Sequence record: NC_010105.1
From: Escherichia phage JS98
Length of the DNA stretch: 64,000 nt
Direction: 5' to 3' (one strand)
Part shown: positions 1 through 64,000 of the stretch, piece after piece
How positions within the stretch are numbered: position 1 is the stretch's first letter
How the letters are laid out: the number at the start of each line of letters is the position of its first letter
Position numbers and translations under genes: made by a program
Notes under the pieces: model-generated
Databases searched by the model: none
Seen by the model: the letters and a program-made list of their open reading frames with translations, nothing else
Told to the model about the DNA's origin: nothing

Positions 1-147
1 AGAGACTAGGATAATGTTAGGGATTAGGCCCTTATTAACAATAGCTTGGAGAGTTTCTTTATCATGAGCAGGCAGAATACATTCAGATAAAGTACCTGGA
101 CGATATTTCTGTTCCCACATGAATTCATTATTATTTACTGTAAGCAT
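1..147 (-). CDS. 44: clamp-loader large subunit gp44, N-terminal fragment (gene runs off window start)
   Basis: RC of 1-147 reads MLTVNNNEFMWEQKYRPGTLSECILPAHDKETLQAIVNKGLIPNIILVS, matching T4 gp44 N-terminus; directly downstream of gene 45. Confidence 0.8.
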   Translation of the reverse strand, partial: MLTVNNNEFMWEQKYRPGTLSECILPAHDKETLQAIVNKGLIPNIILVS

Positions 148-208
148 ATTAATTTCCTCAGGTTTGTTTTTACATTATACTCCAAGGGAGGAAATTCCTC
201 CCTATGCT

Positions 209-907
209 TTAGAACGAGTGGCTTGAGCCTGCTTCCATAGCTAATACATAAGAAGCTTGTGTACCTTCAAACTTAGCTGCAAATCGAGCATCCTGACCTT
301 CACCGCGTGCCCATAACAACACATGATAATCGGCTGGCATCATTTTCATATTGGTTTTGTTAATGATGAACTTAAAGTCAGGACCATCATGGTCAGCCAC
401 GACCAGAGAATACAATGGACGAGTTAATTCTTTATCGTCGACTTGTTTATAACCATTGATAACAATTTTACCATCGTCTACAGTGATTGCAAATGTATCA
501 ATACTCAGACCAGAGGACACACGCATCAACTGTTGATAATCTTCGGCTTTCAAATCGAAAATAACTTCAGCCACAGGGAACGGAATAGCTTTACTTGGGA
601 ATGCGATTGTGCTTGGGTCAGCAATAGGCCACTTAATTGTTGAACGTTGGTCTTTAATAATTAATGTGGTTTGGTCTTCACTTACCGAAACTTCAGCACT
701 TTCTGATACCAAAGACAGAATACTTAAGAAGCCATTCAAATCATAGATTGCCGCTTCGATATCGAAGGTATCACTTACAGTGGCTTCACCATAACTTGCA
801 CCGGTAACAGATCGGGTCAGAATGGTGTTACCTGGTTTAAGCATAATGCCTGGGTTAATACCGGAGAAGTTTTTAAGAATGTTCAGGGTTTCTTTAGAGA
901 ATTTCAT
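209..907 (-). CDS. 45: sliding clamp gp45
   Basis: 232 aa, colinear with T4 gp45 (MK.SK.T...LKNF...GIMLK...DLNGFL..LSLV); size and position match. Confidence 0.9.
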   Translation of the reverse strand: MKFSKETLNILKNFSGINPGIMLKPGNTILTRSVTGASYGEATVSDTFDIEAAIYDLNGFLSILSLVSESAEVSVSEDQTTLIIKDQRSTIKWPIADPSTIAFPSKAIPFPVAEVIFDLKAEDYQQLMRVSSGLSIDTFAITVDDGKIVINGYKQVDDKELTRPLYSLVVADHDGPDFKFIINKTNMKMMPADYHVLLWARGEGQDARFAAKFEGTQASYVLAMEAGSSHSF

Positions 908-931
908 AATGTTTCCTTATCAAGTCAAAAA

Positions 932-1393
932 TTAAGCAATAACGATCATTTGTTTACGAATGGATTCAGGCAGAGATTCAATATACTCTGGAATCTGGGA
1001 AGCAACAATAGCACCGGCTTCAAGCAACTGCTCATCAGGGTCGACGCAATAATCATCTTCTAAACGTTCAGAACCGTCGCGGTCGATAACAAGTTTAGCA
1101 CCTGCAGCCAGTGAATCATTATAATGGCGACGCATAATTTCTACCCACTTATCAGATACGTCGTTATCAATAATACCGTAGAGCATGAACTTAGTTTCTT
1201 GTGGAAGAGACTGCAATCGACGTGCGGAGTTGGTATCAATATTCAGTACCCATGATTTACGGATACGGTTCTGATTATGTGGGTTGGAATCAGTACGGAT
1301 GGTTTTAACTTGGATATCTTTAACGGTAACGCCATTAGAAGTAGCAAACATAATATTTTCTCTCATTTGGTTGGTAAATGTATTATAAATCAA
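932..1393 (-). CDS. hypothetical protein at the rpbA position (RNA polymerase-binding protein-like); start may be internal Met
   Basis: 153-aa ORF between 45 and 45.2 as rpbA is in T4; identity positional only. Confidence 0.4.
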   Translation of the reverse strand: MIYNTFTNQMRENIMFATSNGVTVKDIQVKTIRTDSNPHNQNRIRKSWVLNIDTNSARRLQSLPQETKFMLYGIIDNDVSDKWVEIMRRHYNDSLAAGAKLVIDRDGSERLEDDYCVDPDEQLLEAGAIVASQIPEYIESLPESIRKQMIVIA

Positions 1394-1407
1394 TATTTTA
1401 AAGCAAT

Positions 1408-1599
1408 TTAATCAAAGTACTCGTAGACAAACCATGCTGGATTTCTATTTGACATGATTGTAACATATTCTGACTTAAAAGCATTTTGGAGATAATCTTC
1501 AGTAACAAGATGTTCGTCTCCAGAGAAGTTGTTAACTAAAACATATCTCTTTATTTCCGGGGCGGCCAACAAATGCTGGCCTGTTATAAAATCACTCAT
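1408..1599 (-). CDS. small conserved protein at the 45.2 position
   Basis: 63-aa ORF, stop overlaps start region of gene 46 array; positional. Confidence 0.45.
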   Translation of the reverse strand: MSDFITGQHLLAAPEIKRYVLVNNFSGDEHLVTEDYLQNAFKSEYVTIMSNRNPAWFVYEYFD

Positions 1600-3278
1600 T
1601 CCATCACCGTGAATCGTCCAACTTTCTTCATTTGAAGATGTTGGCCATAAGCTTGTGGGTCATGGTCTCGGTGAGAGATAATGAACACGTTCGTATCCTC
1701 AAGGCTATTCAAGATGGTTGCAATGCTCTTAACGCCTTCAGCGTCAGTTGCACTGTCAAATACCTCATCAAGAATCAGTGTGGATATATTAACACCTGAT
1801 ACCCTAGAAGCAATATCACGCCATGTAAAAAGAAGTGCGATATCAATACGTGCTTTCTCACCCTGTGAAAATGAAGCATAACTAAAGTCTTCACGTCCAC
1901 GTGATTTAATCGTCTCATTGAATTCTTCGTCTAGGGTAAAGACGTAGTCCGCTTCCATAATCTTCAAATAAGAATTAATCTGCTTATTAAAGATAGGAAT
2001 GTATTTCTTAATAATGGAACCTTTAATACCGGTATCCTTCAACATTTCTGTCAGAATTCCACGATGATATTTTTCCATTACCAAGGACGATTTGGTAGAG
2101 ACGATTTTATCAAGCTCTGCTTGAAGCGCAGCAATCTCTTCGGCATTACTTACGAACTCAGCTGCTGCCTGGTCAATTAATACCTTAACCTTTTTAGCTT
2201 TCTCTACAGCAGTAATGGCTTGCTGTTTATGAGTAGCTATCTGAGATTTAATAGCCAACGCTTTATTGCGTTGTTCTGCTACTTGGTCTTTAATGAGCTT
2301 GAGCTCTTGGTACTGCTCATTAATCTTATCCAAAGATTTTTGAAGCTCAAAGTTTTTATCCTTAATTTTAGTAAGGATATTACCATGCTCTTCTAACCCT
2401 TGCATACACGTAGGGCAGTGACCACCGGTTTCGTATAACTTAACTACCTTTGTAAAGGTTGCCATATCATTTTTGATTGCAAATCCTTTATTACTCAGGT
2501 CACTCATGGAGTCGCTAGGGTCATCATCTACGATAACATTGAGTAATTCATCAGTCAGGGATTCTATGCTCGCCTTCGCAGTCCTGGCTTCTTTAACGAG
2601 CTCATCATACATTAATTGTAGACGGGCTGCGTTCTCACCAGATAATTTACGTTGACGTTCTTCGTTGTCGTTATAAATTTTAATTTGTTGGGTAATAGAA
2701 TCTTGCTTAACGTCTATTACTTGGATTTGGCTATTAGTCTCACGAATCAAAGATTTATTCAACTTATCCATATCCGCTAATACAGAAACCTCTAAGAGGT
2801 CTTCGACGAGTTTTCTTCTTGCAGGAGTGGATAGGCCCATAAAAGGGGTATATCCAGCTGTGCCGAGTACGACAATTTGTTTGAAGCTTGCATAGGACAT
2901 TCCGATAAGCTGTTCAAATTCCGCTTGGAAGTCTTTACTGCTGGCAGATTCATCAAGACGTTCACCGTCACAAGAGATTTCAAAAACGTTGGGTTTTTGC
3001 CCGCGTTTGATATAGTATTCTTTGCCATCATATTCCATCCACAGTTCGACCAAAAGGTCTTTCTTGTTACTTGAGTTAATCAACTGCCCTTTCTTAACAT
3101 CGCGAAAAGGCTTACCAAACAGAGCAAATGTTACAGCTTCAAGGAATGTTGATTTCCCTGCACCATTTTTACCAGTGACTAAGGTCTTTTGGACCTTGTC
3201 AAGTTGGATTGTAATAGGCTGCTGCCCTACCGACATAATATTTTTATACGTTACTTTCTTAAGCTTAAACGTTTTCAT
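1596..3278 (-). CDS. 46: recombination endonuclease subunit gp46 (Rad50/SbcC-like ATPase)
   Basis: 560 aa; Walker A GKNGAGKST near N-terminus, long coiled-coil middle, C-terminal ATPase signature; same length as T4 gp46. Confidence 0.9.
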   Translation of the reverse strand: MKTFKLKKVTYKNIMSVGQQPITIQLDKVQKTLVTGKNGAGKSTFLEAVTFALFGKPFRDVKKGQLINSSNKKDLLVELWMEYDGKEYYIKRGQKPNVFEISCDGERLDESASSKDFQAEFEQLIGMSYASFKQIVVLGTAGYTPFMGLSTPARRKLVEDLLEVSVLADMDKLNKSLIRETNSQIQVIDVKQDSITQQIKIYNDNEERQRKLSGENAARLQLMYDELVKEARTAKASIESLTDELLNVIVDDDPSDSMSDLSNKGFAIKNDMATFTKVVKLYETGGHCPTCMQGLEEHGNILTKIKDKNFELQKSLDKINEQYQELKLIKDQVAEQRNKALAIKSQIATHKQQAITAVEKAKKVKVLIDQAAAEFVSNAEEIAALQAELDKIVSTKSSLVMEKYHRGILTEMLKDTGIKGSIIKKYIPIFNKQINSYLKIMEADYVFTLDEEFNETIKSRGREDFSYASFSQGEKARIDIALLFTWRDIASRVSGVNISTLILDEVFDSATDAEGVKSIATILNSLEDTNVFIISHRDHDPQAYGQHLQMKKVGRFTVME

Positions 3279-3499
3279 GTATTGTTCTCACGAATTGTTT
3301 GTTCAGCATATTCTAGCATTTCTTCGGAAGAAGCAAACACGTCGTCAAGTTCCATGGCCCATGAAACACCTTCAGAATATTCAGAAGTGACATACATAGT
3401 TCCGGTATACCAAGAACCATCCACGTCCCATTCTACATTACCGAACCAGCCATCGCCAATATGAAAATCATGTTTATACATTTTCATCATTATAAGCAT
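3275..3499 (-). CDS. hypothetical protein (46.1 position)
   Basis: 74-aa ORF packed between 46 and 47. Confidence 0.45.
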   Translation of the reverse strand: MLIMMKMYKHDFHIGDGWFGNVEWDVDGSWYTGTMYVTSEYSEGVSWAMELDDVFASSEEMLEYAEQTIRENNT

Positions 3500-3737
3500 C
3501 CTTGATGCATGATTCAGCCATATGAATTAATGTTTCTGGAGTATCATCTACCATTACATTAAAGCTAAATTCTACAGCCCAATCGGTAGCAACATAAACT
3601 TTAATAAGCTCGCAGGTATCACGAGTGCTCACGGCTTCAAACCAGAACTTAATTGTACTAGGTTGGCCATCATCGTCAATAACTATACAGTCGTGTTCCA
3701 GTTCAAGTCCTGATTTTTTGAATTCATCTAAAGTCAT
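3474..3737 (-). CDS. hypothetical protein (46.2 position)
   Basis: 87-aa ORF packed between 46 and 47. Confidence 0.45.
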   Translation of the reverse strand: MTLDEFKKSGLELEHDCIVIDDDGQPSTIKFWFEAVSTRDTCELIKVYVATDWAVEFSFNVMVDDTPETLIHMAESCIKDAYNDENV

Positions 3738-4756
3738 CGTGTAACCTCATTATAAAGTTGTGCGGTCATAGTCTTAAGGGCTTTAACATCTTCTTCAGTG
3801 TGGCCATCAGGAAGGGCGTCGATATAATCATACATCATATCCAAGAGGGATTTAACTTCATCTTCCTCTTCAGAATCATCGATATCAACACTATTATCTA
3901 CCTTAGACACGATACGTAAAGAGTGAACAACCTTTTCAAGCTCTGATTCGAACTTAGTAAGGCCGTCATCGATTTTATCGACTATAACACGAACTGCGAT
4001 ATTTGTAAAATCTTTGTAATCGATAGTCGCATTAGGATAATGAATCTTACGATGCCAACAGGTTTCATTAATGATGAAATCCATTTTATGAGTTTCGGTA
4101 TCGAAAATCCAGAAACCACGAGGGTCGTTCTCATCACCTGCAGTCAGGGTCCATGGAGTACCAATGTACTTAACGTTTGCTGCATCAGAAATAGTGTGGA
4201 AGTGGCCTGACCAAACTTGCTTATACTTTTTAAGGAAATCAGGTTCTAAACCATGGGATTTCATTCCTTTATAGAAATAGAAACCATTTAATTCCCAATG
4301 ACCAACACAGAAATCTGCTGTAGTATTTTTGATATGGTCCATGATATCAGTCGTGTTTTCTTCACACATCCATGGAATCAAATCAATTTCGGTGCCATCA
4401 AAGTTAACCGTAGTAGGTTTTTCAATAACCTTGATATGGTCATATTTACCCAGAACTTCAGAAGCTGCGTTAGGAGTCAAGGTATTTTTGTAGTGCATAT
4501 CATGATTACCAACAATGGTATACATGGTAATGCCATTAGCTTTAAGCAAATCAGAGATTTCGCGAGCGAATTCCATACACTTATGGGTAATTGCTTTACG
4601 AACGTCAAAGATATCGCCGTATTGAATCCATACGGTAATACCATTTGCTTTAGAATAATCAATAGCGTCTTGGATACCTTGACGTTGGATATTTTGTACC
4701 CACACATCATCGGCCTTCACTCCAAGGTGCCAGTCACCTGTGTTTAATATTTTCAT
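3734..4756 (-). CDS. 47: recombination endonuclease subunit gp47 (Mre11/SbcD-like phosphoesterase)
   Basis: Start taken at MKILNTGDWHLG (ATG at 4754-4756), not the upstream in-frame Met of the ORF track; GDWH and GNHD phosphoesterase motifs; colinear with T4 gp47. Confidence 0.9.
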   Translation of the reverse strand: MKILNTGDWHLGVKADDVWVQNIQRQGIQDAIDYSKANGITVWIQYGDIFDVRKAITHKCMEFAREISDLLKANGITMYTIVGNHDMHYKNTLTPNAASEVLGKYDHIKVIEKPTTVNFDGTEIDLIPWMCEENTTDIMDHIKNTTADFCVGHWELNGFYFYKGMKSHGLEPDFLKKYKQVWSGHFHTISDAANVKYIGTPWTLTAGDENDPRGFWIFDTETHKMDFIINETCWHRKIHYPNATIDYKDFTNIAVRVIVDKIDDGLTKFESELEKVVHSLRIVSKVDNSVDIDDSEEEDEVKSLLDMMYDYIDALPDGHTEEDVKALKTMTAQLYNEVTR

Positions 4757-4896
4757 AAGCCGAGCACCGTTATCGCAATGCAAAATAAAATTATTGAGAT
4801 GAACCCATCAGGAGTAGAAAAGAATCCTATCCAACAGGCTCGTGTGAATGTGTAGAATGCCATGAATAACACGACATATCCTAAAAGTAATTCCAT
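4753..4896 (-). CDS. small hydrophobic protein (47 aa)
   Basis: MELLLGYVVLFMAFYTF... preceded by GAGGAGAA RBS; stop TGA overlaps gp47 ATG (ATGA coupling). Confidence 0.35.
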   Translation of the reverse strand: MELLLGYVVLFMAFYTFTRACWIGFFSTPDGFISIILFCIAITVLGL

Positions 4897-4939
4897 ATGT
4901 TCTCCTCAGTTGGTTCATTTTATCATCCGAATATAAAGC

Positions 4940-4960
4940 AAAAAAGGAGCCTAAGCTCCT
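4940..4960 (-). terminator. rho-independent terminator (palindrome GGAGC-CTAA-GCTCC with flanking A/T runs)
   Basis: Perfect 5-bp stem, 4-nt loop, T-run on the minus strand immediately after the 4951-5124 ORF. Confidence 0.5.
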
Positions 4961-5124
4961 TTACCAATTAATACACCATACAGAGGTTCATGAGAAGACC
5001 TGAACTTGATAGGCTTATAGGTAATAGTACCTTCATTTTCCGCTTTAATACGAGCAGCTTCAAATTTAAGTATCATCTCATTTTTGTCAGATTTAATCTT
5101 ATCAAAATCCATCGAATTCGTCAT
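4951..5124 (-). CDS. hypothetical small protein (57 aa)
   Basis: MTNSMDFDKIKSDKNEMILKFEAARIKAENEGTITYKPIKFRSSHEPLYGVLIGKGA, GAGG RBS upstream; below ORF-track cutoff. Confidence 0.3.
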   Translation of the reverse strand: MTNSMDFDKIKSDKNEMILKFEAARIKAENEGTITYKPIKFRSSHEPLYGVLIGKGA

Positions 5125-5396
5125 TCATAAAACCTCTTAAACTTTTTCGTATTCGTCATTCATAGCTTAAAAATCCGGATGTTCGTCTTTCATTAGCCAC
5201 CTGTCCATGTTATCATCGTTGCCACCACTTCTTAAGTTGATGTGAATCCACCCAAACCTTGGCTACAGGCTCAATCCGAAAAATTTCATCGGAATACTGC
5301 CCAACCATTTTATATTCGGTTTCAGTCTGCTTAATACAAATATTACCGTATGAGCGAAGTCTGAAGGCGGCTCCAATAAGAAGCCGTTTAAAGGGT

Positions 5397-5708
5397 TTAT
5401 TTACTAGCGCCATTGATAATTTCCCAAATCTGTTTACGCGTAGTTTCCCACATAACTCTAACGATTTCGTCAGTAGTTGGTTGACGGTAAATACCACGTA
5501 ATTTAATTATAGCATATTTGTAAGCTTCGAAATTGTTTTCGAGAACAGCGCCCTGAGCATGTGTATTAAGACGCTTAATTTCACGGGCATTCTTTTTAAG
5601 AATTTTGGCAGCTTGAGAAGCGGCTTCTTTAGCATTATTCTCTTCTAAACGCTTCTGGGCTTCTTCAATTTGCTCTTCGGTCAATTGAGAAATGTCGGTG
5701 CTTTGCAT
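5397..5708 (-). CDS. hypothetical protein (103 aa)
   Basis: Coherent ORF with AAGGA RBS before ATG. Confidence 0.5.
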   Translation of the reverse strand: MQSTDISQLTEEQIEEAQKRLEENNAKEAASQAAKILKKNAREIKRLNTHAQGAVLENNFEAYKYAIIKLRGIYRQPTTDEIVRVMWETTRKQIWEIINGASK

Positions 5709-5709
5709 A

Positions 5710-5937
5710 TTAATCCTTGTAATTCAGTTTTATATAAAAATCTTCGTCGGTAACGTGATAGTTATAAGTTAATGTTCCTTTTTCAGCTTTAATTTCTACC
5801 GAATCAGGGTGTTTTGGGTCTATTACAATAGGAAGCTTGGCAATATCCTTAAGATACATTTTAAGAACATAAGGAATTGCCGAATACTCTCCATCTACTT
5901 CTTCTAAAAGGCCTACCAGGTTAATCTTGAGTTCCAT
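5710..5937 (-). CDS. hypothetical protein (about 75 aa)
   Basis: ORF immediately downstream of gene 55; start set at internal Met to avoid long overlap. Confidence 0.4.
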
Positions 5938-6478
5938 ATAAAAAATCCAGCTCACCAACTTTAGATTCAGCGCTCTTATCAGACCCTGGCGCTTTAACTA
6001 AAGAGGTTTCATACTGAGTCATTTTGTCGTAAATATCCTGGATAAAAGTTTCATCTGCGATACCTACCATGTCGTCGTCATTGGCGTCATAAACGTTATG
6101 GACGAAGTAGCTGTATTTCTTTGCCATTTCTTTACGTTCTTTCTTGATACGCTGAACAAAGGCATTAAAACAAGCCATAGTGATATATGCATGTGGGTTG
6201 TCGTATTTTGTTTCGTCGAAGTTATGAAGACCTTTAATAGAGGCTTCGATTCCATCAGCAATCATTTCTTGCTTCCAAGATTGGGTATATCCGGAGAAGT
6301 TGAACCGCTTAGAAAGGCCTTCAGCAATGAGCATAATAGCCAAGCCGATAACGTCGTTCTGACGAACTATTTTATTAGGGTCGGTATTTTCTCGGAGTTC
6401 CGTTTTCCACTGGGTAATGGCTTTCAGAAGCTCCTTATTATTTACATAGTTATTTTTAGTCAGTTTAATTTCGGTCAT
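5921..6478 (-). CDS. 55: late-transcription sigma factor gp55
   Basis: 185 aa; NYVNNKELL...WKTEL...[58 protein letters not shown] matches T4 gp55 nearly residue for residue. Confidence 0.92.
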
Positions 6479-6544
6479 TGTTACCTCAGATAACTCAAAT
6501 CATAGGTCTATTATATCATAGTATTTGGAGACCCGTTTAAAGCA

Positions 6545-6808
6545 TCAACGGAGTAAGCAATAAGCCTGAAATACTGTTTCAAGGATTTGTATGAACTCGG
6601 GATAAGAAATTGTATCAGTACATCCATGTTCGGACATATATCCGCAAAATTCTTTAAAAAGTTCCGGATAATCCCGATGGTTGTATTTGGAAATATGAGA
6701 CTTCCATACTAAAGAAGTCTCACCACAAACAAACTCAACATCCATACAGTTATCTATTAAGAAAAATCCGAGACCTTCATAAGCGAGGGTGGTGGATATG
6801 GGTTTCAT
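6545..6808 (-). CDS. hypothetical protein (87 aa, Cys-containing)
   Basis: Intact ORF in leftward array. Confidence 0.4.
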   Translation of the reverse strand: MKPISTTLAYEGLGFFLIDNCMDVEFVCGETSLVWKSHISKYNHRDYPELFKEFCGYMSEHGCTDTISYPEFIQILETVFQAYCLLR

Positions 6809-7071
6809 TGTAGGAATCGAGCTCCTTCTAATGCATCATCAAGATTATCAAACTCATCGACGTAATCAATACCGCCAACTTCATCTTTAGCGTATAGCCA
6901 GTACCGTTTAAATTCATATTCGATAATAAAGTGGTCACCTTCAATCTGGAGAGCCCCATCACCATTAAATTGGACTGCATAACCTGTAAAGCGGACATCA
7001 TTCAGGAGTTCTTCTTTCATAGCAATCATTTCCAAGTTTTTATCGTAATTAGAGAGTTTTATTTTAATCAT
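6805..7071 (-). CDS. hypothetical acidic protein (88 aa)
   Basis: Intact ORF, stop/start overlap with neighbours. Confidence 0.4.
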   Translation of the reverse strand: MIKIKLSNYDKNLEMIAMKEELLNDVRFTGYAVQFNGDGALQIEGDHFIIEYEFKRYWLYAKDEVGGIDYVDEFDNLDDALEGARFLQ

Positions 7072-7397
7072 TTCGCAGCCTTAACAATTTTCAGGTCAAC
7101 GAATTTTTTCTTACGCTGGTTCTTCATACGACGGATGGTTTTGTCTGTGATTTCACCTGGGTGCCAAGCTTTAGATTCAACACCGAAGGCAGCAACATCA
7201 AACTCATCAAGAATATATTGAACCAGGATTTCACGAATACCGTTCTTACCAATTTTTTGGTCTTTAGAGTGCATGATTGGTAACAGTTCAGCAACCCATT
7301 GGTCAAGAACCTGAGGAGTTACAAAGCCAGTTTTCATCAGTTCATTAACTTTATCGAAAGCGAAAGAGTTCAGTACGTTTTTAATAGCTTGTGACAT
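7068..7397 (-). CDS. hypothetical protein (109 aa), starts MSQAIKN
   Basis: ORF with GAGGAAATT RBS; 5' leader and first codons identical to those of the 14377-15222 gene. Confidence 0.5.
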   Translation of the reverse strand: MSQAIKNVLNSFAFDKVNELMKTGFVTPQVLDQWVAELLPIMHSKDQKIGKNGIREILVQYILDEFDVAAFGVESKAWHPGEITDKTIRRMKNQRKKKFVDLKIVKAAK

Positions 7398-7436
7398 AAT
7401 AATTTCCTCAGTTTAAAATTTATAATCCGTGGGACC

Positions 7437-7466
7437 ATTATACTCTGGTCCCAAGAGTTTGTAAAC
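7437..7466 (-). promoter_or_regulatory. sigma70-type early promoter (GTTTACA -35, 17-bp spacer, TATAAT -10) with inverted repeat GGGACC/GGTCCC flanking the -10
   Basis: Read on minus strand: GTTTACAAACTCTTGGGACCAGAGTATAATGGTCCC upstream of 7068-7397. Confidence 0.55.
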
Positions 7467-7666
7467 TATTTTTGTGCTAGTGCGCCTTTCCAACCTTCAT
7501 ACATCGCGGCGGCTGATATTAATATTGCTCCTGCGCATTTTGAATATTTGTTATTCCAAAACCAGTTTAGAAAAACTTCGTCATCAATACCTTGAGCTAC
7601 CATATTTTCAAAGAACTGACGACGGGCTTCAGCAATTCGTTGTGATAATTTAGATTCAGGATTCAT
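7466..7666 (-). CDS. hypothetical protein (66 aa)
   Basis: Intact ORF. Confidence 0.4.
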   Translation of the reverse strand: MNPESKLSQRIAEARRQFFENMVAQGIDDEVFLNWFWNNKYSKCAGAILISAAAMYEGWKGALAQK

Positions 7667-7805
7667 TTAAATTTTCCAGTTGCCGTTTTCATCAATAAAT
7701 TCAATCCAGTCATTTACTGACCACTTAGTCGTATCGCCTTTTGGAGCAACATTTAAGGTGTATAATCCTTGTTTAAAAAGCATACGTTTGATATTCATAT
7801 TTTCC

Positions 7806-8099
7806 TCAGCTGTAACGATAGCACTCGTTTGATTTACGTTTTGCAACTCGATGAGAAGTATTGTAATCAGGTTCATCGTCGTTGTAAACATCTTTTTTCA
7901 GCTTTCTCACTTCTTTACGAAGTTGGCGATTCATTTCATTCTTAACTTCAGAATCAACGCCACGCATACGTTTCCACTTGTCAGAACGGAAGATATTTTC
8001 TTCAACTCGTTCCTGACTTACGCCGTCTGGTGCTTTACGACGTCCGGAATAATAAAAATCTTTTACAGACAATTCTTTACGACGGATAGTTTTACCCAT
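7806..8099 (-). CDS. hypothetical basic protein (97 aa)
   Basis: Lys/Arg-rich ORF. Confidence 0.4.
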   Translation of the reverse strand: MGKTIRRKELSVKDFYYSGRRKAPDGVSQERVEENIFRSDKWKRMRGVDSEVKNEMNRQLRKEVRKLKKDVYNDDEPDYNTSHRVAKRKSNECYRYS

Positions 8100-8101
8100 A
8101 G

Positions 8102-8356
8102 TTACCTCAACAGTTTGTATCCAATAAGGTTTTTAATGTACTGGATGTCTTTGATATCCAAATCCAACTTAAGGTCTTTCAGACGGTCGGCCAGGGTCAA
8201 AAAGGTTACATGCTTCCAATTCTTCACTGGGCAGCAATAAGTCTTAGGACCATTTGCAATTTCAATATTCTTATCAGTGACGGTGAGAAAAATTAGGCGC
8301 TCATCATCCAGATTAAGGGTGACGACATTTTTCATTGAATGCAATTTCAGGCTCAT
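8102..8356 (-). CDS. hypothetical protein (84 aa)
   Basis: Intact ORF. Confidence 0.4.
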   Translation of the reverse strand: MSLKLHSMKNVVTLNLDDERLIFLTVTDKNIEIANGPKTYCCPVKNWKHVTFLTLADRLKDLKLDLDIKDIQYIKNLIGYKLLR

Positions 8357-8558
8357 AATTTAATTTCCTTAGCTATCGAACAAAACACACCGCGGTCACA
8401 AATCATTTTAATATTAAGGTCAATTATGGTATACCACACGTCCAGGCTAGATATTTCAGTTACTAGAACAGCTTTGCCGTTGATTGAATAATACTGGTTG
8501 ACTTTAATTTCTTTATCTTGGATAGTCATAATGTTCTCCTCATGTGTTGATAGGATAG

Positions 8559-8587
8559 ACTATAACACGTGAGGAGAGGAAGTAAAC
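8559..8587 (-). promoter_or_regulatory. early promoter (GTTTAC -35, 17-bp spacer, TATAGT -10)
   Basis: Minus-strand GTGTTTACTTCCTCTCCTCACGTGTTATAGTCTATCC, followed by GAGGAG RBS and a 53-aa ORF. Confidence 0.4.
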
Positions 8588-8588
8588 A

Positions 8589-8906
8589 CTAATCTTCAAT
8601 TAAATCTCGGTCATAGCCAAGTTCAATCAAAAGGGATTTGAAGGCAGGAATATTTTCTATTTTCTTATTATCAACAAAGATTACAGGATAGCGTATAGCT
8701 AAGCTCTTGAAGCCAGCACGTTTGGCCAATGATACTATAAGAGGCTTATCATATACTGCGCCTGACGGCGTCTGGTTAATTACAGGATAGAAAGTATATT
8801 GGATAGAAAGGGAATTTAGGAGCGATAGAACTGCAATGCACCCTGGACAGCGCATGACCGTCTCAGGGATACCGTAAATCTCAATTTTAGTTAACTTTTG
8901 GTCCAC
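8589..8906 (-). CDS. glutaredoxin/NrdH-like redoxin (CPGC active site)
   Basis: KIEIYG beta-strand then CPGC dithiol and C-terminal glutaredoxin-like region; start placed at GTG 8904-8906, 8 nt after an AAGGAG RBS (start uncertain). Confidence 0.5.
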   Translation of the reverse strand: MDQKLTKIEIYGIPETVMRCPGCIAVLSLLNSLSIQYTFYPVINQTPSGAVYDKPLIVSLAKRAGFKSLAIRYPVIFVDNKKIENIPAFKSLLIELGYDRDLIED

Positions 8907-9183
8907 AGGAAATAACTCCTTGGTAGTCCCAAGTTTTGATAACTTCGTCTTCATTAGTTCCATACGGGATGTAAATCTGGATAAGGAACCCAGTATCATC
9001 AAAAGAGAAGTAGACGGTAGGTTTAATACCGTGAATCTCTGAAAGAGCATAGATGTCCTTGAGGTCATCTTCCTTACCGATAAAGAATTCTGGGTTCAGG
9101 TCACAGTCATGGAAGTACCATTCTTGGCCAAACTTGTCCCAAGCCGCCCAATCAGTAGCTACATACTCTTCAAAACGTTTCAT
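8887..9183 (-). CDS. hypothetical protein (98 aa)
   Basis: Intact ORF; 20-nt overlap with glutaredoxin start. Confidence 0.4.
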   Translation of the reverse strand: MKRFEEYVATDWAAWDKFGQEWYFHDCDLNPEFFIGKEDDLKDIYALSEIHGIKPTVYFSFDDTGFLIQIYIPYGTNEDEVIKTWDYQGVISCGPKVN

Positions 9184-9407
9184 TCTTTCACCTTCATCAT
9201 TTTAGAAATAACACTATGAACAGACTGGATTCGTTTTTCGAACTCAGACTCTTCAAGACCCTTTTCAGTACTCAGCGCACCAATCATCACAAACAGCAAT
9301 CCAAATGGGATAACCAGGATTAAAAGGCACACAATAAACAGGACAAATGTAATATTGGCCAGGATATCAGAAGCAGCATTACGAAATTTATTCATACGAT
9401 AGTCCAT
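9180..9407 (-). CDS. small membrane protein (75 aa, one TM helix)
   Basis: Hydrophobic stretch ITFVLFIVCLLILVIPFGLLFVMIGAL. Confidence 0.4.
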   Translation of the reverse strand: MDYRMNKFRNAASDILANITFVLFIVCLLILVIPFGLLFVMIGALSTEKGLEESEFEKRIQSVHSVISKMMKVKE

Positions 9408-9501
9408 GTATTAGTTACAACAAATAACCATTGAGCAGGATACTCAACACCCATGCGCCGGATAATATCATTCATAGATTCGGTTAAGGCGTAAAAATTA
9501 A

Positions 9502-9975
9502 TCATTTAAGCGATTTCCTCAGTTGTTTTTTAAATGAATCAACCATTTGTTTCTTTGTGTCAGATTCATTATAAGTCATTCCATGTGAAAGCATTTCAGC
9601 AATCATTTCTTCCTTACCTAATCTACTGAACTCTTTGGTTTTATCAGGAACGAAATTAGGATGGATATTGTTTTCAGTGTAATCAGATTTCAGATAGACC
9701 AGCAAATTCTCTAACCATTCGAGGTAGTCAACGTTTTGACCTTTAAGACCAGAACGGTTGAACTTATGCTTCATTTGTCCTTCTGCAGCATTGCACAGGT
9801 TACATAGTAAACCACGAACCTTACCAGCTTTTGGCCCGCTCAATTCATGGTCGTGGTCAAGGTGGTTACTTTGAACATCAGGGTTTAATTCACGTTTACA
9901 AATCAAACACTTACCACATTGTGCATCATAAAGTTTTTGTTTTTCTTCTTTGTATAATTTGCCGGTCAACAACAT
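9502..9975 (-). CDS. 49: endonuclease VII (Holliday-junction resolvase) gp49
   Basis: 157 aa; MLLTGKLYKEEKQK.YDAQ.GKCLIC.RELNPDVQ.NHLDHDHEL.GPKAGKVRGLLCNLCNAAEG is essentially T4 endo VII. Confidence 0.93.
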   Translation of the reverse strand: MLLTGKLYKEEKQKLYDAQCGKCLICKRELNPDVQSNHLDHDHELSGPKAGKVRGLLCNLCNAAEGQMKHKFNRSGLKGQNVDYLEWLENLLVYLKSDYTENNIHPNFVPDKTKEFSRLGKEEMIAEMLSHGMTYNESDTKKQMVDSFKKQLRKSLK

Positions 9976-10010
9976 AATAAACCCTTACCATTATTAGATA
10001 AGGGTATTTA

Positions 10011-10196
10011 TTATTTTTCAAATGTGCTATAGAACGAACGGTGCAACCGTTTAAATTGACGAATCATCTTTTTGGTAGGACGAGTATACAATCCCACACA
10101 GGTGGCCATAAACTGGTCAGTAGGGCTTCCTTTGATAAGAAGTTTCCAGACCTTGTCACCGTTTAACTTTTCGGTATAGACTAATGCAGTTTTCAT
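10011..10196 (-). CDS. hypothetical protein (61 aa)
   Basis: Intact ORF. Confidence 0.35.
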   Translation of the reverse strand: MKTALVYTEKLNGDKVWKLLIKGSPTDQFMATCVGLYTRPTKKMIRQFKRLHRSFYSTFEK

Positions 10197-10495
10197 GCGA
10201 CCTCAAATTCATTATCATCGTTAGTCCAAAAACACCAGAATGAAGCTTTAGTATCTTCAAACATTTCTTTAGTGTATTCGTATACCTTACCATTGAATTC
10301 GATAGCAGTTACGCCAATGATTTCAGGATTGCCCCATGGAGAAATCTCCACCTTCAAGATTTTAACTTCAGCACCTTCACAGAGCTCGCCTGACTCAAAA
10401 CCGCGATTGCCGTTTAATTCAGGCCAGTCAACATAATGGTCGACATCTTCTTCAGTAATACGAACAGTTTTACCTTCAAATTCAAATAAATTCAT
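10193..10495 (-). CDS. hypothetical acidic protein (100 aa)
   Basis: Intact ORF. Confidence 0.4.
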   Translation of the reverse strand: MNLFEFEGKTVRITEEDVDHYVDWPELNGNRGFESGELCEGAEVKILKVEISPWGNPEIIGVTAIEFNGKVYEYTKEMFEDTKASFWCFWTNDDNEFEVA

Positions 10496-10708
10496 CAGAA
10501 GGCCTCATCAGAAAAGCGGAGTTGAGCTTCAAGCCAATGGATATAATCGGCTGCGGCTTTAATTAAATCAGACTCTAGGTCAGGTAAAGAACCCGAATCC
10601 GATAACTCGTAAAGCGAATGTTCAATCAGACGGCCTTTATGACGGCCAATTTCAATTTTGGTACTCATATCCAAACTCCATATCGATTAAATCATTGTTT
10701 GAAGGTTC

Positions 10709-10738
10709 ATTATACTCTATTTCGGAATCGTTGTAAAC
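10709..10738 (-). promoter_or_regulatory. early promoter (GTTTACA -35, 17-bp spacer, TATAAT -10)
   Basis: Minus-strand CGGTTTACAACGATTCCGAAATAGAGTATAATGAACC upstream of a 57-aa ORF (10497-10670). Confidence 0.5.
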
Positions 10739-10784
10739 CGGTTCCTCTGGCTCGGTAGTTTCCCACCGAGCGACATACCATGGC

Positions 10785-11093
10785 TTAATGGTCACGCCAC
10801 CAACTACTTACTTCAAAATCAGGCTCGCCGTCTTCCCAATACCAAGGGCCGATTGGATGCCAATCACCATGCTCATCTTCTTCAAATTCTTCGGATTCGA
10901 GCCCAACGTATTGCCATTGGACTTCATAAGCAATGTCACCGATTACAACGGTGTTCTCGCCATACGGATTAGCCACAACAAAGTCTATACCTTCTGCTTT
11001 AGCCAGCCAAACCATATATTCGTATAGTTTATATTCTAGGTCATCTTCGGTGCCATCACCTAGAAAAATGGTTTGTTCGTTTAATTCAATCAT
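10785..11093 (-). CDS. hypothetical acidic, Trp-rich protein (102 aa)
   Basis: Intact ORF. Confidence 0.4.
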   Translation of the reverse strand: MIELNEQTIFLGDGTEDDLEYKLYEYMVWLAKAEGIDFVVANPYGENTVVIGDIAYEVQWQYVGLESEEFEEDEHGDWHPIGPWYWEDGEPDFEVSSWWRDH

Positions 11094-11347
11094 AATTCCA
11101 CCATAAATTCAAATAGCTGGTCACGTACACAAGTATCAGTCCAACCCCATTCAGTGGCTTCTTCTTTTAACCAATCCGGGAGATTTACCAATACGGTTTC
11201 TTTACTAGGCGCGGGAGTATCAAACTCACTTGCAAACTCTCTTGCGCAGGTTTTATAGGCCATATCAAATTCGGTCATTTGAAGTTCCAGAATGAAGCAC
11301 CAACCAGAAATAAAGGCCAACAAATCATAGACGTCAGCCACCAACAA
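11090..11347 (-). CDS. hypothetical protein (85 aa)
   Basis: Intact ORF. Confidence 0.4.
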   Translation of the reverse strand: MLVADVYDLLAFISGWCFILELQMTEFDMAYKTCAREFASEFDTPAPSKETVLVNLPDWLKEEATEWGWTDTCVRDQLFEFMVEL

Positions 11348-11432
11348 AAGTCACCGGAATCATCTAATTTAGCTAGGGTCTTAGCATAACCAATACCGAT
11401 GATAAGATACAAAACACCCAACGATAATTCAA

Positions 11433-11696
11433 TCATTTGAAATATGCTCGCAGTTGGTCAAAGCCACCAATAGAAGTTCCGTCTGGAGCAAATACCTGAG
11501 GCATGGTCAAACCTACTTGAGATTCACGTCCAAGAGCAGCCAGGAGTTCAGCAATCTTCTCATCATCAAATACGCCTTTTTCCGGCATCACGTTAATGAA
11601 TTCGTAAGGTTGTTTCTTAACATCAAGCAGACGTTTGGCATTATCACAGAAAACACAACGGTGAATATTTGAATCGTAACCATAAACTTTAAACAT
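11433..11696 (-). CDS. nrdC: phage thioredoxin/glutaredoxin NrdC
   Basis: 87 aa; MFKVYGYDSNIH.CV.CDNAKRLL.VKKQP.EFIN.MPEKGVFDDEKIAELL matches T4 NrdC, CVxC active site. Confidence 0.9.
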   Translation of the reverse strand: MFKVYGYDSNIHRCVFCDNAKRLLDVKKQPYEFINVMPEKGVFDDEKIAELLAALGRESQVGLTMPQVFAPDGTSIGGFDQLRAYFK

Positions 11697-11697
11697 T

Positions 11698-11936
11698 TTA
11701 AATTCCTAATACTTGTTTGAATGCTTCAGAACGGTCAAGTTCTGTTCCATATTTTTCTAGGTGTTCGTATTTTAAATCATACACATCAGATAGTATATTA
11801 TTATACGAACGAGTTAAAGCAGATTTCAATACTGAATAACTGTCCGGGAATTTACCATGCTCTTTATAATAAGCCAGAGTAAGTTCGCGGACTGCCTTAT
11901 CGGCAGCCTCTACATATTCTTTACGCTTTGCCATTT
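11698..11936 (-). CDS. hypothetical protein (about 79 aa)
   Basis: ORF; start set at internal Met after upstream stop. Confidence 0.35.
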
Positions 11937-12142
11937 TCATCTCGCTCAAATCGGTGTTTACAATGACGGCATTTATACTGAAGCGGATTATGACGCCATT
12001 GAACCAACTGGACCTGTTCAGTTCCACATTCAGGACAGTTTGGAACATTCTTAGAAGCTTTTTCACGACGTTCGACAATTTTAATAACAGCATTCCAATC
12101 AGGAATAGTTTGGTCAATATCGTCAGCTAATTGGTATTTCAT
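11921..12142 (-). CDS. zinc-ribbon protein (73 aa)
   Basis: CPEC...CRHC four-Cys arrangement. Confidence 0.45.
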
Positions 12143-13146
12143 TTCAACAGCTCCAGGGCTTGTTCCAGTTTATCCAGACGATTGGTAGACTCTTCCCAAA
12201 GTTTCTTGGCAGCAGTATATTGTCCGGTCAGTTTTTTGTTAATAGCCAAGGCATCTTTATACGCTTTTTCTAAGGCAACGATTTCCGGTAACTTGGATTT
12301 AGTAATTGGTGTATGGGCCATGATAGGGCTGTTCAAGTCGTTAATCAAGTCTTCTAATGTAGCAGGCTCTTTATCAGTGTTCACAATTTCCTCACATTTT
12401 TCTTGGTAAATTTCAGCATCGGTTTTTGGAACAGGGCATTTGATTTCGCGAACTGTTACTAAAACTTCATATCCTTTCCAGCCTAAGTGGTGGTTGATTT
12501 CTTGAATCTCATATTTCTCTACTGTATCCATCAAAGCTAAAGCTTGTTCTACAATATTCAGGGTATTGTAGGAAATATCTTGGTATTTCGAAACTTCAAC
12601 TTCTTTAGGTTTCCAACTAGGCGACCAAATAATAGAAATAAGTACCTTCCCTTTATAGTTGTTTGTTTTAATCATGCCATCAGCCATAGGGTGGATAGTA
12701 CGACAATCACCCTTTACAAAGGTTTTGGTTGCTGCTTTTAGAATTAATGCGGAGTTAGCCTTAAATTCACCGGCCCAACGTAAAGGAAATAAGCCCTTAG
12801 GGTCGGTACCTTTCATTTTGATATAGCTTTTTAAAACATCACCAAACCATTGGTAGCTAACAACGTGGCTGGAACCTGGGTGTTTCTCTCTGCCAAACTC
12901 TGAAAGGATATCCTTATTAACCAGCCGCGAAAGCAGTCGAGAACCTTTAAATGTATCTATGATATCAGGGATAAACAAACGCCCTGCAATCTTTTCGATT
13001 TCATCTTTGAAACAACCGGATAAGGCTTTATCAATTTGGTCTACCCATTTATTGATATTGGAAACTATCACCTCATATGGGGTTAATGGAGGGGTATTGT
13101 CAGTGATATACTTAGTAAAGGCATTGATGTATTCAGTACGGGTCAT
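12139..13146 (-). CDS. hypothetical protein (335 aa) with C-terminal coiled coil
   Basis: Start at MTRTEYINAF (ATG 13144-13146) after GAGGAGAATATC RBS; no motif recognised. Confidence 0.5.
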   Translation of the reverse strand: MTRTEYINAFTKYITDNTPPLTPYEVIVSNINKWVDQIDKALSGCFKDEIEKIAGRLFIPDIIDTFKGSRLLSRLVNKDILSEFGREKHPGSSHVVSYQWFGDVLKSYIKMKGTDPKGLFPLRWAGEFKANSALILKAATKTFVKGDCRTIHPMADGMIKTNNYKGKVLISIIWSPSWKPKEVEVSKYQDISYNTLNIVEQALALMDTVEKYEIQEINHHLGWKGYEVLVTVREIKCPVPKTDAEIYQEKCEEIVNTDKEPATLEDLINDLNSPIMAHTPITKSKLPEIVALEKAYKDALAINKKLTGQYTAAKKLWEESTNRLDKLEQALELLK

Positions 13147-13174
13147 GATATTCTCCTCAGTAGTTGATAAAAGG

Positions 13175-13204
13175 ATTATACTCCATCCGTCCTTGGATGT
13201 AAAC
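13175..13204 (-). promoter_or_regulatory. early promoter (GTTTACA -35, 17-bp spacer, TATAAT -10)
   Basis: Minus-strand GTGTTTACATCCAAGGACGGATGGAGTATAATCC upstream of 12139-13146. Confidence 0.55.
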
Positions 13205-13205
13205 A

Positions 13206-14099
13206 CTATTTTAGAGCTAATAGTGCCGCGCTGAGCTTGTCACGCTGGTTTTCCATATTCTTGATGCGAATCAATACGTCTTGAATGCTCTTTTTCTCAT
13301 CTTCAATCTGACCATTTAAACGGTGGATTGATTCCTGAATGCTATCTGCATAATAGGTCTCAATAGGTTTCATCGTAGGGTTAGTAACAACCAAAGAATT
13401 ATCAGGTTTAATTTTCCAATGATATGGTTTGGAATTGAATGGACTAGGCACAGCAGTGGTTTTGAATTTATCATAGGCTGCATACTGGCCTACGCTGTCA
13501 CATGATACTGCAGAGATACGACGTTCCATTTGTGGGTCCTTTTGTTGGGATTGATAAGGGGCATAAGACAAAAGATATTCACGAGTTAGTTTAACATTAA
13601 AATACACTGCATCGGCTCGCCCAGAACAATCAGCGTATTCATCGGTTGTAACTTTATATGATTCTACGGCCTTAATACGAGTCATTGCTTCTCTGAATAA
13701 GGTTTCGAATGCTTCACGAAGGGCCTTATTACCTTTTGAGGTAGGACGGAAACGAACTTGAATACCGTCAGCCAGAATATTAATGACTAGGTTACGAGCC
13801 GTAAAATTAATACTTTTGATATTAACAGGAACCGTAGAAATACGCCCTGCAGTGGCCAAGAGGTCTTTGATATTAGCCCGCAATGTTGCACCAAACAGGT
13901 GGGCTGGGCAACGGCAATAATCGTTCAAAGAACCGATATAAGTTCCTTTACGGCCTACACCATAAGTATAATTACCATTACAAATATGACCAAAGTCAGC
14001 TAGCCGATCGATAGCGATACGACGAGTCGTGTCATGGTCGTATATAGAGTATTCTTTACGTGTTTTAATGTTCATATTAAAGTCCAAATAATTTTTCAT
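13206..14099 (-). CDS. hypothetical protein (297 aa) with C-terminal coiled coil
   Basis: Intact ORF; no motif recognised. Confidence 0.5.
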   Translation of the reverse strand: MKNYLDFNMNIKTRKEYSIYDHDTTRRIAIDRLADFGHICNGNYTYGVGRKGTYIGSLNDYCRCPAHLFGATLRANIKDLLATAGRISTVPVNIKSINFTARNLVINILADGIQVRFRPTSKGNKALREAFETLFREAMTRIKAVESYKVTTDEYADCSGRADAVYFNVKLTREYLLSYAPYQSQQKDPQMERRISAVSCDSVGQYAAYDKFKTTAVPSPFNSKPYHWKIKPDNSLVVTNPTMKPIETYYADSIQESIHRLNGQIEDEKKSIQDVLIRIKNMENQRDKLSAALLALK

Positions 14100-14292
14100 A
14101 GAATTTAGCGAAAGGCCATGCGATACACATTATAATGCCCACTATCCAAAACATAGGCCATACTAGTGTAATGAATACTGCATCATAGCTTGATTCAATT
14201 TCGATTGGATTCCAATCACCTGATTTATGAATGATAAAGGTCGTCATAAATCCTAGCACAAAGTAAAGGAGAATAAAACCTAAGATTTCCAT
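14077..14292 (-). CDS. small membrane protein (71 aa, two TM helices)
   Basis: Hydrophobic segments ILGFILLYFVLGFMTTFII and FITLVWPMFWIVGIIMCIAW. Confidence 0.4.
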   Translation of the reverse strand: MEILGFILLYFVLGFMTTFIIHKSGDWNPIEIESSYDAVFITLVWPMFWIVGIIMCIAWPFAKFYEKLFGL

Positions 14293-14376
14293 ATTAACCT
14301 ATAATGTTTGAGAAAATTAGCCACAGAACACCCGTGGCTACGATTACATATCCAAGAACGGCGAGCCATTCCATAA

Positions 14377-15222
14377 TTAATCCTTAAGAAGATTTAGGAT
14401 ATCGATATATTTCTGGCGTTCAGCCTTAGCTTTGGCATTTAGACCAGAGAGTCGGAAAATCTCATCATCTTGTTGTTGGATTGTAACATTCAAGCAAGTA
14501 AGCAAATTGCTAAAATACTCAATTTGGGCTTGATGTTTCTCATTGCTGCGCACTGGTGCAGGTTCCATTTTAGGAGCTTGTTCTGAATGCTCTTCAGCCA
14601 GGTCTTTAATTTTATAAAGTTTAATACGCTGACCTACTCCAGTTTCAGCATCACCAAAACTAAGAACACCGTGCTGTTCTAATTCAGACAGGGCCAAGCG
14701 CAGATGGAACTTCCAGTTGTCGTATTGACACCCACTGTAATGGGAAATAGTATACTCGTTTTCATTTCTTGGATGATTAACAATATTAAAGATAATCCAA
14801 TCACCTGAACCGTTAGTCTTAAAGGTCATTTGTTTATCTTGACCTTTTGCAAGGCGAGCACCAAGGGCCAGTAGACGACGTTGATTAGTATTAAGGTCTT
14901 TAACAACTTCATCAAATGTCATCGCCGGGATTAAACGACCATAAAGGTCGTAGCCTTTGTTATAATTTTTAAGAATAATTTTGGCATTAGCACGAGACAA
15001 CATACCTGTTTTACGAAGAGTTTTCATGACTCGGTCTTCTAAGGTAAACGAACCTTTAGTCTTGTCAAAGATTTTAATGAAGTCATCTTTAACAGTACAA
15101 ACATTGAACTTGTCCCACATCATATATAGGACCTTTTCAACTACTTCTTTAGAACTAGGAATACGACCAAATTTAACAACTTTTTTAACTTCAGAACGAA
15201 TTTGATTAATTGCTTGTGACAT
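14377..15222 (-). CDS. hypothetical protein (281 aa), starts MSQAINQ, C-terminal coiled coil
   Basis: Intact ORF with GAGGAAATT RBS; 5' end identical to that of 7068-7397. Confidence 0.5.
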   Translation of the reverse strand: MSQAINQIRSEVKKVVKFGRIPSSKEVVEKVLYMMWDKFNVCTVKDDFIKIFDKTKGSFTLEDRVMKTLRKTGMLSRANAKIILKNYNKGYDLYGRLIPAMTFDEVVKDLNTNQRRLLALGARLAKGQDKQMTFKTNGSGDWIIFNIVNHPRNENEYTISHYSGCQYDNWKFHLRLALSELEQHGVLSFGDAETGVGQRIKLYKIKDLAEEHSEQAPKMEPAPVRSNEKHQAQIEYFSNLLTCLNVTIQQQDDEIFRLSGLNAKAKAERQKYIDILNLLKD

Positions 15223-15259
15223 AATAATTTCCTCAGTAAGTAATTAAGAACCTAGAACC

Positions 15260-15288
15260 ATTATACCATCCTTGGTATAAAGCGTTTA
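15260..15288 (-). promoter_or_regulatory. candidate extended -10 promoter (TGGTATAAT) inside palindrome TTATACCA-TCCT-TGGTATAA; weak -35
   Basis: Minus-strand CCAAGGATGGTATAATGG upstream of 14377-15222. Confidence 0.3.
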
Positions 15289-15810
15289 TGCGAGAACCGT
15301 CTTTAAACGCTCTTCAAATTTCTGAAGCAGAGCTTGGCGTTCAGCTCGTTGTGATTTGTACTGCTCGATACGACCTGAAGTGAGGGCGTACTGTTCGTTT
15401 ACTGATTCCCGCATGAATTCAGGAATCTCTTTACAAGCTTTGATTTCGTCAAACTTATCAATAACCGCTTGTTGTTCAGCAATCAAGTTATCAAAATAAG
15501 CGATATCTGATTTAATGTTTGCCAGGTCAGATTCAGTAGGCATTAAACGTTTATTACGCTCAGCTTGATAAGCTTGGTTGGTTTCACGACTCCAGTGAAG
15601 AGTACGTTTTTTGTTAGTGTTTTTATAGAGCTCTACAATACCAACTGAATCGATGATAACAATCCAGTTCCAACGGCTTTTGTAAATCTCTCCTCCAGAT
15701 ATGGTAATCTCATTACCACAAGCAACGTCGTTAAAGAACTTGCTTTGTTTTTCAGATTTGAAATTACCATTGTTAAAATTAATCAGTGAAAAAATATCTT
15801 TAGCGTTCAT
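15286..15810 (-). CDS. hypothetical protein (174 aa) with C-terminal coiled coil
   Basis: Intact ORF. Confidence 0.45.
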   Translation of the reverse strand: MNAKDIFSLINFNNGNFKSEKQSKFFNDVACGNEITISGGEIYKSRWNWIVIIDSVGIVELYKNTNKKRTLHWSRETNQAYQAERNKRLMPTESDLANIKSDIAYFDNLIAEQQAVIDKFDEIKACKEIPEFMRESVNEQYALTSGRIEQYKSQRAERQALLQKFEERLKTVLA

Positions 15811-15824
15811 GATAACCTCCAGTA

Positions 15825-15866
15825 GTTGATAGGTCTATAGTATCATGTCTAATGGAGATGTAAACA
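15825..15866 (-). promoter_or_regulatory. conserved early-promoter cassette (PeSL-like): GTTTACA -35, extended -10 TGaTACTAT, conserved AGACCTATCAA downstream
   Basis: Minus-strand GTTTACATCTCCATTAGACATGATACTATAGACCTATCAACTACTGG; one of at least 11 near-identical copies. Confidence 0.55.
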
Positions 15867-15867
15867 A

Positions 15868-16209
15868 CTAATAGAAACTTTTTTCACCGGCTTGCCCACT
15901 AAACCAGGCGGATTGTGTGTTCTCTTTCCGTTGGTGTTTAATACGAATAAGGTATTCGTTCCTGATGGCGCAGAGTTCATCTCTGAAGTCGCCTGCCAAC
16001 TTAACCTGCTTACGGTCTAGATTTATTAAGGCTTGGGTCTTAGCTGCCAAGAGCAGTCTCCTGTAGTCTCCTTCTTCGCAATCCGTTTTATAAACCTTCT
16101 CAGCGAATTTGTGTTTAGATTCATTATCATAGTCTTCAATAGACTGTTTCATGGCATTAGAGTATTTCAACTCTGCTTTTACAAGGTCATAACTAAATTG
16201 TTCAAACAT
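15868..16209 (-). CDS. hypothetical protein (113 aa)
   Basis: Intact ORF. Confidence 0.4.
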   Translation of the reverse strand: MFEQFSYDLVKAELKYSNAMKQSIEDYDNESKHKFAEKVYKTDCEEGDYRRLLLAAKTQALINLDRKQVKLAGDFRDELCAIRNEYLIRIKHQRKENTQSAWFSGQAGEKSFY

Positions 16210-16219
16210 AATTTCACCT

Positions 16220-17200
16220 TTATTTCAGAAGGGTAACTTCAGCGATTTCGCTCCAGTCATTTTTATCGGTGGCAATGAAGTCCGCCAGATAAAGAGCTGT
16301 ACGTAATGATACGTTACGAAGACGAGATACATTGGCCTTCATCCATGCTAGAGCTTGATAAGTCTCAGCATCAGTCAGACCTCGGTTTTGCATCATATCG
16401 GTGGACAGGATAACGTCTTCAACACGAACCATAATCTCTTCATTCGAGTGAACTCCGAGGTCTAAGTAAACTGAACGAGATACTAAAGCTTGGAGGTGTG
16501 GAGCAAGTTTAGTTCCACGCTCTAATTCACGGTCAATATCAACGTTGGTGATGAACACGATGGTGCCTTCGTATTCGAATTCTTTATCGATATTTTTATC
16601 ATCGAGATAAGAACTTGAAGTGCTCCAGCATACCTTACGTTTCTCACCGGTATCCAATGCCGCTTTCAGAAGGTTCAGGATATCCATGTCAGAGAATACA
16701 TCAACATCATCAATAAGAAGAACACTATTAGGGCCGCGGTTATTCCAAAGTTGCTCGTAAAGACCGATTCCACTAATCTTTCCGTTGATTGATTTATATT
16801 CGATAGTTTCATTTTCGTGGGCATTTTGTAATGCTTTATCCAAAGAGTATGTTTTACCAATACCTGCGGCACCAGAGATGATAAGGGAACGAATTTTACC
16901 ATCGATGATTCCGTTAGTCATCATGTTCATTACTTTAAAACGTTTGTTGATGCGATGTTTCATTTCTTCAGCGGATTCAGTAACCGTTGCAGGTGCTTCA
17001 GCGCCTTCCATTTCAACGTCACATTTGAACACCCATACACCACGTTCAACACCATCAATCTGCACGAATACCTTGCCGTCACCGAGGTGAGCTTCAGATT
17101 CATGAATTTTATTAGGGAACCAGGTTTTACCTGAACTCATGAACGTACCAGAGATTTCATTACCGCGATAGATACCTTTGTTGATTTTGATAGTTAACAT
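16220..17200 (-). CDS. AAA+ family ATPase
   Basis: Walker A GAAGIGKT, Walker B LLIDDVD, sensor-1-like TIVFITN; start at MLTIKINKG (ATG 17198-17200) after GAAGGAG RBS. Confidence 0.6.
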   Translation of the reverse strand: MLTIKINKGIYRGNEISGTFMSSGKTWFPNKIHESEAHLGDGKVFVQIDGVERGVWVFKCDVEMEGAEAPATVTESAEEMKHRINKRFKVMNMMTNGIIDGKIRSLIISGAAGIGKTYSLDKALQNAHENETIEYKSINGKISGIGLYEQLWNNRGPNSVLLIDDVDVFSDMDILNLLKAALDTGEKRKVCWSTSSSYLDDKNIDKEFEYEGTIVFITNVDIDRELERGTKLAPHLQALVSRSVYLDLGVHSNEEIMVRVEDVILSTDMMQNRGLTDAETYQALAWMKANVSRLRNVSLRTALYLADFIATDKNDWSEIAEVTLLK

Positions 17201-17225
17201 TTTATTCTCCTTCACTCAGTAGATT

Positions 17226-17263
17226 TGATAGGTCTATAATAACATGTTTAAAGCAGATGTACA
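17226..17263 (-). promoter_or_regulatory. conserved promoter cassette variant containing TGCTTTA (MotA-box-like) upstream of TATTAT
   Basis: Minus-strand GTGTGTACATCTGCTTTAAACATGTTATTATAGACCTATCAAATC upstream of AAA+ gene. Confidence 0.45.
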
Positions 17264-17266
17264 CAC

Positions 17267-17497
17267 TTATTTTGCAATAATTTCACAGAAGCCATCTTTA
17301 TAGCGGGCCCATGTTTCACCATTTACTGTATAAAGAGCAGCTTTACGGCCATTAGGCATAACAACTTGTTTACCTTTGTTTTTAGTTACAGCTTCAATAA
17401 TTTCGTATTCTTCAGCACGATCAGCTTTAAAGGTATCTTCCAGAGCGATCAAGTTAGTAGTGTAAGAACCGTATTTGTAATTTTTGATAGCGTACAT
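17267..17497 (-). CDS. hypothetical protein (76 aa)
   Basis: Intact ORF. Confidence 0.4.
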   Translation of the reverse strand: MYAIKNYKYGSYTTNLIALEDTFKADRAEEYEIIEAVTKNKGKQVVMPNGRKAALYTVNGETWARYKDGFCEIIAK

Positions 17498-17538
17498 TTT
17501 TATATCTCCGTTTGGTTTAAGTTTTCAGCTCTTTAGCT

Positions 17539-17576
17539 GATAGGTCTATAATAACATGTTTAAAGCAGATGTACAC
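17539..17576 (-). promoter_or_regulatory. conserved promoter cassette variant with TGCTTTA element (near-identical copy of 17226-17263)
   Basis: Minus-strand GTAGTGTACATCTGCTTTAAACATGTTATTATAGACCTATCAGC upstream of 17267-17497. Confidence 0.45.
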
Positions 17577-17591
17577 TACTTTTTTGCACTA

Positions 17592-17618
17592 AACCCAAAA
17601 AAGGCCCGAAGGCCTTTT
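17592..17618 (-). terminator. rho-independent terminator
   Basis: Minus strand: stop codon then AAAAGGCC-TTCG-GGCCTTTT hairpin followed by TTGGGTTT. Confidence 0.6.
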
Positions 17619-17619
17619 A

Positions 17620-18630
17620 TCATTTATAATACGAGTTATGGTTTTCTAGGTAAACCTGCTCAACGAACTTGTCCCAGAACTTCATGTCTACCTTATCAGG
17701 CATACCGTTCTTAGCGGCCCAGATAGCATTAGTTTCGACTTCATCAACGATAGCTTCAAGTTCGGCCTGTACATCTTTAAAAGCATGTAGCCCTTGTTTG
17801 ATTTCAAGGATAAATGGTGCTGTTCGTAAAGGATATTGAAGGTCACCGGTCATATAGATTTCCTTCAACTGATATCCAGCACGATAAGCATGGCTCAGAG
17901 CTTTCCAATCAATGCCTTCATTAGCTTCGGCCTTACGAGCACGTTCACCATATTCAGCATCAAGTTTATTCAGAGATTGCTTGAGCTCGATTAATGACAA
18001 AGTAGTTTGGTATTTACGACCTAGAACAGTATAGAACGTTTGAGGACCTGTTTTCTCGTGGTTATGGAACACCCATTCACAGAACTCGTTTTCAGGGAGT
18101 CGGTGCTTAATATCTTCTACCTTAGTACGACGTTGCTTAGTAGAACCATCTTCTTGATAATCAACCCACTGTTCAGGAATCTGGTTAACAATTGCCAGCA
18201 CACCACGTAAAGCGGCCAGTCGAGAACCCTTAACACCATATTTAGAAGCTTGCTTACGGACGTACCCTAAATAGGCTTTCATGTTAGTTGTATAGAAACG
18301 CGAACGGTTATCTTGGATAAATTTCCATACATCAGGTAAATCAGATTTAACCACCATTTCGGGTGGAGTGTGGAGCATATCTAGAGCAACGGTTTCGCCA
18401 TCAGCAGCCAGTTTAAAGAAATATTTCAGACTGTAAAGCTCATGGTCAACATCATCTTTAGTGTTTTTGGAAGCAGTGTTATTCGTGTTCAGGTTGGTAT
18501 GGTTCATAGCCGTACCTAACAGAATATCACGCGGATGCGGAACAAAGATTTCTTTAAAATCGACATCAGATTCCGGAGTACTTGTTCCATAAAGATGGCT
18601 ACCGAAGTAGCCTTTCATAACTGTTCTCAT
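17620..18630 (-). CDS. nucleotidyltransferase-fold protein (Pol-beta-like GS...DxD motif)
   Basis: N-terminal GSHLYGTSTPESDVDF fits hG[GS]x9-13Dh[DE]h; ATG overlaps upstream stop (ATGA). Confidence 0.5.
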   Translation of the reverse strand: MRTVMKGYFGSHLYGTSTPESDVDFKEIFVPHPRDILLGTAMNHTNLNTNNTASKNTKDDVDHELYSLKYFFKLAADGETVALDMLHTPPEMVVKSDLPDVWKFIQDNRSRFYTTNMKAYLGYVRKQASKYGVKGSRLAALRGVLAIVNQIPEQWVDYQEDGSTKQRRTKVEDIKHRLPENEFCEWVFHNHEKTGPQTFYTVLGRKYQTTLSLIELKQSLNKLDAEYGERARKAEANEGIDWKALSHAYRAGYQLKEIYMTGDLQYPLRTAPFILEIKQGLHAFKDVQAELEAIVDEVETNAIWAAKNGMPDKVDMKFWDKFVEQVYLENHNSYYK

Positions 18631-19079
18631 TCTTTATTCTCGAAGTGAATTACAGGACACATCTTAGATTTACGAGCTTTAATGTATTGGACGACGATAT
18701 TTTCTTTAGTTTCTCGGCCTTCACGCTCAGCTTGAATACGTTGCCATTCCTTTTCTTCTCTACGTGCATCATACCACGCGTGTAAATTCATCGCACCTAA
18801 TGCCAAACCAATGGATAGAGCAATAATAAGAGCTATTGCAATCAACCCTAAAACAAACCCTAGACTCAACAGAACAGGAGTACTTAATACAAAGAAATGC
18901 TCTAATACACCAGCTCCTGCAACAGTTAATCCAAAAAGCGTACTACCTGCAACAACAGCACAAGCAAAACAAGCCCAAACCATTTTCCAGAAATAAGCAC
19001 ACAAAGAGTGTGGTCGAGAATGACGGTCATAAAAACGGTCGTGTAATTTAACGTGCCAAGAGTTTGAATTGATAATCAT
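18627..19079 (-). CDS. membrane protein (150 aa, 3-4 TM helices, charged C-terminal tail)
   Basis: Hydrophobic segments WACFACAVVAGSTLFGLTVAGAGVL and LLSLGFVLGLIAIALIIALSIGLALGAM. Confidence 0.5.
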   Translation of the reverse strand: MIINSNSWHVKLHDRFYDRHSRPHSLCAYFWKMVWACFACAVVAGSTLFGLTVAGAGVLEHFFVLSTPVLLSLGFVLGLIAIALIIALSIGLALGAMNLHAWYDARREEKEWQRIQAEREGRETKENIVVQYIKARKSKMCPVIHFENKE

Positions 19080-19089
19080 AATATTTTCC

Positions 19090-19650
19090 TTAAGGGTTCA
19101 TAGTTGGGATAACAGAGTTCAGATAAGAGACTAAAACTTTTAGCTCGTCTTTAGTAAATACCACTTCATTTTCACCATCGTGTCTTTGGGTCAAGGATAG
19201 CAAATCACGACCCTGGTGTTGATACACGGATAATTCGGTATCATAATCCAGTTCTTCTTCATCACCTTCAAATGTTTCACTAGAACGAATCACCGCATCT
19301 TGGCCTGGAACTTTCCATTCAACTTCTGGCTTGCATTCTTCCTGGAACAGTTTAAAAATACATTTAAAGAAATTACTAGAATTCCTAATGCTTAGACATT
19401 CAGTATCAGTTTCGATATTAAATCCGTCTTCATTTTTATAAATCTGGGCCCATACATCGTCGTTAATATCAAACGATGCTCTATGGCGTCCATCAAGATA
19501 CCCATCTTTATCCAAAACCTTTAAATCATAAAGTGGTTTAATATCTTGGATAGTTAGTACGATTTTATCGTCTTCTTGACAAAGCTCAATTGCATTATTA
19601 ACTACTTCAGCGGTCAGTTCGCCAAACAATTCAGTTGTTTCAATAATCAT
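19090..19650 (-). CDS. hypothetical acidic protein (186 aa)
   Basis: Intact ORF. Confidence 0.45.
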   Translation of the reverse strand: MIIETTELFGELTAEVVNNAIELCQEDDKIVLTIQDIKPLYDLKVLDKDGYLDGRHRASFDINDDVWAQIYKNEDGFNIETDTECLSIRNSSNFFKCIFKLFQEECKPEVEWKVPGQDAVIRSSETFEGDEEELDYDTELSVYQHQGRDLLSLTQRHDGENEVVFTKDELKVLVSYLNSVIPTMNP

Positions 19651-19660
19651 TTTCTGTTCC

Positions 19661-19879
19661 TCAACGGTTGTGTTTTAAAATACTGTACAGTTCTTCGACT
19701 TGGCTCGCATTCAGACAAATCATATCATTTTCTTGCTGGATTGTGATTCCGCCTTTTTCTTCCCAATCTTTAACAAAAATGTCATCGTCAGACTCTTCAA
19801 CATCTGCCAAAAGGACAATAATACCGTCTTCAGAATTACCACTTGGGTCGTATAACATTACAGTTTCCTCGCTAGCCAT
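19661..19879 (-). CDS. hypothetical acidic protein (about 72 aa)
   Basis: ORF; start set at MASEETVMLYD. Confidence 0.35.
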   Translation of the reverse strand: MASEETVMLYDPSGNSEDGIIVLLADVEESDDDIFVKDWEEKGGITIQQENDMICLNASQVEELYSILKHNR

Positions 19880-19949
19880 GAAAAGAATAAACCTATTAAA
19901 ACTGGACCAATAAGCATTGTAAGCCAAGCCCAAGGTTCAAGATAGTAAA

Positions 19950-20207
19950 TCATCTCATGCTCCTGTGCCAACAGTTACGTGGCTCACGTTTAAAAATTTC
20001 ATCATGCATTGACTGACAACCTATACAATATATCACACCTTTGATAGCTTGACGTCGTGCTTCAGGAATCTCTTCATCACAATCAAAACAATATTTAGCC
20101 GATTCACGTTCAACTGCTACTTGCTTACGGGCGTGTACTATAGCGGCCTGAACGACCGCTTCCATTTCGAGCTGTTCGGCTCCGTCCTTAGCAAATCCAA
20201 CAGCCAT
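19950..20207 (-). CDS. DksA/TraR-like C4 zinc-finger protein
   Basis: C-x2-C-x17-C-x2-C (CFDCDEEIPEARRQAIKGVIYCIGC). Confidence 0.5.
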   Translation of the reverse strand: MAVGFAKDGAEQLEMEAVVQAAIVHARKQVAVERESAKYCFDCDEEIPEARRQAIKGVIYCIGCQSMHDEIFKREPRNCWHRSMR

Positions 20208-20389
20208 TATGCTTTCAACTCATTAAGATACTCAGCCAAGGCCGCTTTGGAGTTAGCCAAATCTCGTTTACACTGCTCTATTCCAGAATATGAATAACCT
20301 TCGCAATATTCAACAGCTAGGTCATTGGATGCGTTTTCAATATGCTGGGCGAGTTTAATAATTTTCTCAATCTGTTCGGTAGTTAACAT
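20207..20389 (-). CDS. hypothetical protein (60 aa)
   Basis: Intact ORF. Confidence 0.35.
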   Translation of the reverse strand: MLTTEQIEKIIKLAQHIENASNDLAVEYCEGYSYSGIEQCKRDLANSKAALAEYLNELKA

Positions 20390-20393
20390 AATA

Positions 20394-20630
20394 TCACCAG
20401 TATTTGTTGATAGTAGAAATTAATTCTTGGGCTTGAGTGGTCTTCAGCTTACACCCACAACCCTTTAATGTGTCTTTAAGGAGCCATGGTTCCTTGAGCT
20501 CGTCCTTTTCTAAGCGAATTCTGTACCCTCGGTAGTCGGCAAAGATACTTCGGTCGTCGAATATCTTAATCTCAAGGAGGCGATTATTGATTTCATATTC
20601 TAATGAAACCGTAGTACTTGTAAGTTTCAT
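20394..20630 (-). CDS. hypothetical protein (78 aa)
   Basis: Intact ORF just downstream of promoter cassette. Confidence 0.4.
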   Translation of the reverse strand: MKLTSTTVSLEYEINNRLLEIKIFDDRSIFADYRGYRIRLEKDELKEPWLLKDTLKGCGCKLKTTQAQELISTINKYW

Positions 20631-20649
20631 ACTGTTCTCCTCATTAGTT

Positions 20650-20686
20650 GATAGGTCTATAGTATCACGTTCCTAGAGGATGTAAA
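20650..20686 (-). promoter_or_regulatory. conserved early-promoter cassette (PeSL-like)
   Basis: Minus-strand ATTTACATCCTCTAGGAACGTGATACTATAGACCTATCAACTAATGAGG. Confidence 0.5.
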
Positions 20687-20727
20687 TACTAAAACGAAAA
20701 AAGGTCCCACCGAAGTGAGACCTTTGA

Positions 20728-21114
20728 TTATTCTAACGTTAACAAATACTTAGTCTGGTAAAAGACACCAGTGATGTCGTCCAAAGTCGATTGGATGGCC
20801 TTAGGAAGATTTTTGTAGATTTTATCAGACGCTTTAATAAGTTCATCAAGAAAATCTATGGGGTCTTTAGGCAGTTCTGAAGCAGATGGTAGTGATGCTT
20901 TATATTCTTTGCCACTAAATCCTAAATACTGTTCACTGAACTGGTCTAGTGGTCCTTGAACTTCTGTATAATAGAAGTCATATGCTTTGTGTCTTGCATA
21001 GCTTTTGGTTTCCAAATGGGCTGACTTAAAATAGGCTAAAGAAACCAACAGCCAACCAATATAAGAATCTACTTCAGTCCCTCGACTAAGTACGAAATCA
21101 TTGAATTTCATCAT
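20728..21114 (-). CDS. hypothetical protein (128 aa)
   Basis: Intact ORF. Confidence 0.4.
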   Translation of the reverse strand: MMKFNDFVLSRGTEVDSYIGWLLVSLAYFKSAHLETKSYARHKAYDFYYTEVQGPLDQFSEQYLGFSGKEYKASLPSASELPKDPIDFLDELIKASDKIYKNLPKAIQSTLDDITGVFYQTKYLLTLE

Positions 21115-21391
21115 CTACCTTCATTAGTTTAGCGTATCGTTCTCCGATAGCCCGACCTTCAATCGAGCAAGACTCTATTGTATTGCAATTTGAAATTTTC
21201 CAAGAAGCAGTTACATAAGCCCAGTAGTCTTCGGAGGCCTTTACACTAGGTTTACTCATTTGCGCATAAACTGGCATCGCACTACTAGCAAAGGCGTCCA
21301 TCAATTTAGGGTCGGATTTGTTTGCTAGTGAAGATGTTGGGCTTAAACATCCAATCATAAGGATACAAGCCACTGTACGGAAAATACCCAT
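21098..21391 (-). CDS. small secreted/periplasmic protein (signal peptide)
   Basis: N-terminal FRTVACILMIGCLSPTSSLA signal-like region. Confidence 0.4.
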   Translation of the reverse strand: MGIFRTVACILMIGCLSPTSSLANKSDPKLMDAFASSAMPVYAQMSKPSVKASEDYWAYVTASWKISNCNTIESCSIEGRAIGERYAKLMKVDDEIQ

Positions 21392-21478
21392 ACAAAAGTC
21401 CTTTGTTATTTTATACGAATTTGCCTTTCGGCCTTAACCGATAGCGATTACCAAAAGCTCTACGGTTAGTATTACTAT

Positions 21479-21757
21479 TTATAGCTTTTTAAGCTTACGA
21501 CAATAAGAATAGAACACGTCGTTAAAATTATATTCAACCCAATTCCTCTGTATAGGCGAGGTAATGGAAAGCATATAATGTGCTTTAATTAAATCCATTC
21601 CATTTTTATTAGGGCATTCTTTATTATTAGCATTATACGTCGCTGCTACAACTTCTATCTCTCTTTTGTAAGCCGCATCATCCATGATGGGCGAAAGAAC
21701 AATATAAGAGATGGCCACAGCGAACGCTAGAATTAAAATCTTTGAATTTAGGTCCAT
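21479..21757 (-). CDS. small secreted/periplasmic protein (signal peptide)
   Basis: N-terminal KILILAFAVAISYIVLSPI hydrophobic leader. Confidence 0.4.
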   Translation of the reverse strand: MDLNSKILILAFAVAISYIVLSPIMDDAAYKREIEVVAATYNANNKECPNKNGMDLIKAHYMLSITSPIQRNWVEYNFNDVFYSYCRKLKKL

Positions 21758-21764
21758 AGTACCC

Positions 21765-22337
21765 TCAACTCGTTATTTCTATCCAGTGCTTCCTGCACAA
21801 TGACACGTAAGAATCGTTGCCACCTATAGAAACTTGGGCTCCGTCCTTAATTGCGACACCATCTTGGACCCTAGCAGTCATAGTAGCTTTACGGCCGCAA
21901 TGGCACACACCTTTGTACTCAACGAGTTTATCTGCCGTAGCGAGTAATTCAGCAGAACCAGGAAACAGTTTACCCTGAAAATCAGTTCTTAGCCCGTAAC
22001 ACATAACCGGAACATTATAATTGTCTACTATCTTTGCCAGTTGTTTTATCTGTGCAGGTTCTAAGAACTGTGCTTCATCCACAAACACACAGTGGATATC
22101 TTTTTGAGATTCAGCCCAACGATAGAACTCGTATAGGTCCATATCCGGAGTCACTGCATTAGCCTCTTGACTAATCCCTATACGAGACGAAATGGTATGG
22201 CTTGATTCTCTATTGTCTATCGCAGGCTTTAAAAGGAGCACGCCCATACCATGTTCTTTGTAGTTATGAGCTGCCGTTAGCAATGAAGCGGTCTTACCTG
22301 AGTTCATTGCCGCATAATGAAAATAAAGTTGAGCCAT
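21765..22337 (-). CDS. tk: thymidine kinase
   Basis: 190 aa; P-loop AAMNSGKTASLL, VFVDEAQFL and C-terminal Cys cluster; colinear with T4 Tk. Confidence 0.93.
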   Translation of the reverse strand: MAQLYFHYAAMNSGKTASLLTAAHNYKEHGMGVLLLKPAIDNRESSHTISSRIGISQEANAVTPDMDLYEFYRWAESQKDIHCVFVDEAQFLEPAQIKQLAKIVDNYNVPVMCYGLRTDFQGKLFPGSAELLATADKLVEYKGVCHCGRKATMTARVQDGVAIKDGAQVSIGGNDSYVSLCRKHWIEITS

Positions 22338-22346
22338 ATTACCTTC

Positions 22347-22532
22347 TTAAAGCGTATTCACATAAGCTATTAATTCGTTTTCTTTCTCATCAAACCGATC
22401 AGCAAATTCTTCTTGCTGTTCAGGAGATAGCGGACCATATTCATCGTAAAAAGCGTTTGCTTCGGTATGTTCATCCAAAAGCTCGTGAATAAGCTCAAAC
22501 AATCTACTTTTCTGACTAATACTTAAACTCAT
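22347..22532 (-). CDS. hypothetical acidic protein (61 aa)
   Basis: Intact ORF. Confidence 0.4.
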   Translation of the reverse strand: MSLSISQKSRLFELIHELLDEHTEANAFYDEYGPLSPEQQEEFADRFDEKENELIAYVNTL

Positions 22533-22735
22533 TTAGGTTCACCATATCGCACAAATTTAGGATGTTCGCAATAACCAGAATGAAAACCTTCACCCTTATG
22601 ATTGGAACATCCTTTATTAGAACAGTACCACCAGTAATCAAATTCGCATTCCATTCCATCGTTGCATAAAGCTGCGATTACTGGCCATTCGCATTTTTCA
22701 CATTTAGCCGTTTTAAGAATTCTGGCTTGGCTCAT
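22529..22735 (-). CDS. Cys-rich small protein (about 68 aa)
   Basis: Start at MSQARILK with ATGA overlap to upstream stop; eight Cys. Confidence 0.4.
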   Translation of the reverse strand: MSQARILKTAKCEKCEWPVIAALCNDGMECEFDYWWYCSNKGCSNHKGEGFHSGYCEHPKFVRYGEPK

Positions 22736-22944
22736 AACCATTGCACCTTTAAGCAATATTCTTCTACATGCTGTTTACGTTTATTTTTATCTATAAAAGT
22801 ATATTCAACGTATTCACCAATATACCATTTATCGGTGTTATGCTGACTTTTTATAGGGCATTTAGTTACTCGAGTTTCGGTCCAGCGCCGAATAATTTCC
22901 GCTTTGTTTTTAGGGTCAAACGGATGTGGGTAATGTGCTTTCAT
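22732..22944 (-). CDS. hypothetical protein (70 aa)
   Basis: Intact ORF. Confidence 0.35.
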   Translation of the reverse strand: MKAHYPHPFDPKNKAEIIRRWTETRVTKCPIKSQHNTDKWYIGEYVEYTFIDKNKRKQHVEEYCLKVQWL

Positions 22945-23395
22945 AATCCACCACTATTAAATCAATATCAGGGGTAAACATATCAATTAATTGAGAAACC
23001 TTGTCCCAATCACCACCAGCAATACCACAACCAATGCGAGGAATATAAATTCTTGGTTTAAACAAAAGGTCATTTGCTTGTAGATTTAATTCTATCATAC
23101 AGTTTACTAAAGCACCGTAATCAAGATTAGGGCCTGGTTCGTATTGGGTGTATAAATTATAGCACATTGCAAATCCATTAGGCTTATGTTTAAAAACAAT
23201 AGACATATCACCTAATTTATCACGAGAGCCGTATTCGGTAGTAGTCTTATCAATTTCTAAAATTTTAGGATAAGCTCTTGCTAATTGACCCGCTACACCT
23301 GAACCCATAGTGTGAAAACAATTACACCCATGTGCAATAATATTACCTTGGAGAAACAGGGCGACGATATCGCCCTTAATATAATCAATAATCAT
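22916..23395 (-). CDS. macro-domain protein (ADP-ribose binding/processing fold)
   Basis: N-terminal IIAHGCNCFHTMGSGVAGQL and later IPRIGCGIAGGDW match the two glycine-rich macro-domain motifs. Confidence 0.55.
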   Translation of the reverse strand: MIIDYIKGDIVALFLQGNIIAHGCNCFHTMGSGVAGQLARAYPKILEIDKTTTEYGSRDKLGDMSIVFKHKPNGFAMCYNLYTQYEPGPNLDYGALVNCMIELNLQANDLLFKPRIYIPRIGCGIAGGDWDKVSQLIDMFTPDIDLIVVDYESTLPTSV

Positions 23396-23748
23396 TTAGA
23401 GTTTAGCCCTCGGTTGTAAGAGTCAACGAGTCTGTCTACCATAGACGCGCACATTTCTTTGTACTTTTTATCAGATGGAACACATTCAGTAACGTTTAGA
23501 CGTTGCTCGTATCTTTTAGAAAGAGTTTTCTCTTTCATTCGGCGATGCTCGACGTCGTTCTGCCCATCTTTAAAAGCAGCTGTTATTTTTGAACTGAATT
23601 CAATAACACATTCAGTATTACTCGGATGACAATAATCTTTTGCTGTACGGGTGGCATACTCGACAATTGAATTATTTGTATCATCAACCTGTGATGCTAA
23701 TACTCCCGGAGCAATCAACATAAGCGCTATAGTCATCTGTTTAATCAT
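23392..23748 (-). CDS. hypothetical secreted protein (118 aa)
   Basis: Signal-like MIKQMTIALMLIAPGVLASQ. Confidence 0.4.
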   Translation of the reverse strand: MIKQMTIALMLIAPGVLASQVDDTNNSIVEYATRTAKDYCHPSNTECVIEFSSKITAAFKDGQNDVEHRRMKEKTLSKRYEQRLNVTECVPSDKKYKEMCASMVDRLVDSYNRGLNSK

Positions 23749-24288
23749 TTAATATACCGCCTCAAACATCTTTTTAGATTTTAGGTAATTGGCCTTTTCT
23801 AGAACTTCGGAAGCATATTTACTGCCTGCTTTGACATTCCAGCCCGCATTATAAGAAGCAATCGCTTTTCTCAGGTCACCTTTGTGAACATTAATCCAAT
23901 AAGACAGCTCAATGTAGGCCCAAGAGGCACTGTTCTGTCGTTTTTGGACCATACGAATTATTTCTTTGTCTGACATCTTCCAACCTACCTGTTGAACACG
24001 ACTTCTTAACGTAGGCAAGTAATTTTGGAACATGCCATAAGCATGGTGCTTATCTTTATTTAAACCTTGATTAATTCCAGCAGATGATTCCTGCCATAAT
24101 AATCCGGCCATTATATATCCTAATCCTTTTTGATTAGGGTTTTCTTTGAACTTTCCCGACTTTTGGTATTGTTCACCGAAAGCATACGCATAATGTAAAT
24201 TATCGAGTTGTTCATTACTGAAAGTAGGCTCTACGCTATAGGCAGACATACTAACTGTCAATAGTAAAGTGGCTAATACTTTTTTCAT
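23749..24288 (-). CDS. secreted lytic-transglycosylase-like protein
   Basis: Signal peptide MKKVLATLLLTVSMSAYS; WQESS and AYNAG motifs resemble SLT-domain catalytic and substrate-binding motifs. Confidence 0.45.
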   Translation of the reverse strand: MKKVLATLLLTVSMSAYSVEPTFSNEQLDNLHYAYAFGEQYQKSGKFKENPNQKGLGYIMAGLLWQESSAGINQGLNKDKHHAYGMFQNYLPTLRSRVQQVGWKMSDKEIIRMVQKRQNSASWAYIELSYWINVHKGDLRKAIASYNAGWNVKAGSKYASEVLEKANYLKSKKMFEAVY

Positions 24289-24300
24289 GAGACCTCATTA

Positions 24301-24759
24301 TTAAAGATAGATTACTTTCGTGCTGGTTTTACCTTCTAAACGTTTAGAGTTAACAAATGCCATACGACATTTTAATGAATATCCTTTATCAGGATGTTTA
24401 CGATCTACGGTCATACCCAACCATAAGGTTTTATCGGTAATCTCGAGACGCAGTGGACGATACACTTTACCTGGGACAATTTCAGATTCTACGTCAGGAA
24501 GAGGCTCCTGGATTAAAAATTCATGGATTTCTTTAACATGATTGTGGAGCTTCTTGAACAAAGAGAAAACATATTTTTCGTCAATTTCACGTTGGATAGC
24601 ACGGTCCAACAAGTGATTAGAGTACTTAATAAAGAAAGCTGGGACACCGCTCTTAATGGCGGCTTTTTTGATGGACGCGTTAAGTTCACGAAATTCGGTT
24701 TCGAACTGACGACGTAATTTGTTGCGGCGGATGAATACTTCTGAATTAATTTCTGACAT
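24301..24759 (-). CDS. regB: endoribonuclease RegB
   Basis: Start at MSEINSEVFIRRNKLRR (ATG 24757-24759); colinear with T4 RegB. Confidence 0.88.
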   Translation of the reverse strand: MSEINSEVFIRRNKLRRQFETEFRELNASIKKAAIKSGVPAFFIKYSNHLLDRAIQREIDEKYVFSLFKKLHNHVKEIHEFLIQEPLPDVESEIVPGKVYRPLRLEITDKTLWLGMTVDRKHPDKGYSLKCRMAFVNSKRLEGKTSTKVIYL

Positions 24760-24778
24760 TTTGTAATCTCCTGTAGTT

Positions 24779-24816
24779 GATAGGTCTATAGTACCATGTC
24801 TACAGGAGATGTAAAC
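24779..24816 (-). promoter_or_regulatory. conserved early-promoter cassette (PeSL-like) with inverted repeat TCCTGTAG/CTACAGGA
   Basis: Minus-strand GTTTACATCTCCTGTAGACATGGTACTATAGACCTATCAACTACAGGAG upstream of regB. Confidence 0.55.
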
Positions 24817-24821
24817 TGCTT

Positions 24822-25100
24822 TTAGTATTTTTCTTCGGGTTGGAAAACAGAACGACAGGCCCACATGGAGGCTTCTTTCAAGCGTTCTATTGCCGTACGA
24901 ATCTGGGCGAGACGTTCATGAGTGAGGTCGAATTCTTCATCACTCATTTTATCAACACCTGAGCATGTAAAGGCTTCAACGTATTCTTCTTCTAATGCTT
25001 TAAAGATTAAGCCTAATCGAACTTCAGCATCTTTAATGGCATTCACTTTACTGATTTTATCGTCGGTATGTGGCTTGTAACCCTTGATATCTTCAATCAT
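24822..25100 (-). CDS. hypothetical small protein (92 aa)
   Basis: Intact ORF between denV and regB. Confidence 0.4.
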   Translation of the reverse strand: MIEDIKGYKPHTDDKISKVNAIKDAEVRLGLIFKALEEEYVEAFTCSGVDKMSDEEFDLTHERLAQIRTAIERLKEASMWACRSVFQPEEKY

Positions 25101-25315
25101 TTCACTTCCTCATCAGATGCAATATCATATTCTACAAAACGAAGGCCATCGTATCCACCACTAACAGAGATATACGTAGTCGGGTAAACAATTTCTTTAC
25201 CATTCCATTGGCCACCGTCCCAACATTCCATAAAGCCTTGTTCGCCCTGTTCGTGGAACCAGTCAACAAACATCTTCAGGGCTTCATCAGAGCCTTCAAT
25301 TGTCAATTTAGACAT
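25097..25315 (-). CDS. hypothetical protein (72 aa)
   Basis: Intact ORF. Confidence 0.35.
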   Translation of the reverse strand: MSKLTIEGSDEALKMFVDWFHEQGEQGFMECWDGGQWNGKEIVYPTTYISVSGGYDGLRFVEYDIASDEEVK

Positions 25316-25604
25316 ATTTTTTCCAGTCAGAAATCATATGAATCTCTTGGTCATACGTCAAGAGACTGCGAGTTATAATACCCTTACAAGGCCCAGAGAT
25401 GAACTCGAGGGTGAAGTAAGGAACCTGTTTCATTAATCGGATACTAGGAGCGTGGCATCTAAAACGAGAGCCCTTAAAGGGCCCTGACATGAATACGTAT
25501 TCTAATGGATAGAAATAAGCATATTCGAAATTTGCAGTAAGGTCCTCTCTTCGAACCTTACGTGAGAAATAACAGAACTCAAAAAGTTCTTCATCGGTCA
25601 TCAT
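25308..25604 (-). CDS. hypothetical protein (98 aa)
   Basis: Intact ORF. Confidence 0.35.
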   Translation of the reverse strand: MMTDEELFEFCYFSRKVRREDLTANFEYAYFYPLEYVFMSGPFKGSRFRCHAPSIRLMKQVPYFTLEFISGPCKGIITRSLLTYDQEIHMISDWKKYV

Positions 25605-26197
25605 TGCATTCCTATCACAAAGAACAGAGGGCGAGTAGTTTGATTGCTTTCTTCACATGATGCACGACAGCAATGTTGCACCACCTTTATATGGGCATCA
25701 TAAATCTTATCCATATCAGGTGTTTTAACAGGCTCATCAATTATATACAGAACCCGTGAAAGTGATAATCCACGGAATTTGCATGCAGTGTTACCAATAA
25801 AACTACGAACAGAATCAGTGTACAAACGGTACTTAATACTTTCTGTATGGTTATTAAAATATTCCTTTCGGATTGCAGCAGCCGAAACATTAGCATACGC
25901 GGCGCAATTAGACAAAATAATTACAGTCCCGCCACCTGCGAGCCAATCAGACGCAAAAATGGATACTGCCCTTGTTTTACCAGATTGGCGTCCACCATCA
26001 AGTTTTAGGGTGCAGCATTCTTTAAACAGGGTTTGTGAATCAGGTACATAAAACCCACTATTACAAATGTGTTCTACTCTAGCATCAGAATGGTTTGCAA
26101 AAGCATTCATCAGGGATAGATAACTACCGGTTAAAAACGTTTTCATAATTGTCTCTTTTTTAAGTTGGGGCCATTCCTTGGCACATAATTCATCCAT
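25601..26197 (-). CDS. P-loop NTPase-like protein
   Basis: Walker A-like GGRQSGKT and Walker B-like VLYIIDE. Confidence 0.45.
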   Translation of the reverse strand: MDELCAKEWPQLKKETIMKTFLTGSYLSLMNAFANHSDARVEHICNSGFYVPDSQTLFKECCTLKLDGGRQSGKTRAVSIFASDWLAGGGTVIILSNCAAYANVSAAAIRKEYFNNHTESIKYRLYTDSVRSFIGNTACKFRGLSLSRVLYIIDEPVKTPDMDKIYDAHIKVVQHCCRASCEESNQTTRPLFFVIGMQ

Positions 26198-26309
26198 GTA
26201 TCCGTATGTAAACCCTTTACCGCACTTGGGCTCGACCTTATTACAGGTAGGGAAAGGTCCATCACTCAGAGGACGCGACGTTCATGAGGAGAGGGCCGGC
26301 TTGCCTTTA

Positions 26310-26609
26310 TTAGAAAGAACCAGAACCTTTAATTGTGTTCTGGCGACCTTTATTTTCCAATTCGGAGTGGTCGATTTCGTATGCTTGGGCTACACCAAAG
26401 GCTTTTTTAACTTTAGCTAAAGAGCCTTTAGATGTAACAATATTAAAAGTATTACCTTTAGTAAAATCAACCAAATCCACTTGTACGCCCTGTTTACCGA
26501 GGCTTGCTACAATAGCATCAACATATTCTTGGTCTAAGGTGCCTTGGACACCTATTTGGAATGCTTTAGGAGCTTTGGCTTCTGTAATAAATTCTTGATA
26601 AGTTTTCAT
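26310..26609 (-). CDS. internal-protein-like (capsid-targeted) protein
   Basis: N-terminal MKTYQEFITEA matches the T4 internal-protein capsid-targeting leader. Confidence 0.5.
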   Translation of the reverse strand: MKTYQEFITEAKAPKAFQIGVQGTLDQEYVDAIVASLGKQGVQVDLVDFTKGNTFNIVTSKGSLAKVKKAFGVAQAYEIDHSELENKGRQNTIKGSGSF

Positions 26610-26651
26610 ATTATTCCTTAAGTTGATAGAAGTATTCTATCACGGATTTAA

Positions 26652-27068
26652 TTAAGCGTAAATAGCCTTGCCGTAGTGTTTGTACCAGGTAGGACGTTGT
26701 GCAATTTTTTCGTCCAAACGAGCTTGTGAAATAGCGATAGAAGCTTCGTGAGGAACATAATCACCACGGAATTCCTGAGGAATATCACTAATGTCCTGGA
26801 CCGTAGTATCCTTGATATTAAAGCCACGTTTTAAACATTCGGCTATAAGCTCGATTTGACGCTTACGTAAAAATTCAAGCTTATCATAAAAGAATGTAAC
26901 GTGGCCTGTACCAAGGATAAAAGTAGGGCTGATTTTAAAATCACGAACACGTTTACCGTTAGCAACATGCTTACGAACTGCACCGAAAACACGTGGTAAT
27001 TCACGATATTCAGCCATTAAGTGTTGGTCAGCCAATTCAGATACTAAGGTAAGGTTGATACGAGTCAT
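26652..27068 (-). CDS. denV: endonuclease V (pyrimidine-dimer DNA glycosylase) DenV
   Basis: 138 aa, [41 protein letters not shown]..., near-identical to T4 DenV. Confidence 0.95.
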
Positions 27069-27086
27069 TTTTAATCTCCTGTAGTT

Positions 27087-27124
27087 GATAGGTCTATAGT
27101 ATCATGCCTACAGGAGAAGTAAAC
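27087..27124 (-). promoter_or_regulatory. conserved early-promoter cassette (PeSL-like); inverted repeat CTCCTGTAG/CTACAGGAG pairs the spacer with the denV RBS
   Basis: Minus-strand AAGTTTACTTCTCCTGTAGGCATGATACTATAGACCTATCAACTACAGGAGATTAAAAATG. Confidence 0.55.
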
Positions 27125-27523
27125 TTATTTGTAAGTTTTCATCCAATTCTTGAACAGAGCTGCAACGTCTTTCTCTTTAACGTTCAATTTAACGTCCAGC
27201 ATTTTGCCACCGGCGGCACGTGTCTGACGAATCTTGGCCGTACCGGTTTCGCCATTCCACTCAACATAATACTGCCCGGTGTTCATAGCGATACCATCGC
27301 CATAGTCTTCGTTCTTAGAAGTAGTGAATGCCAACTTCATGGTCTTAGAGACACGGGCCTGCATGCCTGTCTGCAGAGCGTTACGAACGCGAATAACCTG
27401 AGGAGTGGCCTGGGTTAGGTTCTCGTTCAGTTCTTCGGTGAACTCTTCTGATTCAAACATTGCCAAAAGTTCAGCGGGCGCCGGGATTACAGCTTCGGCG
27501 ATAAATTCATTATAAGTTTTCAT
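27125..27523 (-). CDS. ipII: internal protein II-like
   Basis: MKTYNEFIAEA leader; position between denV and ipIII as in T4. Confidence 0.6.
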   Translation of the reverse strand: MKTYNEFIAEAVIPAPAELLAMFESEEFTEELNENLTQATPQVIRVRNALQTGMQARVSKTMKLAFTTSKNEDYGDGIAMNTGQYYVEWNGETGTAKIRQTRAAGGKMLDVKLNVKEKDVAALFKNWMKTYK

Positions 27524-27563
27524 ATAGGTCCTTTAAAGGTAAATGTGTTTAAGTATAGGCTTA

Positions 27564-28160
27564 TTAATTACCACGGGCTGCATTAGCAACGGCGTAAGCG
27601 TACTGAATATTAGCGTCTTTAAACGTACCTTTAGAGGTATCTAGTTCTGCCTTAAAGCCGGCCTTAGTCATAACATCGGCAAATTCTTTACGGAAAGCCA
27701 TTGTATCAAGACCTTTCCATGCTGATTTATGCTTGGCAAATTCAAGACCAGCGAAGTTGACTGCTTTAGCCAATTTATTATCAATAGTCCATTTACCTGC
27801 TTTAGGTACAAATACCGGACCTTTCTGTTTAGAGAACAGTTTTAAATTCCAGCGACGAAGGTCGCCGTCGGCTTTAACAAAAGCTGCGTCCAAGTTACTA
27901 GCAACAACATCTTGAATATGGCCAAATTTAAGCCCATCAGCTTCAATATTTAGGTCGTTACGCCAGCGAAGTCCTTCCCAGGCGAAAGCTTTAAAGTCGG
28001 AAGCTTTTGTAGCTAAATACCGTTCAATAGGAGCTGTTTTAGCGTCAAAGCCGTTTCCTGGGTTGTCAACGCCGTTTCCTCGGTAGGTCCACTCATCTTT
28101 ATTAATGCCTTTGACCTTTCCTGCAGTAGCTTCGGCGATAAATTCTTTATACGTTTTCAT
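27564..28160 (-). CDS. ipIII: internal protein III-like
   Basis: MKTYKEFIAEA leader, 198 aa basic protein, position next to e as in T4. Confidence 0.6.
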   Translation of the reverse strand: MKTYKEFIAEATAGKVKGINKDEWTYRGNGVDNPGNGFDAKTAPIERYLATKASDFKAFAWEGLRWRNDLNIEADGLKFGHIQDVVASNLDAAFVKADGDLRRWNLKLFSKQKGPVFVPKAGKWTIDNKLAKAVNFAGLEFAKHKSAWKGLDTMAFRKEFADVMTKAGFKAELDTSKGTFKDANIQYAYAVANAARGN

Positions 28161-28209
28161 ACGGGTCCTTCAAATGTAAATATTTAATTAGTCTGTTCAA
28201 GTAACTGTA

Positions 28210-28241
28210 GATATACTATCACAATTCTAGGAGATGTAAAC
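28210..28241 (-). promoter_or_regulatory. early promoter (GTTTACA -35, TGataGTATAT -10) of the conserved family
   Basis: Minus-strand AGTTTACATCTCCTAGAATTGTGATAGTATATC upstream of ipIII. Confidence 0.45.
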
Positions 28242-28246
28242 TGCTT

Positions 28247-28735
28247 TTATCTATAAGCAGCCCAAGTACCTGTTTTAAAGGTGGCAATAACACGCTTGGC
28301 ACGATTCGGGGTTTGCTTGTACCAACGAGACTGCGCCAGGTTAACTGCGGCATCATCCCAACGTTTCTGTTGGAGCATACGCAGAGAGTTGGTAAATCCT
28401 GCTACACCAGCTTCGCCCATTTGGAAGACCATATTAATCAATGCGCAACGACGAACTTCGTCCAACACATCATAAACCGGTTTCAATTTAGGATTGCGCA
28501 TTATAGCTCTACGAGCATTTTCCACTGAACGATTAAAGAGCTGTTCAGCTTCAGCCATAGTAATACGACCATTACAAACTCGACCCATAAGCTTATCAAG
28601 TTCAGCGCGAGCAACATCTTTAGATGGGTTCTTGGTAACTAACTGGCCTATACCAATAGTCCAATAACCTTCAGTGTCTTTATAAAGATTTAAATCAAGA
28701 CCTTCGTCTTGACGTAACATATCAAAAATATCCAT
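28247..28735 (-). CDS. e: lysozyme (endolysin) gpe
   Basis: 162 aa; [32 protein letters not shown]...; catalytic Glu11/Asp20 context conserved; colinear with T4 lysozyme. Confidence 0.95.
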
Positions 28736-28758
28736 AATTACCTCCTGATTATAGGAGG

Positions 28759-28766
28759 TATTTATA
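28759..28766 (-). promoter_or_regulatory. late promoter TATAAATA for gene e, inside an RBS-sequestering inverted repeat
   Basis: Minus-strand GATATAAATACCTCCTATAATCAGGAGGTAATTATG; CCTCC...AGGAGG hairpin encloses the RBS. Confidence 0.6.
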
Positions 28767-29216
28767 TCAAAAGAGCGAATCTAAAACCTTAAACATCGAC
28801 GGGCCCATGACATATTCCCATTGCGGACGTTTAATCAAAGCGAAAGCGTCGAATTCCGGAATCGTACGACCATCAGGGAACGTATGGTAAGCTGTACATT
28901 TGCAATTCTTGAACTGCTCGTGTTCGACAGGCACAGTATATAAGAACAGGTGTAGATTCTTATTGCTTGAATATTTGAACTCACCTAGGTCTTTCAGGAA
29001 CGCAGGGTCGTATGCCGTGAATCCAATCTCTTCTTCGGTTTCACGCATTGCTGCTTGAATAGGCTCTTCACCTGGTTCGACATGACCTTTAGGAATGTCC
29101 CATTTATGACGCATGTTCTCTGGATTACGAGAGCCTGTTACACGACCCATAACCAATTCTTTATCGGCGGTCATGAACAAAATACCAGCAGATAGTTCTT
29201 TCACTTTCTTACTCAT
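28767..29216 (-). CDS. nudE: Nudix hydrolase NudE
   Basis: Start at MSKKVKELS (ATG 29214-29216); Nudix box [22 protein letters not shown]. Confidence 0.75.
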
Positions 29217-29445
29217 CGTCTCGTTCCCATGATTGTTTAAAGATATCTCGTATAATAATTTCAACACATGTTTCTGTTGACGGACTTTCACTATCAGATA
29301 TTTGGACCATATAATCAGAAATAGGTCGGAACAAATCCAAGTCACTTTCTAAATCTTCTTTGATTTTCTCTTCTGATGTCCCGGTGTCATAGGAATACAG
29401 ATAAGAATCGCATGACTCGGATTTAATATAAATCGCAATACTCAT
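29209..29445 (-). CDS. hypothetical acidic protein (78 aa)
   Basis: Intact ORF. Confidence 0.4.
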   Translation of the reverse strand: MSIAIYIKSESCDSYLYSYDTGTSEEKIKEDLESDLDLFRPISDYMVQISDSESPSTETCVEIIIRDIFKQSWERDDE

Positions 29446-30029
29446 TTACGGCATTCCTCAATAAAAGAGTTTAATGTATTTTTCTTAGTGATATCGTCAT
29501 ATACCTTTTTAACTTTAGAAATACGAAAAGGTACTTCAATAACTGCAGTCCATAAAAATGATGCGATAAGTCCTAAGATAGCCGCAGACATCGCTGAAGC
29601 AAATAGCGTAATAGGCAGGTCATTATCCGTTGTCAGGAAAAACCCTAGGAGTGGGAAAAATAATATCCCCATCCAAACATAGAACCTAGAACTCACTAAT
29701 TTGTCGTATTCATCACTCCATGTACGAAAGCCGTATTTTTTGCTATAACAAATCAATGGGTCTGGTGTCTGTTCTTTATGGGGTTCCGGTTGCCAACCAT
29801 TTACGATATAGCCCATTTTATATTCCTCAATTAAAAGTTGTTTCATTTCAGCAGTACAACCCGACCAATCTATTGTACTGGCTGAAATTCCTTCATCGCC
29901 ATCATCAATATTTCGCCATGACTTTTTAATAATCATATTCTCACCACTTGGGATAATGATTCCGGCATTTTCGGGCCGACGGATGAAGTTTACATCAACA
30001 CCCATACAACCCGGTTCATAAAGGGCCAT
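29442..30029 (-). CDS. membrane protein (195 aa; soluble N-domain, C-terminal TM helices)
   Basis: Hydrophobic segments FYVWMGILFFPLLGFFL and LFASAMSAAILGLIASFLWTAVI. Confidence 0.45.
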   Translation of the reverse strand: MALYEPGCMGVDVNFIRRPENAGIIIPSGENMIIKKSWRNIDDGDEGISASTIDWSGCTAEMKQLLIEEYKMGYIVNGWQPEPHKEQTPDPLICYSKKYGFRTWSDEYDKLVSSRFYVWMGILFFPLLGFFLTTDNDLPITLFASAMSAAILGLIASFLWTAVIEVPFRISKVKKVYDDITKKNTLNSFIEECRK

Positions 30030-30715
30030 TACCAGCCCTCCATAGGGAATTCCAGATATACTTGGGCATTAACGCGGATTTCATTTGTAATCTTTTTAAC
30101 ACGGTCTGTATTACGAGACACACGACCAAACCAGCGCCAGCCATTACTTACTGCACGAGAACCTGTATGCCATGTCTGCCAATCAAACTGGAGCAATGTG
30201 CGGTCAGGAGCATCCCACTTGGTTAATTCATTAGACTCAATTTTTTCCAGAACTTCTTTATGCCACTGGCGATAGATAAGTTCGCCTTCAGGAATCTGGC
30301 TAAATTGTACAGTTCCGGTTGCAAAATAAGTAGGACACACATCAGCGTTAACAAGACCAAGAATATGTTCAGAATGGTATCGAGGATTATCATAATCAGG
30401 TTGCCCTGCAGTAATAAAGTGTTGACCAACTGGAATATCCGGACGCGGTACATCATCATGGTGATAACCTGGGATAGCAGGATACCAACCAGGCATAAGC
30501 ATATGAACTCGAGAATCAAATACAACCTGGTCGGTGTTCCAATCGTCCGGCAGGTTCATGATGAAGCTGCGAGTAATAGGACCACCGTTATCAAAAGCGA
30601 AGGCCAACGAACTGTTGAAGAACATAGTTTCGTTTTTGATTTTATCGTTAGAAATTTTACCGGCAAAACTACCTACTGCACGAGCTTGAGAATTAAAAGT
30701 TTTCGGGCTGTTCAT
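30029..30715 (-). CDS. hypothetical protein (228 aa); possible Fe(II)/2-oxoglutarate oxygenase-like (HxD...H...R)
   Basis: GYHHDD then about 100 aa later WHTGSRAVS...R; motif-level guess only. Confidence 0.45.
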   Translation of the reverse strand: MNSPKTFNSQARAVGSFAGKISNDKIKNETMFFNSSLAFAFDNGGPITRSFIMNLPDDWNTDQVVFDSRVHMLMPGWYPAIPGYHHDDVPRPDIPVGQHFITAGQPDYDNPRYHSEHILGLVNADVCPTYFATGTVQFSQIPEGELIYRQWHKEVLEKIESNELTKWDAPDRTLLQFDWQTWHTGSRAVSNGWRWFGRVSRNTDRVKKITNEIRVNAQVYLEFPMEGW

Positions 30716-30729
30716 AATATTTTCCTCAA

Positions 30730-30942
30730 TTACTTTTTGTTGAAAAAGTACATTTTACCTTTAGGGGATAAGGATACACGAAGTGCGTTACCGATACCAA
30801 CTGAACATTTAACCAGGTCAGCAGATTTCAATTCACCAAATGCTTGACGAAGGTCACCGTCACGAGTGTTAACCATCAGGCATTTAGCACCAGCTGCACG
30901 AACTTCGTTTAACATGTTGATTGCTTGGTTAGAAAGTTTCAT
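30730..30942 (-). CDS. hypothetical protein (70 aa)
   Basis: Start at MKLSNQAIN (ATG 30940-30942) after GGAGAA RBS; ORF-track N-extension runs through the promoter. Confidence 0.4.
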   Translation of the reverse strand: MKLSNQAINMLNEVRAAGAKCLMVNTRDGDLRQAFGELKSADLVKCSVGIGNALRVSLSPKGKMYFFNKK

Positions 30943-30970
30943 TTTATTCTCCATTTCACTCTGTTGTTTT

Positions 30971-31008
30971 GATAGGTCTATAGTATCACACCTATAGACC
31001 TTGTATAC
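30971..31008 (-). promoter_or_regulatory. conserved early-promoter cassette (PeSL-like)
   Basis: Minus-strand GTATACAAGGTCTATAGGTGTGATACTATAGACCTATCAAAACAACAG. Confidence 0.5.
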
Positions 31009-31020
31009 TGTTTTATGCAA

Positions 31021-31980
31021 TTATTTTGTGAAAGGACGAATTAAATGTTGGTTATCTTGGAACCGCTTGATGTAGTCATTTTCACCTAGCGTCTTATACA
31101 TATTCACTACAGCTTGGTAGTTTTCCCAGGCATACTCGCGGAACCAGCCTGAAGTGATTGAGGTACACACTTTCTCAAGAGCCATATAGAAACTTAACGA
31201 TGGTGAAATATTGAAGTCATTAGGAACCTGTGAACGTTCTAGGGCCAACACACAAGTTTCTTCATATACGCCAGCCAGTTTAATAGCTTCAGGCAAAGCT
31301 TCAAACTTCTCGCGTGAGGTCATGACTTCAGAACCGTCTTTCATATAAAAGGTATACGCTGGGCGTCCAGCCAATGCCACAGCTTCATGGATAGAGTCAT
31401 GGTCTAATGTATAAATGGTATCATTAAAGAACGATGATTTGTTTACATCCAATTTAGGATGAGAATAGCTCAACGTTTCTTTCTGGCGTTGCAGCATGAT
31501 TTCTTGGAGCTCTTCATTCAAGGTTACACCTTTATTACGAAGATATTTGATGTGGGACATCGTCTTCAAAAAGAACGGGTTGTTCTTCAAATAACGATGG
31601 CTCATTTTGATGGCCAGACAGATATCAGGTGTGGCCCAATAGAAACCCGTAAGACGGTCCTTTTTAATATGATTTTCGGCATATTTCAGGAGACGATAAC
31701 TTGAGGTGAAATCTTCGTCCTGAAGCTCGCCGGTGATTTCTCGTACGTTAGTCAGGGCACGGACGATATAAGCTTCAAAATAGGTTTCTTTACCATTGTA
31801 CATACATTTAAAGGCCTGGACATCAGGATTATCCACAGGAACATGGGCACCGAACATCCGAGCTTTAAAGTGATTCCACGAGCCTTGGTCGGCAATAAAA
31901 TCCCAATCAGAATTTTCGATATACTTACTTTCAATCAGACCAGCGTGGTGCAGTGCACGAGAACCAATAACTAGCATCAT
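31021..31980 (-). CDS. hypothetical protein (319 aa) with N-terminal GS...DxD nucleotidyltransferase-like motif
   Basis: GSRALHHAGLIESKYIENSDWDF near N-terminus; GAGGAAAAT RBS. Confidence 0.45.
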   Translation of the reverse strand: MMLVIGSRALHHAGLIESKYIENSDWDFIADQGSWNHFKARMFGAHVPVDNPDVQAFKCMYNGKETYFEAYIVRALTNVREITGELQDEDFTSSYRLLKYAENHIKKDRLTGFYWATPDICLAIKMSHRYLKNNPFFLKTMSHIKYLRNKGVTLNEELQEIMLQRQKETLSYSHPKLDVNKSSFFNDTIYTLDHDSIHEAVALAGRPAYTFYMKDGSEVMTSREKFEALPEAIKLAGVYEETCVLALERSQVPNDFNISPSLSFYMALEKVCTSITSGWFREYAWENYQAVVNMYKTLGENDYIKRFQDNQHLIRPFTK

Positions 31981-31992
31981 AATATTTTCCTC

Positions 31993-32162
31993 ATTAATAA
32001 AGACGAGTTACTTCATATTTACCCAGTTCAGATTTTTTTGCTTCAATACGCGTTGCGGCTAGATTAGCAGCCTCTAGTGAAGAAAATTGGACCACTTGGG
32101 AAGTATTCTGCCTTACACCACCTTGTGGGTGAGTAACAAAAACAATAAGAACATTATACATA
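31993..32162 (-). CDS. hypothetical small protein (56 aa)
   Basis: MYNVLIVFVTHPQGGVRQ... with GAGGAAAATATT RBS; below ORF-track cutoff. Confidence 0.3.
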
Positions 32163-32182
32163 ATATTTTCCTCAGAGTAAAC

Positions 32183-32422
32183 TTAAATTTCAGCAACGTA
32201 ATCGTTATGCAATTCCCACATATCATCAGAATTATTCTTAATGATAGGAATTATCTCATTAGAGATTTCTTCTGCATAAGGGTCATTGATACAGTGGGCA
32301 TCTTCAAAACGAACACCGTAATCAGACTTCTTATAGGCAAAGCCATAAATCTTTTTAAACTTAGCACGACTAATTCGTACCGGCTCATCAGACTTATCAG
32401 ACAGCGGAGAGTAATACCACAT
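32183..32422 (-). CDS. hypothetical protein (79 aa)
   Basis: Intact ORF. Confidence 0.4.
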   Translation of the reverse strand: MWYYSPLSDKSDEPVRISRAKFKKIYGFAYKKSDYGVRFEDAHCINDPYAEEISNEIIPIIKNNSDDMWELHNDYVAEI

Positions 32423-32466
32423 AGTGTTCTCCTCATGTTGGTGTACGGTAATAGTATCACGGTTTT

Positions 32467-32811
32467 CTAGAGTTGTACATCACTTCTACAATATTCTAAA
32501 AATAATTTATCGTTGTCTACTGTATCCCAACGTCGCCAAGATGGATTCCAGACCAAAGCGTTGTCACCACAATCATTGAGCTTAAAATGGTCATAGTACA
32601 TAGCTATGTGTCTAGTCTCGTCACCAGAGAACCCTAGTATAGGCTCGCCGTGGGTATGATACATATGATGGTGCATTGAGAGGTCGCATTTATAAAACAT
32701 CTCACGTTTACCACGGACGAACAAGAAAGCTTGCCCATTCATATAGAATTCTTTATCCGTTTTCAAAAGGTATTTGAATACTGAATCTTTATGCATAAGT
32801 CCTCCTACCAC
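32467..32811 (-). CDS. hypothetical His-rich protein (114 aa)
   Basis: HHHMYHTH cluster. Confidence 0.4.
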   Translation of the reverse strand: MVGGLMHKDSVFKYLLKTDKEFYMNGQAFLFVRGKREMFYKCDLSMHHHMYHTHGEPILGFSGDETRHIAMYYDHFKLNDCGDNALVWNPSWRRWDTVDNDKLFLEYCRSDVQL

Positions 32812-32826
32812 ATCCTTGTGGTTAAA

Positions 32827-33054
32827 TTATTTTCCTAACGAAATACGAGTAGGTTTTTTGCCAAAATATTCTTCATAAGAACCATCTAAACGACCTGCTT
32901 TAGACCGACAATACGAATCGTACTTTTTGTAATAAGTCATCTCAGTATTATAACGCGGGTGTCTATCGGCCATAATAATACTTAACGGCCAACCTTTGGC
33001 ATAATCACGAAGACCGTTTATTTTACGAATGTATCTTTTCTTTAATTTTAGCAT
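32827..33054 (-). CDS. hypothetical basic protein (75 aa)
   Basis: Intact ORF. Confidence 0.4.
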   Translation of the reverse strand: MLKLKKRYIRKINGLRDYAKGWPLSIIMADRHPRYNTEMTYYKKYDSYCRSKAGRLDGSYEEYFGKKPTRISLGK

Positions 33055-33272
33055 GAGCTCGGGTACCAGATTTTACCATCGGGACGAGCAACGAAGGTGC
33101 GACCAGCTTCTTCGCCGTAACAAGAGCTATTCAGCCAATCTTCAAGACGAACTTCACCATCGTAATCGTCTAACTCAACACCAAAACTTTGAGCAGAAGC
33201 CATATCTTTTACTTTCTTATACAGGGCAGCCAGTTCAAGAGCAGCTTTTTCTAATTCATCAATATCAGTCAT
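33048..33272 (-). CDS. WSSS-C tail family paralog 1 (74 aa), ends WYPSSC
   Basis: Acidic helical protein; internal WLNSSC and terminal WYPSSC. Confidence 0.5.
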   Translation of the reverse strand: MTDIDELEKAALELAALYKKVKDMASAQSFGVELDDYDGEVRLEDWLNSSCYGEEAGRTFVARPDGKIWYPSSC

Positions 33273-33282
33273 TTTTTATTCC

Positions 33283-33492
33283 TTAGCAAGACATAGAGGA
33301 GCTAAACCAGAAACCTTCACCTTCTGGGATACCGTAGTCATCACGGACCCATTCGTAATCATCATATTCCGGACTAGAAGCCGGAATATATTCTTCGCCA
33401 CCAGCGTGGAAGTGCTGACCTGTTTCGTCAGCCACGGACTGGCCTTTACGTACTAATTCACGGATTTGTTTTTCGATTTCATCAATAGTCAT
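33283..33492 (-). CDS. WSSS-C tail family paralog 2 (69 aa), ends WFSSSMSC
   Basis: Shared C-terminal motif. Confidence 0.5.
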   Translation of the reverse strand: MTIDEIEKQIRELVRKGQSVADETGQHFHAGGEEYIPASSPEYDDYEWVRDDYGIPEGEGFWFSSSMSC

Positions 33493-33501
33493 TTTATTAC
33501 C

Positions 33502-33699
33502 TTAGCATTCGTAAGAGGATGATACCCAAGAGGTACCACTAATAGTAATACAACCGTTATAAAGCGTGATATGTCGTTCTAAGTCACGAACACCATCGAT
33601 ATAGATATCAGCTTCTTCGCGTTCTTCTTTACAAATCTGGATAACGTTTTCAATAGCTGCGGCGGCAGTACGGATTGCACAATCTAATTCACGAGACAT
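33502..33699 (-). CDS. WSSS-C tail family paralog 3 (65 aa), ends WVSSSYEC
   Basis: Shared C-terminal motif. Confidence 0.5.
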   Translation of the reverse strand: MSRELDCAIRTAAAAIENVIQICKEEREEADIYIDGVRDLERHITLYNGCITISGTSWVSSSYEC

Positions 33700-33708
33700 A
33701 ATATTTCC

Positions 33709-33990
33709 TTAACATTCAGAAGAAGAGGACACCCAACCACCATTTTCCAGGTCAGTTGTATAGTCATGAGTATTAACAATAGCCCATTCAGGATGACCAT
33801 CTTCTTCCCAATGGGCAAGGTCAGCTTTCAAGGCACCAGGAGAATAATAGTCACCGCCCATACCGCGAGCAGGGTATATATTAAAATGAGTCTCATATTT
33901 GTCTGCAATTTCCTCGGCACGACGAATAGCTTCATGAATTTCTTTTACTGCGGCCAGAAGCTCTGGGTTGTTATGATTATCATTCATCAT
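33709..33990 (-). CDS. WSSS-C tail family paralog 4 (93 aa), ends GGWVSSSSEC
   Basis: Shared C-terminal motif. Confidence 0.5.
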   Translation of the reverse strand: MMNDNHNNPELLAAVKEIHEAIRRAEEIADKYETHFNIYPARGMGGDYYSPGALKADLAHWEEDGHPEWAIVNTHDYTTDLENGGWVSSSSEC

Positions 33991-33999
33991 AGCTTTTCC

Positions 34000-34290
34000 T
34001 TAGCACATTGCTGAAGAGGAGACCCAGGCACCAACTGTAACGACACCGTTTTCAACTTCACCGCCATTGTTTTCAATTTCATCTTTAAACCACTGGGAGC
34101 ATTCATAACCAACAGGGTAGTATGTACGTCCTGAGCCATAATCACCTGTTCCGAATTGAATACCATACTTATCGGCAATAGCTTCACATTTGTGTTCGAT
34201 GATATCCACTTTATTCAGAAGAGCATAGATAGCCTTTTCTGCAGATTTCTCGTCGTTGTATTCAGGGATTTCAATTTCAATTTTATTCAT
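34000..34290 (-). CDS. WSSS-C tail family paralog 5 (96 aa), ends GAWVSSSAMC
   Basis: Shared C-terminal motif plus internal YECSQWF. Confidence 0.5.
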   Translation of the reverse strand: MNKIEIEIPEYNDEKSAEKAIYALLNKVDIIEHKCEAIADKYGIQFGTGDYGSGRTYYPVGYECSQWFKDEIENNGGEVENGVVTVGAWVSSSAMC

Positions 34291-34640
34291 GATTTACATT
34301 CCTTAATAAAGGTTTCAAGGTCATTACGGTTGGTTTGTTTTACATACTCATTATAATTAGCCATCTCTAAAGCATATCTCTTACGGATGGGAGCATTCAA
34401 AGCATTTGTATGGCAAATATCATACACGAGAGGGATAAAATAAGCCACGACGGCCGGAGCGATTATCATATAGAAACCCATCTCAATAGGCATGACTCCT
34501 TCGATTGCAGCCATAACTGTGGTCATTACCAGACCAACCAGACCGCCGAGCATACCTGTGACAATTCCCGTGAATAAGGAAATAGCAATATCATATTCAG
34601 CCAATTGATAAACATGCGATGAAAGACTAGGCCGTTCCAT
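34287..34640 (-). CDS. membrane protein (about 117 aa, 2-3 TM helices)
   Basis: Hydrophobic segments GIVTGMLGGLVGLVMTTVMAAI and FYMIIAPAVVAYFIPLV. Confidence 0.45.
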   Translation of the reverse strand: MERPSLSSHVYQLAEYDIAISLFTGIVTGMLGGLVGLVMTTVMAAIEGVMPIEMGFYMIIAPAVVAYFIPLVYDICHTNALNAPIRKRYALEMANYNEYVKQTNRNDLETFIKECKS

Positions 34641-35169
34641 TTTGAACCTCTTTAGCGTATTCACGGCATTCAGCAATAAAACGATTAAGCTTCCGTTGTT
34701 GTTTACGACTTTCTAATGTGTACTCAGCAGTTAAGATACCAAGCTCGGCTTTATCATAATTTTTAATATCGGTGTAAGATGGCCGACGGTCGACCATTCC
34801 AAATACATCACCATTTTCTAAAGCCACATAGCATACTAAATGGTAATCATCGTCTGCCATATTAAGAAGCACACAATCATTGCTCTCATTTAAAGAATAT
34901 ACTGAATAACGTAGTCCAGCGAATTCCACTCGTTGAATAGCCAGATTTACGTCAATAATTTCCAAAGCATCTTCAAAAGAAAGGTCTTCAGCTAAAGCAA
35001 AAATAAAAGGTAATTTGGTAGTATCGCCACGGCTAGATGTTCTGCTTAAGAAATCGTTTGAATAGCCTAGGTCTTGGCGAATTCTATAAAGAACTGAATT
35101 GGTTTCATGGGAAAGACCACTATTTTTAAACCAATCAATATTTGATATAAGGTTATCATATAAACTCAT
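34627..35169 (-). CDS. hypothetical protein (180 aa)
   Basis: Intact ORF; first gene after terminator hairpin. Confidence 0.45.
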   Translation of the reverse strand: MSLYDNLISNIDWFKNSGLSHETNSVLYRIRQDLGYSNDFLSRTSSRGDTTKLPFIFALAEDLSFEDALEIIDVNLAIQRVEFAGLRYSVYSLNESNDCVLLNMADDDYHLVCYVALENGDVFGMVDRRPSYTDIKNYDKAELGILTAEYTLESRKQQRKLNRFIAECREYAKEVQNGTA

Positions 35170-35193
35170 AATATTCTCCTCTCCTCCAAATAG

Positions 35194-35210
35194 GGAGACC
35201 GAAGTCTCCC
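35194..35210 (-). terminator. terminator-like hairpin GGGAGAC-TTCG-GTCTCCC (weak U-run)
   Basis: Perfect 7-bp stem directly after the stop of 35218-35811. Confidence 0.4.
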
Positions 35211-35217
35211 GGTAACA

Positions 35218-35811
35218 TTACTTAAGTGAATTAATGTAGTCTTCGATATCGGCTGAAGTCGTGTCCATTCCAACTTGTGGGCCTTTAAACGTTTCTACAC
35301 GCAGCAGAGTATCTTCAATATCAATCTTAGTCAGTGCAGCTATTTCAACCACATCATCGGCAGTAGCAATACCAAGGGCGGCCATATTACGAGTTTCACG
35401 GATGTACTCGAGCTTAACAGCCAGTTCCTGACGAGAGTCATCAAGTTCCTTGACCTTCAGTTTAATTTCATTACGCATTTCGATATAATCGTCAGCTTTC
35501 TTACGAAGTTGAGTGGCTGTACGACGATAAAGGAGGCCGAGTTTAGCATGTACCTGAACATCGGCGCCTTCGGCAATCAGTTTACGAATTTCGCGTTCTT
35601 TAGAAGCAGCCAGTTGGTCTTTTTCATTTGCCAATGCACGAATGCGTTTTTCTTCATTCACAGACTTAACATGAGCAGTCTGGAGTTCGGTAATTTTATC
35701 AATCAGGGTAGAAGCAGCTTTAGTATACTGGTCTTCGATTGACAGGTTCTGAGTCATTGCGGTACCCAGTTTAGAACGGATGAACTCAACAATTTTCTTT
35801 AAAGTATTCAT
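35218..35811 (-). CDS. coiled-coil protein (about 197 aa); possible PspA/IM30-like
   Basis: Start at [14 protein letters not shown] (ATG 35809-35811); long heptad-like helices; PspA likeness is impressionistic. Confidence 0.45.
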
Positions 35812-35854
35812 AGTATTTCCTTCAGTCGGTTGGTATTTTGTAATCCATGAGGAC

Positions 35855-35884
35855 ATTATACCCTGTCCTCTGAGGGTTGTAAAC
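35855..35884 (-). promoter_or_regulatory. early promoter (GTTTACA -35, 17-bp spacer, TATAAT -10) with inverted repeat GAGGAC/GTCCTC around the -10
   Basis: Minus-strand TGTTTACAACCCTCAGAGGACAGGGTATAATGTCCTCATGG. Confidence 0.55.
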
Positions 35885-35887
35885 ATT

Positions 35888-36286
35888 TTATTTCATTTTA
35901 GCGAGGCAGATTTCATTGGCTTCCCATTGAGCTTGCTTAATAATAGCTTTGGATACAGGAACCTTTTGACCATAAGTTTTTGACGTTGAGAGAACAATAT
36001 ATTTGTTTGCCTCATTATGCCAACCTAGTGATTTTTCGCCATGACTACCTTTAACCACAGCTGACACCTCAACAGAGCAACCACCATCAGAAATCTTGGT
36101 TTCTACAATCCATTCATTTCTCTCGGCAGCTTCAATTTCCGATCTCCTTTTTTCTTCATACATGGTGGCCCAATCGGTTTTTGCCAAGTTGAAAGCAAGA
36201 GCTTTCTCTAATTCTTTGGCAGCTTTTTGTTGTTCAGGTGTTAATGAATTATATAACTCTTGCATTTCTTTATCTTCGATATTCAT
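35888..36286 (-). CDS. hypothetical protein (132 aa)
   Basis: Intact ORF. Confidence 0.4.
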
Positions 36287-36343
36287 TATGTTCTCCTCAA
36301 ATTACGGGCTCATAATATCTCAATCATGGGCCCATGTAAACAA

Positions 36344-36607
36344 TTATTTCATATTATTGAAATAATCTTCTGCATTAAAATCGTTATCATGGTAAACTTT
36401 GGTAGACGTTTTGGCGTAGCCTTCAGCTGAGAACATATTAATCACAACTTTAATTGTATACCACTGTCCATCTTCGTTACCCATTACTGCATAGGTTTCA
36501 TACACTGGGTGTTCAGGACCGATAACCTTAATATCGTTAACAGTAGCACCAAATTCTTCAGGAACGCATTTCATAAAGAAATTAAACAATTCACCATAAT
36601 TATCCAT
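36344..36607 (-). CDS. hypothetical protein (about 87 aa)
   Basis: Start at MDNYGELF (ATG 36605-36607) after GAAGGAGAG RBS. Confidence 0.4.
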   Translation of the reverse strand: MDNYGELFNFFMKCVPEEFGATVNDIKVIGPEHPVYETYAVMGNEDGQWYTIKVVINMFSAEGYAKTSTKVYHDNDFNAEDYFNNMK

Positions 36608-36633
36608 TTTACTCTCCTTCACACTGTTGTTTT

Positions 36634-36671
36634 GATAGGTCTATAGTATCATGTTTAAAGGAGGTGTAAAC
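36634..36671 (-). promoter_or_regulatory. conserved early-promoter cassette (PeSL-like)
   Basis: Minus-strand GTTTACACCTCCTTTAAACATGATACTATAGACCTATCAAAACAACAG. Confidence 0.5.
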
Positions 36672-36706
36672 AACTTTGTGAAATTATTTTTAGTTTAAAC
36701 CCCCTA

Positions 36707-36728
36707 AAAGGAGACCAAAGTCTCCTTT
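36707..36728 (-). terminator. rho-independent terminator (AAAGGAGAC-CAAA-GTCTCCTTT palindrome)
   Basis: Hairpin immediately after stop of 36731-37348, followed by TTTAGGGGG on minus strand. Confidence 0.5.
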
Positions 36729-36730
36729 CA

Positions 36731-37348
36731 TTATTTACGGGTCTTTTCGAACTGTGCTGCGTCACCTGCAAGGCGGCGGGCTTGACGAAGTTTGTTATCA
36801 ATTTCTTCGTGCATAGGCTGGGTATACTTAAGGCCTTCAACCGTCAGGTAAAGACGATAGAGGTCCGGGGTATCTAGGTTGTTAATGTGCTGCCCATTAC
36901 GAAGGGCGTTGAATTCTCGAACGAGTTGTTTAGTTTCGGATTCGATTTCAGAAACCAAAGAAGCCAGCTGGTTATATTTTTTAACAATAGTGCTGGTGTC
37001 GAACTTGATTTTAGGTTTAGGAGCTTCTTTTACAGGCTCTGCTTTAGGTGTAGGTTTCGGCGCTGCAACTTTGGTCTGAGCCGCGGGTTTAGAAACAGGA
37101 GCTTTAGCTGGTTTAGCAGGCTTAGTAGAGCCACCGGCTACGATATCTTTAAAAGCTTTGGAAGCTTTGTAATATTCTTTCTGGCTACTAGTATCAAAAC
37201 CATACATATCATAAACGTTTTTAAAGAACTCGGTAGTGGTTTTAGTCCCGGAAATTTTATCATAAGCAGCTTGCCACATATCTTTAGTCATGCGCACGCC
37301 GGCTTCATTCAGAACGCTTTCGTTCAAAAATTCATTGTAAGTTTTCAT
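36731..37348 (-). CDS. internal-protein-like protein (205 aa) with Ala/Pro/Lys-rich linker
   Basis: MKTYNEFLNES capsid-targeting leader; KPAKPAKAPVSKPAAQTK low-complexity segment. Confidence 0.55.
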   Translation of the reverse strand: MKTYNEFLNESVLNEAGVRMTKDMWQAAYDKISGTKTTTEFFKNVYDMYGFDTSSQKEYYKASKAFKDIVAGGSTKPAKPAKAPVSKPAAQTKVAAPKPTPKAEPVKEAPKPKIKFDTSTIVKKYNQLASLVSEIESETKQLVREFNALRNGQHINNLDTPDLYRLYLTVEGLKYTQPMHEEIDNKLRQARRLAGDAAQFEKTRK

Positions 37349-37376
37349 TATTGTTTCCTGTGTTAATTAACTTATC

Positions 37377-37384
37377 TATTTATA
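37377..37384 (-). promoter_or_regulatory. late promoter TATAAATA
   Basis: Minus-strand TATAAATAG about 30 nt upstream of the 36731-37348 ATG. Confidence 0.55.
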
Positions 37385-37385
37385 C

Positions 37386-37412
37386 AAAAAGGCCCAACCT
37401 TTCGGAAGGGCC
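37386..37412 (-). terminator. rho-independent terminator (GGCCC...GGGCC stem followed by T-run)
   Basis: Minus-strand GGCCCTTCCGAAAGGTTGGGCCTTTTTGTATA right after stop of 37418-37972. Confidence 0.6.
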
Positions 37413-37417
37413 GTAAA

Positions 37418-37972
37418 TCAGTTCTTGTAGAACCGGAACGGGTTCACGTGGAAGGCCAACATAGCTTTAGGGATTTTACGAGACAAAAGACTCTTAAGCT
37501 TCCAGCCACAGTACACGCGAAGGTAAAATGTGATTCCGCCGACCTTAAGATAAGGAACTGAAGCAAATACACCCCAGGCGTCATCATTCCACATCCACAA
37601 CCAACCATGGTGAGCTTTATCAGGAGAACCTGATTCTACGTCAGGATTACCACGATAATGGAATTCCGAGCTACAATCACGGCCTAGTTTATGATAAGCA
37701 AAGTTATAAGCTTTATTTCGCCATAGCCAAGCTACTCTCTGGAGATAAACACCACCAGGCATTTTCCTGATTTTAGCCCAACGTTTAATATGACCTTTAT
37801 CGCCGTCAATTGGATTATCGTATGTCATCATCCAATCAAAACCGTATGGCAATTTACCAGTCTTTTTATTATGAAAAGGAACCACAAAAGGCGCAAGGAT
37901 AACGGCTAGAACCATAGAGATAAAATCTAGTGGGACCAACAGAATCCAACTCAAATATTTTAAAAGTTTCAT
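37418..37972 (-). CDS. membrane-anchored Trp-rich protein (184 aa; N-terminal TM helix)
   Basis: N-terminal LKYLSWILLVPLDFISMVLAVILAPFVV; bracketed by two copies of the same promoter/terminator repeat. Confidence 0.5.
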   Translation of the reverse strand: MKLLKYLSWILLVPLDFISMVLAVILAPFVVPFHNKKTGKLPYGFDWMMTYDNPIDGDKGHIKRWAKIRKMPGGVYLQRVAWLWRNKAYNFAYHKLGRDCSSEFHYRGNPDVESGSPDKAHHGWLWMWNDDAWGVFASVPYLKVGGITFYLRVYCGWKLKSLLSRKIPKAMLAFHVNPFRFYKN

Positions 37973-37998
37973 ATTATTTCCTAAGTTAGTTTACTGTA

Positions 37999-38006
37999 TA
38001 TTTATA
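37999..38006 (-). promoter_or_regulatory. late promoter TATAAATA
   Basis: Minus-strand TATAAATATACAGTAAACTAACTTAGGAAATAATATG upstream of 37418-37972. Confidence 0.55.
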
Positions 38007-38035
38007 CAAAAAAGGCCCAACCTTTCGGAAGGGCC
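38007..38035 (-). terminator. rho-independent terminator closing the tRNA/small-RNA transcription unit
   Basis: Same GGCCCTTCCGAAAGGTTGGGCC hairpin plus T-run as at 37386-37412. Confidence 0.6.
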
Positions 38036-38040
38036 TTTAA

Positions 38041-38205
38041 CCTAGGGTAACCTTGTCGGGGTTCCACCTGCTAGGCAAGTGTTCTGTGCGCCGTTTCAGC
38101 TGTGAGATAAGGGACTTTAAGAGGAACTCATGTACTCCTTAAAGTCGGGTCTTATTCAGGGAACTTCAGTCCGACGACTTACCGGTAGCGACCCGGTTTC
38201 TTGTT
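38041..38205 (-). ncRNA. candidate structured small RNA downstream of the tRNA cluster
   Basis: Non-coding interval between tRNA-Arg and the terminator with a 9-bp inverted repeat (GACTTTAAG...CTTAAAGTC); no cloverleaf found. Confidence 0.25.
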
Positions 38206-38281
38206 TGGTCGAGACAGTAGGGATCGAACCTACGACCTACGGTTTAGAAGACCGTTGCTCTTCCTTCTGAGCTATGCCTCG
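38206..38281 (-). tRNA. tRNA-Arg (anticodon UCU)
   Basis: Hand-folded cloverleaf: acceptor CGAGGCA/TGTCTCG, D-arm GCTC..GAGC, anticodon loop CTTCTAA, T-arm GTAGG-TTCGATC-CCTAC, encoded CCA. Confidence 0.7.
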
Positions 38282-38285
38282 TATT

Positions 38286-38360
38286 TGGCGGACATGCATG
38301 GATTCGAACCATGGACCAATTGATTAACAGTCAACTGCTCTACCGCTGAGCTACACATCC
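38286..38360 (-). tRNA. tRNA-Asn (anticodon GUU)
   Basis: Hand-folded: acceptor GGATGTG/CATGTCC (two G-U pairs), D-arm GCTC..GAGC, anticodon loop CTGTTAA, T-arm CATGG-TTCGAAT-CCATG, encoded CCA. Confidence 0.65.
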
Positions 38361-38364
38361 AAAT

Positions 38365-38438
38365 TGGTGGCCCTGGGTGGAATCGAACCACCATCCAGCG
38401 ATTATGAGTCGCTCGCTTGACCGTCCAGCTACAGGGCC
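38365..38438 (-). tRNA. tRNA with CAU anticodon (Ile-lysidine type or Met)
   Basis: Hand-folded: acceptor GGCCCTG/CAGGGCC, anticodon stem AGCGA/TCGCT with loop CTCATAA, T-arm GGTGG-TTCGATT-CCACC, encoded CCA; short D-stem. Confidence 0.6.
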
Positions 38439-38443
38439 TTAAT

Positions 38444-38716
38444 TTAAATTACAAATCCAGCAGGAGCATTATCGTCTTTAGCCATGTGCTGAATTGTATG
38501 ATAAGTCATTTCTTCAGGAGCAACCAGATAAGCCGCAGCATTAACTAGTGGAATTATTTTTGGTTTAGCGAATGTGCTATCGGCAATTGCCATAAAGGGC
38601 TCGCCGTCGGTCTCAACTTCGCCAAATTGGCATTCATATGAAATAGAACAACGTTTAGTAGTTGTTGTCTTGGTTTCTGGGTCATAAAAAGCTAATTTTA
38701 ATACTAACATAAACAC
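38444..38716 (-). CDS. hypothetical protein (90 aa)
   Basis: Intact ORF just upstream of tRNAs. Confidence 0.4.
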   Translation of the reverse strand: MFMLVLKLAFYDPETKTTTTKRCSISYECQFGEVETDGEPFMAIADSTFAKPKIIPLVNAAAYLVAPEEMTYHTIQHMAKDDNAPAGFVI

Positions 38717-38839
38717 CTCAAATAAAATTAAGTAAAGTAAGTTTGATTAATAGACCTTGTCTATTATGAAAGGCTCTTTGAGGGAAGAACCTTTGGTAAT
38801 AGAGGGTATTAATGATAGAGTAATAATATCACATAATTC

Positions 38840-39325
38840 TTAAAGCATATCAAGTGCTTTCACATCAGGGATTTTAATTTCTTCTTCAATAATATACAGC
38901 TTAACGTAAGAAATTACACGGATGAAATCACCATCATATTCACAAGCCATACCAAGGAGCTCAGTAAGGGCTTCATTCAAGTAGTATTCTTCTTCGTCAT
39001 CGTTCAGCAAGGCTTCTAAGTCTTGGATACCGAGGACTTTATCTAAAAATTCAGGAGTCAATTGGCCTGATTTTACACCAGATTCAATGTGGGCAATAAC
39101 CAGATGCTTAACTACGTCCCATTCCGAATTACCACATTTATCCGGGTTGTTGCAATGAGAACCATGGAAAAGTTCTAGGATATATTTGTACTGTTGGATT
39201 TCATGTTCTTCTACGCCAAATACAGTCTGGGTTTTATAGTTATCGCCATCATTTTCCCAGGTTTCAATTTCAATTGCATAACCTTTAGGGATAATTTGTC
39301 CGAATTTAATATTCATTGTGGCCAC
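38840..39325 (-). CDS. hypothetical acidic protein (161 aa)
   Basis: Intact ORF. Confidence 0.45.
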   Translation of the reverse strand: MATMNIKFGQIIPKGYAIEIETWENDGDNYKTQTVFGVEEHEIQQYKYILELFHGSHCNNPDKCGNSEWDVVKHLVIAHIESGVKSGQLTPEFLDKVLGIQDLEALLNDDEEEYYLNEALTELLGMACEYDGDFIRVISYVKLYIIEEEIKIPDVKALDML

Positions 39326-39603
39326 ATATTAATGTAATCAAGTTTAATAGAAGCAATTTTCAAAGGATTTTTAAAGATGTCATATTCGACCAACCCATTT
39401 TCATTTGCCGTATAAAAAGTAAAGTTAACAGAATTATAGCGTTGGCTGTTAACTTTGAGTTTAACATCGCTTGAACTACGGCCAATATTAACCTGTTGAA
39501 CATCAAGCACAGCATCTTTGCCGTAATTTCGAATCAACAACTCAGCTGCAACCTGATCGGATTTATAGCCATTCTCTGGATTAGTAACCTTAACGTATAA
39601 CAT
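39313..39603 (-). CDS. hypothetical protein (96 aa)
   Basis: Intact ORF. Confidence 0.4.
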   Translation of the reverse strand: MLYVKVTNPENGYKSDQVAAELLIRNYGKDAVLDVQQVNIGRSSSDVKLKVNSQRYNSVNFTFYTANENGLVEYDIFKNPLKIASIKLDYINMWPQ

Positions 39604-40005
39604 TTAACCCTCGTCTACAATAGTGTGGGTATTGGCATTAACAATCTGCCACCAGCCAAAACGATTAGAACCGTAAAGAGGCTTATTCTCGTTTTCTTTA
39701 ATGATATCGCGCAGTTCATCTTCAGAGAAGGCTTTAGCGATTAAATCAGTATACCCACCGCGTGGATAATAATTATCACCCGCAAACAAAAGGAAATTTA
39801 CCTTTCCGGAAGGAACATATGCTTCCTTAGGATACTTGTTTCCTGCGTGGTCGACAACTTCAATATAACGGTAAGGAATATCAGTACTTTCAACCCATTG
39901 CCATGCTGCTGCAGGGGATTCAAAAGCATCAACACCTAAACGATTATCTTCATCTTTAGACGGATTATTTTCGTAATCCGCATATACATAATATTCAACG
40001 TTCAT
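39604..40005 (-). CDS. hypothetical protein (133 aa)
   Basis: Intact ORF. Confidence 0.45.
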   Translation of the reverse strand: MNVEYYVYADYENNPSKDEDNRLGVDAFESPAAAWQWVESTDIPYRYIEVVDHAGNKYPKEAYVPSGKVNFLLFAGDNYYPRGGYTDLIAKAFSEDELRDIIKENENKPLYGSNRFGWWQIVNANTHTIVDEG

Positions 40006-40202
40006 TATTCACCTTTAGAGATTTTATCCATAACGAAAGAGATTGAACCAATTAAGAATGCCACTACTAAAGAGATTGTATTCTCGGAAGTTGTAAGCAA
40101 ATCCAACATGAATCCTGCAAACATACTAAAGCCAAAAGCAGTAACGGCGGTCAGTGCAGTAACATTTCTAATTAATTCACAACGTTTCATTTTATTCTCC
40201 AA
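40005..40202 (-). CDS. small membrane protein (65 aa)
   Basis: TM-like VTALTAVTAFGFSMFAGFML and LVVAFLIGSISFV. Confidence 0.4.
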   Translation of the reverse strand: MENKMKRCELIRNVTALTAVTAFGFSMFAGFMLDLLTTSENTISLVVAFLIGSISFVMDKISKGE

Positions 40203-40217
40203 TCACTCATTTGTTTT

Positions 40218-40257
40218 GATAGGGCTATAGTATCATCAACTAAAGCCCGTTGTAAAC
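40218..40257 (-). promoter_or_regulatory. conserved early-promoter cassette (PeSL-like, GGGCT variant)
   Basis: Minus-strand TTGTTTACAACGGGCTTTAGTTGATGATACTATAGCCCTATCAAAACAAATG. Confidence 0.5.
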
Positions 40258-40259
40258 AA

Positions 40260-40553
40260 TTATTTTGTAATTTCTTTGATTTTAGAAACTACTTTATCTT
40301 TGGTAAGACCGGAAAAAGTCTTATATTTTGTAAAGTGGATATCATCACCAAGATTAATATAATATTTCTTTTTAACCGTATTGAATGCTATACTAACAGG
40401 TTTACCATTTACTGTAATAGTAATTTGCTGAGCCTTATCAACATCACCTGAGCCAAAGGCTCTTTTAATATCGCTACTAATATCGGCCATAGCCGCTTTG
40501 TTAATGGAATACAAATCTGTCGATTCTTTGATAAATTCTTGATAAGTTTTCAT
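40260..40553 (-). CDS. ipI: internal protein I-like
   Basis: MKTYQEFIKES capsid-targeting leader, 97 aa, located next to 57B as ipI is in T4. Confidence 0.55.
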   Translation of the reverse strand: MKTYQEFIKESTDLYSINKAAMADISSDIKRAFGSGDVDKAQQITITVNGKPVSIAFNTVKKKYYINLGDDIHFTKYKTFSGLTKDKVVSKIKEITK

Positions 40554-40583
40554 TTTTTGTTTCCGTTAGGTTGGGTTTGTTTT

Positions 40584-40621
40584 GATAGGGCTATAGTATC
40601 ATGCCTATAGACCTTGTAAAC
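40584..40621 (-). promoter_or_regulatory. conserved early-promoter cassette (PeSL-like)
   Basis: Minus-strand GTTTACAAGGTCTATAGGCATGATACTATAGCCCTATCAAAACAAACCC. Confidence 0.5.
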
Positions 40622-40632
40622 ATCTTTTTAAA

Positions 40633-41516
<884 letters not shown>

Positions 41517-41524
<8 letters not shown>

Positions 41525-42278
41525 TTTTATTTCCTAATAATTTATCAATAGTAGTGTATAGTTCAGAAAGAGTGCCGTTATTTTCAACAACAACGTCACC
41601 AGGTAAAATTGGTAGACCCGCTTCAGTGATGTGCGAGTCTTGTACTTGACCGGTTTCAGCGCGAACTACATGAATAATCGTAGCACCCATCGCTCTGAGC
41701 GAATCAATTTCATGTGTTTGACGAACATCAGGTACGACATAGTATTTCGCATCAGAGTATATTTTATCAAAATAGTCTAAAGCGAACAACTTAACCCAAT
41801 ACATCTTATCAAATTGGTTAACAATAATATCAGTCCCAAGGGTCTGCATGAGACGACGTACTGACCAATTGTTATTTTTATTTATTACTTCAAATAGCTG
41901 GTCTTTTGTTTCTTCAGACAGATACTGGACCGGGGTAAGACCATAATGATATGCGGTAAGAACATCAATTCCTGGAATAGGAAGGATATTATTCAGTTTA
42001 ACAATAGCATGTTCAAAAATATCAACCACATCATATGGTTTTAAAGGAAGGATTTCTTCACGGTCGTAACCGATACCTTCAAAACAGTTAAAATCAAGTT
42101 TAGGCATATAACTACGGTCGAATACAGGGTCATCAGATATGTATTCATAAGCTTCAGCCAGATACTTTTTAATAGGACCAGCGAGTTGGAATTTTACGGA
42201 ATCCATATTCTCAATTACATAGTTAGCAACGGTATCCTTACCGCTACGTTTGATTCCTACAATTGATATTAGTTTCAT
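41517..42278 (-). CDS. 1: deoxynucleoside monophosphate kinase gp1
   Basis: P-loop GIKRSGKDT, WSVRRLMQ.LGTD, MYWVKLFALDY, RAMGAT.IHVVR colinear with T4 gp1. Confidence 0.9.
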
Positions 42279-42868
42279 TATTTTCTCATAGATGGATGCA
42301 TAGACATACGAGCCACACGTTGTTCGGCATACGAATCAATTTGTGGACGACCTGTAACTATTGTACCATCTATTTCTACAGCAAACGATTTGAAGTTGAA
42401 TGTTGCTGTAGCGATTATCGCAGGGTCGGAATCTTCTTTATAAGAGTACTGAATCTCGGAAAGGTCGGATGGCCAACCGCCGTAGTAATGAATGCTCATT
42501 ACGATTTTCTGTTTGTTGTTATCAAGAATGTGGAGGGTGATAGCCTCAGGCTGGCCTTTAGGATGCCAGGCTTCTGAATCATGGGTTACATAGTTGTTTA
42601 ATGACAGCATCCACTTATAAACGTCAAGCCATGATTTCAATTCACGGTCTACAAGAAAGTTCACAATCAACGGGTCGAATTCTACTGTAGAACCTGGCAT
42701 CTTAGCACGGTGTATGCCCTGGGTCGATCCTGGGACGTCTGAGACCGGAATATGGATACCAGGTAGTGTTACATCTTGCACGTTTAATTTGAATGCCTGC
42801 GTCATTCCTGCGTCACTAACCTCTAAGATAAAGTTGGTAGTGTTAGTTTGGTTAAATAAACCGTTCAT
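42278..42868 (-). CDS. 3: tail completion / sheath stabiliser gp3
   Basis: Position between genes 1 and 2; start set at MNGLFNQT (ATG 42866-42868). Confidence 0.65.
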   Translation of the reverse strand: MNGLFNQTNTTNFILEVSDAGMTQAFKLNVQDVTLPGIHIPVSDVPGSTQGIHRAKMPGSTVEFDPLIVNFLVDRELKSWLDVYKWMLSLNNYVTHDSEAWHPKGQPEAITLHILDNNKQKIVMSIHYYGGWPSDLSEIQYSYKEDSDPAIIATATFNFKSFAVEIDGTIVTGRPQIDSYAEQRVARMSMHPSMRK

Positions 42869-42953
42869 ATGATTCCTATATTGCTTAAGTCCTAGCCAGT
42901 GTATAATGGTCCTAGGTCTGTTCCATTCAATAACTGGCTGGGATAATAGATTA

Positions 42954-43781
42954 TTATGCGTTCTTCCATACTTTCTGAGCTGAGTAACGCTTACCTTTAG
43001 ATACAAATTGCTGAAGCGGAAGCATGACTACATTAGCCCAATCAGAAGGTTTTATCTCTACTAAAGGACCCTTGATATTTCCAGGGATATAAGCCTTAAT
43101 CATCACGTCAGCGCCAGCGAATCCTTTTACCTTACTCCAATCGATTTTTAATTTAGTCGAGTTCGTAATGGTAGGCGTACTCGCGTATTGCTTCAGCAAT
43201 TCTTCTAGAAATTGCTGGCGTGCTTTAGGCGGAATATAGTGTAAGTTCAACCCGTACATCAGATTATGCTTACCAAGCCCAAGATAAATGATTAAAGGAT
43301 ATTTGTCCCAGTAGGGTAATGTGTCCTTGTGTTTAGCATCATAGATATAAGCATAAAGCTTACCAGGAGATGGTTTAGATACCTGGTGTCCACGAATTCC
43401 TTTCTTTAATGTTTCTGTAAACCATTTAGCTGATTTATTGTTTACAGCAGCGCCTTCGTTAGCAATCTTATCACGAATACTCTTTCTAAAACTATTCACC
43501 AAAATTAATTGACGCTCAGCTTTGGTTAATTTATTGCCAGGTTTCTTCTGGAGTTTTTCGACCTGTACAGCAGTTTTAATTCGACTCGAGTATCGAGACA
43601 TCGCAGATGTAAAGCTAGAATACTTAATGCCTTTATCTTCAGCGAATTTCTTAGCCGAGACGCCTTTGGCCTTAGCTTTGGCATATTCAACACCTAAAGC
43701 TATCCATTGTTGCTCTGAACGAGTAGGCTTAGAACCTTTTGTGGTTTCAGTGGCCTCATTGATGTAGGAAAATATACTCAT
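42954..43781 (-). CDS. 2: DNA end protector gp2
   Basis: About 275 aa basic protein at the gene 2 position; ATGA overlap with gene 4 stop. Confidence 0.65.
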
Positions 43782-44227
43782 CCTTTCCATCCTAATTTTT
43801 TCAGTGAGTTTTCAGTTATCAATCTAAAATTGATTCCCATTTTATCTGCTGTAGCTTTAGCAGCTTTCCATTTATCTTTATTTACACTCCATGTATAATG
43901 TTCGTTGATATATCTCTTTTTAGCGGCTGTAGTCATTTTAGCAGGAGCCGCTGGAGGATGGGTTTCTTTAAAAGGTTTGACTTCAAAAAAGAATTGTTGG
44001 CCGTTATCAAACTTAACCCAGAAGTCCATAAAATATCGACGTTTCTTTCCATCAGCATTACTAAAATACGGAATAACTACCTCTTCAGAGTTCCATTGGA
44101 CTACGTTAGGATGATTGTCAAGCCAACGCATGAGCCATGCTTCCCATGAGGAACGATATTGGATTTTCTTCCAGTCACCTTTATATTTTTGTAAGTTGGT
44201 AGGTTTAAATTTCCCTGAGTAAGCCAT
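43778..44227 (-). CDS. 4: head completion protein gp4
   Basis: 149 aa at the gene 4 position, divergent from gene 53. Confidence 0.65.
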
Positions 44228-44238
44228 AGTTGCCTCCT

Positions 44239-44246
44239 TATAAATA
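44239..44246 (+). promoter_or_regulatory. late promoter TATAAATA for gene 53
   Basis: TATAAATA about 28 nt upstream of gene 53 ATG. Confidence 0.6.
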
Positions 44247-44253
44247 TTAATAT

Positions 44254-44261
44254 TATTTATA
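44254..44261 (-). promoter_or_regulatory. late promoter TATAAATA for gene 4 (divergent)
   Basis: Minus-strand TATAAATA about 27 nt upstream of gene 4 ATG. Confidence 0.55.
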
Positions 44262-44273
44262 CTCGGAGGCCCT

Positions 44274-44876
44274 ATGCTCTTCTCATTTTTCGATCCTATC
44301 GATTACGAATCAAAAACAGTCAAGCCAGATTCCGGCTCATTAACAAATGCCGATGTATTGAGCGTGCCGATGACTGATATATTTAGAAATTATAAAGAAT
44401 ACTTTGATAGAGTGGCTAAAAATTATACACTAAAAACTTATTATATCAATGGAGCCCCGCGTCCGGAAGAATTAGCCCATCTTCTTTATGGCAATGTCCA
44501 ATTATATTGGGTTCTACTGATGTGTAATAATATATACGACCCGTATTATGGATGGATTACCGGCCAAGAAGCCGCCTACCAAGCAGCCATCCAAAGATAT
44601 TCTACTGCTGGTGGAAACCAGGTCCTTTACCATGTAAACGAAAAAGGCGAGAAATTCTGGAATCTTGTCAACACACCGGAAAATCCGTATACTTGGTATG
44701 ATAAAGGCGATACAGAAAAACGCTATCCTCAATACGAAGGCCCATTGGCCGCAGTAGATATTTACGAGGATGCTATTCGCAAAAATGAATATAAGCGCGA
44801 AATAAAAATTATAGACCCTAATGATATTGAGTCTTTTATTTCTGCTCTTATTCGTGAAATGGAGAAAGCCCTCTAA
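44274..44876 (+). CDS. 53: baseplate wedge protein gp53
   Basis: 200 aa, first late gene, immediately followed by gene 5. Confidence 0.8.
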   Translation: MLFSFFDPIDYESKTVKPDSGSLTNADVLSVPMTDIFRNYKEYFDRVAKNYTLKTYYINGAPRPEELAHLLYGNVQLYWVLLMCNNIYDPYYGWITGQEAAYQAAIQRYSTAGGNQVLYHVNEKGEKFWNLVNTPENPYTWYDKGDTEKRYPQYEGPLAAVDIYEDAIRKNEYKREIKIIDPNDIESFISALIREMEKAL

Positions 44877-46618
44877 TGATTAACATGTCTGATAATTTAA
44901 GTTGGTTCGTCGGTGTAGTTGAAGACCGAATGGACCCACTCAAACAGGGCCGAGTACGCGTACGCGTCTGGGGTATGCATCCATATGAAAAAGTACAAGG
45001 TCCTGTAAAAGGCCTTCGTACAGAAGATTTACCATGGATGTCGGTATTAATGCCTACATCTTCTGCCTCTGTTTCAGGTATCCAAACCGCTATGACTGGT
45101 ATGGTCCCAGGTACACAAGTTTATGGCCATTTTCTTGATAAGTGGAAATTAAACGGGCTTGTCCTCGGCACATATGGTTCAGCTTCAAAACAAAAGGCAA
45201 ATCCAAACGAAGGTTTTAGTGACCCAACAGGACAGTATCCGCTTTATTTAGGTAATGATGCCGCTGCACTAAACCGAGGCGGTGAAGTTGGATATGATGC
45301 CACTTCTAACGTAATACAAGATGCAAACACTGATGTAGGTATTAATCCTGACGGTTTGGATTTAAGCCAAGTTAAGCCTGATGATAATCCTAATTTCACA
45401 ATAGAAAACATGCTTCATCGTGATGAGGGTCTTCGTCTGAAGGTATATTGGGATACCGAAGGATATCCTACCATAGGTATAGGTCACCTTATTACTCCAC
45501 AACCTATTAGAGATATGAATCAGATAAACAAAATATTATCTAATCAAATAGGTCGAGAAGTTAAAGGTAACCCTGGTGCAATATCAATGGACGAGGCTTC
45601 TAAGTTATTCCAAGAAGACCTTAAAAAAGTTCAAAACGATATAGGCCGGCATAGTGTTGTAGGTCCTGTTTACAATAAAGAAAACCGTTCAAGACAAATG
45701 GCTCTTGAAAACATGGCTTTCCAAATGGGTTTAGGTGGACTTGCTAAATTTAAAACGATGCTCGGTGCAATGTTAGTCGGAGATTATAAGAAAGCATTTG
45801 ATGCCGCTCGTGATTCTGTATGGTTTAACCAAACTAAAGGCCGTGCCTCAAGGGTATCAATGATTATCCTTACAGGTAATATGGAATCATACGGTATTAT
45901 GGCCCCTAAAGAAAGAGAATTTAATGGCCGTTCTTATAGGATGATTCAAACCTTTGCAGCCCCTACAAATTCTGACCCTGCCGACCCGTGGACTCCGGAA
46001 GATACAAGGATTCTTTTTAAAGAACCTGATTCTAGTTATAAAGGCGAATACCCATATGTCCAAACCATGCAAACTGAAGGCGGGCATATCCAAGAATTCG
46101 ATAACACCCCAGGGCAAGAACGTTACCGATTAATCCACCCTACAGGTAGTTATGAAGAAGTCGCTCCTGACGGACGTAAAACTTCTAAGACGGTAGCCGA
46201 CGGGTATTATATGACCCAAGGCGATTCTAATACTTATGTTGGTGGTAATAATAAAGTCAATATAGGTGGCGATGAAACCTATTATAATATGGCAAACGTT
46301 CGACGTCAAACTGACGGTTCTGAAAGCATCCATATTCGTGGTAATGAAACCAAAACGGTAGAAGGCGACGGGACCCTTATTGTTAAAGGAAATGTTACGG
46401 TTATTGTTGAAGGCAATGCTGATATAACTGTTAAAGGTGATGCAAAAACCTTAGTCGAAGGCAACCATGATTATACAGTAAATGGAAATGTTAAGTGGTC
46501 GGTAAACGGAAACGTCGATATGACTGTTGCCGGTAATTGGTCTGAAACTATGTCGACTATGAGTTCTATTGCGTCCGGTCAATATACTATTGATGGTTCG
46601 AGGATTGACATTGGCTAA
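44876..46618 (+). CDS. 5: baseplate hub / tail lysozyme gp5
   Basis: 580 aa; central lysozyme domain (MLHRDEGLRLKVYWDTEGYPTIGIGHLI) and C-terminal beta-helix repeats (VEGDGTLIVKGNVTVIVEGNADITVKGD). Confidence 0.92.
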   Translation: MINMSDNLSWFVGVVEDRMDPLKQGRVRVRVWGMHPYEKVQGPVKGLRTEDLPWMSVLMPTSSASVSGIQTAMTGMVPGTQVYGHFLDKWKLNGLVLGTYGSASKQKANPNEGFSDPTGQYPLYLGNDAAALNRGGEVGYDATSNVIQDANTDVGINPDGLDLSQVKPDDNPNFTIENMLHRDEGLRLKVYWDTEGYPTIGIGHLITPQPIRDMNQINKILSNQIGREVKGNPGAISMDEASKLFQEDLKKVQNDIGRHSVVGPVYNKENRSRQMALENMAFQMGLGGLAKFKTMLGAMLVGDYKKAFDAARDSVWFNQTKGRASRVSMIILTGNMESYGIMAPKEREFNGRSYRMIQTFAAPTNSDPADPWTPEDTRILFKEPDSSYKGEYPYVQTMQTEGGHIQEFDNTPGQERYRLIHPTGSYEEVAPDGRKTSKTVADGYYMTQGDSNTYVGGNNKVNIGGDETYYNMANVRRQTDGSESIHIRGNETKTVEGDGTLIVKGNVTVIVEGNADITVKGDAKTLVEGNHDYTVNGNVKWSVNGNVDMTVAGNWSETMSTMSSIASGQYTIDGSRIDIG

Positions 46619-46628
46619 TATTTTACCT

Positions 46629-47150
46629 ATGAGCACAGATTTAGGAGACTCCATGGAAGGAGCCTCAATCGATGTTACGTTTACCGCTCAATTAGAAACA
46701 AACGAAACATTAGTTGAAATAAATATAACAGAATATGAGCCAACAGAAGGCATTATTGTCGATGGGGCTCGTTTATACGGAACCTATGAATCGGTATTCG
46801 GATTTTCTGAAGATGCGTTAAAATATCGATTAGGCGATGAATTTAAAACAGCAGGTTCATGGAAAGATTTACCAGAGGACAAGAGCACTCAATTATACCT
46901 CTGGAAAGCCCCTGGTAATCTTCAGAAGACTTTTTCCTATACCGTCACATTAATCTATGACTTTCAGGAAGAGTCATCAGGAGGTGATACAGGGAGCTCA
47001 GGAGGAAGTAATTCTAGAGCCGGTAACGAAACAGACCCTCCTCCAGCACCAGTAAGAAAAACTCTTACTAAGGTTTATACCAAGGTTATAGTGGGTAATT
47101 GGAGCAAATGGGCTAATCAACTCAGAGAATATGTATATGCGAGGCCATAA
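46629..47150 (+). CDS. hypothetical baseplate-region protein (5.1 position)
   Basis: Start at MSTDLGDS; Gly/Ser-rich C-terminal segment. Confidence 0.45.
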
Positions 47151-47443
47151 TGTCGGGCTTAAGTTATAACCAATGCGTAACAGCAGGTCATGAAGCATGG
47201 CCTCCTACAGTAATAAATGCCACCCAGGGTAAAGTATTTACAGGCGGTATTCCTGTATTAGTCGATGGGGACCCAATAACTCCTCATACAGAAATTAAAA
47301 AACCATATGAAACCCACGGTGGGGTAACCCAACCTAGAACATCAAAGGTATATGTTACAGGCAAAAAGGCTGTCCAAATGGCAGACCCTATTTCGTGCGG
47401 AGATACAGTCGCACAAGCCTCATCTAAAGTATTCATAAAATAG
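47150..47443 (+). CDS. 5.4: PAAR-like spike tip protein gp5.4
   Basis: 97 aa, same length and position as T4 gp5.4. Confidence 0.7.
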
Positions 47444-47451
47444 GAATTAAA

Positions 47452-49410
47452 ATGGCTACTCCTACGAATTACCAATTAACAAGAACCGTTAACGCTATCC
47501 CAAAAGTATTTGTGGGAGCTACGTTTGAAGAAATTAAAAAGAATATTATCGATTGGCTTTCCAGCCAGGAAGAATTTAAGGATTACGATTTCGTTGGTTC
47601 TCGAATGAATATCCTTATTGATATGCTTGCTTATAATACTCTTTATATACAGCAATTTGCTAACACAGCTTTATACGAGTCTTTTATAGGAACGGCAAAC
47701 CTTCGTTCTTCGGTTGTCCAAGCTGCACAAGATAACGGATATCTTCCTAGTTCTAAATCAGCGGCAAAAACAAGTATTATGTTGACCTGTACTCAGGCCC
47801 TGAATGAAAAGAATATTCGTATCCCACGTGGTACTAAATTCTTGGCCTATGCTCGTGATACTTCAGCAGACCCGTATGCTTTTGTTACCACGGAAAACGT
47901 TATTGCCGTACGTGATGTTAATAACCAATATCTCCCTATTGTATCTTTAGCACAAGGTCGTATTATTCGTACCGAACTTAAGTATGACCCTAAAACTCCT
48001 ATTCTTATTCGTGACCCGGATATTGATAGACAAGAAGTTAAACTTTATGTCGATGGTGCAGAATGGACTAACTGGACTAATAAATCCATGGTTCATGCTG
48101 GTAGTACATCAACCATTTACTATATGCGTGAAACCGTAGATGGTAATACTGAATTCTTCTTTGGTGAAGGCGTTGCCGAAAAATCAGTTGCGGGTGGTGT
48201 ATTAGAAGCTAACTATATTGGTGGTTTAAAACCTGTTAAAGATGCTACCATTGTTATAGAATATCTTCGTACCGACGGTGAAGTTGCTAACGGAGCAGTG
48301 GACTTTAGTTATGCGGATTCTTTGGCATATATTACGGTTGAAAAAATTACAGAAAACTATGATGGGAACCCGGATTATGTAGGTGCTGATGGTGGTGGTG
48401 ACCCTGAAGATATCGAACGTATTCGTGAACTGGCTGTAGTTAAACGCGAAGCCCAGATGCGTGCCGTAACTGGTACGGATTATGATACATTCGTTTCAGA
48501 ACGATTTGGTTCTATTGTACAAGCAGTACAAACATTTACAGACCCAAATAAACCAGGTTACGCCTTTGTTACTATTAAACCTAAATCAGGATTGTATTTG
48601 ACTGCGGTTCAACGTGAAGATATCCAAAATTATCTTTCAGAATTTAACTTGGCGCCTATTACTCCTTCGGTTATTTCTCCAGACTACTTGTTCTTAAAGC
48701 ATAAAATTAAGGTTTCATATGCACTGAACAAATTACAGGAATCCGAACAATGGCTAACGGCTCAAATCCTTTCCCAAATAGACCGTTATTATATTAACGA
48801 AGTTGAAATATTCAACCATGGATTTGCCAAGTCTAAAATGCTGACTTATATTGATAATGCAGACCACAGTATCCTTGGCTCTTCGGCTACGGTAACAATG
48901 GTTCGCGAGGTATTAAACTTCTTCAAAACACCTGAAGCGGGTATTAAATACTATAATCAATACACCAACCGTTCTGTAACTTCTAGTGAATTTGAGTTCG
49001 TCCCAACAAACGTATCGGATGATATTAAATCTTATAACGTACGTATTGTTGCCACAGATAAAGACGAACGAGGCGATGGTAAAATGGTTATAGGTCCTTT
49101 CCGTCCAGGTGATGTAATTGAAAACCAATACATCCAACCTTATACCGGAGATGACTTCGATAAAATGGCAGCTCCTGCAGACCAATCGGTCTACTATGTT
49201 ATTGGCGAAATTGATTATTACTCAGACTTTATTTTCTGGGATATCGCCGCAATAGGCCTTACTTCCGACCGTTTTGAAGTCCAGTCTATTGAACTTTATG
49301 CAGGACCAGACCAAGACAACATCTTTACCAAAGACGGTTCTTTAATCGTATTTGAAGATGACCTTCGTCCTCAGTACACAACTATAGAGTTGGAACCAAT
49401 TACAATATAA
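47452..49410 (+). CDS. 6: baseplate wedge protein gp6
   Basis: 652 aa, order and size as T4 gp6. Confidence 0.85.
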   Translation: MATPTNYQLTRTVNAIPKVFVGATFEEIKKNIIDWLSSQEEFKDYDFVGSRMNILIDMLAYNTLYIQQFANTALYESFIGTANLRSSVVQAAQDNGYLPSSKSAAKTSIMLTCTQALNEKNIRIPRGTKFLAYARDTSADPYAFVTTENVIAVRDVNNQYLPIVSLAQGRIIRTELKYDPKTPILIRDPDIDRQEVKLYVDGAEWTNWTNKSMVHAGSTSTIYYMRETVDGNTEFFFGEGVAEKSVAGGVLEANYIGGLKPVKDATIVIEYLRTDGEVANGAVDFSYADSLAYITVEKITENYDGNPDYVGADGGGDPEDIERIRELAVVKREAQMRAVTGTDYDTFVSERFGSIVQAVQTFTDPNKPGYAFVTIKPKSGLYLTAVQREDIQNYLSEFNLAPITPSVISPDYLFLKHKIKVSYALNKLQESEQWLTAQILSQIDRYYINEVEIFNHGFAKSKMLTYIDNADHSILGSSATVTMVREVLNFFKTPEAGIKYYNQYTNRSVTSSEFEFVPTNVSDDIKSYNVRIVATDKDERGDGKMVIGPFRPGDVIENQYIQPYTGDDFDKMAAPADQSVYYVIGEIDYYSDFIFWDIAAIGLTSDRFEVQSIELYAGPDQDNIFTKDGSLIVFEDDLRPQYTTIELEPITI

Positions 49411-49437
49411 GCCTCTTCGGAGGTTTAAGGAGATTTA

Positions 49438-52400
49438 ATGTCTGTACAAGCGCCTTATGTTACTAGTCTGAGAATTGATAAGCTCTCGGCTAACCATGTG
49501 AGCATTCTTTGGGATGACGTAGGCGCCAACTTCTATTATTTCGTAGAACTGGCCCAAACGAAGGATGCGGGTGTAGAAATTCCCGACGATAGATTATTTT
49601 GGAGAAATTTAGGTTACACCCCTAATAACGAATGGTTTGAAGAGGCATTCATTTCTCCTAATTCATTTTATAAAATGCGAGTTGCGGTAGCTGCTCAGGG
49701 GTTTGAGCAGTCTGAGTGGGTTTACACTGAAGAATTTGAAACTTTCTCTACCAACGCATATACATTTGAGCATATGCGCGAATTCACGTTGTCTAATAAA
49801 TTTATTGAAGAAAAATTCACAAAAAATAATCAGAATTATGTGAACTTTAATACTGATGCCATTATGGCTTCCTTAATGACGGAAGATTTTAACTTTACGC
49901 CGGCGTATTCGCATTTGTCATCTATATCAAATTATGTTTTAAAAGCCGACCGATTCCATGAAATCCAAGGAAGCATTCAAGCAGTTTGTAAAGACCCTAG
50001 ACGTTCTATTTTAATGGAACTTGGTGGAGTTCTGTATCTTTTAGAAAGATTCCAAAGCACAGCTAAAGTTTCTAATGATAAAGGACAAAACTGGCACTAT
50101 ATTAGATTGTTTAACGATAGAGTGGGTAATCCAGTATCTAGAACGGCTCATTACCAAACAGAAACTACTACATACGTACTAGGTTATGACCAAATATTTT
50201 ACGGGCGTAAATCAAGTGATATTAGATGGTCTGCTGATGACGTTCGCTTTAGTTCTCAGGACGTAACATTTGCTAAAATCGGTAGTGATATAGACCTTCC
50301 GTTTGAAATAGAAATATTTGGGTCATACGCAAAACTCCCATTGCCTATTTCCACTATTGCCGAAGCTATGTGTGCTTCTGACGATTTCATTTATGTTGCG
50401 GGTAGAGACAGAGTTTATAAAGCAAAAACATCAGAGGCCCCTATAGACACTGACCCTAGCTCACCAACTTACGGCGAGAAGATATTTGAAAGCGGATATT
50501 CAACTATAACAGGGAACCCTAAAGCTGTTTGCTATAAATTAGATTCTATCCAAGGGCATACGTTTGCTTTAATTACAGGTGAAGTTAAAGAAGAAAAAAT
50601 GGACCCTACAGTAGAGGCTAATGTAATTGATTCTGAATCTAAAGGTGTCTATTGGTTGGATGTAGAAACAGATACTTGGACTCGCGTATTCGGAAATACT
50701 GAAGAAGAACGTCGTCGTATAGAGCATGGTTATACTAGCATGTCTACAGATGGCGAAGAGTTATTTTTCAGTTCAAGCAACTTTAGATATGAAGTAGAGG
50801 TTGATTCTGAACTTCCTTGGAAATATCCTGAAATTGTTACTTCGGCTGTTAAATACGTTAAAGACGAACAGTGGATTCATAATAAGCATTATTTGATGAT
50901 GAGCTTTAGGTCTAACTCTAAATCAGATTTTAAAGAATTTAAACCAGGTCGTATGGCTTATTATGCTGAACCATTCTTCAGTTGGTCACGTCGTGATGGA
51001 ACCCGTTCTTGGATTACTACAGGTGACCATGCGATGGTTGTTTATAACGATGCTTTGTATCAGAAAATAATCGACCTTAATAGTGGTTCATCGCCGGAAC
51101 GTATTGTTCACGAGATTTGGAATAAAGGATTTTGCAAAGTTACATCCCCTAATATCGAATTTAATGGCTTTAAAAAATATTCCTCTGGTATGATGATTCA
51201 CAAATCTACAGGTGAATTAGTTGGTTATTTTGAATTCGACTATCGTGTGCGTGATGAAGTCCGTGTTATTTGGAAGCCTAAAGAAATTATGTTTACGGCA
51301 GAGCTCCAAAACCAAGAGCATGAAATTCCATGGGCCCCTAAAGAAGAGACCGGCGAACAAGACCCTGATTTGAAACCGTTATTGGTCAAAATGGTTCCGG
51401 ATAGTTATTTACTCCAAGATTCCAATTTTGAAAAATTCTGCGAATATTATCTACAGTTTATTAGTGATGGTTCTGGCACTCATTATAATAATTTGTTAAA
51501 CCTTATTCGTAATCAGTATCCTCGTGAAGAAGACTCATGGGAATACCTATGGTCTGAAATTTATAAACGTAATATCTATTTGTCAAAAGAAAAACGCGAC
51601 GAAGTTGTTAGATTTTTCCAAGCTCGTCAGTCTGATTTTTGGTCAACTAAAGGTACTGAGGCTTCATATAAATTCCTGTTTAAATTGCTTTATAATGAAG
51701 ATGTCGAAATTGATATCGAGTCCAAGAACTCTATCGAATATGATATCATCGTAGAATCCGACAATATCAGTGAAGATATCGTAGGCCAAACAATTTATAC
51801 TCCTACAGGAAGAAGTAATGTTACTTATATAGAACGAAATTACAAAGATGGTAAATTGCAATGGCGTTTAACCATTCATAATCTTTTAGGTCGTTTTATA
51901 GTCGGTCAGGAAATCAAATCTGAACGTACTTCATTTAAGGGTATGATTGTTCAAGGCGTTCGTGGTAAAGAGCTTTTGAGTAACAATATCGATTATATCA
52001 ACCGTAACCGTTCTTACTATGTGATGACTATCAAGTCTAATCTCCCGACCTCTCGTTATCGCAATGACGTTTTGAGATTTGTTCATCCGGTAGGTTTCGG
52101 CTTTATAGGTATAACTTTGCTTTCTATGTTTGTTAACGTTGGTTTAACACTAAAACATACAGAAACCATTATTAATATCCTTAAGAACTATAAATGGGAC
52201 TCAGGTTTGCCATCTGAATGGTACGATAGAGTTGCTGTAATAGGTTTTGATGGTAATATAGAACGAGACCCTCGTACAGGTGCTCCGATGTACAACGTTG
52301 GACCTAAAGCAGGTGAACCGTTTGATATTCCTGCCGATTATGATGCAGAAAATGATTTCTCTGTATTCCAAGGTCAATTACCACACGAACGTATTAAAAA

Positions 52401-52533
52401 GCATAGTCCATTGTTTGACCAAAGTGCTGTGACTTTTGCCAATTGGCGTGCACTGGTTGATAAGCGTCTTAAAGACGATATTGGAAATCCTAGAGACCCT
52501 AAAGTTCCAACTCAGGTAAAAATTAATGATTAA
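49438..52533 (+). CDS. 7: baseplate wedge protein gp7
   Basis: 1031 aa, order and size as T4 gp7. Confidence 0.85.
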   Translation: MSVQAPYVTSLRIDKLSANHVSILWDDVGANFYYFVELAQTKDAGVEIPDDRLFWRNLGYTPNNEWFEEAFISPNSFYKMRVAVAAQGFEQSEWVYTEEFETFSTNAYTFEHMREFTLSNKFIEEKFTKNNQNYVNFNTDAIMASLMTEDFNFTPAYSHLSSISNYVLKADRFHEIQGSIQAVCKDPRRSILMELGGVLYLLERFQSTAKVSNDKGQNWHYIRLFNDRVGNPVSRTAHYQTETTTYVLGYDQIFYGRKSSDIRWSADDVRFSSQDVTFAKIGSDIDLPFEIEIFGSYAKLPLPISTIAEAMCASDDFIYVAGRDRVYKAKTSEAPIDTDPSSPTYGEKIFESGYSTITGNPKAVCYKLDSIQGHTFALITGEVKEEKMDPTVEANVIDSESKGVYWLDVETDTWTRVFGNTEEERRRIEHGYTSMSTDGEELFFSSSNFRYEVEVDSELPWKYPEIVTSAVKYVKDEQWIHNKHYLMMSFRSNSKSDFKEFKPGRMAYYAEPFFSWSRRDGTRSWITTGDHAMVVYNDALYQKIIDLNSGSSPERIVHEIWNKGFCKVTSPNIEFNGFKKYSSGMMIHKSTGELVGYFEFDYRVRDEVRVIWKPKEIMFTAELQNQEHEIPWAPKEETGEQDPDLKPLLVKMVPDSYLLQDSNFEKFCEYYLQFISDGSGTHYNNLLNLIRNQYPREEDSWEYLWSEIYKRNIYLSKEKRDEVVRFFQARQSDFWSTKGTEASYKFLFKLLYNEDVEIDIESKNSIEYDIIVESDNISEDIVGQTIYTPTGRSNVTYIERNYKDGKLQWRLTIHNLLGRFIVGQEIKSERTSFKGMIVQGVRGKELLSNNIDYINRNRSYYVMTIKSNLPTSRYRNDVLRFVHPVGFGFIGITLLSMFVNVGLTLKHTETIINILKNYKWDSGLPSEWYDRVAVIGFDGNIERDPRTGAPMYNVGPKAGEPFDIPADYDAENDFSVFQGQLPHERIKKHSPLFDQSAVTFANWRALVDKRLKDDIGNPRDPKVPTQVKIND

Positions 52534-53530
52534 TTCTACAGTAGTTTATCGTTCTATTGTTACTTCAAAATTTAGAACGGAAAAAATGTACAACTTTTAC
52601 AGAACAATAGGTGATGGCGAAGACCAGAACACTATGTATGTATCTTTCGGAAGGGCCCGACCATGGGCCGATAACGAAAATGACCCTGGTTTTGCACCAC
52701 CCTATCCTGTAGATGATTCTGAAGGCGTAGAAGACGTCTGGACCAACATGATGGGTTGTGTTAAGGTTTATAAGAGTATGCTGGATTGTGTTGTCCCACG
52801 CAAAGACTGGGGTGACACAACTTATCCTAACCCATTTACTTTCCAGATCGGCGAAATTGTGGTAGCGAATAGCCAGCCACAAAACCGTACTGATGTAGGT
52901 GCCGGGTGGATGGTTTATCGTTGTGTAGATATTCCTGAATCAGGTACATGTTCTATTTTGTCCCTTGATAATAAAACCGAGTGTATTAAACTTGGTGGCA
53001 AATGGACTTCAAATGTGCAATCAGTTAAAGCCCCAGCAGGACAGGGTGATACGGAAGGTATGGTGGATACTGGTGATGGATATCTCTGGGAATATTTGTA
53101 TGAGATTCCACCTGATGTAAGTATTAACCGATGCACTAATGAATATATTGTAGTTCCATGGCCAGAAGAAATTGCTGAGGACCCAGAACGTTGGGGATAT
53201 GAGAATAACCTCACTTGGCAACAAGACGATTATGGATTAATTTACCGTATTAAAGCCAATACTATTCGCTTTAAAGCATTCTTAGATTCGGTTTATTTCC
53301 CTGAATTTAGTTTGCCAGGCAACAAAGGTTTTAGACAGCTTTCGATAATTTCTAACCCGTTAGAAGCTAAAGCTCACCCATCCGATCCGATCATTAAAGC
53401 CGAAAAAGAGTATTATGATGTTATAGACCTCTCCCGCCACTCCGGTGAAATGATTTATATGGAAAACCGTCCTCCGGTTATTCGTTCCATGGACCAAACA
53501 GAAGAAATTAACATTGTCTTCGAATTCTAA
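52526..53530 (+). CDS. 8: baseplate wedge protein gp8
   Basis: 334 aa, order and size as T4 gp8. Confidence 0.85.
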   Translation: MINSTVVYRSIVTSKFRTEKMYNFYRTIGDGEDQNTMYVSFGRARPWADNENDPGFAPPYPVDDSEGVEDVWTNMMGCVKVYKSMLDCVVPRKDWGDTTYPNPFTFQIGEIVVANSQPQNRTDVGAGWMVYRCVDIPESGTCSILSLDNKTECIKLGGKWTSNVQSVKAPAGQGDTEGMVDTGDGYLWEYLYEIPPDVSINRCTNEYIVVPWPEEIAEDPERWGYENNLTWQQDDYGLIYRIKANTIRFKAFLDSVYFPEFSLPGNKGFRQLSIISNPLEAKAHPSDPIIKAEKEYYDVIDLSRHSGEMIYMENRPPVIRSMDQTEEINIVFEF

Positions 53531-53533
53531 TAA

Positions 53534-53556
53534 GGGCCGCAAGGCCCTTTCGGGTT
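53534..53556 (+). terminator. terminator-like hairpin GGGCC-GCAA-GGCCC followed by TTTCGGGTTT
   Basis: Between gene 8 stop and gene 9 start. Confidence 0.45.
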
Positions 53557-53591
53557 TAATAAATACAGTATATCAATAATGAGGCATACCT

Positions 53592-54452
53592 ATGATTAAG
53601 CAAACTGGTAAAGAACTAATTGACGTCGGTGAAATTGGTAATGCCAGCACCGGCGACATTCTTTATGACGGCGGTGTTAAACTGAACACTGACTTAAACA
53701 ACATCTATAATACTTTCGGCGACCAACGTAAAACAGCTTTAACCGGCGAATTGACCGGCCAGAAATTACACGCTACAGGGTATTATCAAAAATTTGGTGA
53801 TATGGACCAAGCAAGCTCGGTTGATTTAGGCTCTTTGGTGGATATCGATGCTTCTAGCGGTTCTATCGTATTAACCACTGTAAAGGGTGCAGTTGGTGAA
53901 GGAATTGAGATTATCAACTCTAACGGAAGTATTTCATCTACTAACTATCTTGAAATCCGTATATTAGATACTTTTGCAAGTCATCCTACTTCAACCCTGC
54001 GTATTGTAACCCCTTATACCCGAGTTCTTTTATGGTGCGTATCGGATACAAACGGTGTTGCGGTATGGGATTATTCAATTGAAAGCATGTTTGGTGATAA
54101 ACGAGTTCCATTAAATAAGACATATAATATATCTTCTGTCGCTCGTGATATCCCGGTGGTTTATTCAGGTCAGTATTCATTGGTCAAACTTTTAGTTACT
54201 GCAGTGAATGCCAACGAAACCATTTACAAAGCTTCAGAATATCTTGTGTTTATCGACAACCAAGCTAAAAAGATTTATTCCACTGAATACGCAGTTATTA
54301 AACGTGGACAAACTTCAGATGATGACGAAATTTATTCTCTAGATTTTAAATTCGATACATCAAACTATATTATCGCGACCGCTTCTTCTGTCAATCCTAT
54401 GAGGCTTGCAATTAAGGTCGTAGAAACCCAAACTATTGGAGTTCCAGTATAA
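53592..54452 (+). CDS. 9: baseplate protein gp9 (long tail fibre socket)
   Basis: 286 aa, order and size as T4 gp9. Confidence 0.85.
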   Translation: MIKQTGKELIDVGEIGNASTGDILYDGGVKLNTDLNNIYNTFGDQRKTALTGELTGQKLHATGYYQKFGDMDQASSVDLGSLVDIDASSGSIVLTTVKGAVGEGIEIINSNGSISSTNYLEIRILDTFASHPTSTLRIVTPYTRVLLWCVSDTNGVAVWDYSIESMFGDKRVPLNKTYNISSVARDIPVVYSGQYSLVKLLVTAVNANETIYKASEYLVFIDNQAKKIYSTEYAVIKRGQTSDDDEIYSLDFKFDTSNYIIATASSVNPMRLAIKVVETQTIGVPV

Positions 54453-56263
54453 TGAAACAAGACTTAAAAGTAGGTTCCGCTGTTGATGACGGGTCCGGTG
54501 ATTACCTGCGTGCAGGTGGTCTTAAAATTAATAACAACTTCAATGAGCTTTATTACCAATTAGGCGACGGCAATAACCCACATGCCGCAGGCGCTTGGAA
54601 ACAACATTCTACTGAAGACGGTGCTTTGTTGAATGCCGTAATGGGCCATAGCTATACCCTTAATACCCAGGGTGGGCGTATTAACGTCCAGCTTCCTAAA
54701 GGCTCTCCTGAAGAATATAACTTTGTTATCCGTGTACGTGACGTGTATTCTTCATGGCAAGCTAACCCAGTAACCTTAATCCCTGCCACAGGTGATACCA
54801 TTAAGGGTTCAGCTACTCAAGTTGAAATTGCTCGCAACTTCTCTGACCTTGAATTGGTTTATTGTGCGCCTGGTCGTTGGGAATATGTTGAAAATAAGCA
54901 AGTAAACCGTATTCCAAATAACGACCTTGCTACCGTAGCAACTAAACAGTTTATTGCAACTGAAGGTCAAACAGATTTTCTAGATGTTTTCCCTGGCCTT
55001 TCTTACAACGTAGCAAGTTTAAGCGTTTCACAACGTGGTAACAATTTGTTCTATGGTGTTGATGATATTTTTGATGCTGCTACCGCAGAGTTTGGTTCTC
55101 CAGGTGCTCAACCAGGCGAATTGGTTGCCTTGAATGGTAAGGACATTCGTTTAAAATATCCATGCGAAGCAGGTGATACTGTTATTATCAAATCGTATAA
55201 TGACGGACTTGCCCAATGGCGCAGTTCTTATAACCGCCGTGATATAACAATCAAAAGTTCAGAATTGACTAAAGACGTTTCTGTTCCTGGCTCTTCTTTC
55301 GTGGGTGATTTGAGTACTTCACATGTTATATCAGCAGCTGATTTGAATATTTCCGTTAACAGTCCTATCAACCCAAATGCTTGCCAAGTCATGCTTAATA
55401 GCACATTACTTCATCAAGCTGGTACTGCTGGCCTTCCTTCGTTTTATTGTGAAGGTGCCGACGGACGTACTGCTACCGAGTGTTTTAATGCAGGTGGGCA
55501 ATGGACCCAATCTAAATCAGACTATATTTTTAATTTGACCCCTGAAGATAAGATTGAATCCATCGAATTTGGACGTGACTTTGAACATGGTGATATTCTT
55601 ACGGTAATTTGGTATAATAACGATATCGGCACCACCATGGAAATTGATGAGATTTTGGATTATACCAATAACATCTATATTTCTAAAGGCCCTTCTATTG
55701 ATATATCAGGCCAGGTTCGTATCACTGATGTAGATAATCCTTTTGCACCTAACGTTGAACCTGTCGCCCCATCTAATATTACAATAGATACAGCATCGAC
55801 ATTTTTTGATTTAATTTACCCTGTAGGAACCATCTATGAGAACACGGTGAACCCTAATAACCCTAAAACTTATATGGGCTTTGGTTCATGGAAGCGTTTA
55901 TCTGATGTGTTCTTGGTAGGTTGGTCTCCTGACGCTGGTTCTTTGTTTAATGCAAATAATAACGACCTGGATTCAGCGGGTGTTCCACAATCAACTGCAG
56001 GCGGGACTGGTGGTGCTCATGTGGCTAATTTGAAATATGAGAATATCCCAGAACTTAATACAGATGATAAAGTCCTTATTGCTGATAACGATGGCCCTAT
56101 TTTTGTAGGTGGATGTTTAGTTGACCCTGATTCACAAGGACCGGCTTATACAAAATATCGTGAAGATAAAGCCAGTATTAATAAGGCTCAAGGGACCACT
56201 CCTATCCCGGTTAATACTCTACCACCATACTTAACTGTTCATCGCTGGATGAGGATTGCATAA
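54452..56263 (+). CDS. 10: baseplate wedge protein gp10
   Basis: 603 aa, order and size as T4 gp10. Confidence 0.85.
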   Translation: MKQDLKVGSAVDDGSGDYLRAGGLKINNNFNELYYQLGDGNNPHAAGAWKQHSTEDGALLNAVMGHSYTLNTQGGRINVQLPKGSPEEYNFVIRVRDVYSSWQANPVTLIPATGDTIKGSATQVEIARNFSDLELVYCAPGRWEYVENKQVNRIPNNDLATVATKQFIATEGQTDFLDVFPGLSYNVASLSVSQRGNNLFYGVDDIFDAATAEFGSPGAQPGELVALNGKDIRLKYPCEAGDTVIIKSYNDGLAQWRSSYNRRDITIKSSELTKDVSVPGSSFVGDLSTSHVISAADLNISVNSPINPNACQVMLNSTLLHQAGTAGLPSFYCEGADGRTATECFNAGGQWTQSKSDYIFNLTPEDKIESIEFGRDFEHGDILTVIWYNNDIGTTMEIDEILDYTNNIYISKGPSIDISGQVRITDVDNPFAPNVEPVAPSNITIDTASTFFDLIYPVGTIYENTVNPNNPKTYMGFGSWKRLSDVFLVGWSPDAGSLFNANNNDLDSAGVPQSTAGGTGGAHVANLKYENIPELNTDDKVLIADNDGPIFVGGCLVDPDSQGPAYTKYREDKASINKAQGTTPIPVNTLPPYLTVHRWMRIA

Positions 56264-56928
56264 TGACTTTAACTGAAATGAAAAGCGGGTTAAAATCCCG
56301 CTTAGCTGACTATTTGGAATTATCTTACACCAGTGACAAGCCTACTGCTGTTGCTGACCAACGACCTATCGGTGGGCCTTCTGCAAACCAAACCCAGAAG
56401 GGTGTTTATTTTCCTACAGTCCAAAGTGCAATAGATGATATTGCATTTAGAACAGAGCTTCCTGTGAACTCTGTTATTATTACCACAGAAAACAGAGCAC
56501 CTGGATTTATCCAACAATCTGATAAAATTACATTCACCGGTTCTATTTCTTCAGGCGGCGAACTTGGAGACCCGGTTATTATTAAAGTGTTTGGACTTCC
56601 TGTAGAGGTCTTAGTTGGTGATTCATCTGTATTGGTTGCATCTAAAGTAAATGATGTATTTTTAGACGCCATTGCTAATAGCTATATTTTAGCCGAAACA
56701 GCTATTGACGCCTTAGACCAATCTACCTTGAATATTAAATACAATGACTATCAGAATCATATTTTTTCACCATATAAACAATCGGGTTGTACAATTTCCC
56801 ATACTATAGTCCAGCAGCCAAGGGCCGGATATGGTAAGTGGGAATACTTAGGTAACTCTACCCAATCGTTAGCAGGTGGTACAGTTAACGGCACGATTCC
56901 TTTATATTACTATAAGAGATTATATTAA
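56263..56928 (+). CDS. 11: baseplate wedge protein gp11
   Basis: 221 aa, order and size as T4 gp11. Confidence 0.85.
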   Translation: MTLTEMKSGLKSRLADYLELSYTSDKPTAVADQRPIGGPSANQTQKGVYFPTVQSAIDDIAFRTELPVNSVIITTENRAPGFIQQSDKITFTGSISSGGELGDPVIIKVFGLPVEVLVGDSSVLVASKVNDVFLDAIANSYILAETAIDALDQSTLNIKYNDYQNHIFSPYKQSGCTISHTIVQQPRAGYGKWEYLGNSTQSLAGGTVNGTIPLYYYKRLY

Positions 56929-58454
56929 TGTCAACAAACACACTAAAACACATTAGTGATAAATCGGAATTCAAATCATTCGACCCTACTGGGTCGAATT
57001 TCCCGCCTGATATTACTAATGTTCAAGAAGCATTGGCGGCTATTTCATTAATCGGTGTCACGGGTAATGTTCCTTCAGCCACAGAAACATCCCAAGGTAT
57101 TATTCGTCTTGCCACAACACAAGAAGTAATGGATGGGTTGGATGCTTATAGTGCAGTGACTCCAGCAACTTTAAAAGCACGTTTAGATATTCCTACTCAG
57201 GCAACAGAAACTTATGTAGGTATTACCCGTTATGCTACTAATGCTGAAGCTATAGCAGGCACAGAGCCCCAGGCTGCAATCGTAGCAACCTCTTTGAAAG
57301 CGGTAATGGATTATACATTTGAGAACCGTTTATCAACAGAGAACACTACAGGCGTTATCAAGATTTCAACTACACCTGCTGCATTAGCTGGTACCGATGA
57401 TACCACAGCAATGACCCCGCTTAAAGTATCTCAAGCAATTGGTGCGGCCACAGCAGCGTTACCGGTTTATTCTACGGCAACGACCACAAATGAAGGTTTG
57501 GTTCGTTTAGCTACTAATGCTGAAGTTGGCAATGGAAGTCTTTCGGTAGGTATTGCTATTTCTCCAGCCGGATTAGCCACATTAACTTCCACCGAAGCCA
57601 GAAGTGGTATTATTAAACTCGCAGGTTGGGATATGGTATCTAATGGTACTGACCATACTGCCGCTGTTACTCCGGCATCTTTGCTAGCTCGTACAGGTAA
57701 TACAGGACGAATTGGCTTGGTGCGTTTAACTACTACAGTAGGACAAGGCGATGGTAATACGGCCCTGGCTTATAATGCTAACGTTATTTCTACTTCAGGT
57801 GGTGAAATATGGGGTACTTTAAACGTTAATGGCGCATTACGTCGTAATGGTGTTGATGTTGTTACCCATGACCAATTATCAGATAGCGTTCCAGTAGGTA
57901 CTATTTGTATGTGGGGTGGACATGAAGGTAATATCCCAGGCAAATGGCGAGCTTGTGTAGGTGGGACTTATACTGGTGGTGCATATTTAAATGCTGTTGG
58001 TGGACGTTGGGGATGGTGGGGTGCTATTCCAGATTTCCGTGGATTGTATCCTCGCGGCGCTAACATGGTTGGTGGATATTCTGAAGGTGAAGTTAACCCA
58101 CATATTGCCGGTAACCGAGGAGAAGACGGTAAAGGTAAAGCCCGTTTAGGTAACGGTGTAGGTTCGTTCCCACAATCTTCTGTTCAAGCCCAAGCATTAC
58201 GTTATCATAAACACGCCGGTGGTTTTGGTGAACATGATAACTATGGTGCTTTTGGTAACACCGCTAACTCTGGGTATGTTGGTACTCGTAAAGGACTTGA
58301 CTGGGATAACCGTAGTTATTATACTAACGAAGGGTTTGAGACCACTGAACCTTGGAACCGTGATGGCCATACCACACTGAATAGTGAAGGACTTATTGCA
58401 AATGAAACACGTCCTTGGACAATGTCCGTTCTTTTTATTATTAAAGTAGAATAA
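56928..58454 (+). CDS. 12: short tail fibre gp12
   Basis: 508 aa with repeated VTPA(T/S)L-type fibre repeats, order as T4 gp12. Confidence 0.85.
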   Translation: MSTNTLKHISDKSEFKSFDPTGSNFPPDITNVQEALAAISLIGVTGNVPSATETSQGIIRLATTQEVMDGLDAYSAVTPATLKARLDIPTQATETYVGITRYATNAEAIAGTEPQAAIVATSLKAVMDYTFENRLSTENTTGVIKISTTPAALAGTDDTTAMTPLKVSQAIGAATAALPVYSTATTTNEGLVRLATNAEVGNGSLSVGIAISPAGLATLTSTEARSGIIKLAGWDMVSNGTDHTAAVTPASLLARTGNTGRIGLVRLTTTVGQGDGNTALAYNANVISTSGGEIWGTLNVNGALRRNGVDVVTHDQLSDSVPVGTICMWGGHEGNIPGKWRACVGGTYTGGAYLNAVGGRWGWWGAIPDFRGLYPRGANMVGGYSEGEVNPHIAGNRGEDGKGKARLGNGVGSFPQSSVQAQALRYHKHAGGFGEHDNYGAFGNTANSGYVGTRKGLDWDNRSYYTNEGFETTEPWNRDGHTTLNSEGLIANETRPWTMSVLFIIKVE

Positions 58455-58463
58455 GGGTAAAAA

Positions 58464-60719
58464 ATGATTAACAAATTGGAACTTAGTGAGTTACCATTTG
58501 TTGACGGCGTACCTGATGCTCCTCAAAAGCGTATCCAATGGATACGCGAGGGTGATTGTATGTCTGCAGCAAAAACAAAATACGGCAATGAAGGTAATTT
58601 GAACGCTGCTGCTTTAGGAGTTCAGAAAAACGTAGAAGCTCTTGATGCCAACGATTTAAAAACTGCTGATAAAGTTAATGAGCTTATAGAAAACGTTAAT
58701 AATATCAATGACGCTTTAGAAATGTCAACAGATATTTCTATCATTCAACAAATAGAGAAAAACCGTGTTGATATTGTAGACCTTAAAAAAGTCACCGAAG
58801 ATACAACAGAAAAATTAGACACCTTAACAACCAATTTTGATTTCTTGCGTGAAGATGTTGGATACCATGACCCTTTACAAGACGGCCCATATTTAACTGT
58901 ACGTGAAAATATTGTTCTTCTTAAAAATGAAATTGGTCACTATGAGGACCAGGATATAAACGGTAATCCTTTACCTCCGGGTGAAACTAGTGAAGCCACT
59001 GGTATAAAACGCCGCATCATGGATAATACCACTGAATTGGTGGACCACCGTCTTCGTATTGATACCCTTGAAAGAAACTATGAAGATTCTGATGTTGGGC
59101 AATTAGGTATTAAACTAAATGAAATTCGTGCCGAATTAGGACCACATTCTGATACGGTAGGTAAACAACCCGCTTACACCCGAATTTCAGTATTAGAAAC
59201 GGCTGCAGTTAATTTTAATACGGCTATTGACGAAATTAAGGATAATATTGATTTCTCTGGTATGCCTATAAAGGACCGAGTAACTACTTTAGAAAGCAAA
59301 ACCTTTACCTTAGAAAATTCAGTTAACGTTGATTTAAAACCTAGAGTAACTTCTATAGAAACTCAAATCGGTTCTGAGTCTGCACCAGCATCTATTAATG
59401 GACGTTTAAGTGGGCTTCGTACTGATGTAAATGATTTAAAAACCGTTGTTGGTAATAGTTCTAGTGAAGGGCTTCGTTTCCAGGTTTCCGATATTAATCG
59501 ACGCCTTGGTAGTGAAGTGTCTCCTGCAGCTGGCACTATTAATAAGCGTTTGAATGATGTTATTATTCAAGCAAACCAATCTACCTCATCCATCCAGGAT
59601 ATTCAGGTAGAAATTGGTAACAACCAATCCGGTATAAAAGGTACTTTGCTTAAGCTCACAAATAAGGTTGACGGAACGAACCCTAACGGAGCTACCGTAG
59701 AAGAACGTGGTCTTATTAATGCGGTTACTTCTTTAGAAACCCAGATGCAAGGTAAATTAGGTGACGCGCCTTCTGATGGTAAACTCTATGCACGTCGAAA
59801 TGCGGCATGGGCTGAAGTTGTTAATAATTCCACAGAAATAGAAACTGTTAAAGCCGATTTGGTTGTTACTAATGGTAAAGTGACCGCTTTAACTTCTAGA
59901 GTAGATGATAACGATACTTCTATTTCATCTCTTAATACTCGCACCACTGCTCTAAATACTTCGGTTGGTGAGATTAAAGCCGATATAGTTACTATAAAGG
60001 CCAAAGATGTTGAACAGGACGGTCGTTTAACTTCTTTGGAAGAGGCTGATGTTACTATTAACGGTAAAATTGCTGCTCTTGAAACTAAGACAGATACCAC
60101 TGATGATGATGTCACAGCACTGGCTTTAGACGTTTCTTCTTTAGAGAACCAATTGACTCCTATAAAAGCCGATATTACCAAAAACAAAGGTGATATTGTT
60201 GCCTTAACTGGTCGAGTGGCTTCTACTGAAGGTGAAATTACCGCAATTAAAGTTGATACAGCCAAAATTGCTCCTTTAACAACTAGAGTTACTACGGCAG
60301 AAGGTAAAATCACTACTTTAGAAACAGGGCTTGCCGCTGTTAAAGTCGAATCCGATAAAGTAGCAGGAATCAATACCCGCCTTGGCACTGCAGAAGGTGA
60401 CATCGGAACACTTAAAACAGGGTTGGCTGAAGTTAAGGGTGAATCCGATAAAGTAGCAGCTATAGATACCCGTTTGGGTGTTGTTGAAGGCGAAGTTGGT
60501 ACTCTTGAAACAGGTTTGGCTGCTGTTAAAGTTGAATCTGATAAAGTTGCTGACTTAGGAACCCGTTTAACCGCTGCCGAAGGTAAAATTACAGCCTTAG
60601 AAACAGAATTATCTAAACGTCCACCGGTGGCTCCTGCCGCAGACGGACTTCCGTATGTTCTGGTTGATAACGCATGGGTATTATTGTCTGATTTTGTGAC
60701 TTTAAACTCAGCACCATAA
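58464..60719 (+). CDS. wac: fibritin (neck whiskers) wac, extended form
   Basis: 751 aa; N-terminal LSELPFVDGVPDA as in T4 fibritin, long heptad coiled coil, C-terminal foldon-like PYVLVDNAWVLLSDF. Confidence 0.8.
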   Translation: MINKLELSELPFVDGVPDAPQKRIQWIREGDCMSAAKTKYGNEGNLNAAALGVQKNVEALDANDLKTADKVNELIENVNNINDALEMSTDISIIQQIEKNRVDIVDLKKVTEDTTEKLDTLTTNFDFLREDVGYHDPLQDGPYLTVRENIVLLKNEIGHYEDQDINGNPLPPGETSEATGIKRRIMDNTTELVDHRLRIDTLERNYEDSDVGQLGIKLNEIRAELGPHSDTVGKQPAYTRISVLETAAVNFNTAIDEIKDNIDFSGMPIKDRVTTLESKTFTLENSVNVDLKPRVTSIETQIGSESAPASINGRLSGLRTDVNDLKTVVGNSSSEGLRFQVSDINRRLGSEVSPAAGTINKRLNDVIIQANQSTSSIQDIQVEIGNNQSGIKGTLLKLTNKVDGTNPNGATVEERGLINAVTSLETQMQGKLGDAPSDGKLYARRNAAWAEVVNNSTEIETVKADLVVTNGKVTALTSRVDDNDTSISSLNTRTTALNTSVGEIKADIVTIKAKDVEQDGRLTSLEEADVTINGKIAALETKTDTTDDDVTALALDVSSLENQLTPIKADITKNKGDIVALTGRVASTEGEITAIKVDTAKIAPLTTRVTTAEGKITTLETGLAAVKVESDKVAGINTRLGTAEGDIGTLKTGLAEVKGESDKVAAIDTRLGVVEGEVGTLETGLAAVKVESDKVADLGTRLTAAEGKITALETELSKRPPVAPAADGLPYVLVDNAWVLLSDFVTLNSAP
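60322..60600 (+). repeat. three tandem 93-bp (31-aa) repeats inside wac coiled-coil region
   Basis: AAACAG repeat landmarks at 60322, 60415, 60508, 60601; units TGLAAVKVESDKVAGINTRLGTAEGDIGTLK / TGLAEVKGESDKVAAIDTRLGVVEGEVGTLE / TGLAAVKVESDKVADLGTRLTAAEGKITALE. Confidence 0.7.
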
Positions 60720-60720
60720 T

Positions 60721-60742
60721 AAAAGGGCTTCGGCCCTTTTTT
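60721..60742 (+). terminator. rho-independent terminator after wac
   Basis: AAAAGGGC-TTCG-GCCCTTTT hairpin plus T-run. Confidence 0.65.
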
Positions 60743-60744
60743 GC

Positions 60745-60752
60745 TATAAATA
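60745..60752 (+). promoter_or_regulatory. late promoter TATAAATA for gene 13
   Basis: TATAAATA about 22 nt upstream of gene 13 ATG. Confidence 0.6.
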
Positions 60753-60773
60753 CGGTTATTAGAGGAATAAAAC

Positions 60774-61709
60774 ATGGCAAGTGAATCATATAACCCTAAG
60801 CAACTCAAGGACGCTATTCTGCGCCGCCTGGGTGCACCGATTACAAATATTGAAGTAACTACTGACCAAGTATATGATTGCATCCAGAGGGCTCTAGAGC
60901 TCTACGGCGAATACCATTATAACGGGTATAACAAAGGTTATCAGGCTTTTTATATCGGCCATGACGATGAAGAAAAATTCCGTAATGGCGTATTCGACCT
61001 TAAAGGACGTAATATATTTGCAGTAACACAAATTTTGAGAACTAATGTAGGTTCTTTAACATCTATGGACGGGCAAGCAACTTATCCATGGTTTACAGAT
61101 TTTGTACTAGGTTTGGCAGGTATTAATGGTGGTCTTGGGTCTTCATGTAACAGCTTTGGACCTAATGCCTTCGGCGCTGACCTTGGTTATTTTACACAAT
61201 TAATGCAATATCGTTCTATGATGCAGGACCTTTTGGTTCCACTGCCTGATTATTGGTATAATGATGCCACTGAACAATTGAAGGTAATGGGCAACTTTGT
61301 TAAAGGCGACTTTATTGTAATTGAAGTTTATACCCGTTCATTTAATGGCGTTGATTCCATGGTCGGGAATACAGCAGGATATGGATACGCTTCCGGTGGC
61401 TGTGACGAAAATGAATGGAGTCCTGGGGCTATTTGGGACAATCCTGCACGTCGAATTTCAGGAATGAGAGCTGGTGAGGACCTTGGACTACAAGATGGTG
61501 CGTATAATAACCGTTGGGTCAAAGATTACGCTACGGCATTAGTTAAAGAGGTCAATGGTAATATTTTAGCCAAACACCAAGGTATGCAATTAGCTGGCGG
61601 AACCACTGTAGATGGCATTCGATTGATTGAAGAAGCTCGTTTAGAAAAAGAACGTCTTCGCGAAGAATTAGATTTGCTCGACCCACCAACACCTATTTTA
61701 ATTGGATAA
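60774..61709 (+). CDS. 13: neck protein gp13
   Basis: 311 aa, order and size as T4 gp13. Confidence 0.85.
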
Positions 61710-61711
61710 TT

Positions 61712-62485
61712 ATGGCTACTTTCGATTCGAGTTTATTTGCTAAGCTGGAAAATAACACCGGCTATGCTAACACGAACGAAACTGAAATAATGAACCCTTT
61801 CGTCAACTTTTATCGCCATGAGAACACTCAAACATTGGCTGATGCTTTAGTTGCTGAGTCTATTCAAATGCGTGGTATCGAGCTTTATTATATACCACGC
61901 GAATACGTTAATCCTGACCAGCTATTTGGCGAAGACCTTCAGAACAAATTTACTAAAGCCTGGAAGTTTGCGGGTTATTTGGATTCCTTTGAAGGTTATT
62001 CCGGTGACAATACTTATTTCAGTAAGTTCGGTATGATGGTTAATGATGAAGTAACAATCACAATTAACCCTAACCTTTTTAAACATCAATGCAACGGTAC
62101 TGAACCTGTTTCAGGTGATTTGATTTATTTCCCAATGGATAACAGCCTATTTGAAATTAACTGGGTTCAGCCTTATGACCCATTCTATCAAGTCGGTACA
62201 AACGTCCAGCGTCGCATTACTGCTACCAAGTTCATTTATAATGGTGAAGAACTTCGTCCTGAATTACAGAGAAATGAAGGCATTAATATTCCTGAATTCA
62301 GTGAGCTTGATTTAATGCCTGTTAAGAATATTGATGGGTTGGCTGATATCTCTGATATCCAATATGAAGAGGTTAATGAGATTAATGCTGAAGCGGCGGA
62401 ATTCGTACACCCTTATGTAGTGATTAACGGTAGAGGAGAAGATGCTCCTCCTACAGCATTTGATGATGCTTTTTTAGATGATTAA
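61712..62485 (+). CDS. 14: neck protein gp14
   Basis: 257 aa, order and size as T4 gp14. Confidence 0.85.
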
Positions 62486-62493
62486 ATAATACA

Positions 62494-62514
62494 TGGCGCA
62501 TCCCGCGCCATTTT
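62494..62514 (+). terminator. terminator-like hairpin TGGCGC-ATCCC-GCGCCA followed by TTTT
   Basis: Between gene 14 stop and gene 15 RBS. Confidence 0.5.
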
Positions 62515-62521
62515 AGGAGGT

Positions 62522-63391
62522 TTGATGTTTGGACATTGGTATAATAGTTCGCTACGTCGCTATATTGTTTTGATGGGTGATTTATTTTCCCATGTTCAAG
62601 TAGCACGTCAAAGAGAAGATACAGGGCTTAAATTTATTAAGGTTCCTATTACGTATGCTTCTAAAGAAAGATTTATGGCTAACTTAGGTAAATGGACGGC
62701 AGTACAGAATATCCCAAATCCTAATATGACGCCAAAAGAAAGGGCTGAACAAAAAGCTAAGGTGGAAACTGTTCTTCCACGTATGAACCTCCAAATGGTT
62801 GACATGCTTTATAACTCACAATACAAAACAGCTCTTCAAAATAGAACACAAATTCAATTTGAGAATGGGGACCCTCGTAAACGAGTCAGCCAATATTCTC
62901 CTACTCCAGTAAAAATGATTTTTGAACTGGGTATTTACACTAGAACTCAAGATGATATGTTCCAGATTGTGGAACAAATTATGCCGTATTTCCAACCTCA
63001 CTTTAATACAACAATTACCGAACTCTATACAAACGAAATTAAATTTGACCGTGATATTCGTATTGTGTTCCAATCTATAGCAATGGACGAACAATTAGAA
63101 GGCGATACCACTTCACGTCGTCGCTTAGAATGGTCTATGATGTTTGAGGTTAACGGATGGCTATATCCTCCTGTTAAAGAAATGGAAGGCGAAATCAAAA
63201 CCATTTATCTTGATTTCTTTGCCAACTCTAAAGAACTCGCTCCTGAAGGTAATTTTGAATCGGTTGATAGCGAAGTAGTTCCTAGAGGTGTAGAAGAAAA
63301 AGAATGGGACGGTAAGTCCATTCAAACGTATTCACAAGATATTCCGGTGCCTGTTGAACCAGAACCTCCAGCACCAAGGAGAAACCCATGA
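62522..63391 (+). CDS. 15: tail sheath stabiliser / tail terminator gp15
   Basis: 289 aa, order as T4 gp15. Confidence 0.85.
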
Positions 63392-63879
63392 GCGATTTAG
63401 ATATCAATAAATTAATGGATATTACCGACCTCCCTGGCTTGACCGGGGAGGAAGTTACAGCCTACGAACCAATAGTATTAAAAGAAGTGGAAAGTAATCC
63501 ACAGAACCGTACTCCTGATTTAGAAGACGACTATTCTGTGGTTCGTAGAAACCTCCATTTTCAACAGCAAATGTTAATGGATGCAGGTAAAATATTTTTA
63601 GAAGTTGCTAAGAACGCTGAATCGCCGCGTCATATGGAAGTATTTGCCACATTAATGGGGCAGATGACTACCACCAACAAAGAGCTTTTAAAACTTCATA
63701 AAGAAATGAAAGATATTACCGCTGAACAAATCGGTACTAAAGGTGGAGAGCCTAACCAAACTAATATCCAAAATGCTACTATTTTTATGGGTTCACCAAC
63801 CGATTTAATGGATGAAGTGGGCGATGCTTATGAAGCCCAGGAAGAACGTGAGAAGGTAATTAATGGAACAACCAGTTAA
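63388..63879 (+). CDS. 16: terminase small subunit gp16
   Basis: 163 aa, order and size as T4 gp16; ATGA overlap with gene 15. Confidence 0.85.
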
Positions 63880-64000
63880 CGTATTAAGCGATGACCATCC
63901 ACTAAACGAAGGCAAGACTATAGTCATTAAGCCACCGGGTTCGCTTGAACGTAAAACAGAAGAAGGTATCAATTGGATTAAATCCCAATGGGACGACAAA
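63863..64000 (+). CDS. 17: terminase large subunit gp17, N-terminal fragment (continues beyond window end)
   Basis: [46 protein letters not shown] matches T4 gp17 N-terminus. Confidence 0.85.

Follow-up and report, generated by a model that had tools for sequence, protein, structure and literature searches.

Hyperplastic regions (HPRs) are said to have been described in T4-type phages by Comeau in 2007; is the gene-rich stretch that separates nudE from the tRNA genes of Escherichia phage JS98 one of them, how old is it, and what might its genes do? The window considered here is a stretch of 64,000 nucleotides (NC_010105.1) of the JS98 genome, the published size of which is 170,523 bp (PMC2993671). 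A sequence-only reading of it had proposed an expanded accessory island of about 9 kb with some 22 ORFs, most of them without a T4 counterpart, in an interval perhaps half as large in T4.

The nudE-tRNA interval and its counterpart in T4

From nudE to tRNA-Arg, the interval measures 8,989 bp and holds 21 listed ORFs of 55-319 aa (Table 1), on the minus strand like every gene across 26.6-41.3 kb. In T4 the distance is 3,682 bp (3,417 bp up to rnaC), with seven ORFs, e.2 to e.8, or about 40% of the JS98 size, making the JS98 region 2.4 times longer. The proposed dimensions were thus close, and so was the estimate of gene content, as 17 of the 21 ORFs found no match when compared by tblastn with the whole T4 genome; the four exceptions correspond to e.2 (30% identity), e.3 (21%), e.6 (74%) and e.8 (82%). 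All 21 could be placed in PHROG families (E <= 3e-9), each annotated as of unknown function; gene content in close relatives is that of JS98, with ORFs likewise lacking known functions. The suggestion that these ORFs are host-interaction cargo may be right; in a PADLOC search, they matched no known defence model (the library comprises defence, not anti-defence, proteins).

In JS98-type T-even phages (genus Dhakavirus), the e-to-tRNA hyperplastic region occupies this interval; it is an ordinary variable region of these T4-like phages and had already been sequenced. It consists of non-essential genes transcribed leftwards, with a conserved backbone of e.2-e.3-e.6-e.8 between which extra cassettes are set: o01; a 4.3-kb block from o03 to o14; o16; o18; and an internal-protein gene and a DUF7338 gene adjoining the tRNAs. 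T4 shares the position, the strand, the four backbone genes, and the rnaD homologue and tRNA genes at the end; on its right side, the protein-coding island actually stops at the rnaD homologue. Unlike JS98, T4 lacks o01, the o03-o14 block, DUF7338 and the additional internal-protein gene, has a truncated e.2, and at the positions of o16 and o18 has genes of other PHROG families (e.4, phrog_2604, and e.5, phrog_2607, at the former; e.7, phrog_7266, at the latter), while the JS98 window is without rnaC and segB and has three tRNAs against eight in T4.

Table 1. Features of the nudE-tRNA interval (positions in the 64,000-nucleotide window)
Feature	Position	Strand	Description and evidence
nudE	28767-29216 (start 29216)	-	NUDIX
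o01	29209..29445	-	78-aa acidic ORF, net charge -13; phrog_2900, E 2e-36; no T4 match; stop overlaps nudE start
o02	29442..30029	-	T4 e.2 homologue, membrane protein; phrog_2203 'membrane protein', E 7e-71; tblastn match to T4 67960-67481
o03	30029..30715	-	228-aa Fe(II)/2-oxoglutarate-dioxygenase-like, PhyH-like group; fold and motif
o04	30730..30942	-	small basic ORF, about 70 aa from MN04-annotated start; phrog_6001, E 8e-42
Repeated promoter cassette	30944..31027	-	TATACA-N17-TACTAT with palindrome GGTCTATAGG/CCTATAGACC; families D1/D3/D5
o05	31021..31980	-	319-aa nucleotidyltransferase-fold protein; DUF7277 N-terminal and DUF7275 helical domain
o06 (55 aa), o07 (79 aa), o08, o09	31994..33054	-	phrog_20278, 3723, 9796, 7065; no T4 matches
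o08	32467-32811	-	His-rich, 109-114 aa
o09	32827-33054	-	basic, 75 aa, net charge +12
o10 to o14	33048..34290	-	five paralogous small acidic proteins, 65-96 aa, charge -6 to -12; phrog_899, phrog_4882
o15	34287..34640	-	T4 e.3 homologue, membrane protein; phrog_2330 (T4 e.3 family); tblastn
o16	34627..35169	-	180-aa acidic ORF; phrog_8788; tail contains ...FIAECREY...
o17	35218..35811	-	T4 e.6 homologue, 197 aa from MNTLKK; phrog_1203
o17 early promoter	35883-35855		
o18	35888..36286	-	132-aa ORF; phrog_8232; own early promoter 36340-36312
o19	36344..36607	-	T4 e.8 homologue, 87 aa from MDNYGELF; phrog_2678
PeSL-type regulatory cassette	36607..36730	-	terminator hairpin 36707-36728, then early promoter 36670-36643; family D1
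o20	36731..37348	-	internal-protein-like, 205 aa, net charge +10; phrog_2280; N-terminus compared with T4 ipII/ipIII
Left bracketing repeat of DUF7338 cassette	37324..37417	-	terminator hairpin, late promoter, RBS
o21	37418..37972	-	DUF7338 membrane protein, 184 aa, net charge +15; Pfam DUF7338, E 5e-63; phrog_2143
Right bracketing repeat of DUF7338 cassette	37951..38040	-	terminator, then late promoter
rnaD homologue	38086..38201	-	homologue of T4 stable RNA rnaD (species 2 RNA), 77% identity
tRNAs Arg/Asn/Met	38206-38438 (tRNA-Arg 38206)		

Repeated regulatory cassettes and the age of the region

Generic scans showed no enrichment of sigma-70 promoters (30 found, 28.4 expected from shuffles) or of terminators (10 found, 7.5 expected). 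With T4-specific consensus sequences (TTTACW-N16-18-TAYWAT for early promoters, TATAAATA for late ones), three intergenic early promoters and two late promoters were located inside the island, together with three strong hairpins of -15 to -18 kcal/mol, and four families of repeats (D1, D3, D5 and D10) occur in the region. The promoter cassette upstream of o05 (hairpin -15.4 kcal/mol, z -2.9) has further copies at 27072-27137, 36607-36690, 40203-40235 and 40557-40640. The full layout of stem-loop plus promoter was found in one cassette only, that between o19 and o20 (early promoter TTTACA-N16-TACTAT; hairpin -15.2 kcal/mol, z -4.15), which is also a breakpoint zone of the deletion in phage JS10. 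A repeat-bracketed membrane-protein cassette is indeed present: the DUF7338 gene lies between D10 repeats of 32 nt (37386-37417 and 38009-38040; 94% identical), nested in repeats of about 90 nt (82% identical, left copy against 37951-38035), of which relatives keep one copy. The left hairpin (-15.3 kcal/mol) is followed by U5 and the right one (-17.9 kcal/mol), which terminates the tRNA/rnaD transcription unit, by U6. The proposal that sub-units have their own early-promoter cassette and terminator therefore holds as regards the possession of such units, but the promoters of two cassettes are late (TATAAATA).

This organization recalls the HPR/PeSL model (Arbiol et al., 2010; PMC2839356), in which, as in JS98, small non-essential ORFs of unknown function run between conserved genes, content varies between close relatives, and repeated units of early promoter and stem-loop flank the variable ORFs. 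The PeSL consensus of PST/T4, TTTACW-N17-TAYWAT (Comeau et al., 2014; PMC4122927), is fitted by the promoter matches in the island, and PeSLs have been described for the pairs RB49/phi1, PST/T4 and nt-1/KVP40, not for JS98-type phages (PMC2839356, PMC4122927). Unlike PeSLs, two of the bracketing units in JS98 have late rather than early promoters, and one promoter cassette has its palindrome in the promoter spacer instead of upstream.

Comparison with relatives gives these elements a likely role. Among 379 matching phage records, 24 cover at least 80% of the island at 91-96% identity, showing its genus-wide presence in Dhakavirus. MN04 is collinear with JS98 throughout, having gained rnaC (98.6% identical to that of T4) at 38082/3; JS10 lacks 36298-37385, and with it o19 and o20; 27126-28229 and 37413-37950 are missing from dhabil and dhaeg, which retain one of the two copies of the repeat of about 90 nt in place of o21, as expected after PeSL-type excision, and have gained 292 bp at 30728/9; and dhaeg has a further 323 bp at about 34654, with an extra e.4-type ORF at the o16 site. 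The differences thus concern whole cassettes, with ends in or adjoining repeated promoter and terminator elements, although some (30728/9 and about 34654) fall at plain gene junctions with no recognisable repeat. From this comparison, we infer PeSL-type exchange at the JS98 island: homologous recombination between repeated regulatory cassettes during co-infection, by the PeSL/mini-circle route of Arbiol et al. (2010), would bring about gain and loss of cassettes. Repeats, T4-type promoters, hairpins and the indels of relatives all agree with the earlier suggestion of a hyperplastic, cassette-built region.

Might the whole island instead be a recent foreign insertion, acquired in a single event or with a mobile element by this lineage alone, with T4 retaining an ancestral short state? 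The length of the region and the 17 ORFs without T4 counterparts could be read so, and o03 is clearly mobile, because near-identical relatives of it are found in Aeromonas, Serratia and Erwinia phages and in Klebsiella contigs of about 110 kb. Against this, the GC content (0.37-0.44) equals that of the flanks; Pfam and PHROG searches of the island gave no integrase, transposase or homing endonuclease, and JS98 is listed as having none (PMC2993671); the extra genes are scattered among e.2, e.3, e.6 and e.8 of the T4 backbone; and relatives differ in individual cassettes rather than in the block as a whole. In a Mosigvirus, moreover, the block lies between e.2 and e.3, in an interval of 7.8 kb, and Mosigvirus AlbertHofmann has the JS98 order (e.6, e.3, three WSSS-C genes, an o07-like gene, the NTase gene, the 2OG gene, e.2, nudE). 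Amino-acid identities of 55-92% at the same position imply that the block is old, and in T4 it is e.2 itself that is degraded, being cut short by in-frame stops. A recent insertion is therefore highly improbable. Since the block is genus-wide in Dhakavirus and present in a Mosigvirus, and T4 e.2 is truncated, T4 looks like a reduced genome; the JS98 island is 'expanded' relative to T4, but not as a lineage-specific acquisition.

Products of the individual cassettes

The suspected Fe/2OG-oxygenase-like ORF, o03, gained support from predicted fold and motif. H85 and D87 (of H85-x-D87), H183, R194 and R198 are the same in each of 27 homologues, and when its AF2 model (pLDDT 82.7, with the HxD in a low-confidence loop of pLDDT 49-68) was compared with PDB by Foldseek, nearly all of the top 50 matches were 2OG oxygenases (E 8e-4 to 8e-3), albeit with weak fold matches (TM 0.3-0.43). 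The predicted fold retrieves almost only the PhyH-like dioxygenases (WelO5, HalD, GriE, HygX, KanJ and proline hydroxylases), with which o03 shares the HxD...H triad and an Arg 11 residues past the distal His; unlike them, it is short and matches no Pfam or NCBIfam model. There are 1,144 homologous clusters, the best 120 of which are all at least 68% identical. We regard o03 as a putative Fe(II)/2OG-dioxygenase-like enzyme.

The expected membrane protein is o02, with two C-terminal hydrophobic helices and the tail end ...NSFIEECRK (that of o15 is ...ETFIKECKS), and the His-rich and basic small ORFs are o08 and o09. No support was obtained for the 'PspA-like coiled-coil protein' of the sequence-only reading: this is o17, the homologue of T4 e.6, none of 25 family members of which matched PspA_IM30 (Pfam), while a profile search of PDB sequences yielded no PspA or Vipp1 and hhalign against E. 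coli PspA gave 0.6% probability. A helical or coiled-coil character is hinted at. Homologues of o17 form 53 clusters, and the source-named matches are all from T4-like phages except for one Xanthomonas fragment.

As for the extra internal-protein-like gene, o20 begins with the capsid-targeting sequence MKTYNEFLNE and has a late promoter (TATAAATA, 37384-37377) 29 nt upstream. It thus resembles IPI, IPII and IPIII of T4 in its N-terminal MKTY(N/Q/K)EF(I/L)xE, late promoter and basic composition, and differs from them beyond the first ten or so residues, its body having no T4 match. It may be an additional capsid-targeted internal protein that would be injected with the DNA. The adjacent o21 has an N-terminal transmembrane helix and a late promoter at 38006-37999.

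Small WSSS-C proteins and their companion nucleotidyltransferase

The WSSS-C array noticed earlier comprises five tandem ORFs, which are the sole carriers of the motif among 977 segments of the window. Proteins o11 to o14 end in W-x-S-S-S-x-x-C-COOH and o10 carries WLNSSC internally and WYPSSC at its end; an alignment of the five shows W, S, S and the last C unchanged throughout. Between the array and o05, the 319-aa protein with the GS...DxD motif, which proved to have a nucleotidyltransferase (NTase) fold, lie four unrelated ORFs. In o05, G6 S7...D25 x D27 is invariant, a second conserved cluster comprises H128, H194-D195-H198, E240-E241 and E248-R249, and the C-terminal DUF7275 domain is the most conserved part; at the sequence level, o05 matched neither DUF1814 nor any solved structure.

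Linkage was surveyed in 80 diverse viral loci (27 non-redundant NTase clusters at 70% identity), many from related T4-like genomes with conserved gene order, by searching for W..SS.{0,2}C at ORF ends. On the NTase strand, the motif was found in 190 of 3,251 segments upstream and in none of 3,474 downstream, and on the opposite strand in 4 of 9,463. Motif ORFs cover 78 of the 80 loci (74 of 80 on a count of loci with motif ORFs upstream of the NTase) and 26 of the 27 clusters; no other flanking family was common to more than six clusters. The pair, of which T4 has neither member, is located elsewhere in the genome of Aeromonas phage 44RR2.8t, and recurs in Phapecoctavirus and Otagovirus phages. 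The small proteins (41-159 aa, with as many as five divergent paralogues at a locus) have conserved structured N-terminal parts, the C-terminal tail W-x-S-S-S-x-x-C being their only universally conserved feature. Conserved gene neighbourhood thus shows a link between the small proteins and the NTase across unrelated phages, and is evidence of linkage, not of chemistry.

What might the tail do? Our best inference is that it is a recognition handle by which the NTase would act on variable protein bodies, and that it is probably also a modification site, undergoing Ser-O-nucleotidylylation. The working analogy is with GlnD and the MntA-type nucleotidylyltransferases: in GlnD/PII and MntA/HepT, an enzyme of NTase fold transfers a nucleotide to a hydroxyl-bearing side chain in its small protein partner, and JS98 has an NTase-fold enzyme with small partners bearing an invariant hydroxyl-containing motif.

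We think it unlikely that the WSSS-C proteins are antitoxin-like inhibitors, timing or restraining a toxic NTase of MenT/AbiEii type that nucleotidylates host tRNA 3' ends. Apart from the missing DUF1814 signature, o05 has an extra helical DUF7275 domain with His/Asp/Glu invariants, absent from MenT proteins; the genes upstream are one to five divergent acidic paralogues with the tail alone in common, unrelated to MenA and AbiEi, and an antitoxin would not need as many as five; invariant terminal W, S, S and C residues on otherwise unrelated bodies resemble a common tag more than an inhibitory surface; there are no tRNA genes in the annotated flanks (about 5 kb) in 44RR2.8t, Schickermooser and Psxphi15; and MenT/AbiEii systems, whose small antitoxins are encoded upstream, are chromosomal toxin-antitoxin loci, whereas the JS98-type module is in lytic phages. 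Very unlikely, and entirely speculative, is the notion of ribosomally made precursors in which S-S-S-x-x-C would be chemically processed, the NTase activating and DUF7275 performing a second catalytic step (a thioether ring could, for instance, arise by activation and elimination of Ser and subsequent addition of Cys). Tandem paralogues with one short invariant motif on variable bodies, an enzyme with two conserved residue clusters (GS/DxD; H128...R249), and a Ser-then-Cys spacing resembling lanthionine- or AviCys-forming motifs would suit it, but Pfam and NCBIfam searches detected no known RiPP enzyme family anywhere in the island, the proteins are of 41-159 aa with conserved structured N-terminal parts, and polymerase-beta-type NTases are not known to carry out such chemistry. 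Finally, inherited synteny without functional coupling could be invoked on account of the many loci from T4-like genomes, in which gene order is conserved anyway. This we disfavour as extremely improbable, given the cluster-level association, its persistence in contigs of 8-371 kb and across Straboviridae, Stephanstirmvirinae and Otagovirus, the two different positions within T4-like genomes, the lack of any comparably common neighbour, and the orientation bias.

As a whole, then, the locus is best explained (with a probability of about 0.8) as a hyperplastic region with repeat-mediated cassette exchange that includes a WSSS-C/NTase module. The small acidic WSSS-C proteins and the downstream NTase are a previously undescribed gene pair, present in many unrelated phages.

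A T4-type backbone with extra genes

All genes between 26.6 and 41.3 kb of the window lie on the minus strand, in the order denV, two internal-protein genes, e (lysozyme), nudE, 21 ORFs (here o01 to o21, numbered from the nudE side), tRNA-Arg, tRNA-Asn and tRNA-Met (see the table of features). The gap between nudE and tRNA-Arg measures 8,989 bp, as against 3,682 bp in T4, where it contains e.2 to e.8, rnaC and rnaD; the sequence-only reading, which had put the T4 interval at roughly half the size of this one, was therefore correct in its comparison (the T4 interval is about 40% of that in the window). Bounded by conserved genes, the interval is filled with small ORFs of unknown function. Each of the 21 can be assigned to a PHROG family (E 3e-9 to 1e-150), and they are therefore real conserved phage genes, every one of these families being of unknown function. 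Pfam yields nothing but DUFs (DUF7338 for o21; DUF7277 and DUF7275 for o05), and running the ten largest ORFs against NCBIfam and PADLOC brought up no meaningful match. A foreign origin finds no support in composition, as the GC content of the island (0.37-0.44) equals that of its flanks.

Four of the 21 ORFs match the complete T4 genome in tblastn searches: o02 corresponds to e.2 (30% identity), o15 to e.3 (21%), o17 to e.6 (74% over 203 aa) and o19 to e.8 (82%). Where T4 has e.4/e.5 and e.7, the island has o16 and o18, which fall into other PHROG families. The island is a T4-type backbone to which genes have been added at three points: o01, adjoining nudE; o03 to o14, a 4.3-kb block between e.2 and e.3; and o20 with o21, on the stretch from e.8 to the RNA genes. 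The label 'PspA-like' previously attached to o17 has to be abandoned, as every test for PspA was negative: PF04012 was matched neither by o17 nor by 25 members of its family (E. coli PspA served as positive control and hit PspA_IM30 at 9e-49), hhalign against E. coli PspA gave a probability of 0.6%, and a profile search of PDB sequences returned chance-level matches, none of them PspA. Homology and synteny instead identify o17 as e.6 (phrog_1203, annotated e.6 in JS10).

T4 e.2 itself (102 aa; 3480-3961, minus strand, of the T4 locus L002) is the N-terminal portion of a protein of about 165-195 aa. Two in-frame stops truncate it, and past them the unchanged frame still codes for the membrane segment of the C-terminus and for the tail ...NNFITECRK, the tail being readable immediately before nudE. 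To judge by its sequence, T4 e.2 looks like a decayed gene, and the stops and readable remnant suggest decay in T4, not gain in the window. A tail F[IV]xEC[RK] is common to e.2, e.3 and o16 in the window and to T4 e.3, e.4 and e.5. The tail codons of o02 and o15 hold a Shine-Dalgarno sequence (GAGGAA/AAGGAA) abutting the start codon of the next gene, so that what is conserved in the tail may be a joint for translational coupling or recombination just as well as a protein motif.

Features of the nudE-to-tRNA region and cassette differences from relatives (window coordinates)
Feature	Coordinates	Strand	Remark
Capsid-targeting gene	~26300-26612		
Capsid-targeting gene	27125-27523	-	
Capsid-targeting gene	27564-28160	-	
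Late-promoter box and hairpin before e	28736-28766		
nudE	28767-29216	-	NUDIX
Island ORFs, n=21	29209-37972	-	o01 to o21
F[IV]xEC[RK] tail of e.2 (o02)	29442-29470	-	
o03	30029-30715	-	2OG-oxygenase-like
o05	31021-31980	-	NTase, 319 aa
WSSS-C array, o10 to o14	33048-34290	-	five tandem ORFs
F[IV]xEC[RK] tail of e.3 (o15)	34287-34315	-	
F[IV]xEC[RK] tail of o16	34640-34680	-	
Complete PeSL layout	36607-36730		
Other early-promoter copies	27123, 35883, 36340, 40256, 40620		
Capsid-targeting gene, o20	36731-37348	-	internal-protein-like
rnaD homologue	38086-38201	-	77% identity to T4 rnaD
tRNA-Arg, tRNA-Asn, tRNA-Met	38206-38438	-	
ORF beyond tRNA genes	38444-38716	-	phrog_14864; missing in dhabil and dhaeg
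ORF beyond tRNA genes	38840-39325	-	phrog_2290; missing in dhabil and dhaeg
Capsid-targeting gene	40260-40553	-	
Capsid-targeting gene	40633-40842	-	
Absent from JS10	36298-37385		e.8 and internal-protein-like gene
Absent from dhabil and dhaeg	27126-28229		both internal-protein genes adjoining e
Absent from dhabil and dhaeg	37413-37950		DUF7338 gene
Insertion in dhabil and dhaeg	30728/9		+292 bp, encodes 76-aa ORF
Extra ORF in dhaeg	about 34654		e.4-type, phrog_2604
Insertion in MN04	38082/3		+145 bp, rnaC

The island is matched by 379 phage records, 24 of which cover at least 80% of it at 91-96% identity, all of them Dhakavirus (JS98/JS10-type). MN04, of the species Dhakavirus JS98, is collinear over the full island, and its island genes are all annotated as hypothetical. 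The nudE-to-tRNA interval is 7,989 bp in JS10, 9,142 bp in MN04, 8,668 bp in dhabil, 9,014 bp in dhaeg and 7,779 bp in Mosigvirus AlbertHofmann, where the order is that of the window (e.6, e.3, three WSSS-C genes, an o07-like gene, the NTase, the 2OG gene, e.2, nudE). Set against these intervals, the island is expanded in comparison with T4 alone and is no special expansion, the region being genus-typical and already sequenced. As such, the island is ordinary: it belongs to the plastic periphery already known in T4-like genomes, was sequenced in 2007 and is found in dozens of relatives. JS98 has three tRNAs and no homing endonucleases (PMC2993671).

Exchangeable cassettes and their repeated promoter units

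Local alignments to JS10, dhabil, dhaeg and MN04 revealed seven cassette-sized indels between 26 and 42 kb, affecting whole ORF cassettes. The ends of the JS10 deletion are located within repeated promoter cassettes, and two indel ends coincide with plain junctions between genes. Two ORFs beyond the tRNA genes are missing in dhabil and dhaeg, so the plastic region goes on past the right boundary originally set for it.

The DUF7338 gene (o21), whose product has an N-terminal transmembrane helix and which has a predicted late promoter, is bracketed by direct repeats of about 90 nt (82% identical, with a 32-nt core at 94%). Both repeats are composed of a terminator hairpin (-15.3 and -17.9 kcal/mol, followed by U5-6), the T4 late-promoter box TATAAATA and a ribosome-binding site. 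Exactly one copy is left in dhabil and dhaeg where the window has two, the footprint that would be expected from mini-circle excision by recombination between flanking cassettes. A second repeated element (direct-repeat families D1, D3 and D5) occurs five times from 27 to 41 kb; it is an early promoter of the form TTTACA-N16-18-TACTAT that contains a palindrome. It agrees with the published consensus of the promoter-stem-loop (PeSL) cassettes of PST and T4, TTTACW-N17-TAYWAT (PMC4122927). One complete PeSL layout has a terminator hairpin (-15.2 kcal/mol, z -4.15) followed by the promoter. Early promoters with adjacent stem-loops do stand beside variable ORFs, and the proposal that sub-units carry their own promoter and terminator is supported; not all cassettes have both parts. 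The useful promoter patterns were the T4-specific consensus only; a generic sigma-70 and terminator scan did no better than shuffles and was uninformative. With its cassette-wise differences in content and its repeated promoter/stem-loop units, the region behaves as the hyperplastic region it had been taken for, in the modular-shuffling picture of Arbiol et al. (PMC2839356), extended here to late-promoter units. It can be used as a map of T4-backbone genes versus exchangeable cassettes and of the points of exchange. Outside the island, the lysozyme gene e is also preceded by the box TATAAATA, which there overlaps a hairpin (-11.9 kcal/mol, z -4.2) that includes the ribosome-binding site.

One of the cassettes holds o20, for which the earlier suggestion of an internal-protein-like gene proved sound. 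Its N-terminus, MKTYNEFLNE, is a capsid-targeting sequence (MKTYQEFIAE in T4 ipII/ipIII) that includes an L/I-x-E cleavage motif, the protein is basic (net charge +10), and the start codon lies 29 nt downstream of TATAAATA, late transcription being judged by consensus match only. Six genes in the window begin with the sequence MK(T/S)Y.EF(I/L).E. The DNA around their starts belongs to direct-repeat families D2, D4, D6, D7 and D8; dhabil and dhaeg are without the two such genes adjoining e, and have another internal head protein in place of the gene at 40260-40553.

Near the right edge, Rfam recognizes the three tRNAs and nothing else. BLAST against T4 placed an rnaD homologue between tRNA-Arg and the terminator; it is unannotated in relatives. 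rnaC is missing in the window and present in MN04 and AlbertHofmann at 98.6-99.3% identity to T4. The stretches compared are 38086-38201 of the window and 10385-10523 of the MN04 locus L007. In MN04, where this identity is 98.6%, the adjoining rnaD stands at 77-86%, and an rnaC identity so far above that of its flanks suggests recent exchange between genera.

Two putative enzymes

The guess that o03 (228 aa) is an Fe/2OG oxygenase is upheld at the level of motif and, with weak scores, of fold, without a match to a curated sequence model (none in Pfam at E <= 0.1 and none in NCBIfam). H85, D87, H183, R194 (H+11) and R198, which include the facial triad and the putative 2OG-binding arginine, are invariant in 27 homologues. 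The AF2 model (pLDDT 82.7), in which HxD falls in a low-confidence loop, retrieves with Foldseek a PDB top 50 made up nearly entirely of 2OG oxygenases (PhyH-type), weakly (E 8e-4 to 8e-3, TM 0.3-0.43), and one UniRef cluster of homologues is named 'Phytanoyl-CoA dioxygenase family'. Homologues form 1,144 clusters, the best 120 all at least 68% identical, and come from phages of Escherichia, Aeromonas, Serratia, Erwinia and Citrobacter, as well as from Klebsiella contigs of about 110 kb and large bacterial contigs. For an accessory gene, o03 is unusually conserved.

In o05, the GS...DxD feature picked out beforehand turns out to be the signature of a nucleotidyltransferase (NTase) of the polymerase-beta superfamily, hG[GS] and then the metal-binding motif DxD: G6, S7, D25 and D27 do not vary among 50 sequences of 37-54% identity, and the protein has the NTase alpha/beta fold. 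PADLOC and NCBIfam returned nothing for o05 and a profile search of PDB sequences was empty; compared directly with PDB chains, the sequences of o05, o03 and o17 gave chance-level matches. T4 NrdC.11 ('nucleotidyltransferase') was considered as a hidden T4 counterpart and rejected (hhalign probability 0.05%). The NTase occurs in more than 700 sequenced phages, and, clustered at 50% identity, DUF7275/DUF7277 comprise 1,243 clusters. Structural assignments are thereby provided for o03 and o05, both listed as hypothetical in databases.

Linkage of the NTase to the WSSS-C proteins

The five tandem ORFs of the WSSS-C array are 24-35% identical to its first member. Their products are strongly acidic (net charge -6 to -12) and share an N-terminal helix, the invariant end W-x-S-S-S-x-x-C and often a YG.GG.YY.P motif. 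A WSSS-C-type ORF also lies directly upstream of the o05 homologue in Aeromonas phage 44RR2.8t, at a different genome position (the nrdD-nrdC region), and upstream of the NTase in Phapecoctavirus Schickermooser and Pseudomonas Otagovirus Psxphi15. We surveyed 80 viral loci from an NTase profile search (contigs of 8-371 kb), counting stop-to-stop segments of at least 30 aa that end in W..SS.{0,2}C. Upstream on the NTase strand 190 of 3,251 segments carried the motif, downstream on that strand 0 of 3,474, and on the opposite strand 4 of 9,463. An upstream motif ORF was found in 74/80 loci, or 78/80 if the four opposite-strand cases, true family members in divergent clusters, are counted. T4, which is without the NTase, has the motif in 0/2,387 segments, and the window in 5/977, all within the array. 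The pairing is strict and spans unrelated phage groups, a motif ORF being present in 26 of the 27 non-redundant NTase clusters (collapsed at 70% identity). There is, then, a specific, oriented and lineage-independent linkage of the NTase and WSSS-C families.

Altogether there are 171 distinct small proteins; their median length is 82 aa, a locus has 1-5 copies, and at about 45% identity they form 43 groups. In no more than 6 of the 27 clusters is any third family found beside the NTase; the 2OG oxygenase was considered as a third member and rejected, as it is present in just 2 of 50 distant loci, its gene accompanying the NTase only in T-even-like genomes. In four loci (L076, L077, L080 and L087) tail-tagged proteins (...YAWCSSSMEC) are encoded 5-6 kb away on the opposite strand, not directly upstream, and a nearby ORF that ends ...WWESSEEYWDDSGC is a possible degenerate relative. 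Literature searches brought up no relevant work on DUF7275, DUF7277, DUF7338, the tail motif or RB69ORF134c, and the paper on SegB amplification does not deal with these genes.

We suggest that the NTase and the WSSS-C proteins form a widespread, undescribed phage enzyme/partner system in which the tail is a portable tag, recognized and covalently modified by the enzyme; we give this reading a probability slightly short of one half (about 0.45). The tail W-x-S-S-S-x-x-C would be carried on interchangeable protein bodies, and, as it is their only universal feature, it is probably what the NTase recognizes. Since NTase-fold enzymes transfer nucleotides to hydroxyls, the serines are the most plausible acceptors, and the modification would most plausibly be nucleotidylylation; the DUF7275 domain possibly performs a second reaction. 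Such a C-terminal tag may be likened to the N-terminal capsid-targeting tag of the internal proteins.

There are two rival readings. The small acidic proteins might be antitoxin-like inhibitors of a MenT-like toxin, one that would act by adding nucleotides to tRNA 3' ends, a role in which the NTase fold of o05 would be that of the toxin; membership of o05 in the MenT/AbiEii group (DUF1814) was not found in Pfam, which gives DUF7277 and DUF7275 only. Alternatively, the tail, with its serines and terminal cysteine, could mark RiPP-like thioether precursors.

If nucleotidylylation or another covalent modification of the tail by the NTase is what takes place, the WSSS-C proteins would represent a novel class of early phage proteins that are activated or regulated after translation, and the tail, as a modification tag, a novel means by which phages control a set of early effectors. 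The four-residue invariant C-terminal signature provides a testable hypothesis for DUF7275/DUF7277 and for phrog_899-type small proteins, and the NTase/WSSS-C module is the part of the island that could matter more widely and is worth experiment.

What the first reader, a model, noticed from the sequence alone, without database searches (positions are those of the whole stretch)
30029..31980. Two candidate enzymes in the island: oxygenase-like 228-aa ORF and GS...DxD 319-aa ORF
30029-30715 has an HHDD motif followed about 100 aa later by WHTGSRAVS...R, loosely matching the HxD...H...RxS arrangement of Fe(II)/2-oxoglutarate oxygenases. 31021-31980 opens with GSRALHHAGLIESKYIENSDWDF, a second NTase-like motif in the window. 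Both sit in the same leftward gene string as the WSSS-C array and could be modifying enzymes, but the motif matches are weak.
Basis: inference. Interest (0 to 1): 0.4.

Follow-up and report, generated by a model that had tools for sequence, protein, structure and literature searches.

The report
Two phage enzymes, one array-linked
Both ORFs are real enzyme genes of a T4-type coliphage, an iron/2-oxoglutarate oxygenase and a nucleotidyltransferase. The nucleotidyltransferase, but not the oxygenase, travels across many unrelated phages with small acidic proteins that all end in Trp-x-Ser-Ser-x-x-Cys, an apparently undescribed two-part module.

Summary
The window is a Dhakavirus (JS10-like T4-type coliphage). 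Both ORFs lie on the minus strand between e.2 and e.6, and public records annotate them as hypothetical.

**New result.** In 79 of 80 metagenomic viral loci, and in phAPEC8-, Otagovirus- and Acinetobacter-type phages, this NTase lies within 6 kb of 1-5 small acidic ORFs ending W-x(1-2)-S-S-x(0-3)-C-stop (phrog_899), in most loci directly upstream on the same strand. None of 57 oxygenase loci lacking the NTase has such an ORF.

So the fold guesses were right. The "modifying enzyme" idea is supported for the NTase only. The most likely mechanism, nucleotidylylation of a tail serine, is inferred and untested.

The parts
30029..30715 (-). ORF228: stand-alone Fe(II)/2-oxoglutarate oxygenase-fold protein (phrog_1843; JS10 EpJS10_0118)
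30455..30463 (-). Codons H85-H86-D87: proposed HxD iron ligands
   Evidence: H85 and D87 are invariant in 76 homologues at 31-88% identity. The iron-ligand role is inferred from the family pattern.
30116..30169 (-). Codons H183 to S200: distal His (H183), R194 (His+11) and R198-V-S200
   Evidence: H183, R194 and R198 are invariant; S200 is nearly invariant in the close set. They lie on strands 182-185 and 192-201 of the model. A 2OG-binding role is inferred.
31021..31980 (-). ORF319: pol-beta-fold nucleotidyltransferase (phrog_2141; JS10 EpJS10_0120)
31678..31977 (-). DUF7277 domain (aa 2-101): NTase catalytic core with G6-S7, D25-x-D27, E69
   Evidence: Pfam PF23942 E 1e-26. Catalytic residues invariant and kept in 80 further loci. 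GS lies at the strand1/helix1 junction, DxD at the start of strand 26-31, and E69 on strand 64-73.
31066..31623 (-). DUF7275 domain (aa 120-305): helical domain and the best-conserved part of the protein
   Evidence: Pfam PF23940 E 1e-78. About 35 invariant residues, including K125, H128, K139, T140, R165, H174, D193-H194-D195, H198, E240, E241, E248, R249, K270, C272 and R281. In distant phages only this part aligns by tblastn, at 50-58% identity.
34000..34290 (-). WSSS-C protein 1 (96 aa, pI 4.4; ends ...GAWVSSSAMC)
   Evidence: phrog_899 E 3e-23; pI.
33709..33990 (-). WSSS-C protein 2 (93 aa; ends ...GGWVSSSSEC)
   Evidence: phrog_899.
33502..33699 (-). WSSS-C protein 3 (65 aa; ends ...TSWVSSSYEC)
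   Evidence: phrog_4882; tail motif.
33283..33492 (-). WSSS-C protein 4 (69 aa; ends ...GFWFSSSMSC)
   Evidence: phrog_899.
33048..33272 (-). WSSS-C protein 5 (74 aa; internal WLNSSCYGE plus terminal ...KIWYPSSC)
   Evidence: phrog_899; the motif occurs twice.
32153..32181 (-). Candidate sigma-70/T4-early-type promoter (TTTACT-17-TATAAT) in the 202-bp gap upstream of the NTase gene
   Evidence: Consensus scan, 10/12 matches. This is a consensus match only.

Best explanation
The interval holds two unrelated accessory enzymes of a T4-type phage.

(1) ORF228 is an active, stand-alone Fe(II)/2-oxoglutarate oxygenase. By inference it binds iron through H85, D87 and H183 and binds 2OG through R194 (with R198/S200). 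It would decarboxylate 2OG to form a ferryl species that hydroxylates a substrate which is the same in very different hosts. That substrate is unknown, and it is not the WSSS-C proteins.

(2) ORF319 is an active pol-beta-fold nucleotidyltransferase. It forms a conserved two-part module with the array of small acidic proteins encoded upstream. Each of these proteins ends in W-x(1-2)-S-S-x(0-3)-C.

Most likely (inferred), the highly conserved DUF7275 domain docks this tail into the active site. The GS/DxD/E centre then transfers an NMP from an NTP onto a tail serine hydroxyl. One enzyme would thereby tag several paralogous effector proteins early in infection.

What is shown: the folds, the catalytic-residue conservation and the genomic coupling. 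What is inferred: the enzyme activities, tail recognition and serine nucleotidylylation.
For: Oxygenase:
- High-confidence model.
- HxD...H...R is invariant in 76 homologues.
- One database cluster is already named 'Phytanoyl-CoA dioxygenase family protein'.

NTase:
- High-confidence model.
- GS, DxD and E are conserved in every full-length homologue.

Coupling of NTase and WSSS-C genes:
- Tail-motif ORFs occur in 79/80 IMG/VR NTase loci, and 215 of the 219 are upstream on the same strand.
- They also occur in phAPEC8-, Otagovirus- and Lazarusvirus-type loci.
- There are 0 such ORFs among 8,220 ORFs in 57 oxygenase-only loci (Fisher p 8e-47 by ORF and 3e-38 by locus; loci are phylogenetically related, so these p-values overstate independence).
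- The WSSS-C family is the only gene family shared across 15 of 17 NTase sequence groups.
- Starting from four WSSS-C proteins, all from similar Otagovirus-like contigs, each has a DUF7277/DUF7275 gene 1.1-1.3 kb downstream.

Evidence for tail recognition:
- In an alignment of 25 family members only W, one S and the terminal C are invariant, and mean column identity is 22%.
- The NTase's DUF7275 domain stays 50-58% identical across the same phages.

Precedent for NTase-fold enzymes acting on protein hydroxyls:
- MntA polyadenylylates HepT (PMC7641770).
- MenT1 and MenT3 phosphorylate their own active-site Thr/Ser (PMC11375011).
Against: - No activity, complex or modified product has been observed.
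- Model coordinates could not be inspected, so metal-site and tail-docking geometry are unverified.
- The closest structural relatives (MenT toxins) act on tRNA 3' ends, not on proteins.
- ORF319 is not basic (pI 6.3), and no basic surface was looked for.
- In CC31-type phages the array is largely replaced by apparent tRNA genes while the NTase persists. In one lineage (L070-L073, L081) the only tail ORF is 6.5 kb away on the other strand. An adjacent array is therefore not strictly required.
- In this window three unrelated small genes and a promoter-like site lie between the array and the NTase.
- Many of the 80 loci are related T4-like phages, so the effective sample is nearer 17 groups.
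Confidence: 0.42

Rival explanations
1. Toxin-antitoxin-like control. ORF319 is a MenT/AbiEii-type toxin used by the phage, for example to block host tRNAs by 3' extension. The upstream small proteins are MenA1-like inhibitors or regulators whose tail or N-terminal helix occupies the active site or induces auto-phosphorylation.
Against: Up to five paralogues per single enzyme, together with a strictly conserved terminal peptide and occasional internal duplication of the motif, are not features of known antitoxins. No member hits the AbiEii Pfam model at E<=10. No AbiEi/COG5340-type antitoxin was found. The CC31 type keeps the NTase with only a remnant of the array. A strictly lytic phage has little obvious need for an antitoxin.
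Confidence: 0.2
2. Adaptor model. The conserved tail is a docking peptide, not a substrate. Each paralogue's variable body binds a different host target and brings it to the NTase for nucleotidylylation.
For: The bodies are variable and the tail is invariant. Several paralogues accompany one enzyme, and the coupling is conserved.
Against: Nothing distinguishes this from the substrate model. The bodies share a common helix plus YG-x-G-x-YY core rather than unrelated binding domains. The tail contains hydroxyl residues that are chemically suited as acceptors.
Confidence: 0.15
3. One reading: both the oxygenase and the NTase tailor the WSSS-C proteins.
For: All lie in one leftward gene string here. 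All 23 oxygenase loci that include an NTase also have the array.
Against: 57/80 oxygenase loci have neither an NTase nor a tail ORF. The oxygenase is absent near the NTase in three other phage families. It is distant from the NTase in Aeromonas phages. It has no conserved neighbour at all.
Confidence: 0.06
4. No functional link. The NTase and the WSSS-C genes are neighbours only through inherited synteny or co-transfer as a cassette.
For: Phage early regions are mosaics of unrelated small genes. Many sampled loci are related T4-like phages.
Against: The pairing persists across 15 of 17 NTase sequence groups and across different phage families whose other flanking genes are all different.
Confidence: 0.07

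Closest known systems
PhyH/EctD-like clade of Fe(II)/2-oxoglutarate oxygenases (EasH, ectoine hydroxylase EctD, phytanoyl-CoA hydroxylase, PhyH-type proline hydroxylases)
   Different: No sequence-profile similarity to any Pfam or PDB family. It is shorter (228 aa against about 260-290) and has its own N-terminal extension. It is about 70% identical across unrelated phage types, which is unusually constrained. The substrate is unknown.
MenT/AbiEii (DUF1814) nucleotidyltransferase toxins with MenA/AbiEi antitoxins
   Different: No hit to the AbiEii Pfam model. It is encoded by lytic phages, not by chromosomal TA loci. The partners are arrays of 1-5 acidic paralogues with an invariant W..SS..C terminus. 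The DUF7275 domain is much larger and more conserved than the MenT C-terminal domain.
HepT/MntA (HEPN/MNT) type VII systems
   Same: A minimal NTase covalently nucleotidylylates a hydroxyl side chain of the protein encoded next to it (PMC7641770, PMC13000451). This is the same logic as the mechanism proposed here.
   Different: The partner there is a HEPN RNase modified on Tyr. Here the partners have no HEPN or any other Pfam domain, and the candidate acceptor is Ser.
Small-molecule O-nucleotidyltransferases ANT(2'')-Ia and LnuA
   Different: They are resistance enzymes acting on antibiotics. They lack the DUF7275 domain and have no linked small-protein array.
RiPP systems with many precursors per enzyme (e.g. 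prochlorosins) and NTase-like tailoring of a C-terminal Ser in the lasso peptide pseudomycoidin (PsmN)
   Same: Several paralogous small gene products lie next to a single modifying enzyme. An NTase-homologue acting at a C-terminal Ser has precedent (PMC9266682).
   Different: Here the conserved part is the C-terminal tail and the variable part is the body, which is the reverse of leader and core. No protease, transporter or cyclase gene is linked. The products are probably whole folded proteins.

Membership tests
Fe(II)/2-oxoglutarate-dependent oxygenase superfamily | Double-stranded beta-helix (cupin-type) core fold | tested here: met
Fe(II)/2-oxoglutarate-dependent oxygenase superfamily | 2-His-1-carboxylate triad HxD/E...H | tested here: met
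   H85, D87 and H183 are invariant in 76 homologues.
Fe(II)/2-oxoglutarate-dependent oxygenase superfamily | Basic residue (Arg/Lys, often RxS) about 10 residues after the distal His that binds the 2OG C5 carboxylate | tested here: met
   R194 (His+11) and R198 are invariant; R198-V-S200 is an RxS. Which of the two binds 2OG is not resolved.
Fe(II)/2-oxoglutarate-dependent oxygenase superfamily | Match to a curated sequence model (PhyH, 2OG-FeII_Oxy, TauD and others) | tested here: not met
   No Pfam or NCBIfam hit at E<=1 for the query. Among 76 members only two weak AraC_binding (cupin) hits. No PDB hit by profile.
Fe(II)/2-oxoglutarate-dependent oxygenase superfamily | Fe(II)- and 2OG-dependent turnover | not testable with these tools
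   Needs a purified-protein assay.
Pol-beta superfamily nucleotidyltransferases | hG[GS] at the strand1-helix1 junction, [DE]h[DE]h on strand 2, third carboxylate on a later strand | tested here: met
   I-G6-S7, D25-W-D27-F and E69 are invariant and are kept in all full-length sequences from 80 more loci. Their positions on the model's secondary structure fit. The GS-to-DxD spacing is 17 residues, longer than the classical 9-13.
Pol-beta superfamily nucleotidyltransferases | Alpha/beta NTase core fold | tested here: met
DUF1814 / AbiEii / MenT toxins | Match to the family's sequence model (PF08843) with its four motifs, including the DUF1814-specific motifs III and IV | tested here: not met
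   No AbiEii hit in 43 members at E<=10. K125-x-x-H128-R129...K139 could be analogous to motif III, but this is a resemblance only (motif definition from PMC7450476).
DUF1814 / AbiEii / MenT toxins | Cognate antitoxin (AbiEi/MenA) and growth-inhibiting tRNA nucleotidylation | not testable with these tools
   Upstream small proteins exist but are unrelated to AbiEi. Toxicity and tRNA modification need experiments.
HepT/MntA type VII toxin-antitoxin | Partner protein is a HEPN RNase (Rx4-6H) | tested here: not met
   WSSS-C proteins have no Pfam domain, HEPN included. They belong to phrog_899 or phrog_4882, both of unknown function.
RiPP precursor/tailoring-enzyme clusters | Conserved leader with variable core, plus a linked protease or exporter | tested here: not met
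   The conserved element is the C-terminal 6-8 residues and the body is variable. No other gene family is linked across NTase groups.

The most novel reading that the evidence does not exclude
The NTase/DUF7275 enzyme does more than tag. It activates a tail serine by O-nucleotidylylation. Then either (a) elimination to dehydroalanine and attack by the terminal Cys gives a lanthionine/AviCys-like ring, which would be a new NTase-driven route to thioether-cyclised protein tails, encoded by lytic phages and possibly giant viruses. Or (b) the serine primes a short nucleotide chain, giving protein-nucleotide conjugates that act as decoys or sponges against host immunity. The Ser-Ser...Cys spacing, the occasional internal second copy of W-x-x-S-S-C, and the very large invariant surface of DUF7275 (His/Asp/Glu/Cys/Lys/Arg) are compatible with extra chemistry but do not demonstrate it.
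Probability: 0.1. Interest if true: 0.88.

Novelty: new variant of a known kind. Interest (0 to 1): 0.6.

Why it matters
The two folds are familiar. The NTase, however, defines a widespread and apparently undescribed phage module.
- tblastn finds the NTase in 732 GenBank phage records. These include T4-like coliphages, Acinetobacter, Pseudomonas, Aeromonas, Vibrio jumbo, Streptomyces and Gordonia phages.
- DUF7275 relatives also occur in giant eukaryotic viruses.
- A single enzyme coupled to an expandable set of small acidic proteins sharing one terminal peptide looks like a tagging or activation system for early effectors.
- The model coliphages that carry the module (JS10, RB69-like Mosigvirus, phAPEC8) make it directly testable by co-expression and mass spectrometry.

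The result also separates the oxygenase from that system. It flags the oxygenase as a separately mobile, unusually conserved enzyme (about 70% identity across unrelated phage types), whose universal substrate is an open question in its own right.

Tried and rejected
- **Sequence-level annotation.** Pfam, NCBIfam, PADLOC and PDB searches by phmmer and by profile found nothing for ORF228. For ORF319 they found only DUF7277 and DUF7275.
- **Link to arabinosyl-hmC biosynthesis.** Dhakavirus and Mosigvirus phages lack the T4 glucosyltransferases, so I considered this. I rejected it because the proposed UDP-arabinose genes of RB69 lie between gene 42 and uvsX (PMC6024577), and both enzyme families occur in phages of many unrelated hosts.
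- **Link to the nearby tRNA cluster or a CCA-adding role.** No conserved association with tRNA genes was seen in other phage families. T4's own e-to-tRNA region lacks both enzymes and the tail ORFs.
- **Conserved neighbours of the oxygenase.** There are none in 57 loci; the only recurrent 'clusters' were antisense ORFs overlapping the gene itself.
- **Zn site (C243/C272) in DUF7275.** This idea is weakened because C243 is Tyr, Ser or Met in 11 of 81 sequences.
- **Correlation between residue 243 and the tail register (W-to-C length 6 or 8).** None was found.
- **Fusion proteins in the oxygenase family (P0258, P0302, P0362).** They have no Pfam domain in the extra part.
- **Foldseek against afdb50.** The library was unavailable.
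- **Literature.** Searches for DUF7275/DUF7277, the PHROG numbers, phage RiPPs with an NTase, phage AMPylation of small proteins, and acidic tandem paralogues with a C-terminal Cys found no description of the module.
Full report
**Source and setting**

The window is a T4-type coliphage of the genus Dhakavirus. Positions 29000-33000 are 96.6% identical to Escherichia phage MN04 and 95.9% identical to JS10. In JS10 the two ORFs are EpJS10_0118 and EpJS10_0120, both 'conserved hypothetical protein'. They lie in the leftward string nudE, e.2, [0118], [0119], [0120], then about ten small genes, then e.6 and the tRNAs. This is the plastic e-to-tRNA region. T4's own version of the region has neither enzyme.

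**Observation**

Both ORFs and the quoted motifs are present as described. ORF228 has HHDD at residues 85-88 and WHTGSRAVS at 182-190. ORF319 begins MMLVIGSRALHHAGLIESKYIENSDWDFI. The motifs are short, so the real test is conservation and fold.

**ORF228 is an Fe(II)/2OG oxygenase**

- No sequence library recognises it. Pfam, NCBIfam, PADLOC and PDB sequence or profile searches all fail. The only hit is phrog_1843, of unknown function.
- It has 1,144 close homologues and 613 cluster representatives at E<=0.001. One cluster carries the UniRef name 'Phytanoyl-CoA dioxygenase family protein'.
- In an alignment of 76 homologues at 31-88% identity, the only invariant residues are G83, H85, D87, H183, R194 and R198. 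This is the HxD...H...R signature.
- The AlphaFold model is confident (pLDDT 95.4, pTM 0.91).
R187 is variable. R194 (distal His+11) and R198-V-S200 are the conserved basic residues.
- I could not open the model coordinates, so clustering of the three ligands is inferred.

**ORF228 stands alone**

- tblastn finds it in 470 phage records. These include T4-like phages of enterobacteria and Aeromonas, a 49-kb Stenotrophomonas phage, 76-kb Salmonella phages, and (at about 30% identity) Mycobacterium, Gordonia and Bacillus phages.
- In a 61-kb contig with an SPP1-type portal it sits among unrelated small genes.
- Of 80 IMG/VR loci, 57 have no NTase within 6 kb. In those 57 loci no neighbouring gene family recurs.
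- Identity stays near 70% across these unrelated phages. This points to a strongly constrained substrate that is common to many hosts.
- Its class is clear and its substrate is not. T4-like cyanophages are known to carry PhyH-domain and 2OG-Fe(II) oxygenase genes of equally unknown role (PMC3037559).

**ORF319 is a nucleotidyltransferase**

- It consists of DUF7277 (aa 2-101, E 1e-26) and DUF7275 (aa 120-305, E 1e-78), and it belongs to phrog_2141.
- The 120 best of its 2,241 homologues show the same Pfam domains: DUF7275 in all, with DUF7277 in all but a few.
- G6, S7, D25, D27 and E69 are invariant among 43 homologues. G6, S7, D25 and D27 are unchanged in all full-length sequences from 80 further loci, where E69 is E or D.
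- The model is confident (pLDDT 92.2). It places GS at the strand-1/helix-1 junction, DxD at the start of the next strand, and E69 on a later strand. This is the pol-beta NTase arrangement.
- The C-terminal DUF7275 half has about 35 invariant residues and no convincing PDB match of its own.
- In distant phages only this C-terminal half aligns by tblastn, at 50-58% identity.
- No member hits the AbiEii/DUF1814 Pfam model. I therefore call it MenT-like in structure, not a DUF1814 member.
- Some Acinetobacter phage records already say 'putative nucleotidyltransferase'.
- Foldseek against BFVD shows DUF7275 proteins in Klosneuvirus-type giant viruses too.

**The NTase is coupled to the WSSS-C array**

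I inspected three unrelated phages that carry the NTase: phAPEC8 (Stephanstirmvirinae), phiPsa381 (Otagovirus) and Lazarus (Twarogvirinae). None of their annotated flanking genes is shared. Yet each has, directly upstream and on the same strand, two to four small ORFs with similar endings. The endings are:
- WHPSSLSC, WHSSSC and WISSSSMC in phAPEC8;
- WSSSYGTC, WNASSQSC, WDSSSMYC and WSYSSQDC in phiPsa381;
- WYNSSESC and WSPSSESC in Lazarus.

The pattern holds at larger scale:
- In 80 IMG/VR loci retrieved with the NTase profile, 79 contain at least one ORF ending W-x(1-2)-S-S-x(0-3)-C-stop.
- Of the 219 such ORFs, 215 are upstream on the NTase strand.
- Counting only those directly upstream on the same strand in 84 loci, there are 0-5 copies per locus, and 5 loci have none.

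Controls:
- There are 0 such ORFs among 8,220 ORFs in the 57 oxygenase loci without an NTase, and none in T4's e region.
- All 23 oxygenase loci that do contain an NTase have them. Fisher p is 8e-47 by ORF and 3e-38 by locus. Loci are phylogenetically related, so these p-values overstate independence.
- After grouping NTases at 60% identity into 17 groups, the WSSS-C family is the only family shared widely. It is found in 15 groups, with 171 members, all on the NTase strand, at a median start 1.2 kb upstream.
- In the reverse direction, four WSSS-C proteins found by profile search, all from similar Otagovirus-like contigs, each have a DUF7277/DUF7275 gene 1.1-1.3 kb downstream.

Exceptions:
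- In CC31-type phages apparent tRNA genes have replaced the array and only a remnant is left.
- In one lineage the sole tail ORF lies 6.5 kb away on the other strand.

**The small proteins**

- Most belong to phrog_899, of unknown function, and they have no Pfam domain.
- Across 198 unique sequences the median length is 86 aa and the median net charge is -8; 98% are acidic.
- They share an N-terminal amphipathic helix ('...A-x-x-I-A-D-E-x-G-x-x-F') and often a YG-x-G-x-x-YY core. Only W, one S and the terminal C are invariant.
- The tail comes in two registers: W-x-S-S-S-x-x-C (about three quarters) and W-x-x-S-S-C.
- Some paralogues, including window 33048-33272, also carry an internal W-x-N/S-S-S-C-Y-G-E.
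- In this window the five genes are 9-10 bp apart. Three unrelated small genes and a promoter-like site separate them from the NTase. In Mosigvirus-type loci the gap is only about 0.3 kb.

**Mechanism**

Shown here:
- both folds;
- conservation of the catalytic residues;
- genomic coupling of the NTase with the tail-bearing proteins;
- independence of the oxygenase.

Inferred:
- A short terminal peptide is kept invariant in fast-evolving proteins, next to an enzyme whose non-catalytic domain is unusually conserved. This is the pattern expected of an enzyme-recognition site.
- The tail offers Ser hydroxyls, and pol-beta NTases transfer NMPs to hydroxyls.
- There is precedent for protein acceptors. 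MntA polyadenylylates HepT (PMC7641770). MenT1 and MenT3 phosphorylate their own active-site Thr/Ser (PMC11375011). An NTase homologue acts at a C-terminal Ser of a lasso peptide (PMC9266682).

I therefore favour nucleotidylylation of a tail serine, with one enzyme tagging several paralogous early proteins. My estimates are about 0.8 for a functional link of some kind and about 0.4 for this specific chemistry.

Rivals:
- MenA1/MenT1-like regulation of a tRNA-directed toxin (0.2);
- the tail as a docking peptide on adaptor proteins (0.15);
- mere co-location (<0.1);

A more exotic reading, in which Ser activation is followed by thioether ring formation with the terminal Cys or by priming of a nucleotide chain, is not excluded (about 0.1).

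**Known or new**

At the fold level both enzymes are new members of known superfamilies, and a few database records already hint at this. The NTase-plus-tagged-array module is what appears new. No paper in the searchable library mentions DUF7275, DUF7277 or the PHROG families, or describes such arrays. That library is incomplete, so prior description cannot be excluded. I rate it a new variant of a known kind (an NTase with a cognate small protein partner), with moderate-to-high interest because it is widespread and directly testable.

**Limits**

- There are no experiments.
- Model coordinates could not be inspected.
- afdb50 was unavailable.
- The tail regular expression is my own. Its definition was loosened after seeing the first examples, although the zero background in 8,220 control ORFs shows it is specific.
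- The IMG/VR sample is enriched in T4-like phages.

Noticed in passing
window 31991-32181 (minus strand): The 202-bp gap upstream of the NTase gene holds a good sigma-70/T4-early-type promoter match (TTTACT-17-TATAAT, 32181-32153). It also holds an unannotated 55-codon ORF (MYNVLIVFVTHPQGG...KYEVTRLY) that ends just before the NTase ribosome-binding site. JS10 annotates nothing here.
   Followed up: partly
window 33048-33272 (minus strand); also L021, L033, L034, L053, L078, L083: A subclass of WSSS-C proteins carries the motif twice: an internal W-x-N/S-S-S-C followed by Y-G-E, plus the terminal W-x-x-S-S-C. This suggests that W-x-x-S-S-C is a functional unit in itself and not just a C-terminal signal.
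   Followed up: partly
L030 3500-6000 (Enterobacter phage CC31-type contig): The position of the WSSS-C array upstream of the NTase is occupied by what look like tRNA genes when translated. Only a chimeric ORF ending ...YTSSC remains. The NTase can therefore persist with a degraded array.
   Followed up: partly
window 30730-31020 (minus strand); L169-L171 about 4720-4940: A small basic ORF (phrog_6001, pI 9.6; JS10 annotates only 61 aa of it) sits between the NTase and the oxygenase. In Otagovirus-like contigs a small XRE/HTH_37 protein sits between the WSSS-C gene and the NTase. Neither is conserved across NTase groups.
   Followed up: partly
BFVD entries A0A3G5AJ90 (Sylvanvirus), A0A3G5AE53 (Satyrvirus): DUF7275-domain proteins with the same fold occur in giant eukaryotic viruses (Foldseek E 4e-14 and 7e-12). 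Whether W..SS..C proteins accompany them there was not checked.
   Followed up: no
window 32183-33054 (minus strand): Three small genes (75, 114 and 79 aa; phrog_7065, phrog_9796, phrog_3723) are inserted between the array and the NTase in Dhakavirus. They are absent from that position in Mosigvirus-type loci, where the array ends about 0.3 kb before the NTase.
   Followed up: partly
window 34287-34676 and 29442-30029 (minus strand): Two predicted membrane proteins flank the region: e.2 (phrog_2203) and a 129-aa ORF (phrog_2330). They share weak similarity in their C-terminal halves (the 129-aa ORF hits phrog_2203 at E 0.008), and both end in a similar '...F/LIxECRK/KS' sequence.
   Followed up: no
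I did not locate or evaluate it.
   Followed up: no

Follow-up and report, generated by a model that had tools for sequence, protein, structure and literature searches.

A family of small phage proteins with a common Trp-Ser-Ser-Cys tail is linked to the gene of a predicted MenT-like nucleotidyltransferase

Within a stretch of 64,000 nucleotides from Escherichia phage JS98 (NC_010105.1; this whole stretch is referred to as the window), five consecutive leftward genes encode small proteins that end in nearly the same few residues, and this raises the question of what such a tail is for and with which other phage product it works. The original prediction, made from the letters of the window, had offered Ser dehydration with thioether crosslinking, C-terminal lipidation, and a recognition or packaging tag as possible roles, and had named three neighboring ORFs as possible partners. 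The evidence presented here points to a previously undescribed two-part phage module, made up of the tail family and a nucleotidyltransferase-like enzyme, and not to a lantibiotic-like peptide system. In the searchable literature, looked up under DUF, PHROG, and RB69/JS98 ORF names, there was no mention of the tail motif or of the pairing of the small genes with the enzyme gene.

Five small genes and their common tail

The window is of the JS98/JS10 type (Dhakavirus). The five ORFs with the common tail were confirmed on the minus strand, where they are tightly packed and encode proteins with a pI of 4.2-4.6. From right to left they are P5 (34000-34290, 96 aa, tail WVSSSAMC in the context G-A-W-V-S-S-S-A-M-C, tail codons at 34003-34026), P4 (33709-33990, 93 aa, tail WVSSSSEC in the context G-G-W-V-S-S-S-S-E-C), P3 (33502-33699, 65 aa, tail WVSSSYEC in the context S-W-V-S-S-S-Y-E-C), P2 (33283-33492, 69 aa, tail WFSSSMSC in the context G-F-W-F-S-S-S-M-S-C), and P1 (33048-33272, 74 aa, tail WYPSSC in the terminal K-I-W-Y-P-S-S-C). 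P1-P5 are real genes. Among the copies with Dhakavirus orthologs of the same length (P1, P3, P4, and P5) the Ka/Ks ratio against these orthologs is 0.07-0.38, with 0.11-0.13 for P5 and 0.07-0.11 for P3. At the junctions in the array the order is Cys codon-TAA-GGA(SD)-ATG; at P1 the final Cys codon is overlapped by the ATG of the gene that follows. As proposed earlier, the tail has been kept as protein and is not a copied DNA repeat, since its codons are not the same from copy to copy and no DNA-level repeat linking the P1-P5 copies was found; its retention across approximately 290 sequence clusters places it under purifying selection at the protein level. A regular expression for the tail, run against more than 900 ORFs from the window and the first loci collected, matched only P1-P5 and their orthologs. 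The array is located in a hyperplastic accessory-gene region that also holds ipIII and internal head protein genes.

The description of the five genes as paralogs needs to be narrowed. Relatedness was assessed by profile-profile comparison (hhalign) with the tails removed, and judged by these profiles P2, P4, and P5 are homologous over their whole length (probability 99.8% for P4 versus P5, and 99.4-99.6% for P2 versus P4 and P5). P1 is probably related to the other copies (83% to P2), and P3 scored 7% or less against the others, its relatedness being detectable in the tail alone. The N-termini (MNKIEIEIPEY, MMNDNHNN, MSRELDCA, MTIDEIEK, and MTDIDELEK) are not conserved between copies. Each copy belongs to a subtype with its own signature. 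P5 (the GDYGSGRTYYP subtype with a long tail; PHROG 899, E = 3e-23) has orthologs in at least eight genera. P4 is of the PARGMGGDYYSPG subtype (PHROG 899, E = 3.4e-19), and its YGMGGxYxP motif is common to Phapecoctavirus, KIL4, YB07, and marine members. P3 is a short subtype (PHROG 4882, E = 2.4e-36) whose cluster occurs in 21 of 94 loci anchored on the enzyme gene described below. P2 (the AGGEEYIPA subtype; PHROG 899, E = 2.2e-13) has an ortholog in phage JS10 (locus L001, 9886-10095) that is unannotated in RefSeq. P1 (PHROG 899, E = 2.6e-9) carries two motifs, the internal D-W-L-N-S-S-C-Y-G-E (W46-C51, at 33120-33137) and the terminal one, and its cluster occurs in 41 of the 94 loci; both motifs are kept in the orthologs from Karamvirus, Moonvirus, Marfavirus, Aeromonas phages, PspYZU05, and Phapecoctavirus. 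A second internal element had been proposed for P1 and P5; that of P1 (W-L-N-S-S-C-Y-G-E) is kept in all P1 orthologs, but YECSQW of P5 is not, with only its Trp conserved among orthologs. Purifying selection on subtypes as ancient as these fits fixed subunits better than arms-race adaptors, a point that counts against the proposal made below.

A viral family with a folded tail

P1-P5 are true members of PHROG 899/4882, and the partner discussed below is one of Pfam DUF7277/DUF7275; all are catalogue entries without an assigned function. The tail family comprises approximately 290 clusters at 50% identity and is virus-only and widespread. The family is recognised by a C-terminal G-x-W-x-x-S-S-(x-x)-C, found as the variants W-x-S-S-S-C, W-x-P-S-S-C, and W-x-S-S-S-x-x-C, so that the distance from Trp to Cys varies (W+5 versus W+7). 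Across all 127 long-tail representatives there is no variation at W(-7), S(-4), S(-3), or C(0). Approximately 10% of the members have one or two residues beyond the Cys, and in two-motif members the Cys of the first motif is internal. The proteins are small (65-130 aa) and acidic (median pI 4.45), with conserved bodies that include two conserved Gly/Ser-rich motifs resembling anion-binding loops. In long members no informative fusion domain was recognised at the N-terminus. Scans of P1-P5 against Pfam, NCBIfam, and PADLOC gave nothing significant, and a word-indexed protein search recovered close relatives only. The expectation that the family has no T4 counterpart was borne out by an HMM scan of the whole T4 genome, in which the best hit (E = 0.034) was unconvincing. 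A similar small-small-large layout is seen in T4 for nrdC.1, nrdC.2, and nrdC.3, which are unrelated by HMM.

The bodies had been described as acidic and helical. They are acidic, but AlphaFold2 (AF2) models predict more than helix: one long N-terminal helix of approximately 29 residues is followed by a β-rich half. In the P5 model, the helix spans residues 14-42 and is accompanied by five β-strands and a second helix (66-74); the last strand contains W-V, and S-S-A-M forms a helical turn at the end. The predicted tail thus consists of the last β-strand ending in the Trp and a Ser-capped helical turn ending in the Cys, at pLDDT 85-96 and inside the folded domain. In these models the tail appears to be part of a folded α/β mini-domain and not a floppy peptide.

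These features bear on the proposal that tail Ser residues are dehydrated and crosslinked to the terminal Cys (as lanthionine or AviCys), or that the Cys is lipidated. The tail resembles lanthipeptide and AviCys precursors in having Ser a few positions ahead of a (near-)terminal Cys, in the long tail Ser and Cys stand as far apart (S-x-x-C) as in certain lanthionine and AviCys rings, and a nucleotidyltransferase could in principle activate a Ser hydroxyl for elimination. However, Pfam scans of all neighbors detected no LanB/C/M/KC/L dehydratase or cyclase genes, no HFCD decarboxylase genes, and no radical-SAM domain in the conserved neighborhood. The Ser-Cys spacing varies across the family, the Cys is not always last and may be internal, and the predicted tail sits within a fold. 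Proteins of this size with conserved bodies, unlike lanthipeptides, have no leader-plus-core architecture. We consider such peptide-type modification most improbable, and the corresponding part of the original prediction finds no support here.

Linkage of the family to a nucleotidyltransferase gene

Three neighboring ORFs had been suggested as partner or modifying functions, and only the nucleotidyltransferase-like one emerged as a single strongly conserved partner. The membrane protein ORF (34287-34676) and the His-rich ORF (32467-32811) are lineage-specific neighbors, and the module lacks them in Aeromonas, Pseudomonas, Stenotrophomonas, and metagenomic phages. A 228-aa ORF (30029-30715), considered as a third component, was present in just 28 of 104 loci and was rejected.

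The partner gene (31021-31980, minus strand) encodes a protein of 319 aa with an N-terminal nucleotidyltransferase fold (DUF7277, 93.8 bits) and a highly conserved helical C-terminal domain (DUF7275, 264 bits; the Pfam gathering cut-off is 27). Its model (pLDDT 92) has the fold of a nucleotidyltransferase, and the pol-β motifs hG[GS] and DxD are intact; G6-S7, D25-x-D27, and E69 are invariant in 48 diverse homologs, and DUF7275 has invariant His, Asp, and Cys residues. Judged from the model, the partner has the fold with its catalytic motifs in place and looks competent as an enzyme. The structures nearest to the model are MenT1, MenT3, and MenT4 and the antibiotic O-nucleotidyltransferases ANT(2'') and LnuA; sequence searches of PDB with the partner (phmmer with a single sequence, and a profile) returned no match. 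MenT enzymes are known from bacterial systems of the toxin and abortive-infection kind, in which tRNAs are disabled.

Homologs of ORF 31021-31980 (DUF7277 plus DUF7275) served as anchors for the 101 loci in which linkage was examined. At least one tail-family gene was present in 87 of these (one to six genes each). All 210 family ORFs found there are on the same strand as the enzyme gene, and 206 of them are upstream of it, at a median gap of 0.8 kb. In unbiased clustering the tail family was the top co-occurring cluster (84 of 94 loci), and the runner-up (38 loci) reflects T4-like synteny only. The linkage spans Straboviridae, Phapecoctavirus, Flaumdravirus, Menderavirus, and jumbo-phage contigs. 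The module lies between e.2 and e.6 in coliphages, a few kb from phage tRNA genes, and adjoins nrdD in Aeromonas phages, and in YB07 the small genes are downstream of the enzyme gene; the surroundings change while the module stays together, which we count as support for the linkage. In the reverse direction, the enzyme gene follows 0-700 bp downstream of each of two distant members of the small family (P0186 and P0151), and the genus counts from tblastn searches with the small family and with the enzyme are nested. Some loci speak against the partnership proposed below. Fourteen of the 101 loci have no family member, none was found within the 4-kb flanks of Gram-positive and KVP40-like DUF7275 homologs, and in Schickermooser a terminator is predicted between the small genes and the enzyme gene. 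The small genes and the enzyme gene are strongly linked in both directions.

This linkage weighs against a packaging or injection tag, by which the constant tail would send variable cargo into the capsid in the manner of the T4 internal proteins. The likeness is a constant terminal element on divergent small bodies, encoded in tandem in the same hyperplastic region near ipIII and internal head protein genes. In T4 internal proteins, the capsid-targeting tag (CTS) is N-terminal and is cut by the prohead protease. By contrast, the element here is C-terminal, predicted to be structured and buried in the fold, and linked to an enzyme gene instead of head genes, and the linkage is kept in unrelated myovirus families whose head-assembly systems differ. 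Inspection of the P1-P5 N-termini revealed no resemblance to the T4 CTS. A packaging function is thus very unlikely; among the options first offered for the tail, recognition comes nearest to the present findings.

Possible roles of the small proteins

We propose, at a probability of about 0.35, that the small proteins are cognate partners of the enzyme and that the tail is what the enzyme recognises, as acceptor or as pseudosubstrate. The small acidic α/β proteins and the downstream MenT-like DUF7277-DUF7275 enzyme would form a conserved two-component module in which the small proteins bind the enzyme, and the invariant hydroxyl and thiol groups of the constant tail would be brought to the active site. 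The tail might be O-nucleotidylylated as an acceptor, or it might gate the enzyme as a pseudosubstrate. Through the divergent bodies (two or three ancient subtypes, five copies here), the complex would receive different inputs or deliver different outputs. We infer physical binding, the role of the tail, and any chemistry at the tail; an acceptor, an inhibitor, and a product binder are not distinguishable by gene linkage alone.

Precedents exist for the acceptor form of this proposal. Enzymes of the nucleotidyltransferase fold nucleotidylylate protein hydroxyl groups, as GlnD does on PII and MntA on HepT. GlnD-PII, GlnE-GS, and MntA-HepT each pair such an enzyme with a small partner offering conserved hydroxyl residues, a likeness that here lies in genes and fold; the Gly/Tyr-rich loop YGxGGxYYxP is superficially like a modification loop. 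The more specific idea that the enzyme covalently modifies the tail Ser-Ser(-Cys) by O-nucleotidylylation, possibly followed by elimination or transfer, with the paralogs as parallel substrates, is in our estimate rather doubtful.

The enzyme might instead be a MenT/AbiEii-type tRNA modifier used by the phage, whose active site is blocked by the long helix of the small proteins until needed, the tail being a fold or binding determinant and no acceptor. A protein of 68 aa with one long helix, MenA1, is encoded upstream of MenT1 and binds and blocks its active site, a 32-residue helix being sufficient for inhibition (PMC10435456); this pair is a precedent for the partnership proposed above as well. 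The module here has the same gene order as menA1-menT1, with one or more long-helix small proteins encoded directly upstream on the same strand, a predicted helix comparable to that of MenA1, and, in coliphages, phage tRNA genes nearby. The MenAT1 and other AbiE/MenAT (DUF1814) systems differ in several respects, however. At E <= 1 the partner matches nothing in Pfam besides DUF7277 and DUF7275, and so lacks sequence-level membership of DUF1814/AbiEii, the DUF1814-specific motif IV included; it has the additional, extremely conserved DUF7275, and its pI of approximately 6 is not markedly basic. The small proteins are predicted to be α/β and end in the invariant W-x-x-S-S-x-x-C that MenA1 lacks, and their conservation peaks in the tail and not in the helix. 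There are one to six paralogs per genome, and two to six divergent antitoxins per enzyme would be atypical. The module is carried by lytic phages and not by bacterial chromosomes, being essentially missing from cellular genomes (four MAG contigs among 100,044 species genomes). An antitoxin-like or regulatory role is possible but unlikely on this balance.

We regard as similarly unlikely that the small proteins are biochemically independent of the enzyme and that the linkage reflects a shared pathway or regulation. On this view a metal or a nucleotide would be bound by the Gly-rich YGxGGxYxP loop together with the Ser/Cys helix cap, so that the small proteins might, for instance, soak up or carry the product of the enzyme; or the proteins would be acidic decoys against host defence proteins. 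Their acidity and small size, the two motifs resembling anion-binding loops, and the hyperplastic location would suit such a role. Docking was predicted with AF2 on a fusion of the enzyme, a (G4S)7 linker, and P5 with a free C-terminus, with mixed paired and unpaired alignment. Both parts folded well, and the pTM was 0.70 versus 0.86 for the enzyme alone, which we estimate to indicate weak or uncertain docking at most and which argues against confident rigid docking; this too suits independence. On the other side, strand and order are kept strictly across very different phage families, a linkage stronger than mere co-regulation would predict, and PADLOC, Pfam, NCBIfam, and PDB gave no match suggesting a known binder fold.

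The module, overlooked so far as a unit, occurs in over 700 sequenced phages from several families of large lytic Proteobacteria myoviruses, with 732 phage records containing the partner gene. Its carriers include phages of therapeutic interest (JS98/JS10, RB69-like, phAPEC8-like, Klebsiella, Aeromonas, and Acinetobacter phages). T4 has neither the small-protein genes nor the enzyme gene and RB69 and JS98 have the module, which provides a natural comparison system. Covalent modification of the tail, if it occurs, would make the small proteins phage protein-nucleotide conjugates or carriers of a new class, the two to six paralogs per genome serving as parallel substrates for a kind of post-translational chemistry that is not known from viruses. 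Should the enzyme act on tRNA or on proteins, with the small proteins gating it or taking up its product, phages would have in this module a new route to host translation or immunity. The module pairs a MenT-like nucleotidyltransferase with small proteins that end in an invariant Trp-Ser-Ser-Cys terminus, and it could also be a viral counterpart of a bacterial anti-phage toxin family.

The five small genes and the tail family

Five consecutive leftward genes encode small proteins with a common Trp-Ser-Ser-Cys tail: P1 (33048-33272 (-), 74 aa, WYPSSC), P2 (33283-33492 (-), 69 aa, WFSSSMSC), P3 (33502-33699 (-), 65 aa, WVSSSYEC), P4 (33709-33990 (-), 93 aa, WVSSSSEC), and P5 (34000-34290 (-), 96 aa, WVSSSAMC). 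ORF calling reproduced the predicted coordinates exactly, and a regular-expression search among all window ORFs found no other tail. The tail codons differ from copy to copy and no DNA-level repeat was found between copies, in agreement with the original prediction that the tail is not a copied DNA repeat; the predicted acidic character is also seen in all five proteins (pI 4.2-4.6). P1, P3, P4, and P5 are real genes under purifying selection, since Ka/Ks against orthologs of other Dhakaviruses is 0.07-0.38. The array is tightly packed, with junctions of the form Cys codon-TAA-GGA-(N)-ATG: the gene after P1 (32827-33054, 75 aa, phrog_7065) starts on an ATG that overlaps the last Cys codon and stop of P1 (tcATGCTAA, window 33048-33054), and at the remaining paralog junctions TAA belongs to the Shine-Dalgarno sequence of the following gene (TAAGGA), an arrangement that suggests translational coupling.

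The five genes had been described as paralogs, which holds in part. In profile-profile comparison without tails, P2, P4, and P5 are homologous over the full length (99.4-99.8%), P1 scores 83% against P2, and P3 scores at most 7% against the others. Paralogy is thus firm for three copies, probable for P1, and at most possible for P3, which is related through the tail only. PHROG 899 is matched by four copies and PHROG 4882 by P3; Pfam, NCBIfam, and PADLOC gave no match for any of the five.

An exhaustive search of 1.84 billion representative proteins with a 24-member profile yielded 291 clusters at 50% identity, all of 70-139 aa and all matched to the C-terminus. The Cys is exactly C-terminal in 136 of the best 150 hits and at -1 or -2 in the remainder. 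Counting back from this Cys (position 0), the long tail has S(-4) and S(-3) in all 127 representatives and G(-9) in 69%, together with W(-7), S/A/P(-5), and C(0), so that the tail is indeed conserved across homologs. A second, shorter class, W-x-(S/P)-S-(S/N)-C, has the same form as D-W-L-S-S-S-C-Y-G-E, which lies inside proteins of the P1 subtype; a further motif, [A/D]-Y-G-x-G-[G/R]-x-Y-[Y/F]-x-P, is common to the P5, P4, and P2 subtypes, and in some distant members all three occur together on a single chain. The one universal feature of the small proteins is the W-x-x-S-S-(x-x)-C end; that it serves as a packaging tag we consider very unlikely. A P1-type ortholog on one IMG/VR contig (L035, 4353-4598) ends in TSGNIWGD, having lost the S-S-C end, perhaps through a frameshift or because the copy is decaying.

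Dhakavirus phages UP19, CLB_P2, dhabil, and JS10 share 95-96% identity with the region, which is byte-identical across 10,957 bp to IMG/VR UViG_641509422 (170,523-bp genome). In JS10 (NC_012741) the P2 ortholog (9886-10095, equivalent to window 33283-33492) is without RefSeq annotation, falling in a gap between CDSs 9649-9873 and 10105-10302, yet it is an intact ORF with the WFSSSMSC tail. The region occupies a hyperplastic stretch with e/nudE/e.2 on one side and e.6/tRNA genes on the other; in T4, e.3 directly adjoins e.2. As the original prediction held, the family is not recognisable in T4: a whole-genome HMM scan gave no convincing match for the small proteins (best E 0.034) or the partner enzyme (best E 0.7). 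The former hit, gp49.3 (NC_000866 47823-48131), is weak and has a vaguely similar Ser-Trp-Cys end, ...EVSSWWCEK; we do not count it as a member.

Linkage to a nucleotidyltransferase gene

The nucleotidyltransferase-like ORF proposed as a possible partner (31021-31980 (-), 319 aa) matches Pfam DUF7277 (E 1e-26) and DUF7275 (E 1e-78). Its homolog adjoins the small genes in every phage inspected (JS10, JS09/RB69-type, KaAlpha, Marfa, KM16, Aeromonas phages 31, 60AhydR15PP, and CC2, and Pseudomonas PspYZU05), despite a changed context: the e.2/e.6 interval in coliphages, beside nrdD in Aeromonas phages. Among 101 anchored loci (80 IMG/VR loci found via the enzyme gene plus earlier loci), 87 contain at least one family member, in 1-6 copies (mode 2); each of the 210 family ORFs shares the strand of the enzyme gene and 206 lie upstream, at a median gap of ~0.8 kb, which favours the proposed partnership. 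In an unbiased test, BLAST clustering of all same-strand ORFs at 94 loci, the tail family ranked top (84/94 loci), with P1-type and P3-type as separate clusters (41 and 21 of 94); the next cluster, e.6-like, occurs at 38/94 owing to T4-type synteny. In reverse, starting from the distant small-family members P0186 and P0151, the enzyme gene was 0-700 bp downstream in both. The tblastn records (386 for P5, 732 for the enzyme) have nested genus counts. The pairing also occurs in Phapecoctavirus, Flaumdravirus KIL4, Menderavirus YB07 (small genes downstream of the enzyme gene), marine contigs, and 355-371-kb jumbo contigs. Among 100,044 species-representative genomes the module gave four hits, all MAG contigs; it is virus-specific. 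We put the probability that the small proteins and the enzyme are functionally linked at about 0.8; that the small proteins act independently, as ligand or metal binders or as decoys, with regulation merely shared, appears rather unlikely.

Two other proposed partners, the membrane protein (34287-34676) and the His-rich ORF between the array and the enzyme gene (32467-32811 (-), 114 aa, phrog_9796, MHHHMYHTHGE), were dropped, being not conserved with the module in the clustering and the phage loci; the latter is restricted to JS98's lineage and missing from the module elsewhere. The other ORFs lying between array and enzyme gene are likewise not conserved with it. A His/Trp-rich ORF at 30029-30715 (-) (228 aa, containing GWYPAIPGYHHDD and WHTGSRAVSNGWRWFGRV, no Pfam match) is extraordinarily conserved between coliphage and Aeromonas phage CC2 (E ~1e-147); it was rejected as a core part, being found in only 28/104 NTase-anchored loci. 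In non-T4-like phages (loci L094, L099, L101, and L103) the module is often near DprA-like/Nuc_deoxyri_tr2 (SLOG-type), metallophosphatase, NadV, and Sir2 genes, which may represent a nucleotide/NAD-related accessory neighbourhood.

The enzyme and the modelled small protein

The enzyme has 2241 relatives. G6-S7, D25-x-D27, and E69, the pol-β nucleotidyltransferase signature, are invariant in 48 diverse homologs, and the C-terminal domain is more conserved still (K125, H128, H174, D193-H194-D195, H198, C243, C272, and others). The AF2 model of the enzyme alone is confident (pLDDT 92, pTM 0.86). At the sequence level neither DUF1814 nor any PDB chain was matched; the enzyme is apparently a catalytically competent MenT-like nucleotidyltransferase.

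P5 was modelled by AF2 as a fusion (enzyme, (G4S)7 linker, then P5 with free C-terminus) from an alignment of 14 paired rows and, for both parts, unpaired homologs as well, with the register checked. The P5 part folds confidently (pLDDT 81-96) as helix 14-42, short strands, a second helix (66-74) that begins with the central Trp, and three more strands, the last being A-W-V-S, followed by S-S-A-M as a terminal helical turn. In this model the tail is therefore an integral, structured element of the fold, not a floppy core peptide. The original prediction of Ser dehydration with thioether crosslinking (RiPP chemistry) or lipidation is accordingly disfavoured and now extremely improbable, because no modifying enzymes were found, the Ser-Cys spacing is variable, the Cys is non-terminal in some members, and the tail is predicted to be folded. 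Fusion pTM fell from 0.86 to 0.70; by estimate the small domain then contributes only ~0.27 per residue, which points to weak or uncertain docking. Enzyme loop 171-190 (SYSHPKLDVNKSSFFNDTIY), which holds invariant Y172, H174, P175, F184, and F185, rose in pLDDT from 61/65 alone to 74/81 when fused; either the small protein may make contact here, or the rise may simply stem from the larger alignment.

Known systems and a proposed role of the tail

GlnD-PII and MntA-HepT are NTase-plus-small-partner systems, and the module resembles them, as well as MenAT, in layout and fold. It differs from MenAT/AbiE in sequence membership and in residency in bacterial genomes. Both gene families are already catalogued (PHROG, Pfam DUF) without assigned function, and a literature search found no paper on either family, the tail motif, or the pairing.

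MenT1 is gated by a helix-rich small protein encoded upstream (PMC10435456). Small proteins acting purely as MenA1-like inhibitors would parallel this, and we regard such a role as rather improbable. The most economical reading, held tentatively, is that the tail is an acceptor or pseudosubstrate, because it offers invariant nucleophilic hydroxyl and thiol groups, O-nucleotidylyl transferases are among the enzyme's close structural relatives, and MenT1 is gated in this manner. It is doubtful that the module conceals a genuinely new protein modification. It is a conserved, virus-only module of two gene types, one nucleotidyltransferase and one to six small acidic proteins, in which the small proteins would be cognate partners of the enzyme and the tail the element that it recognises.
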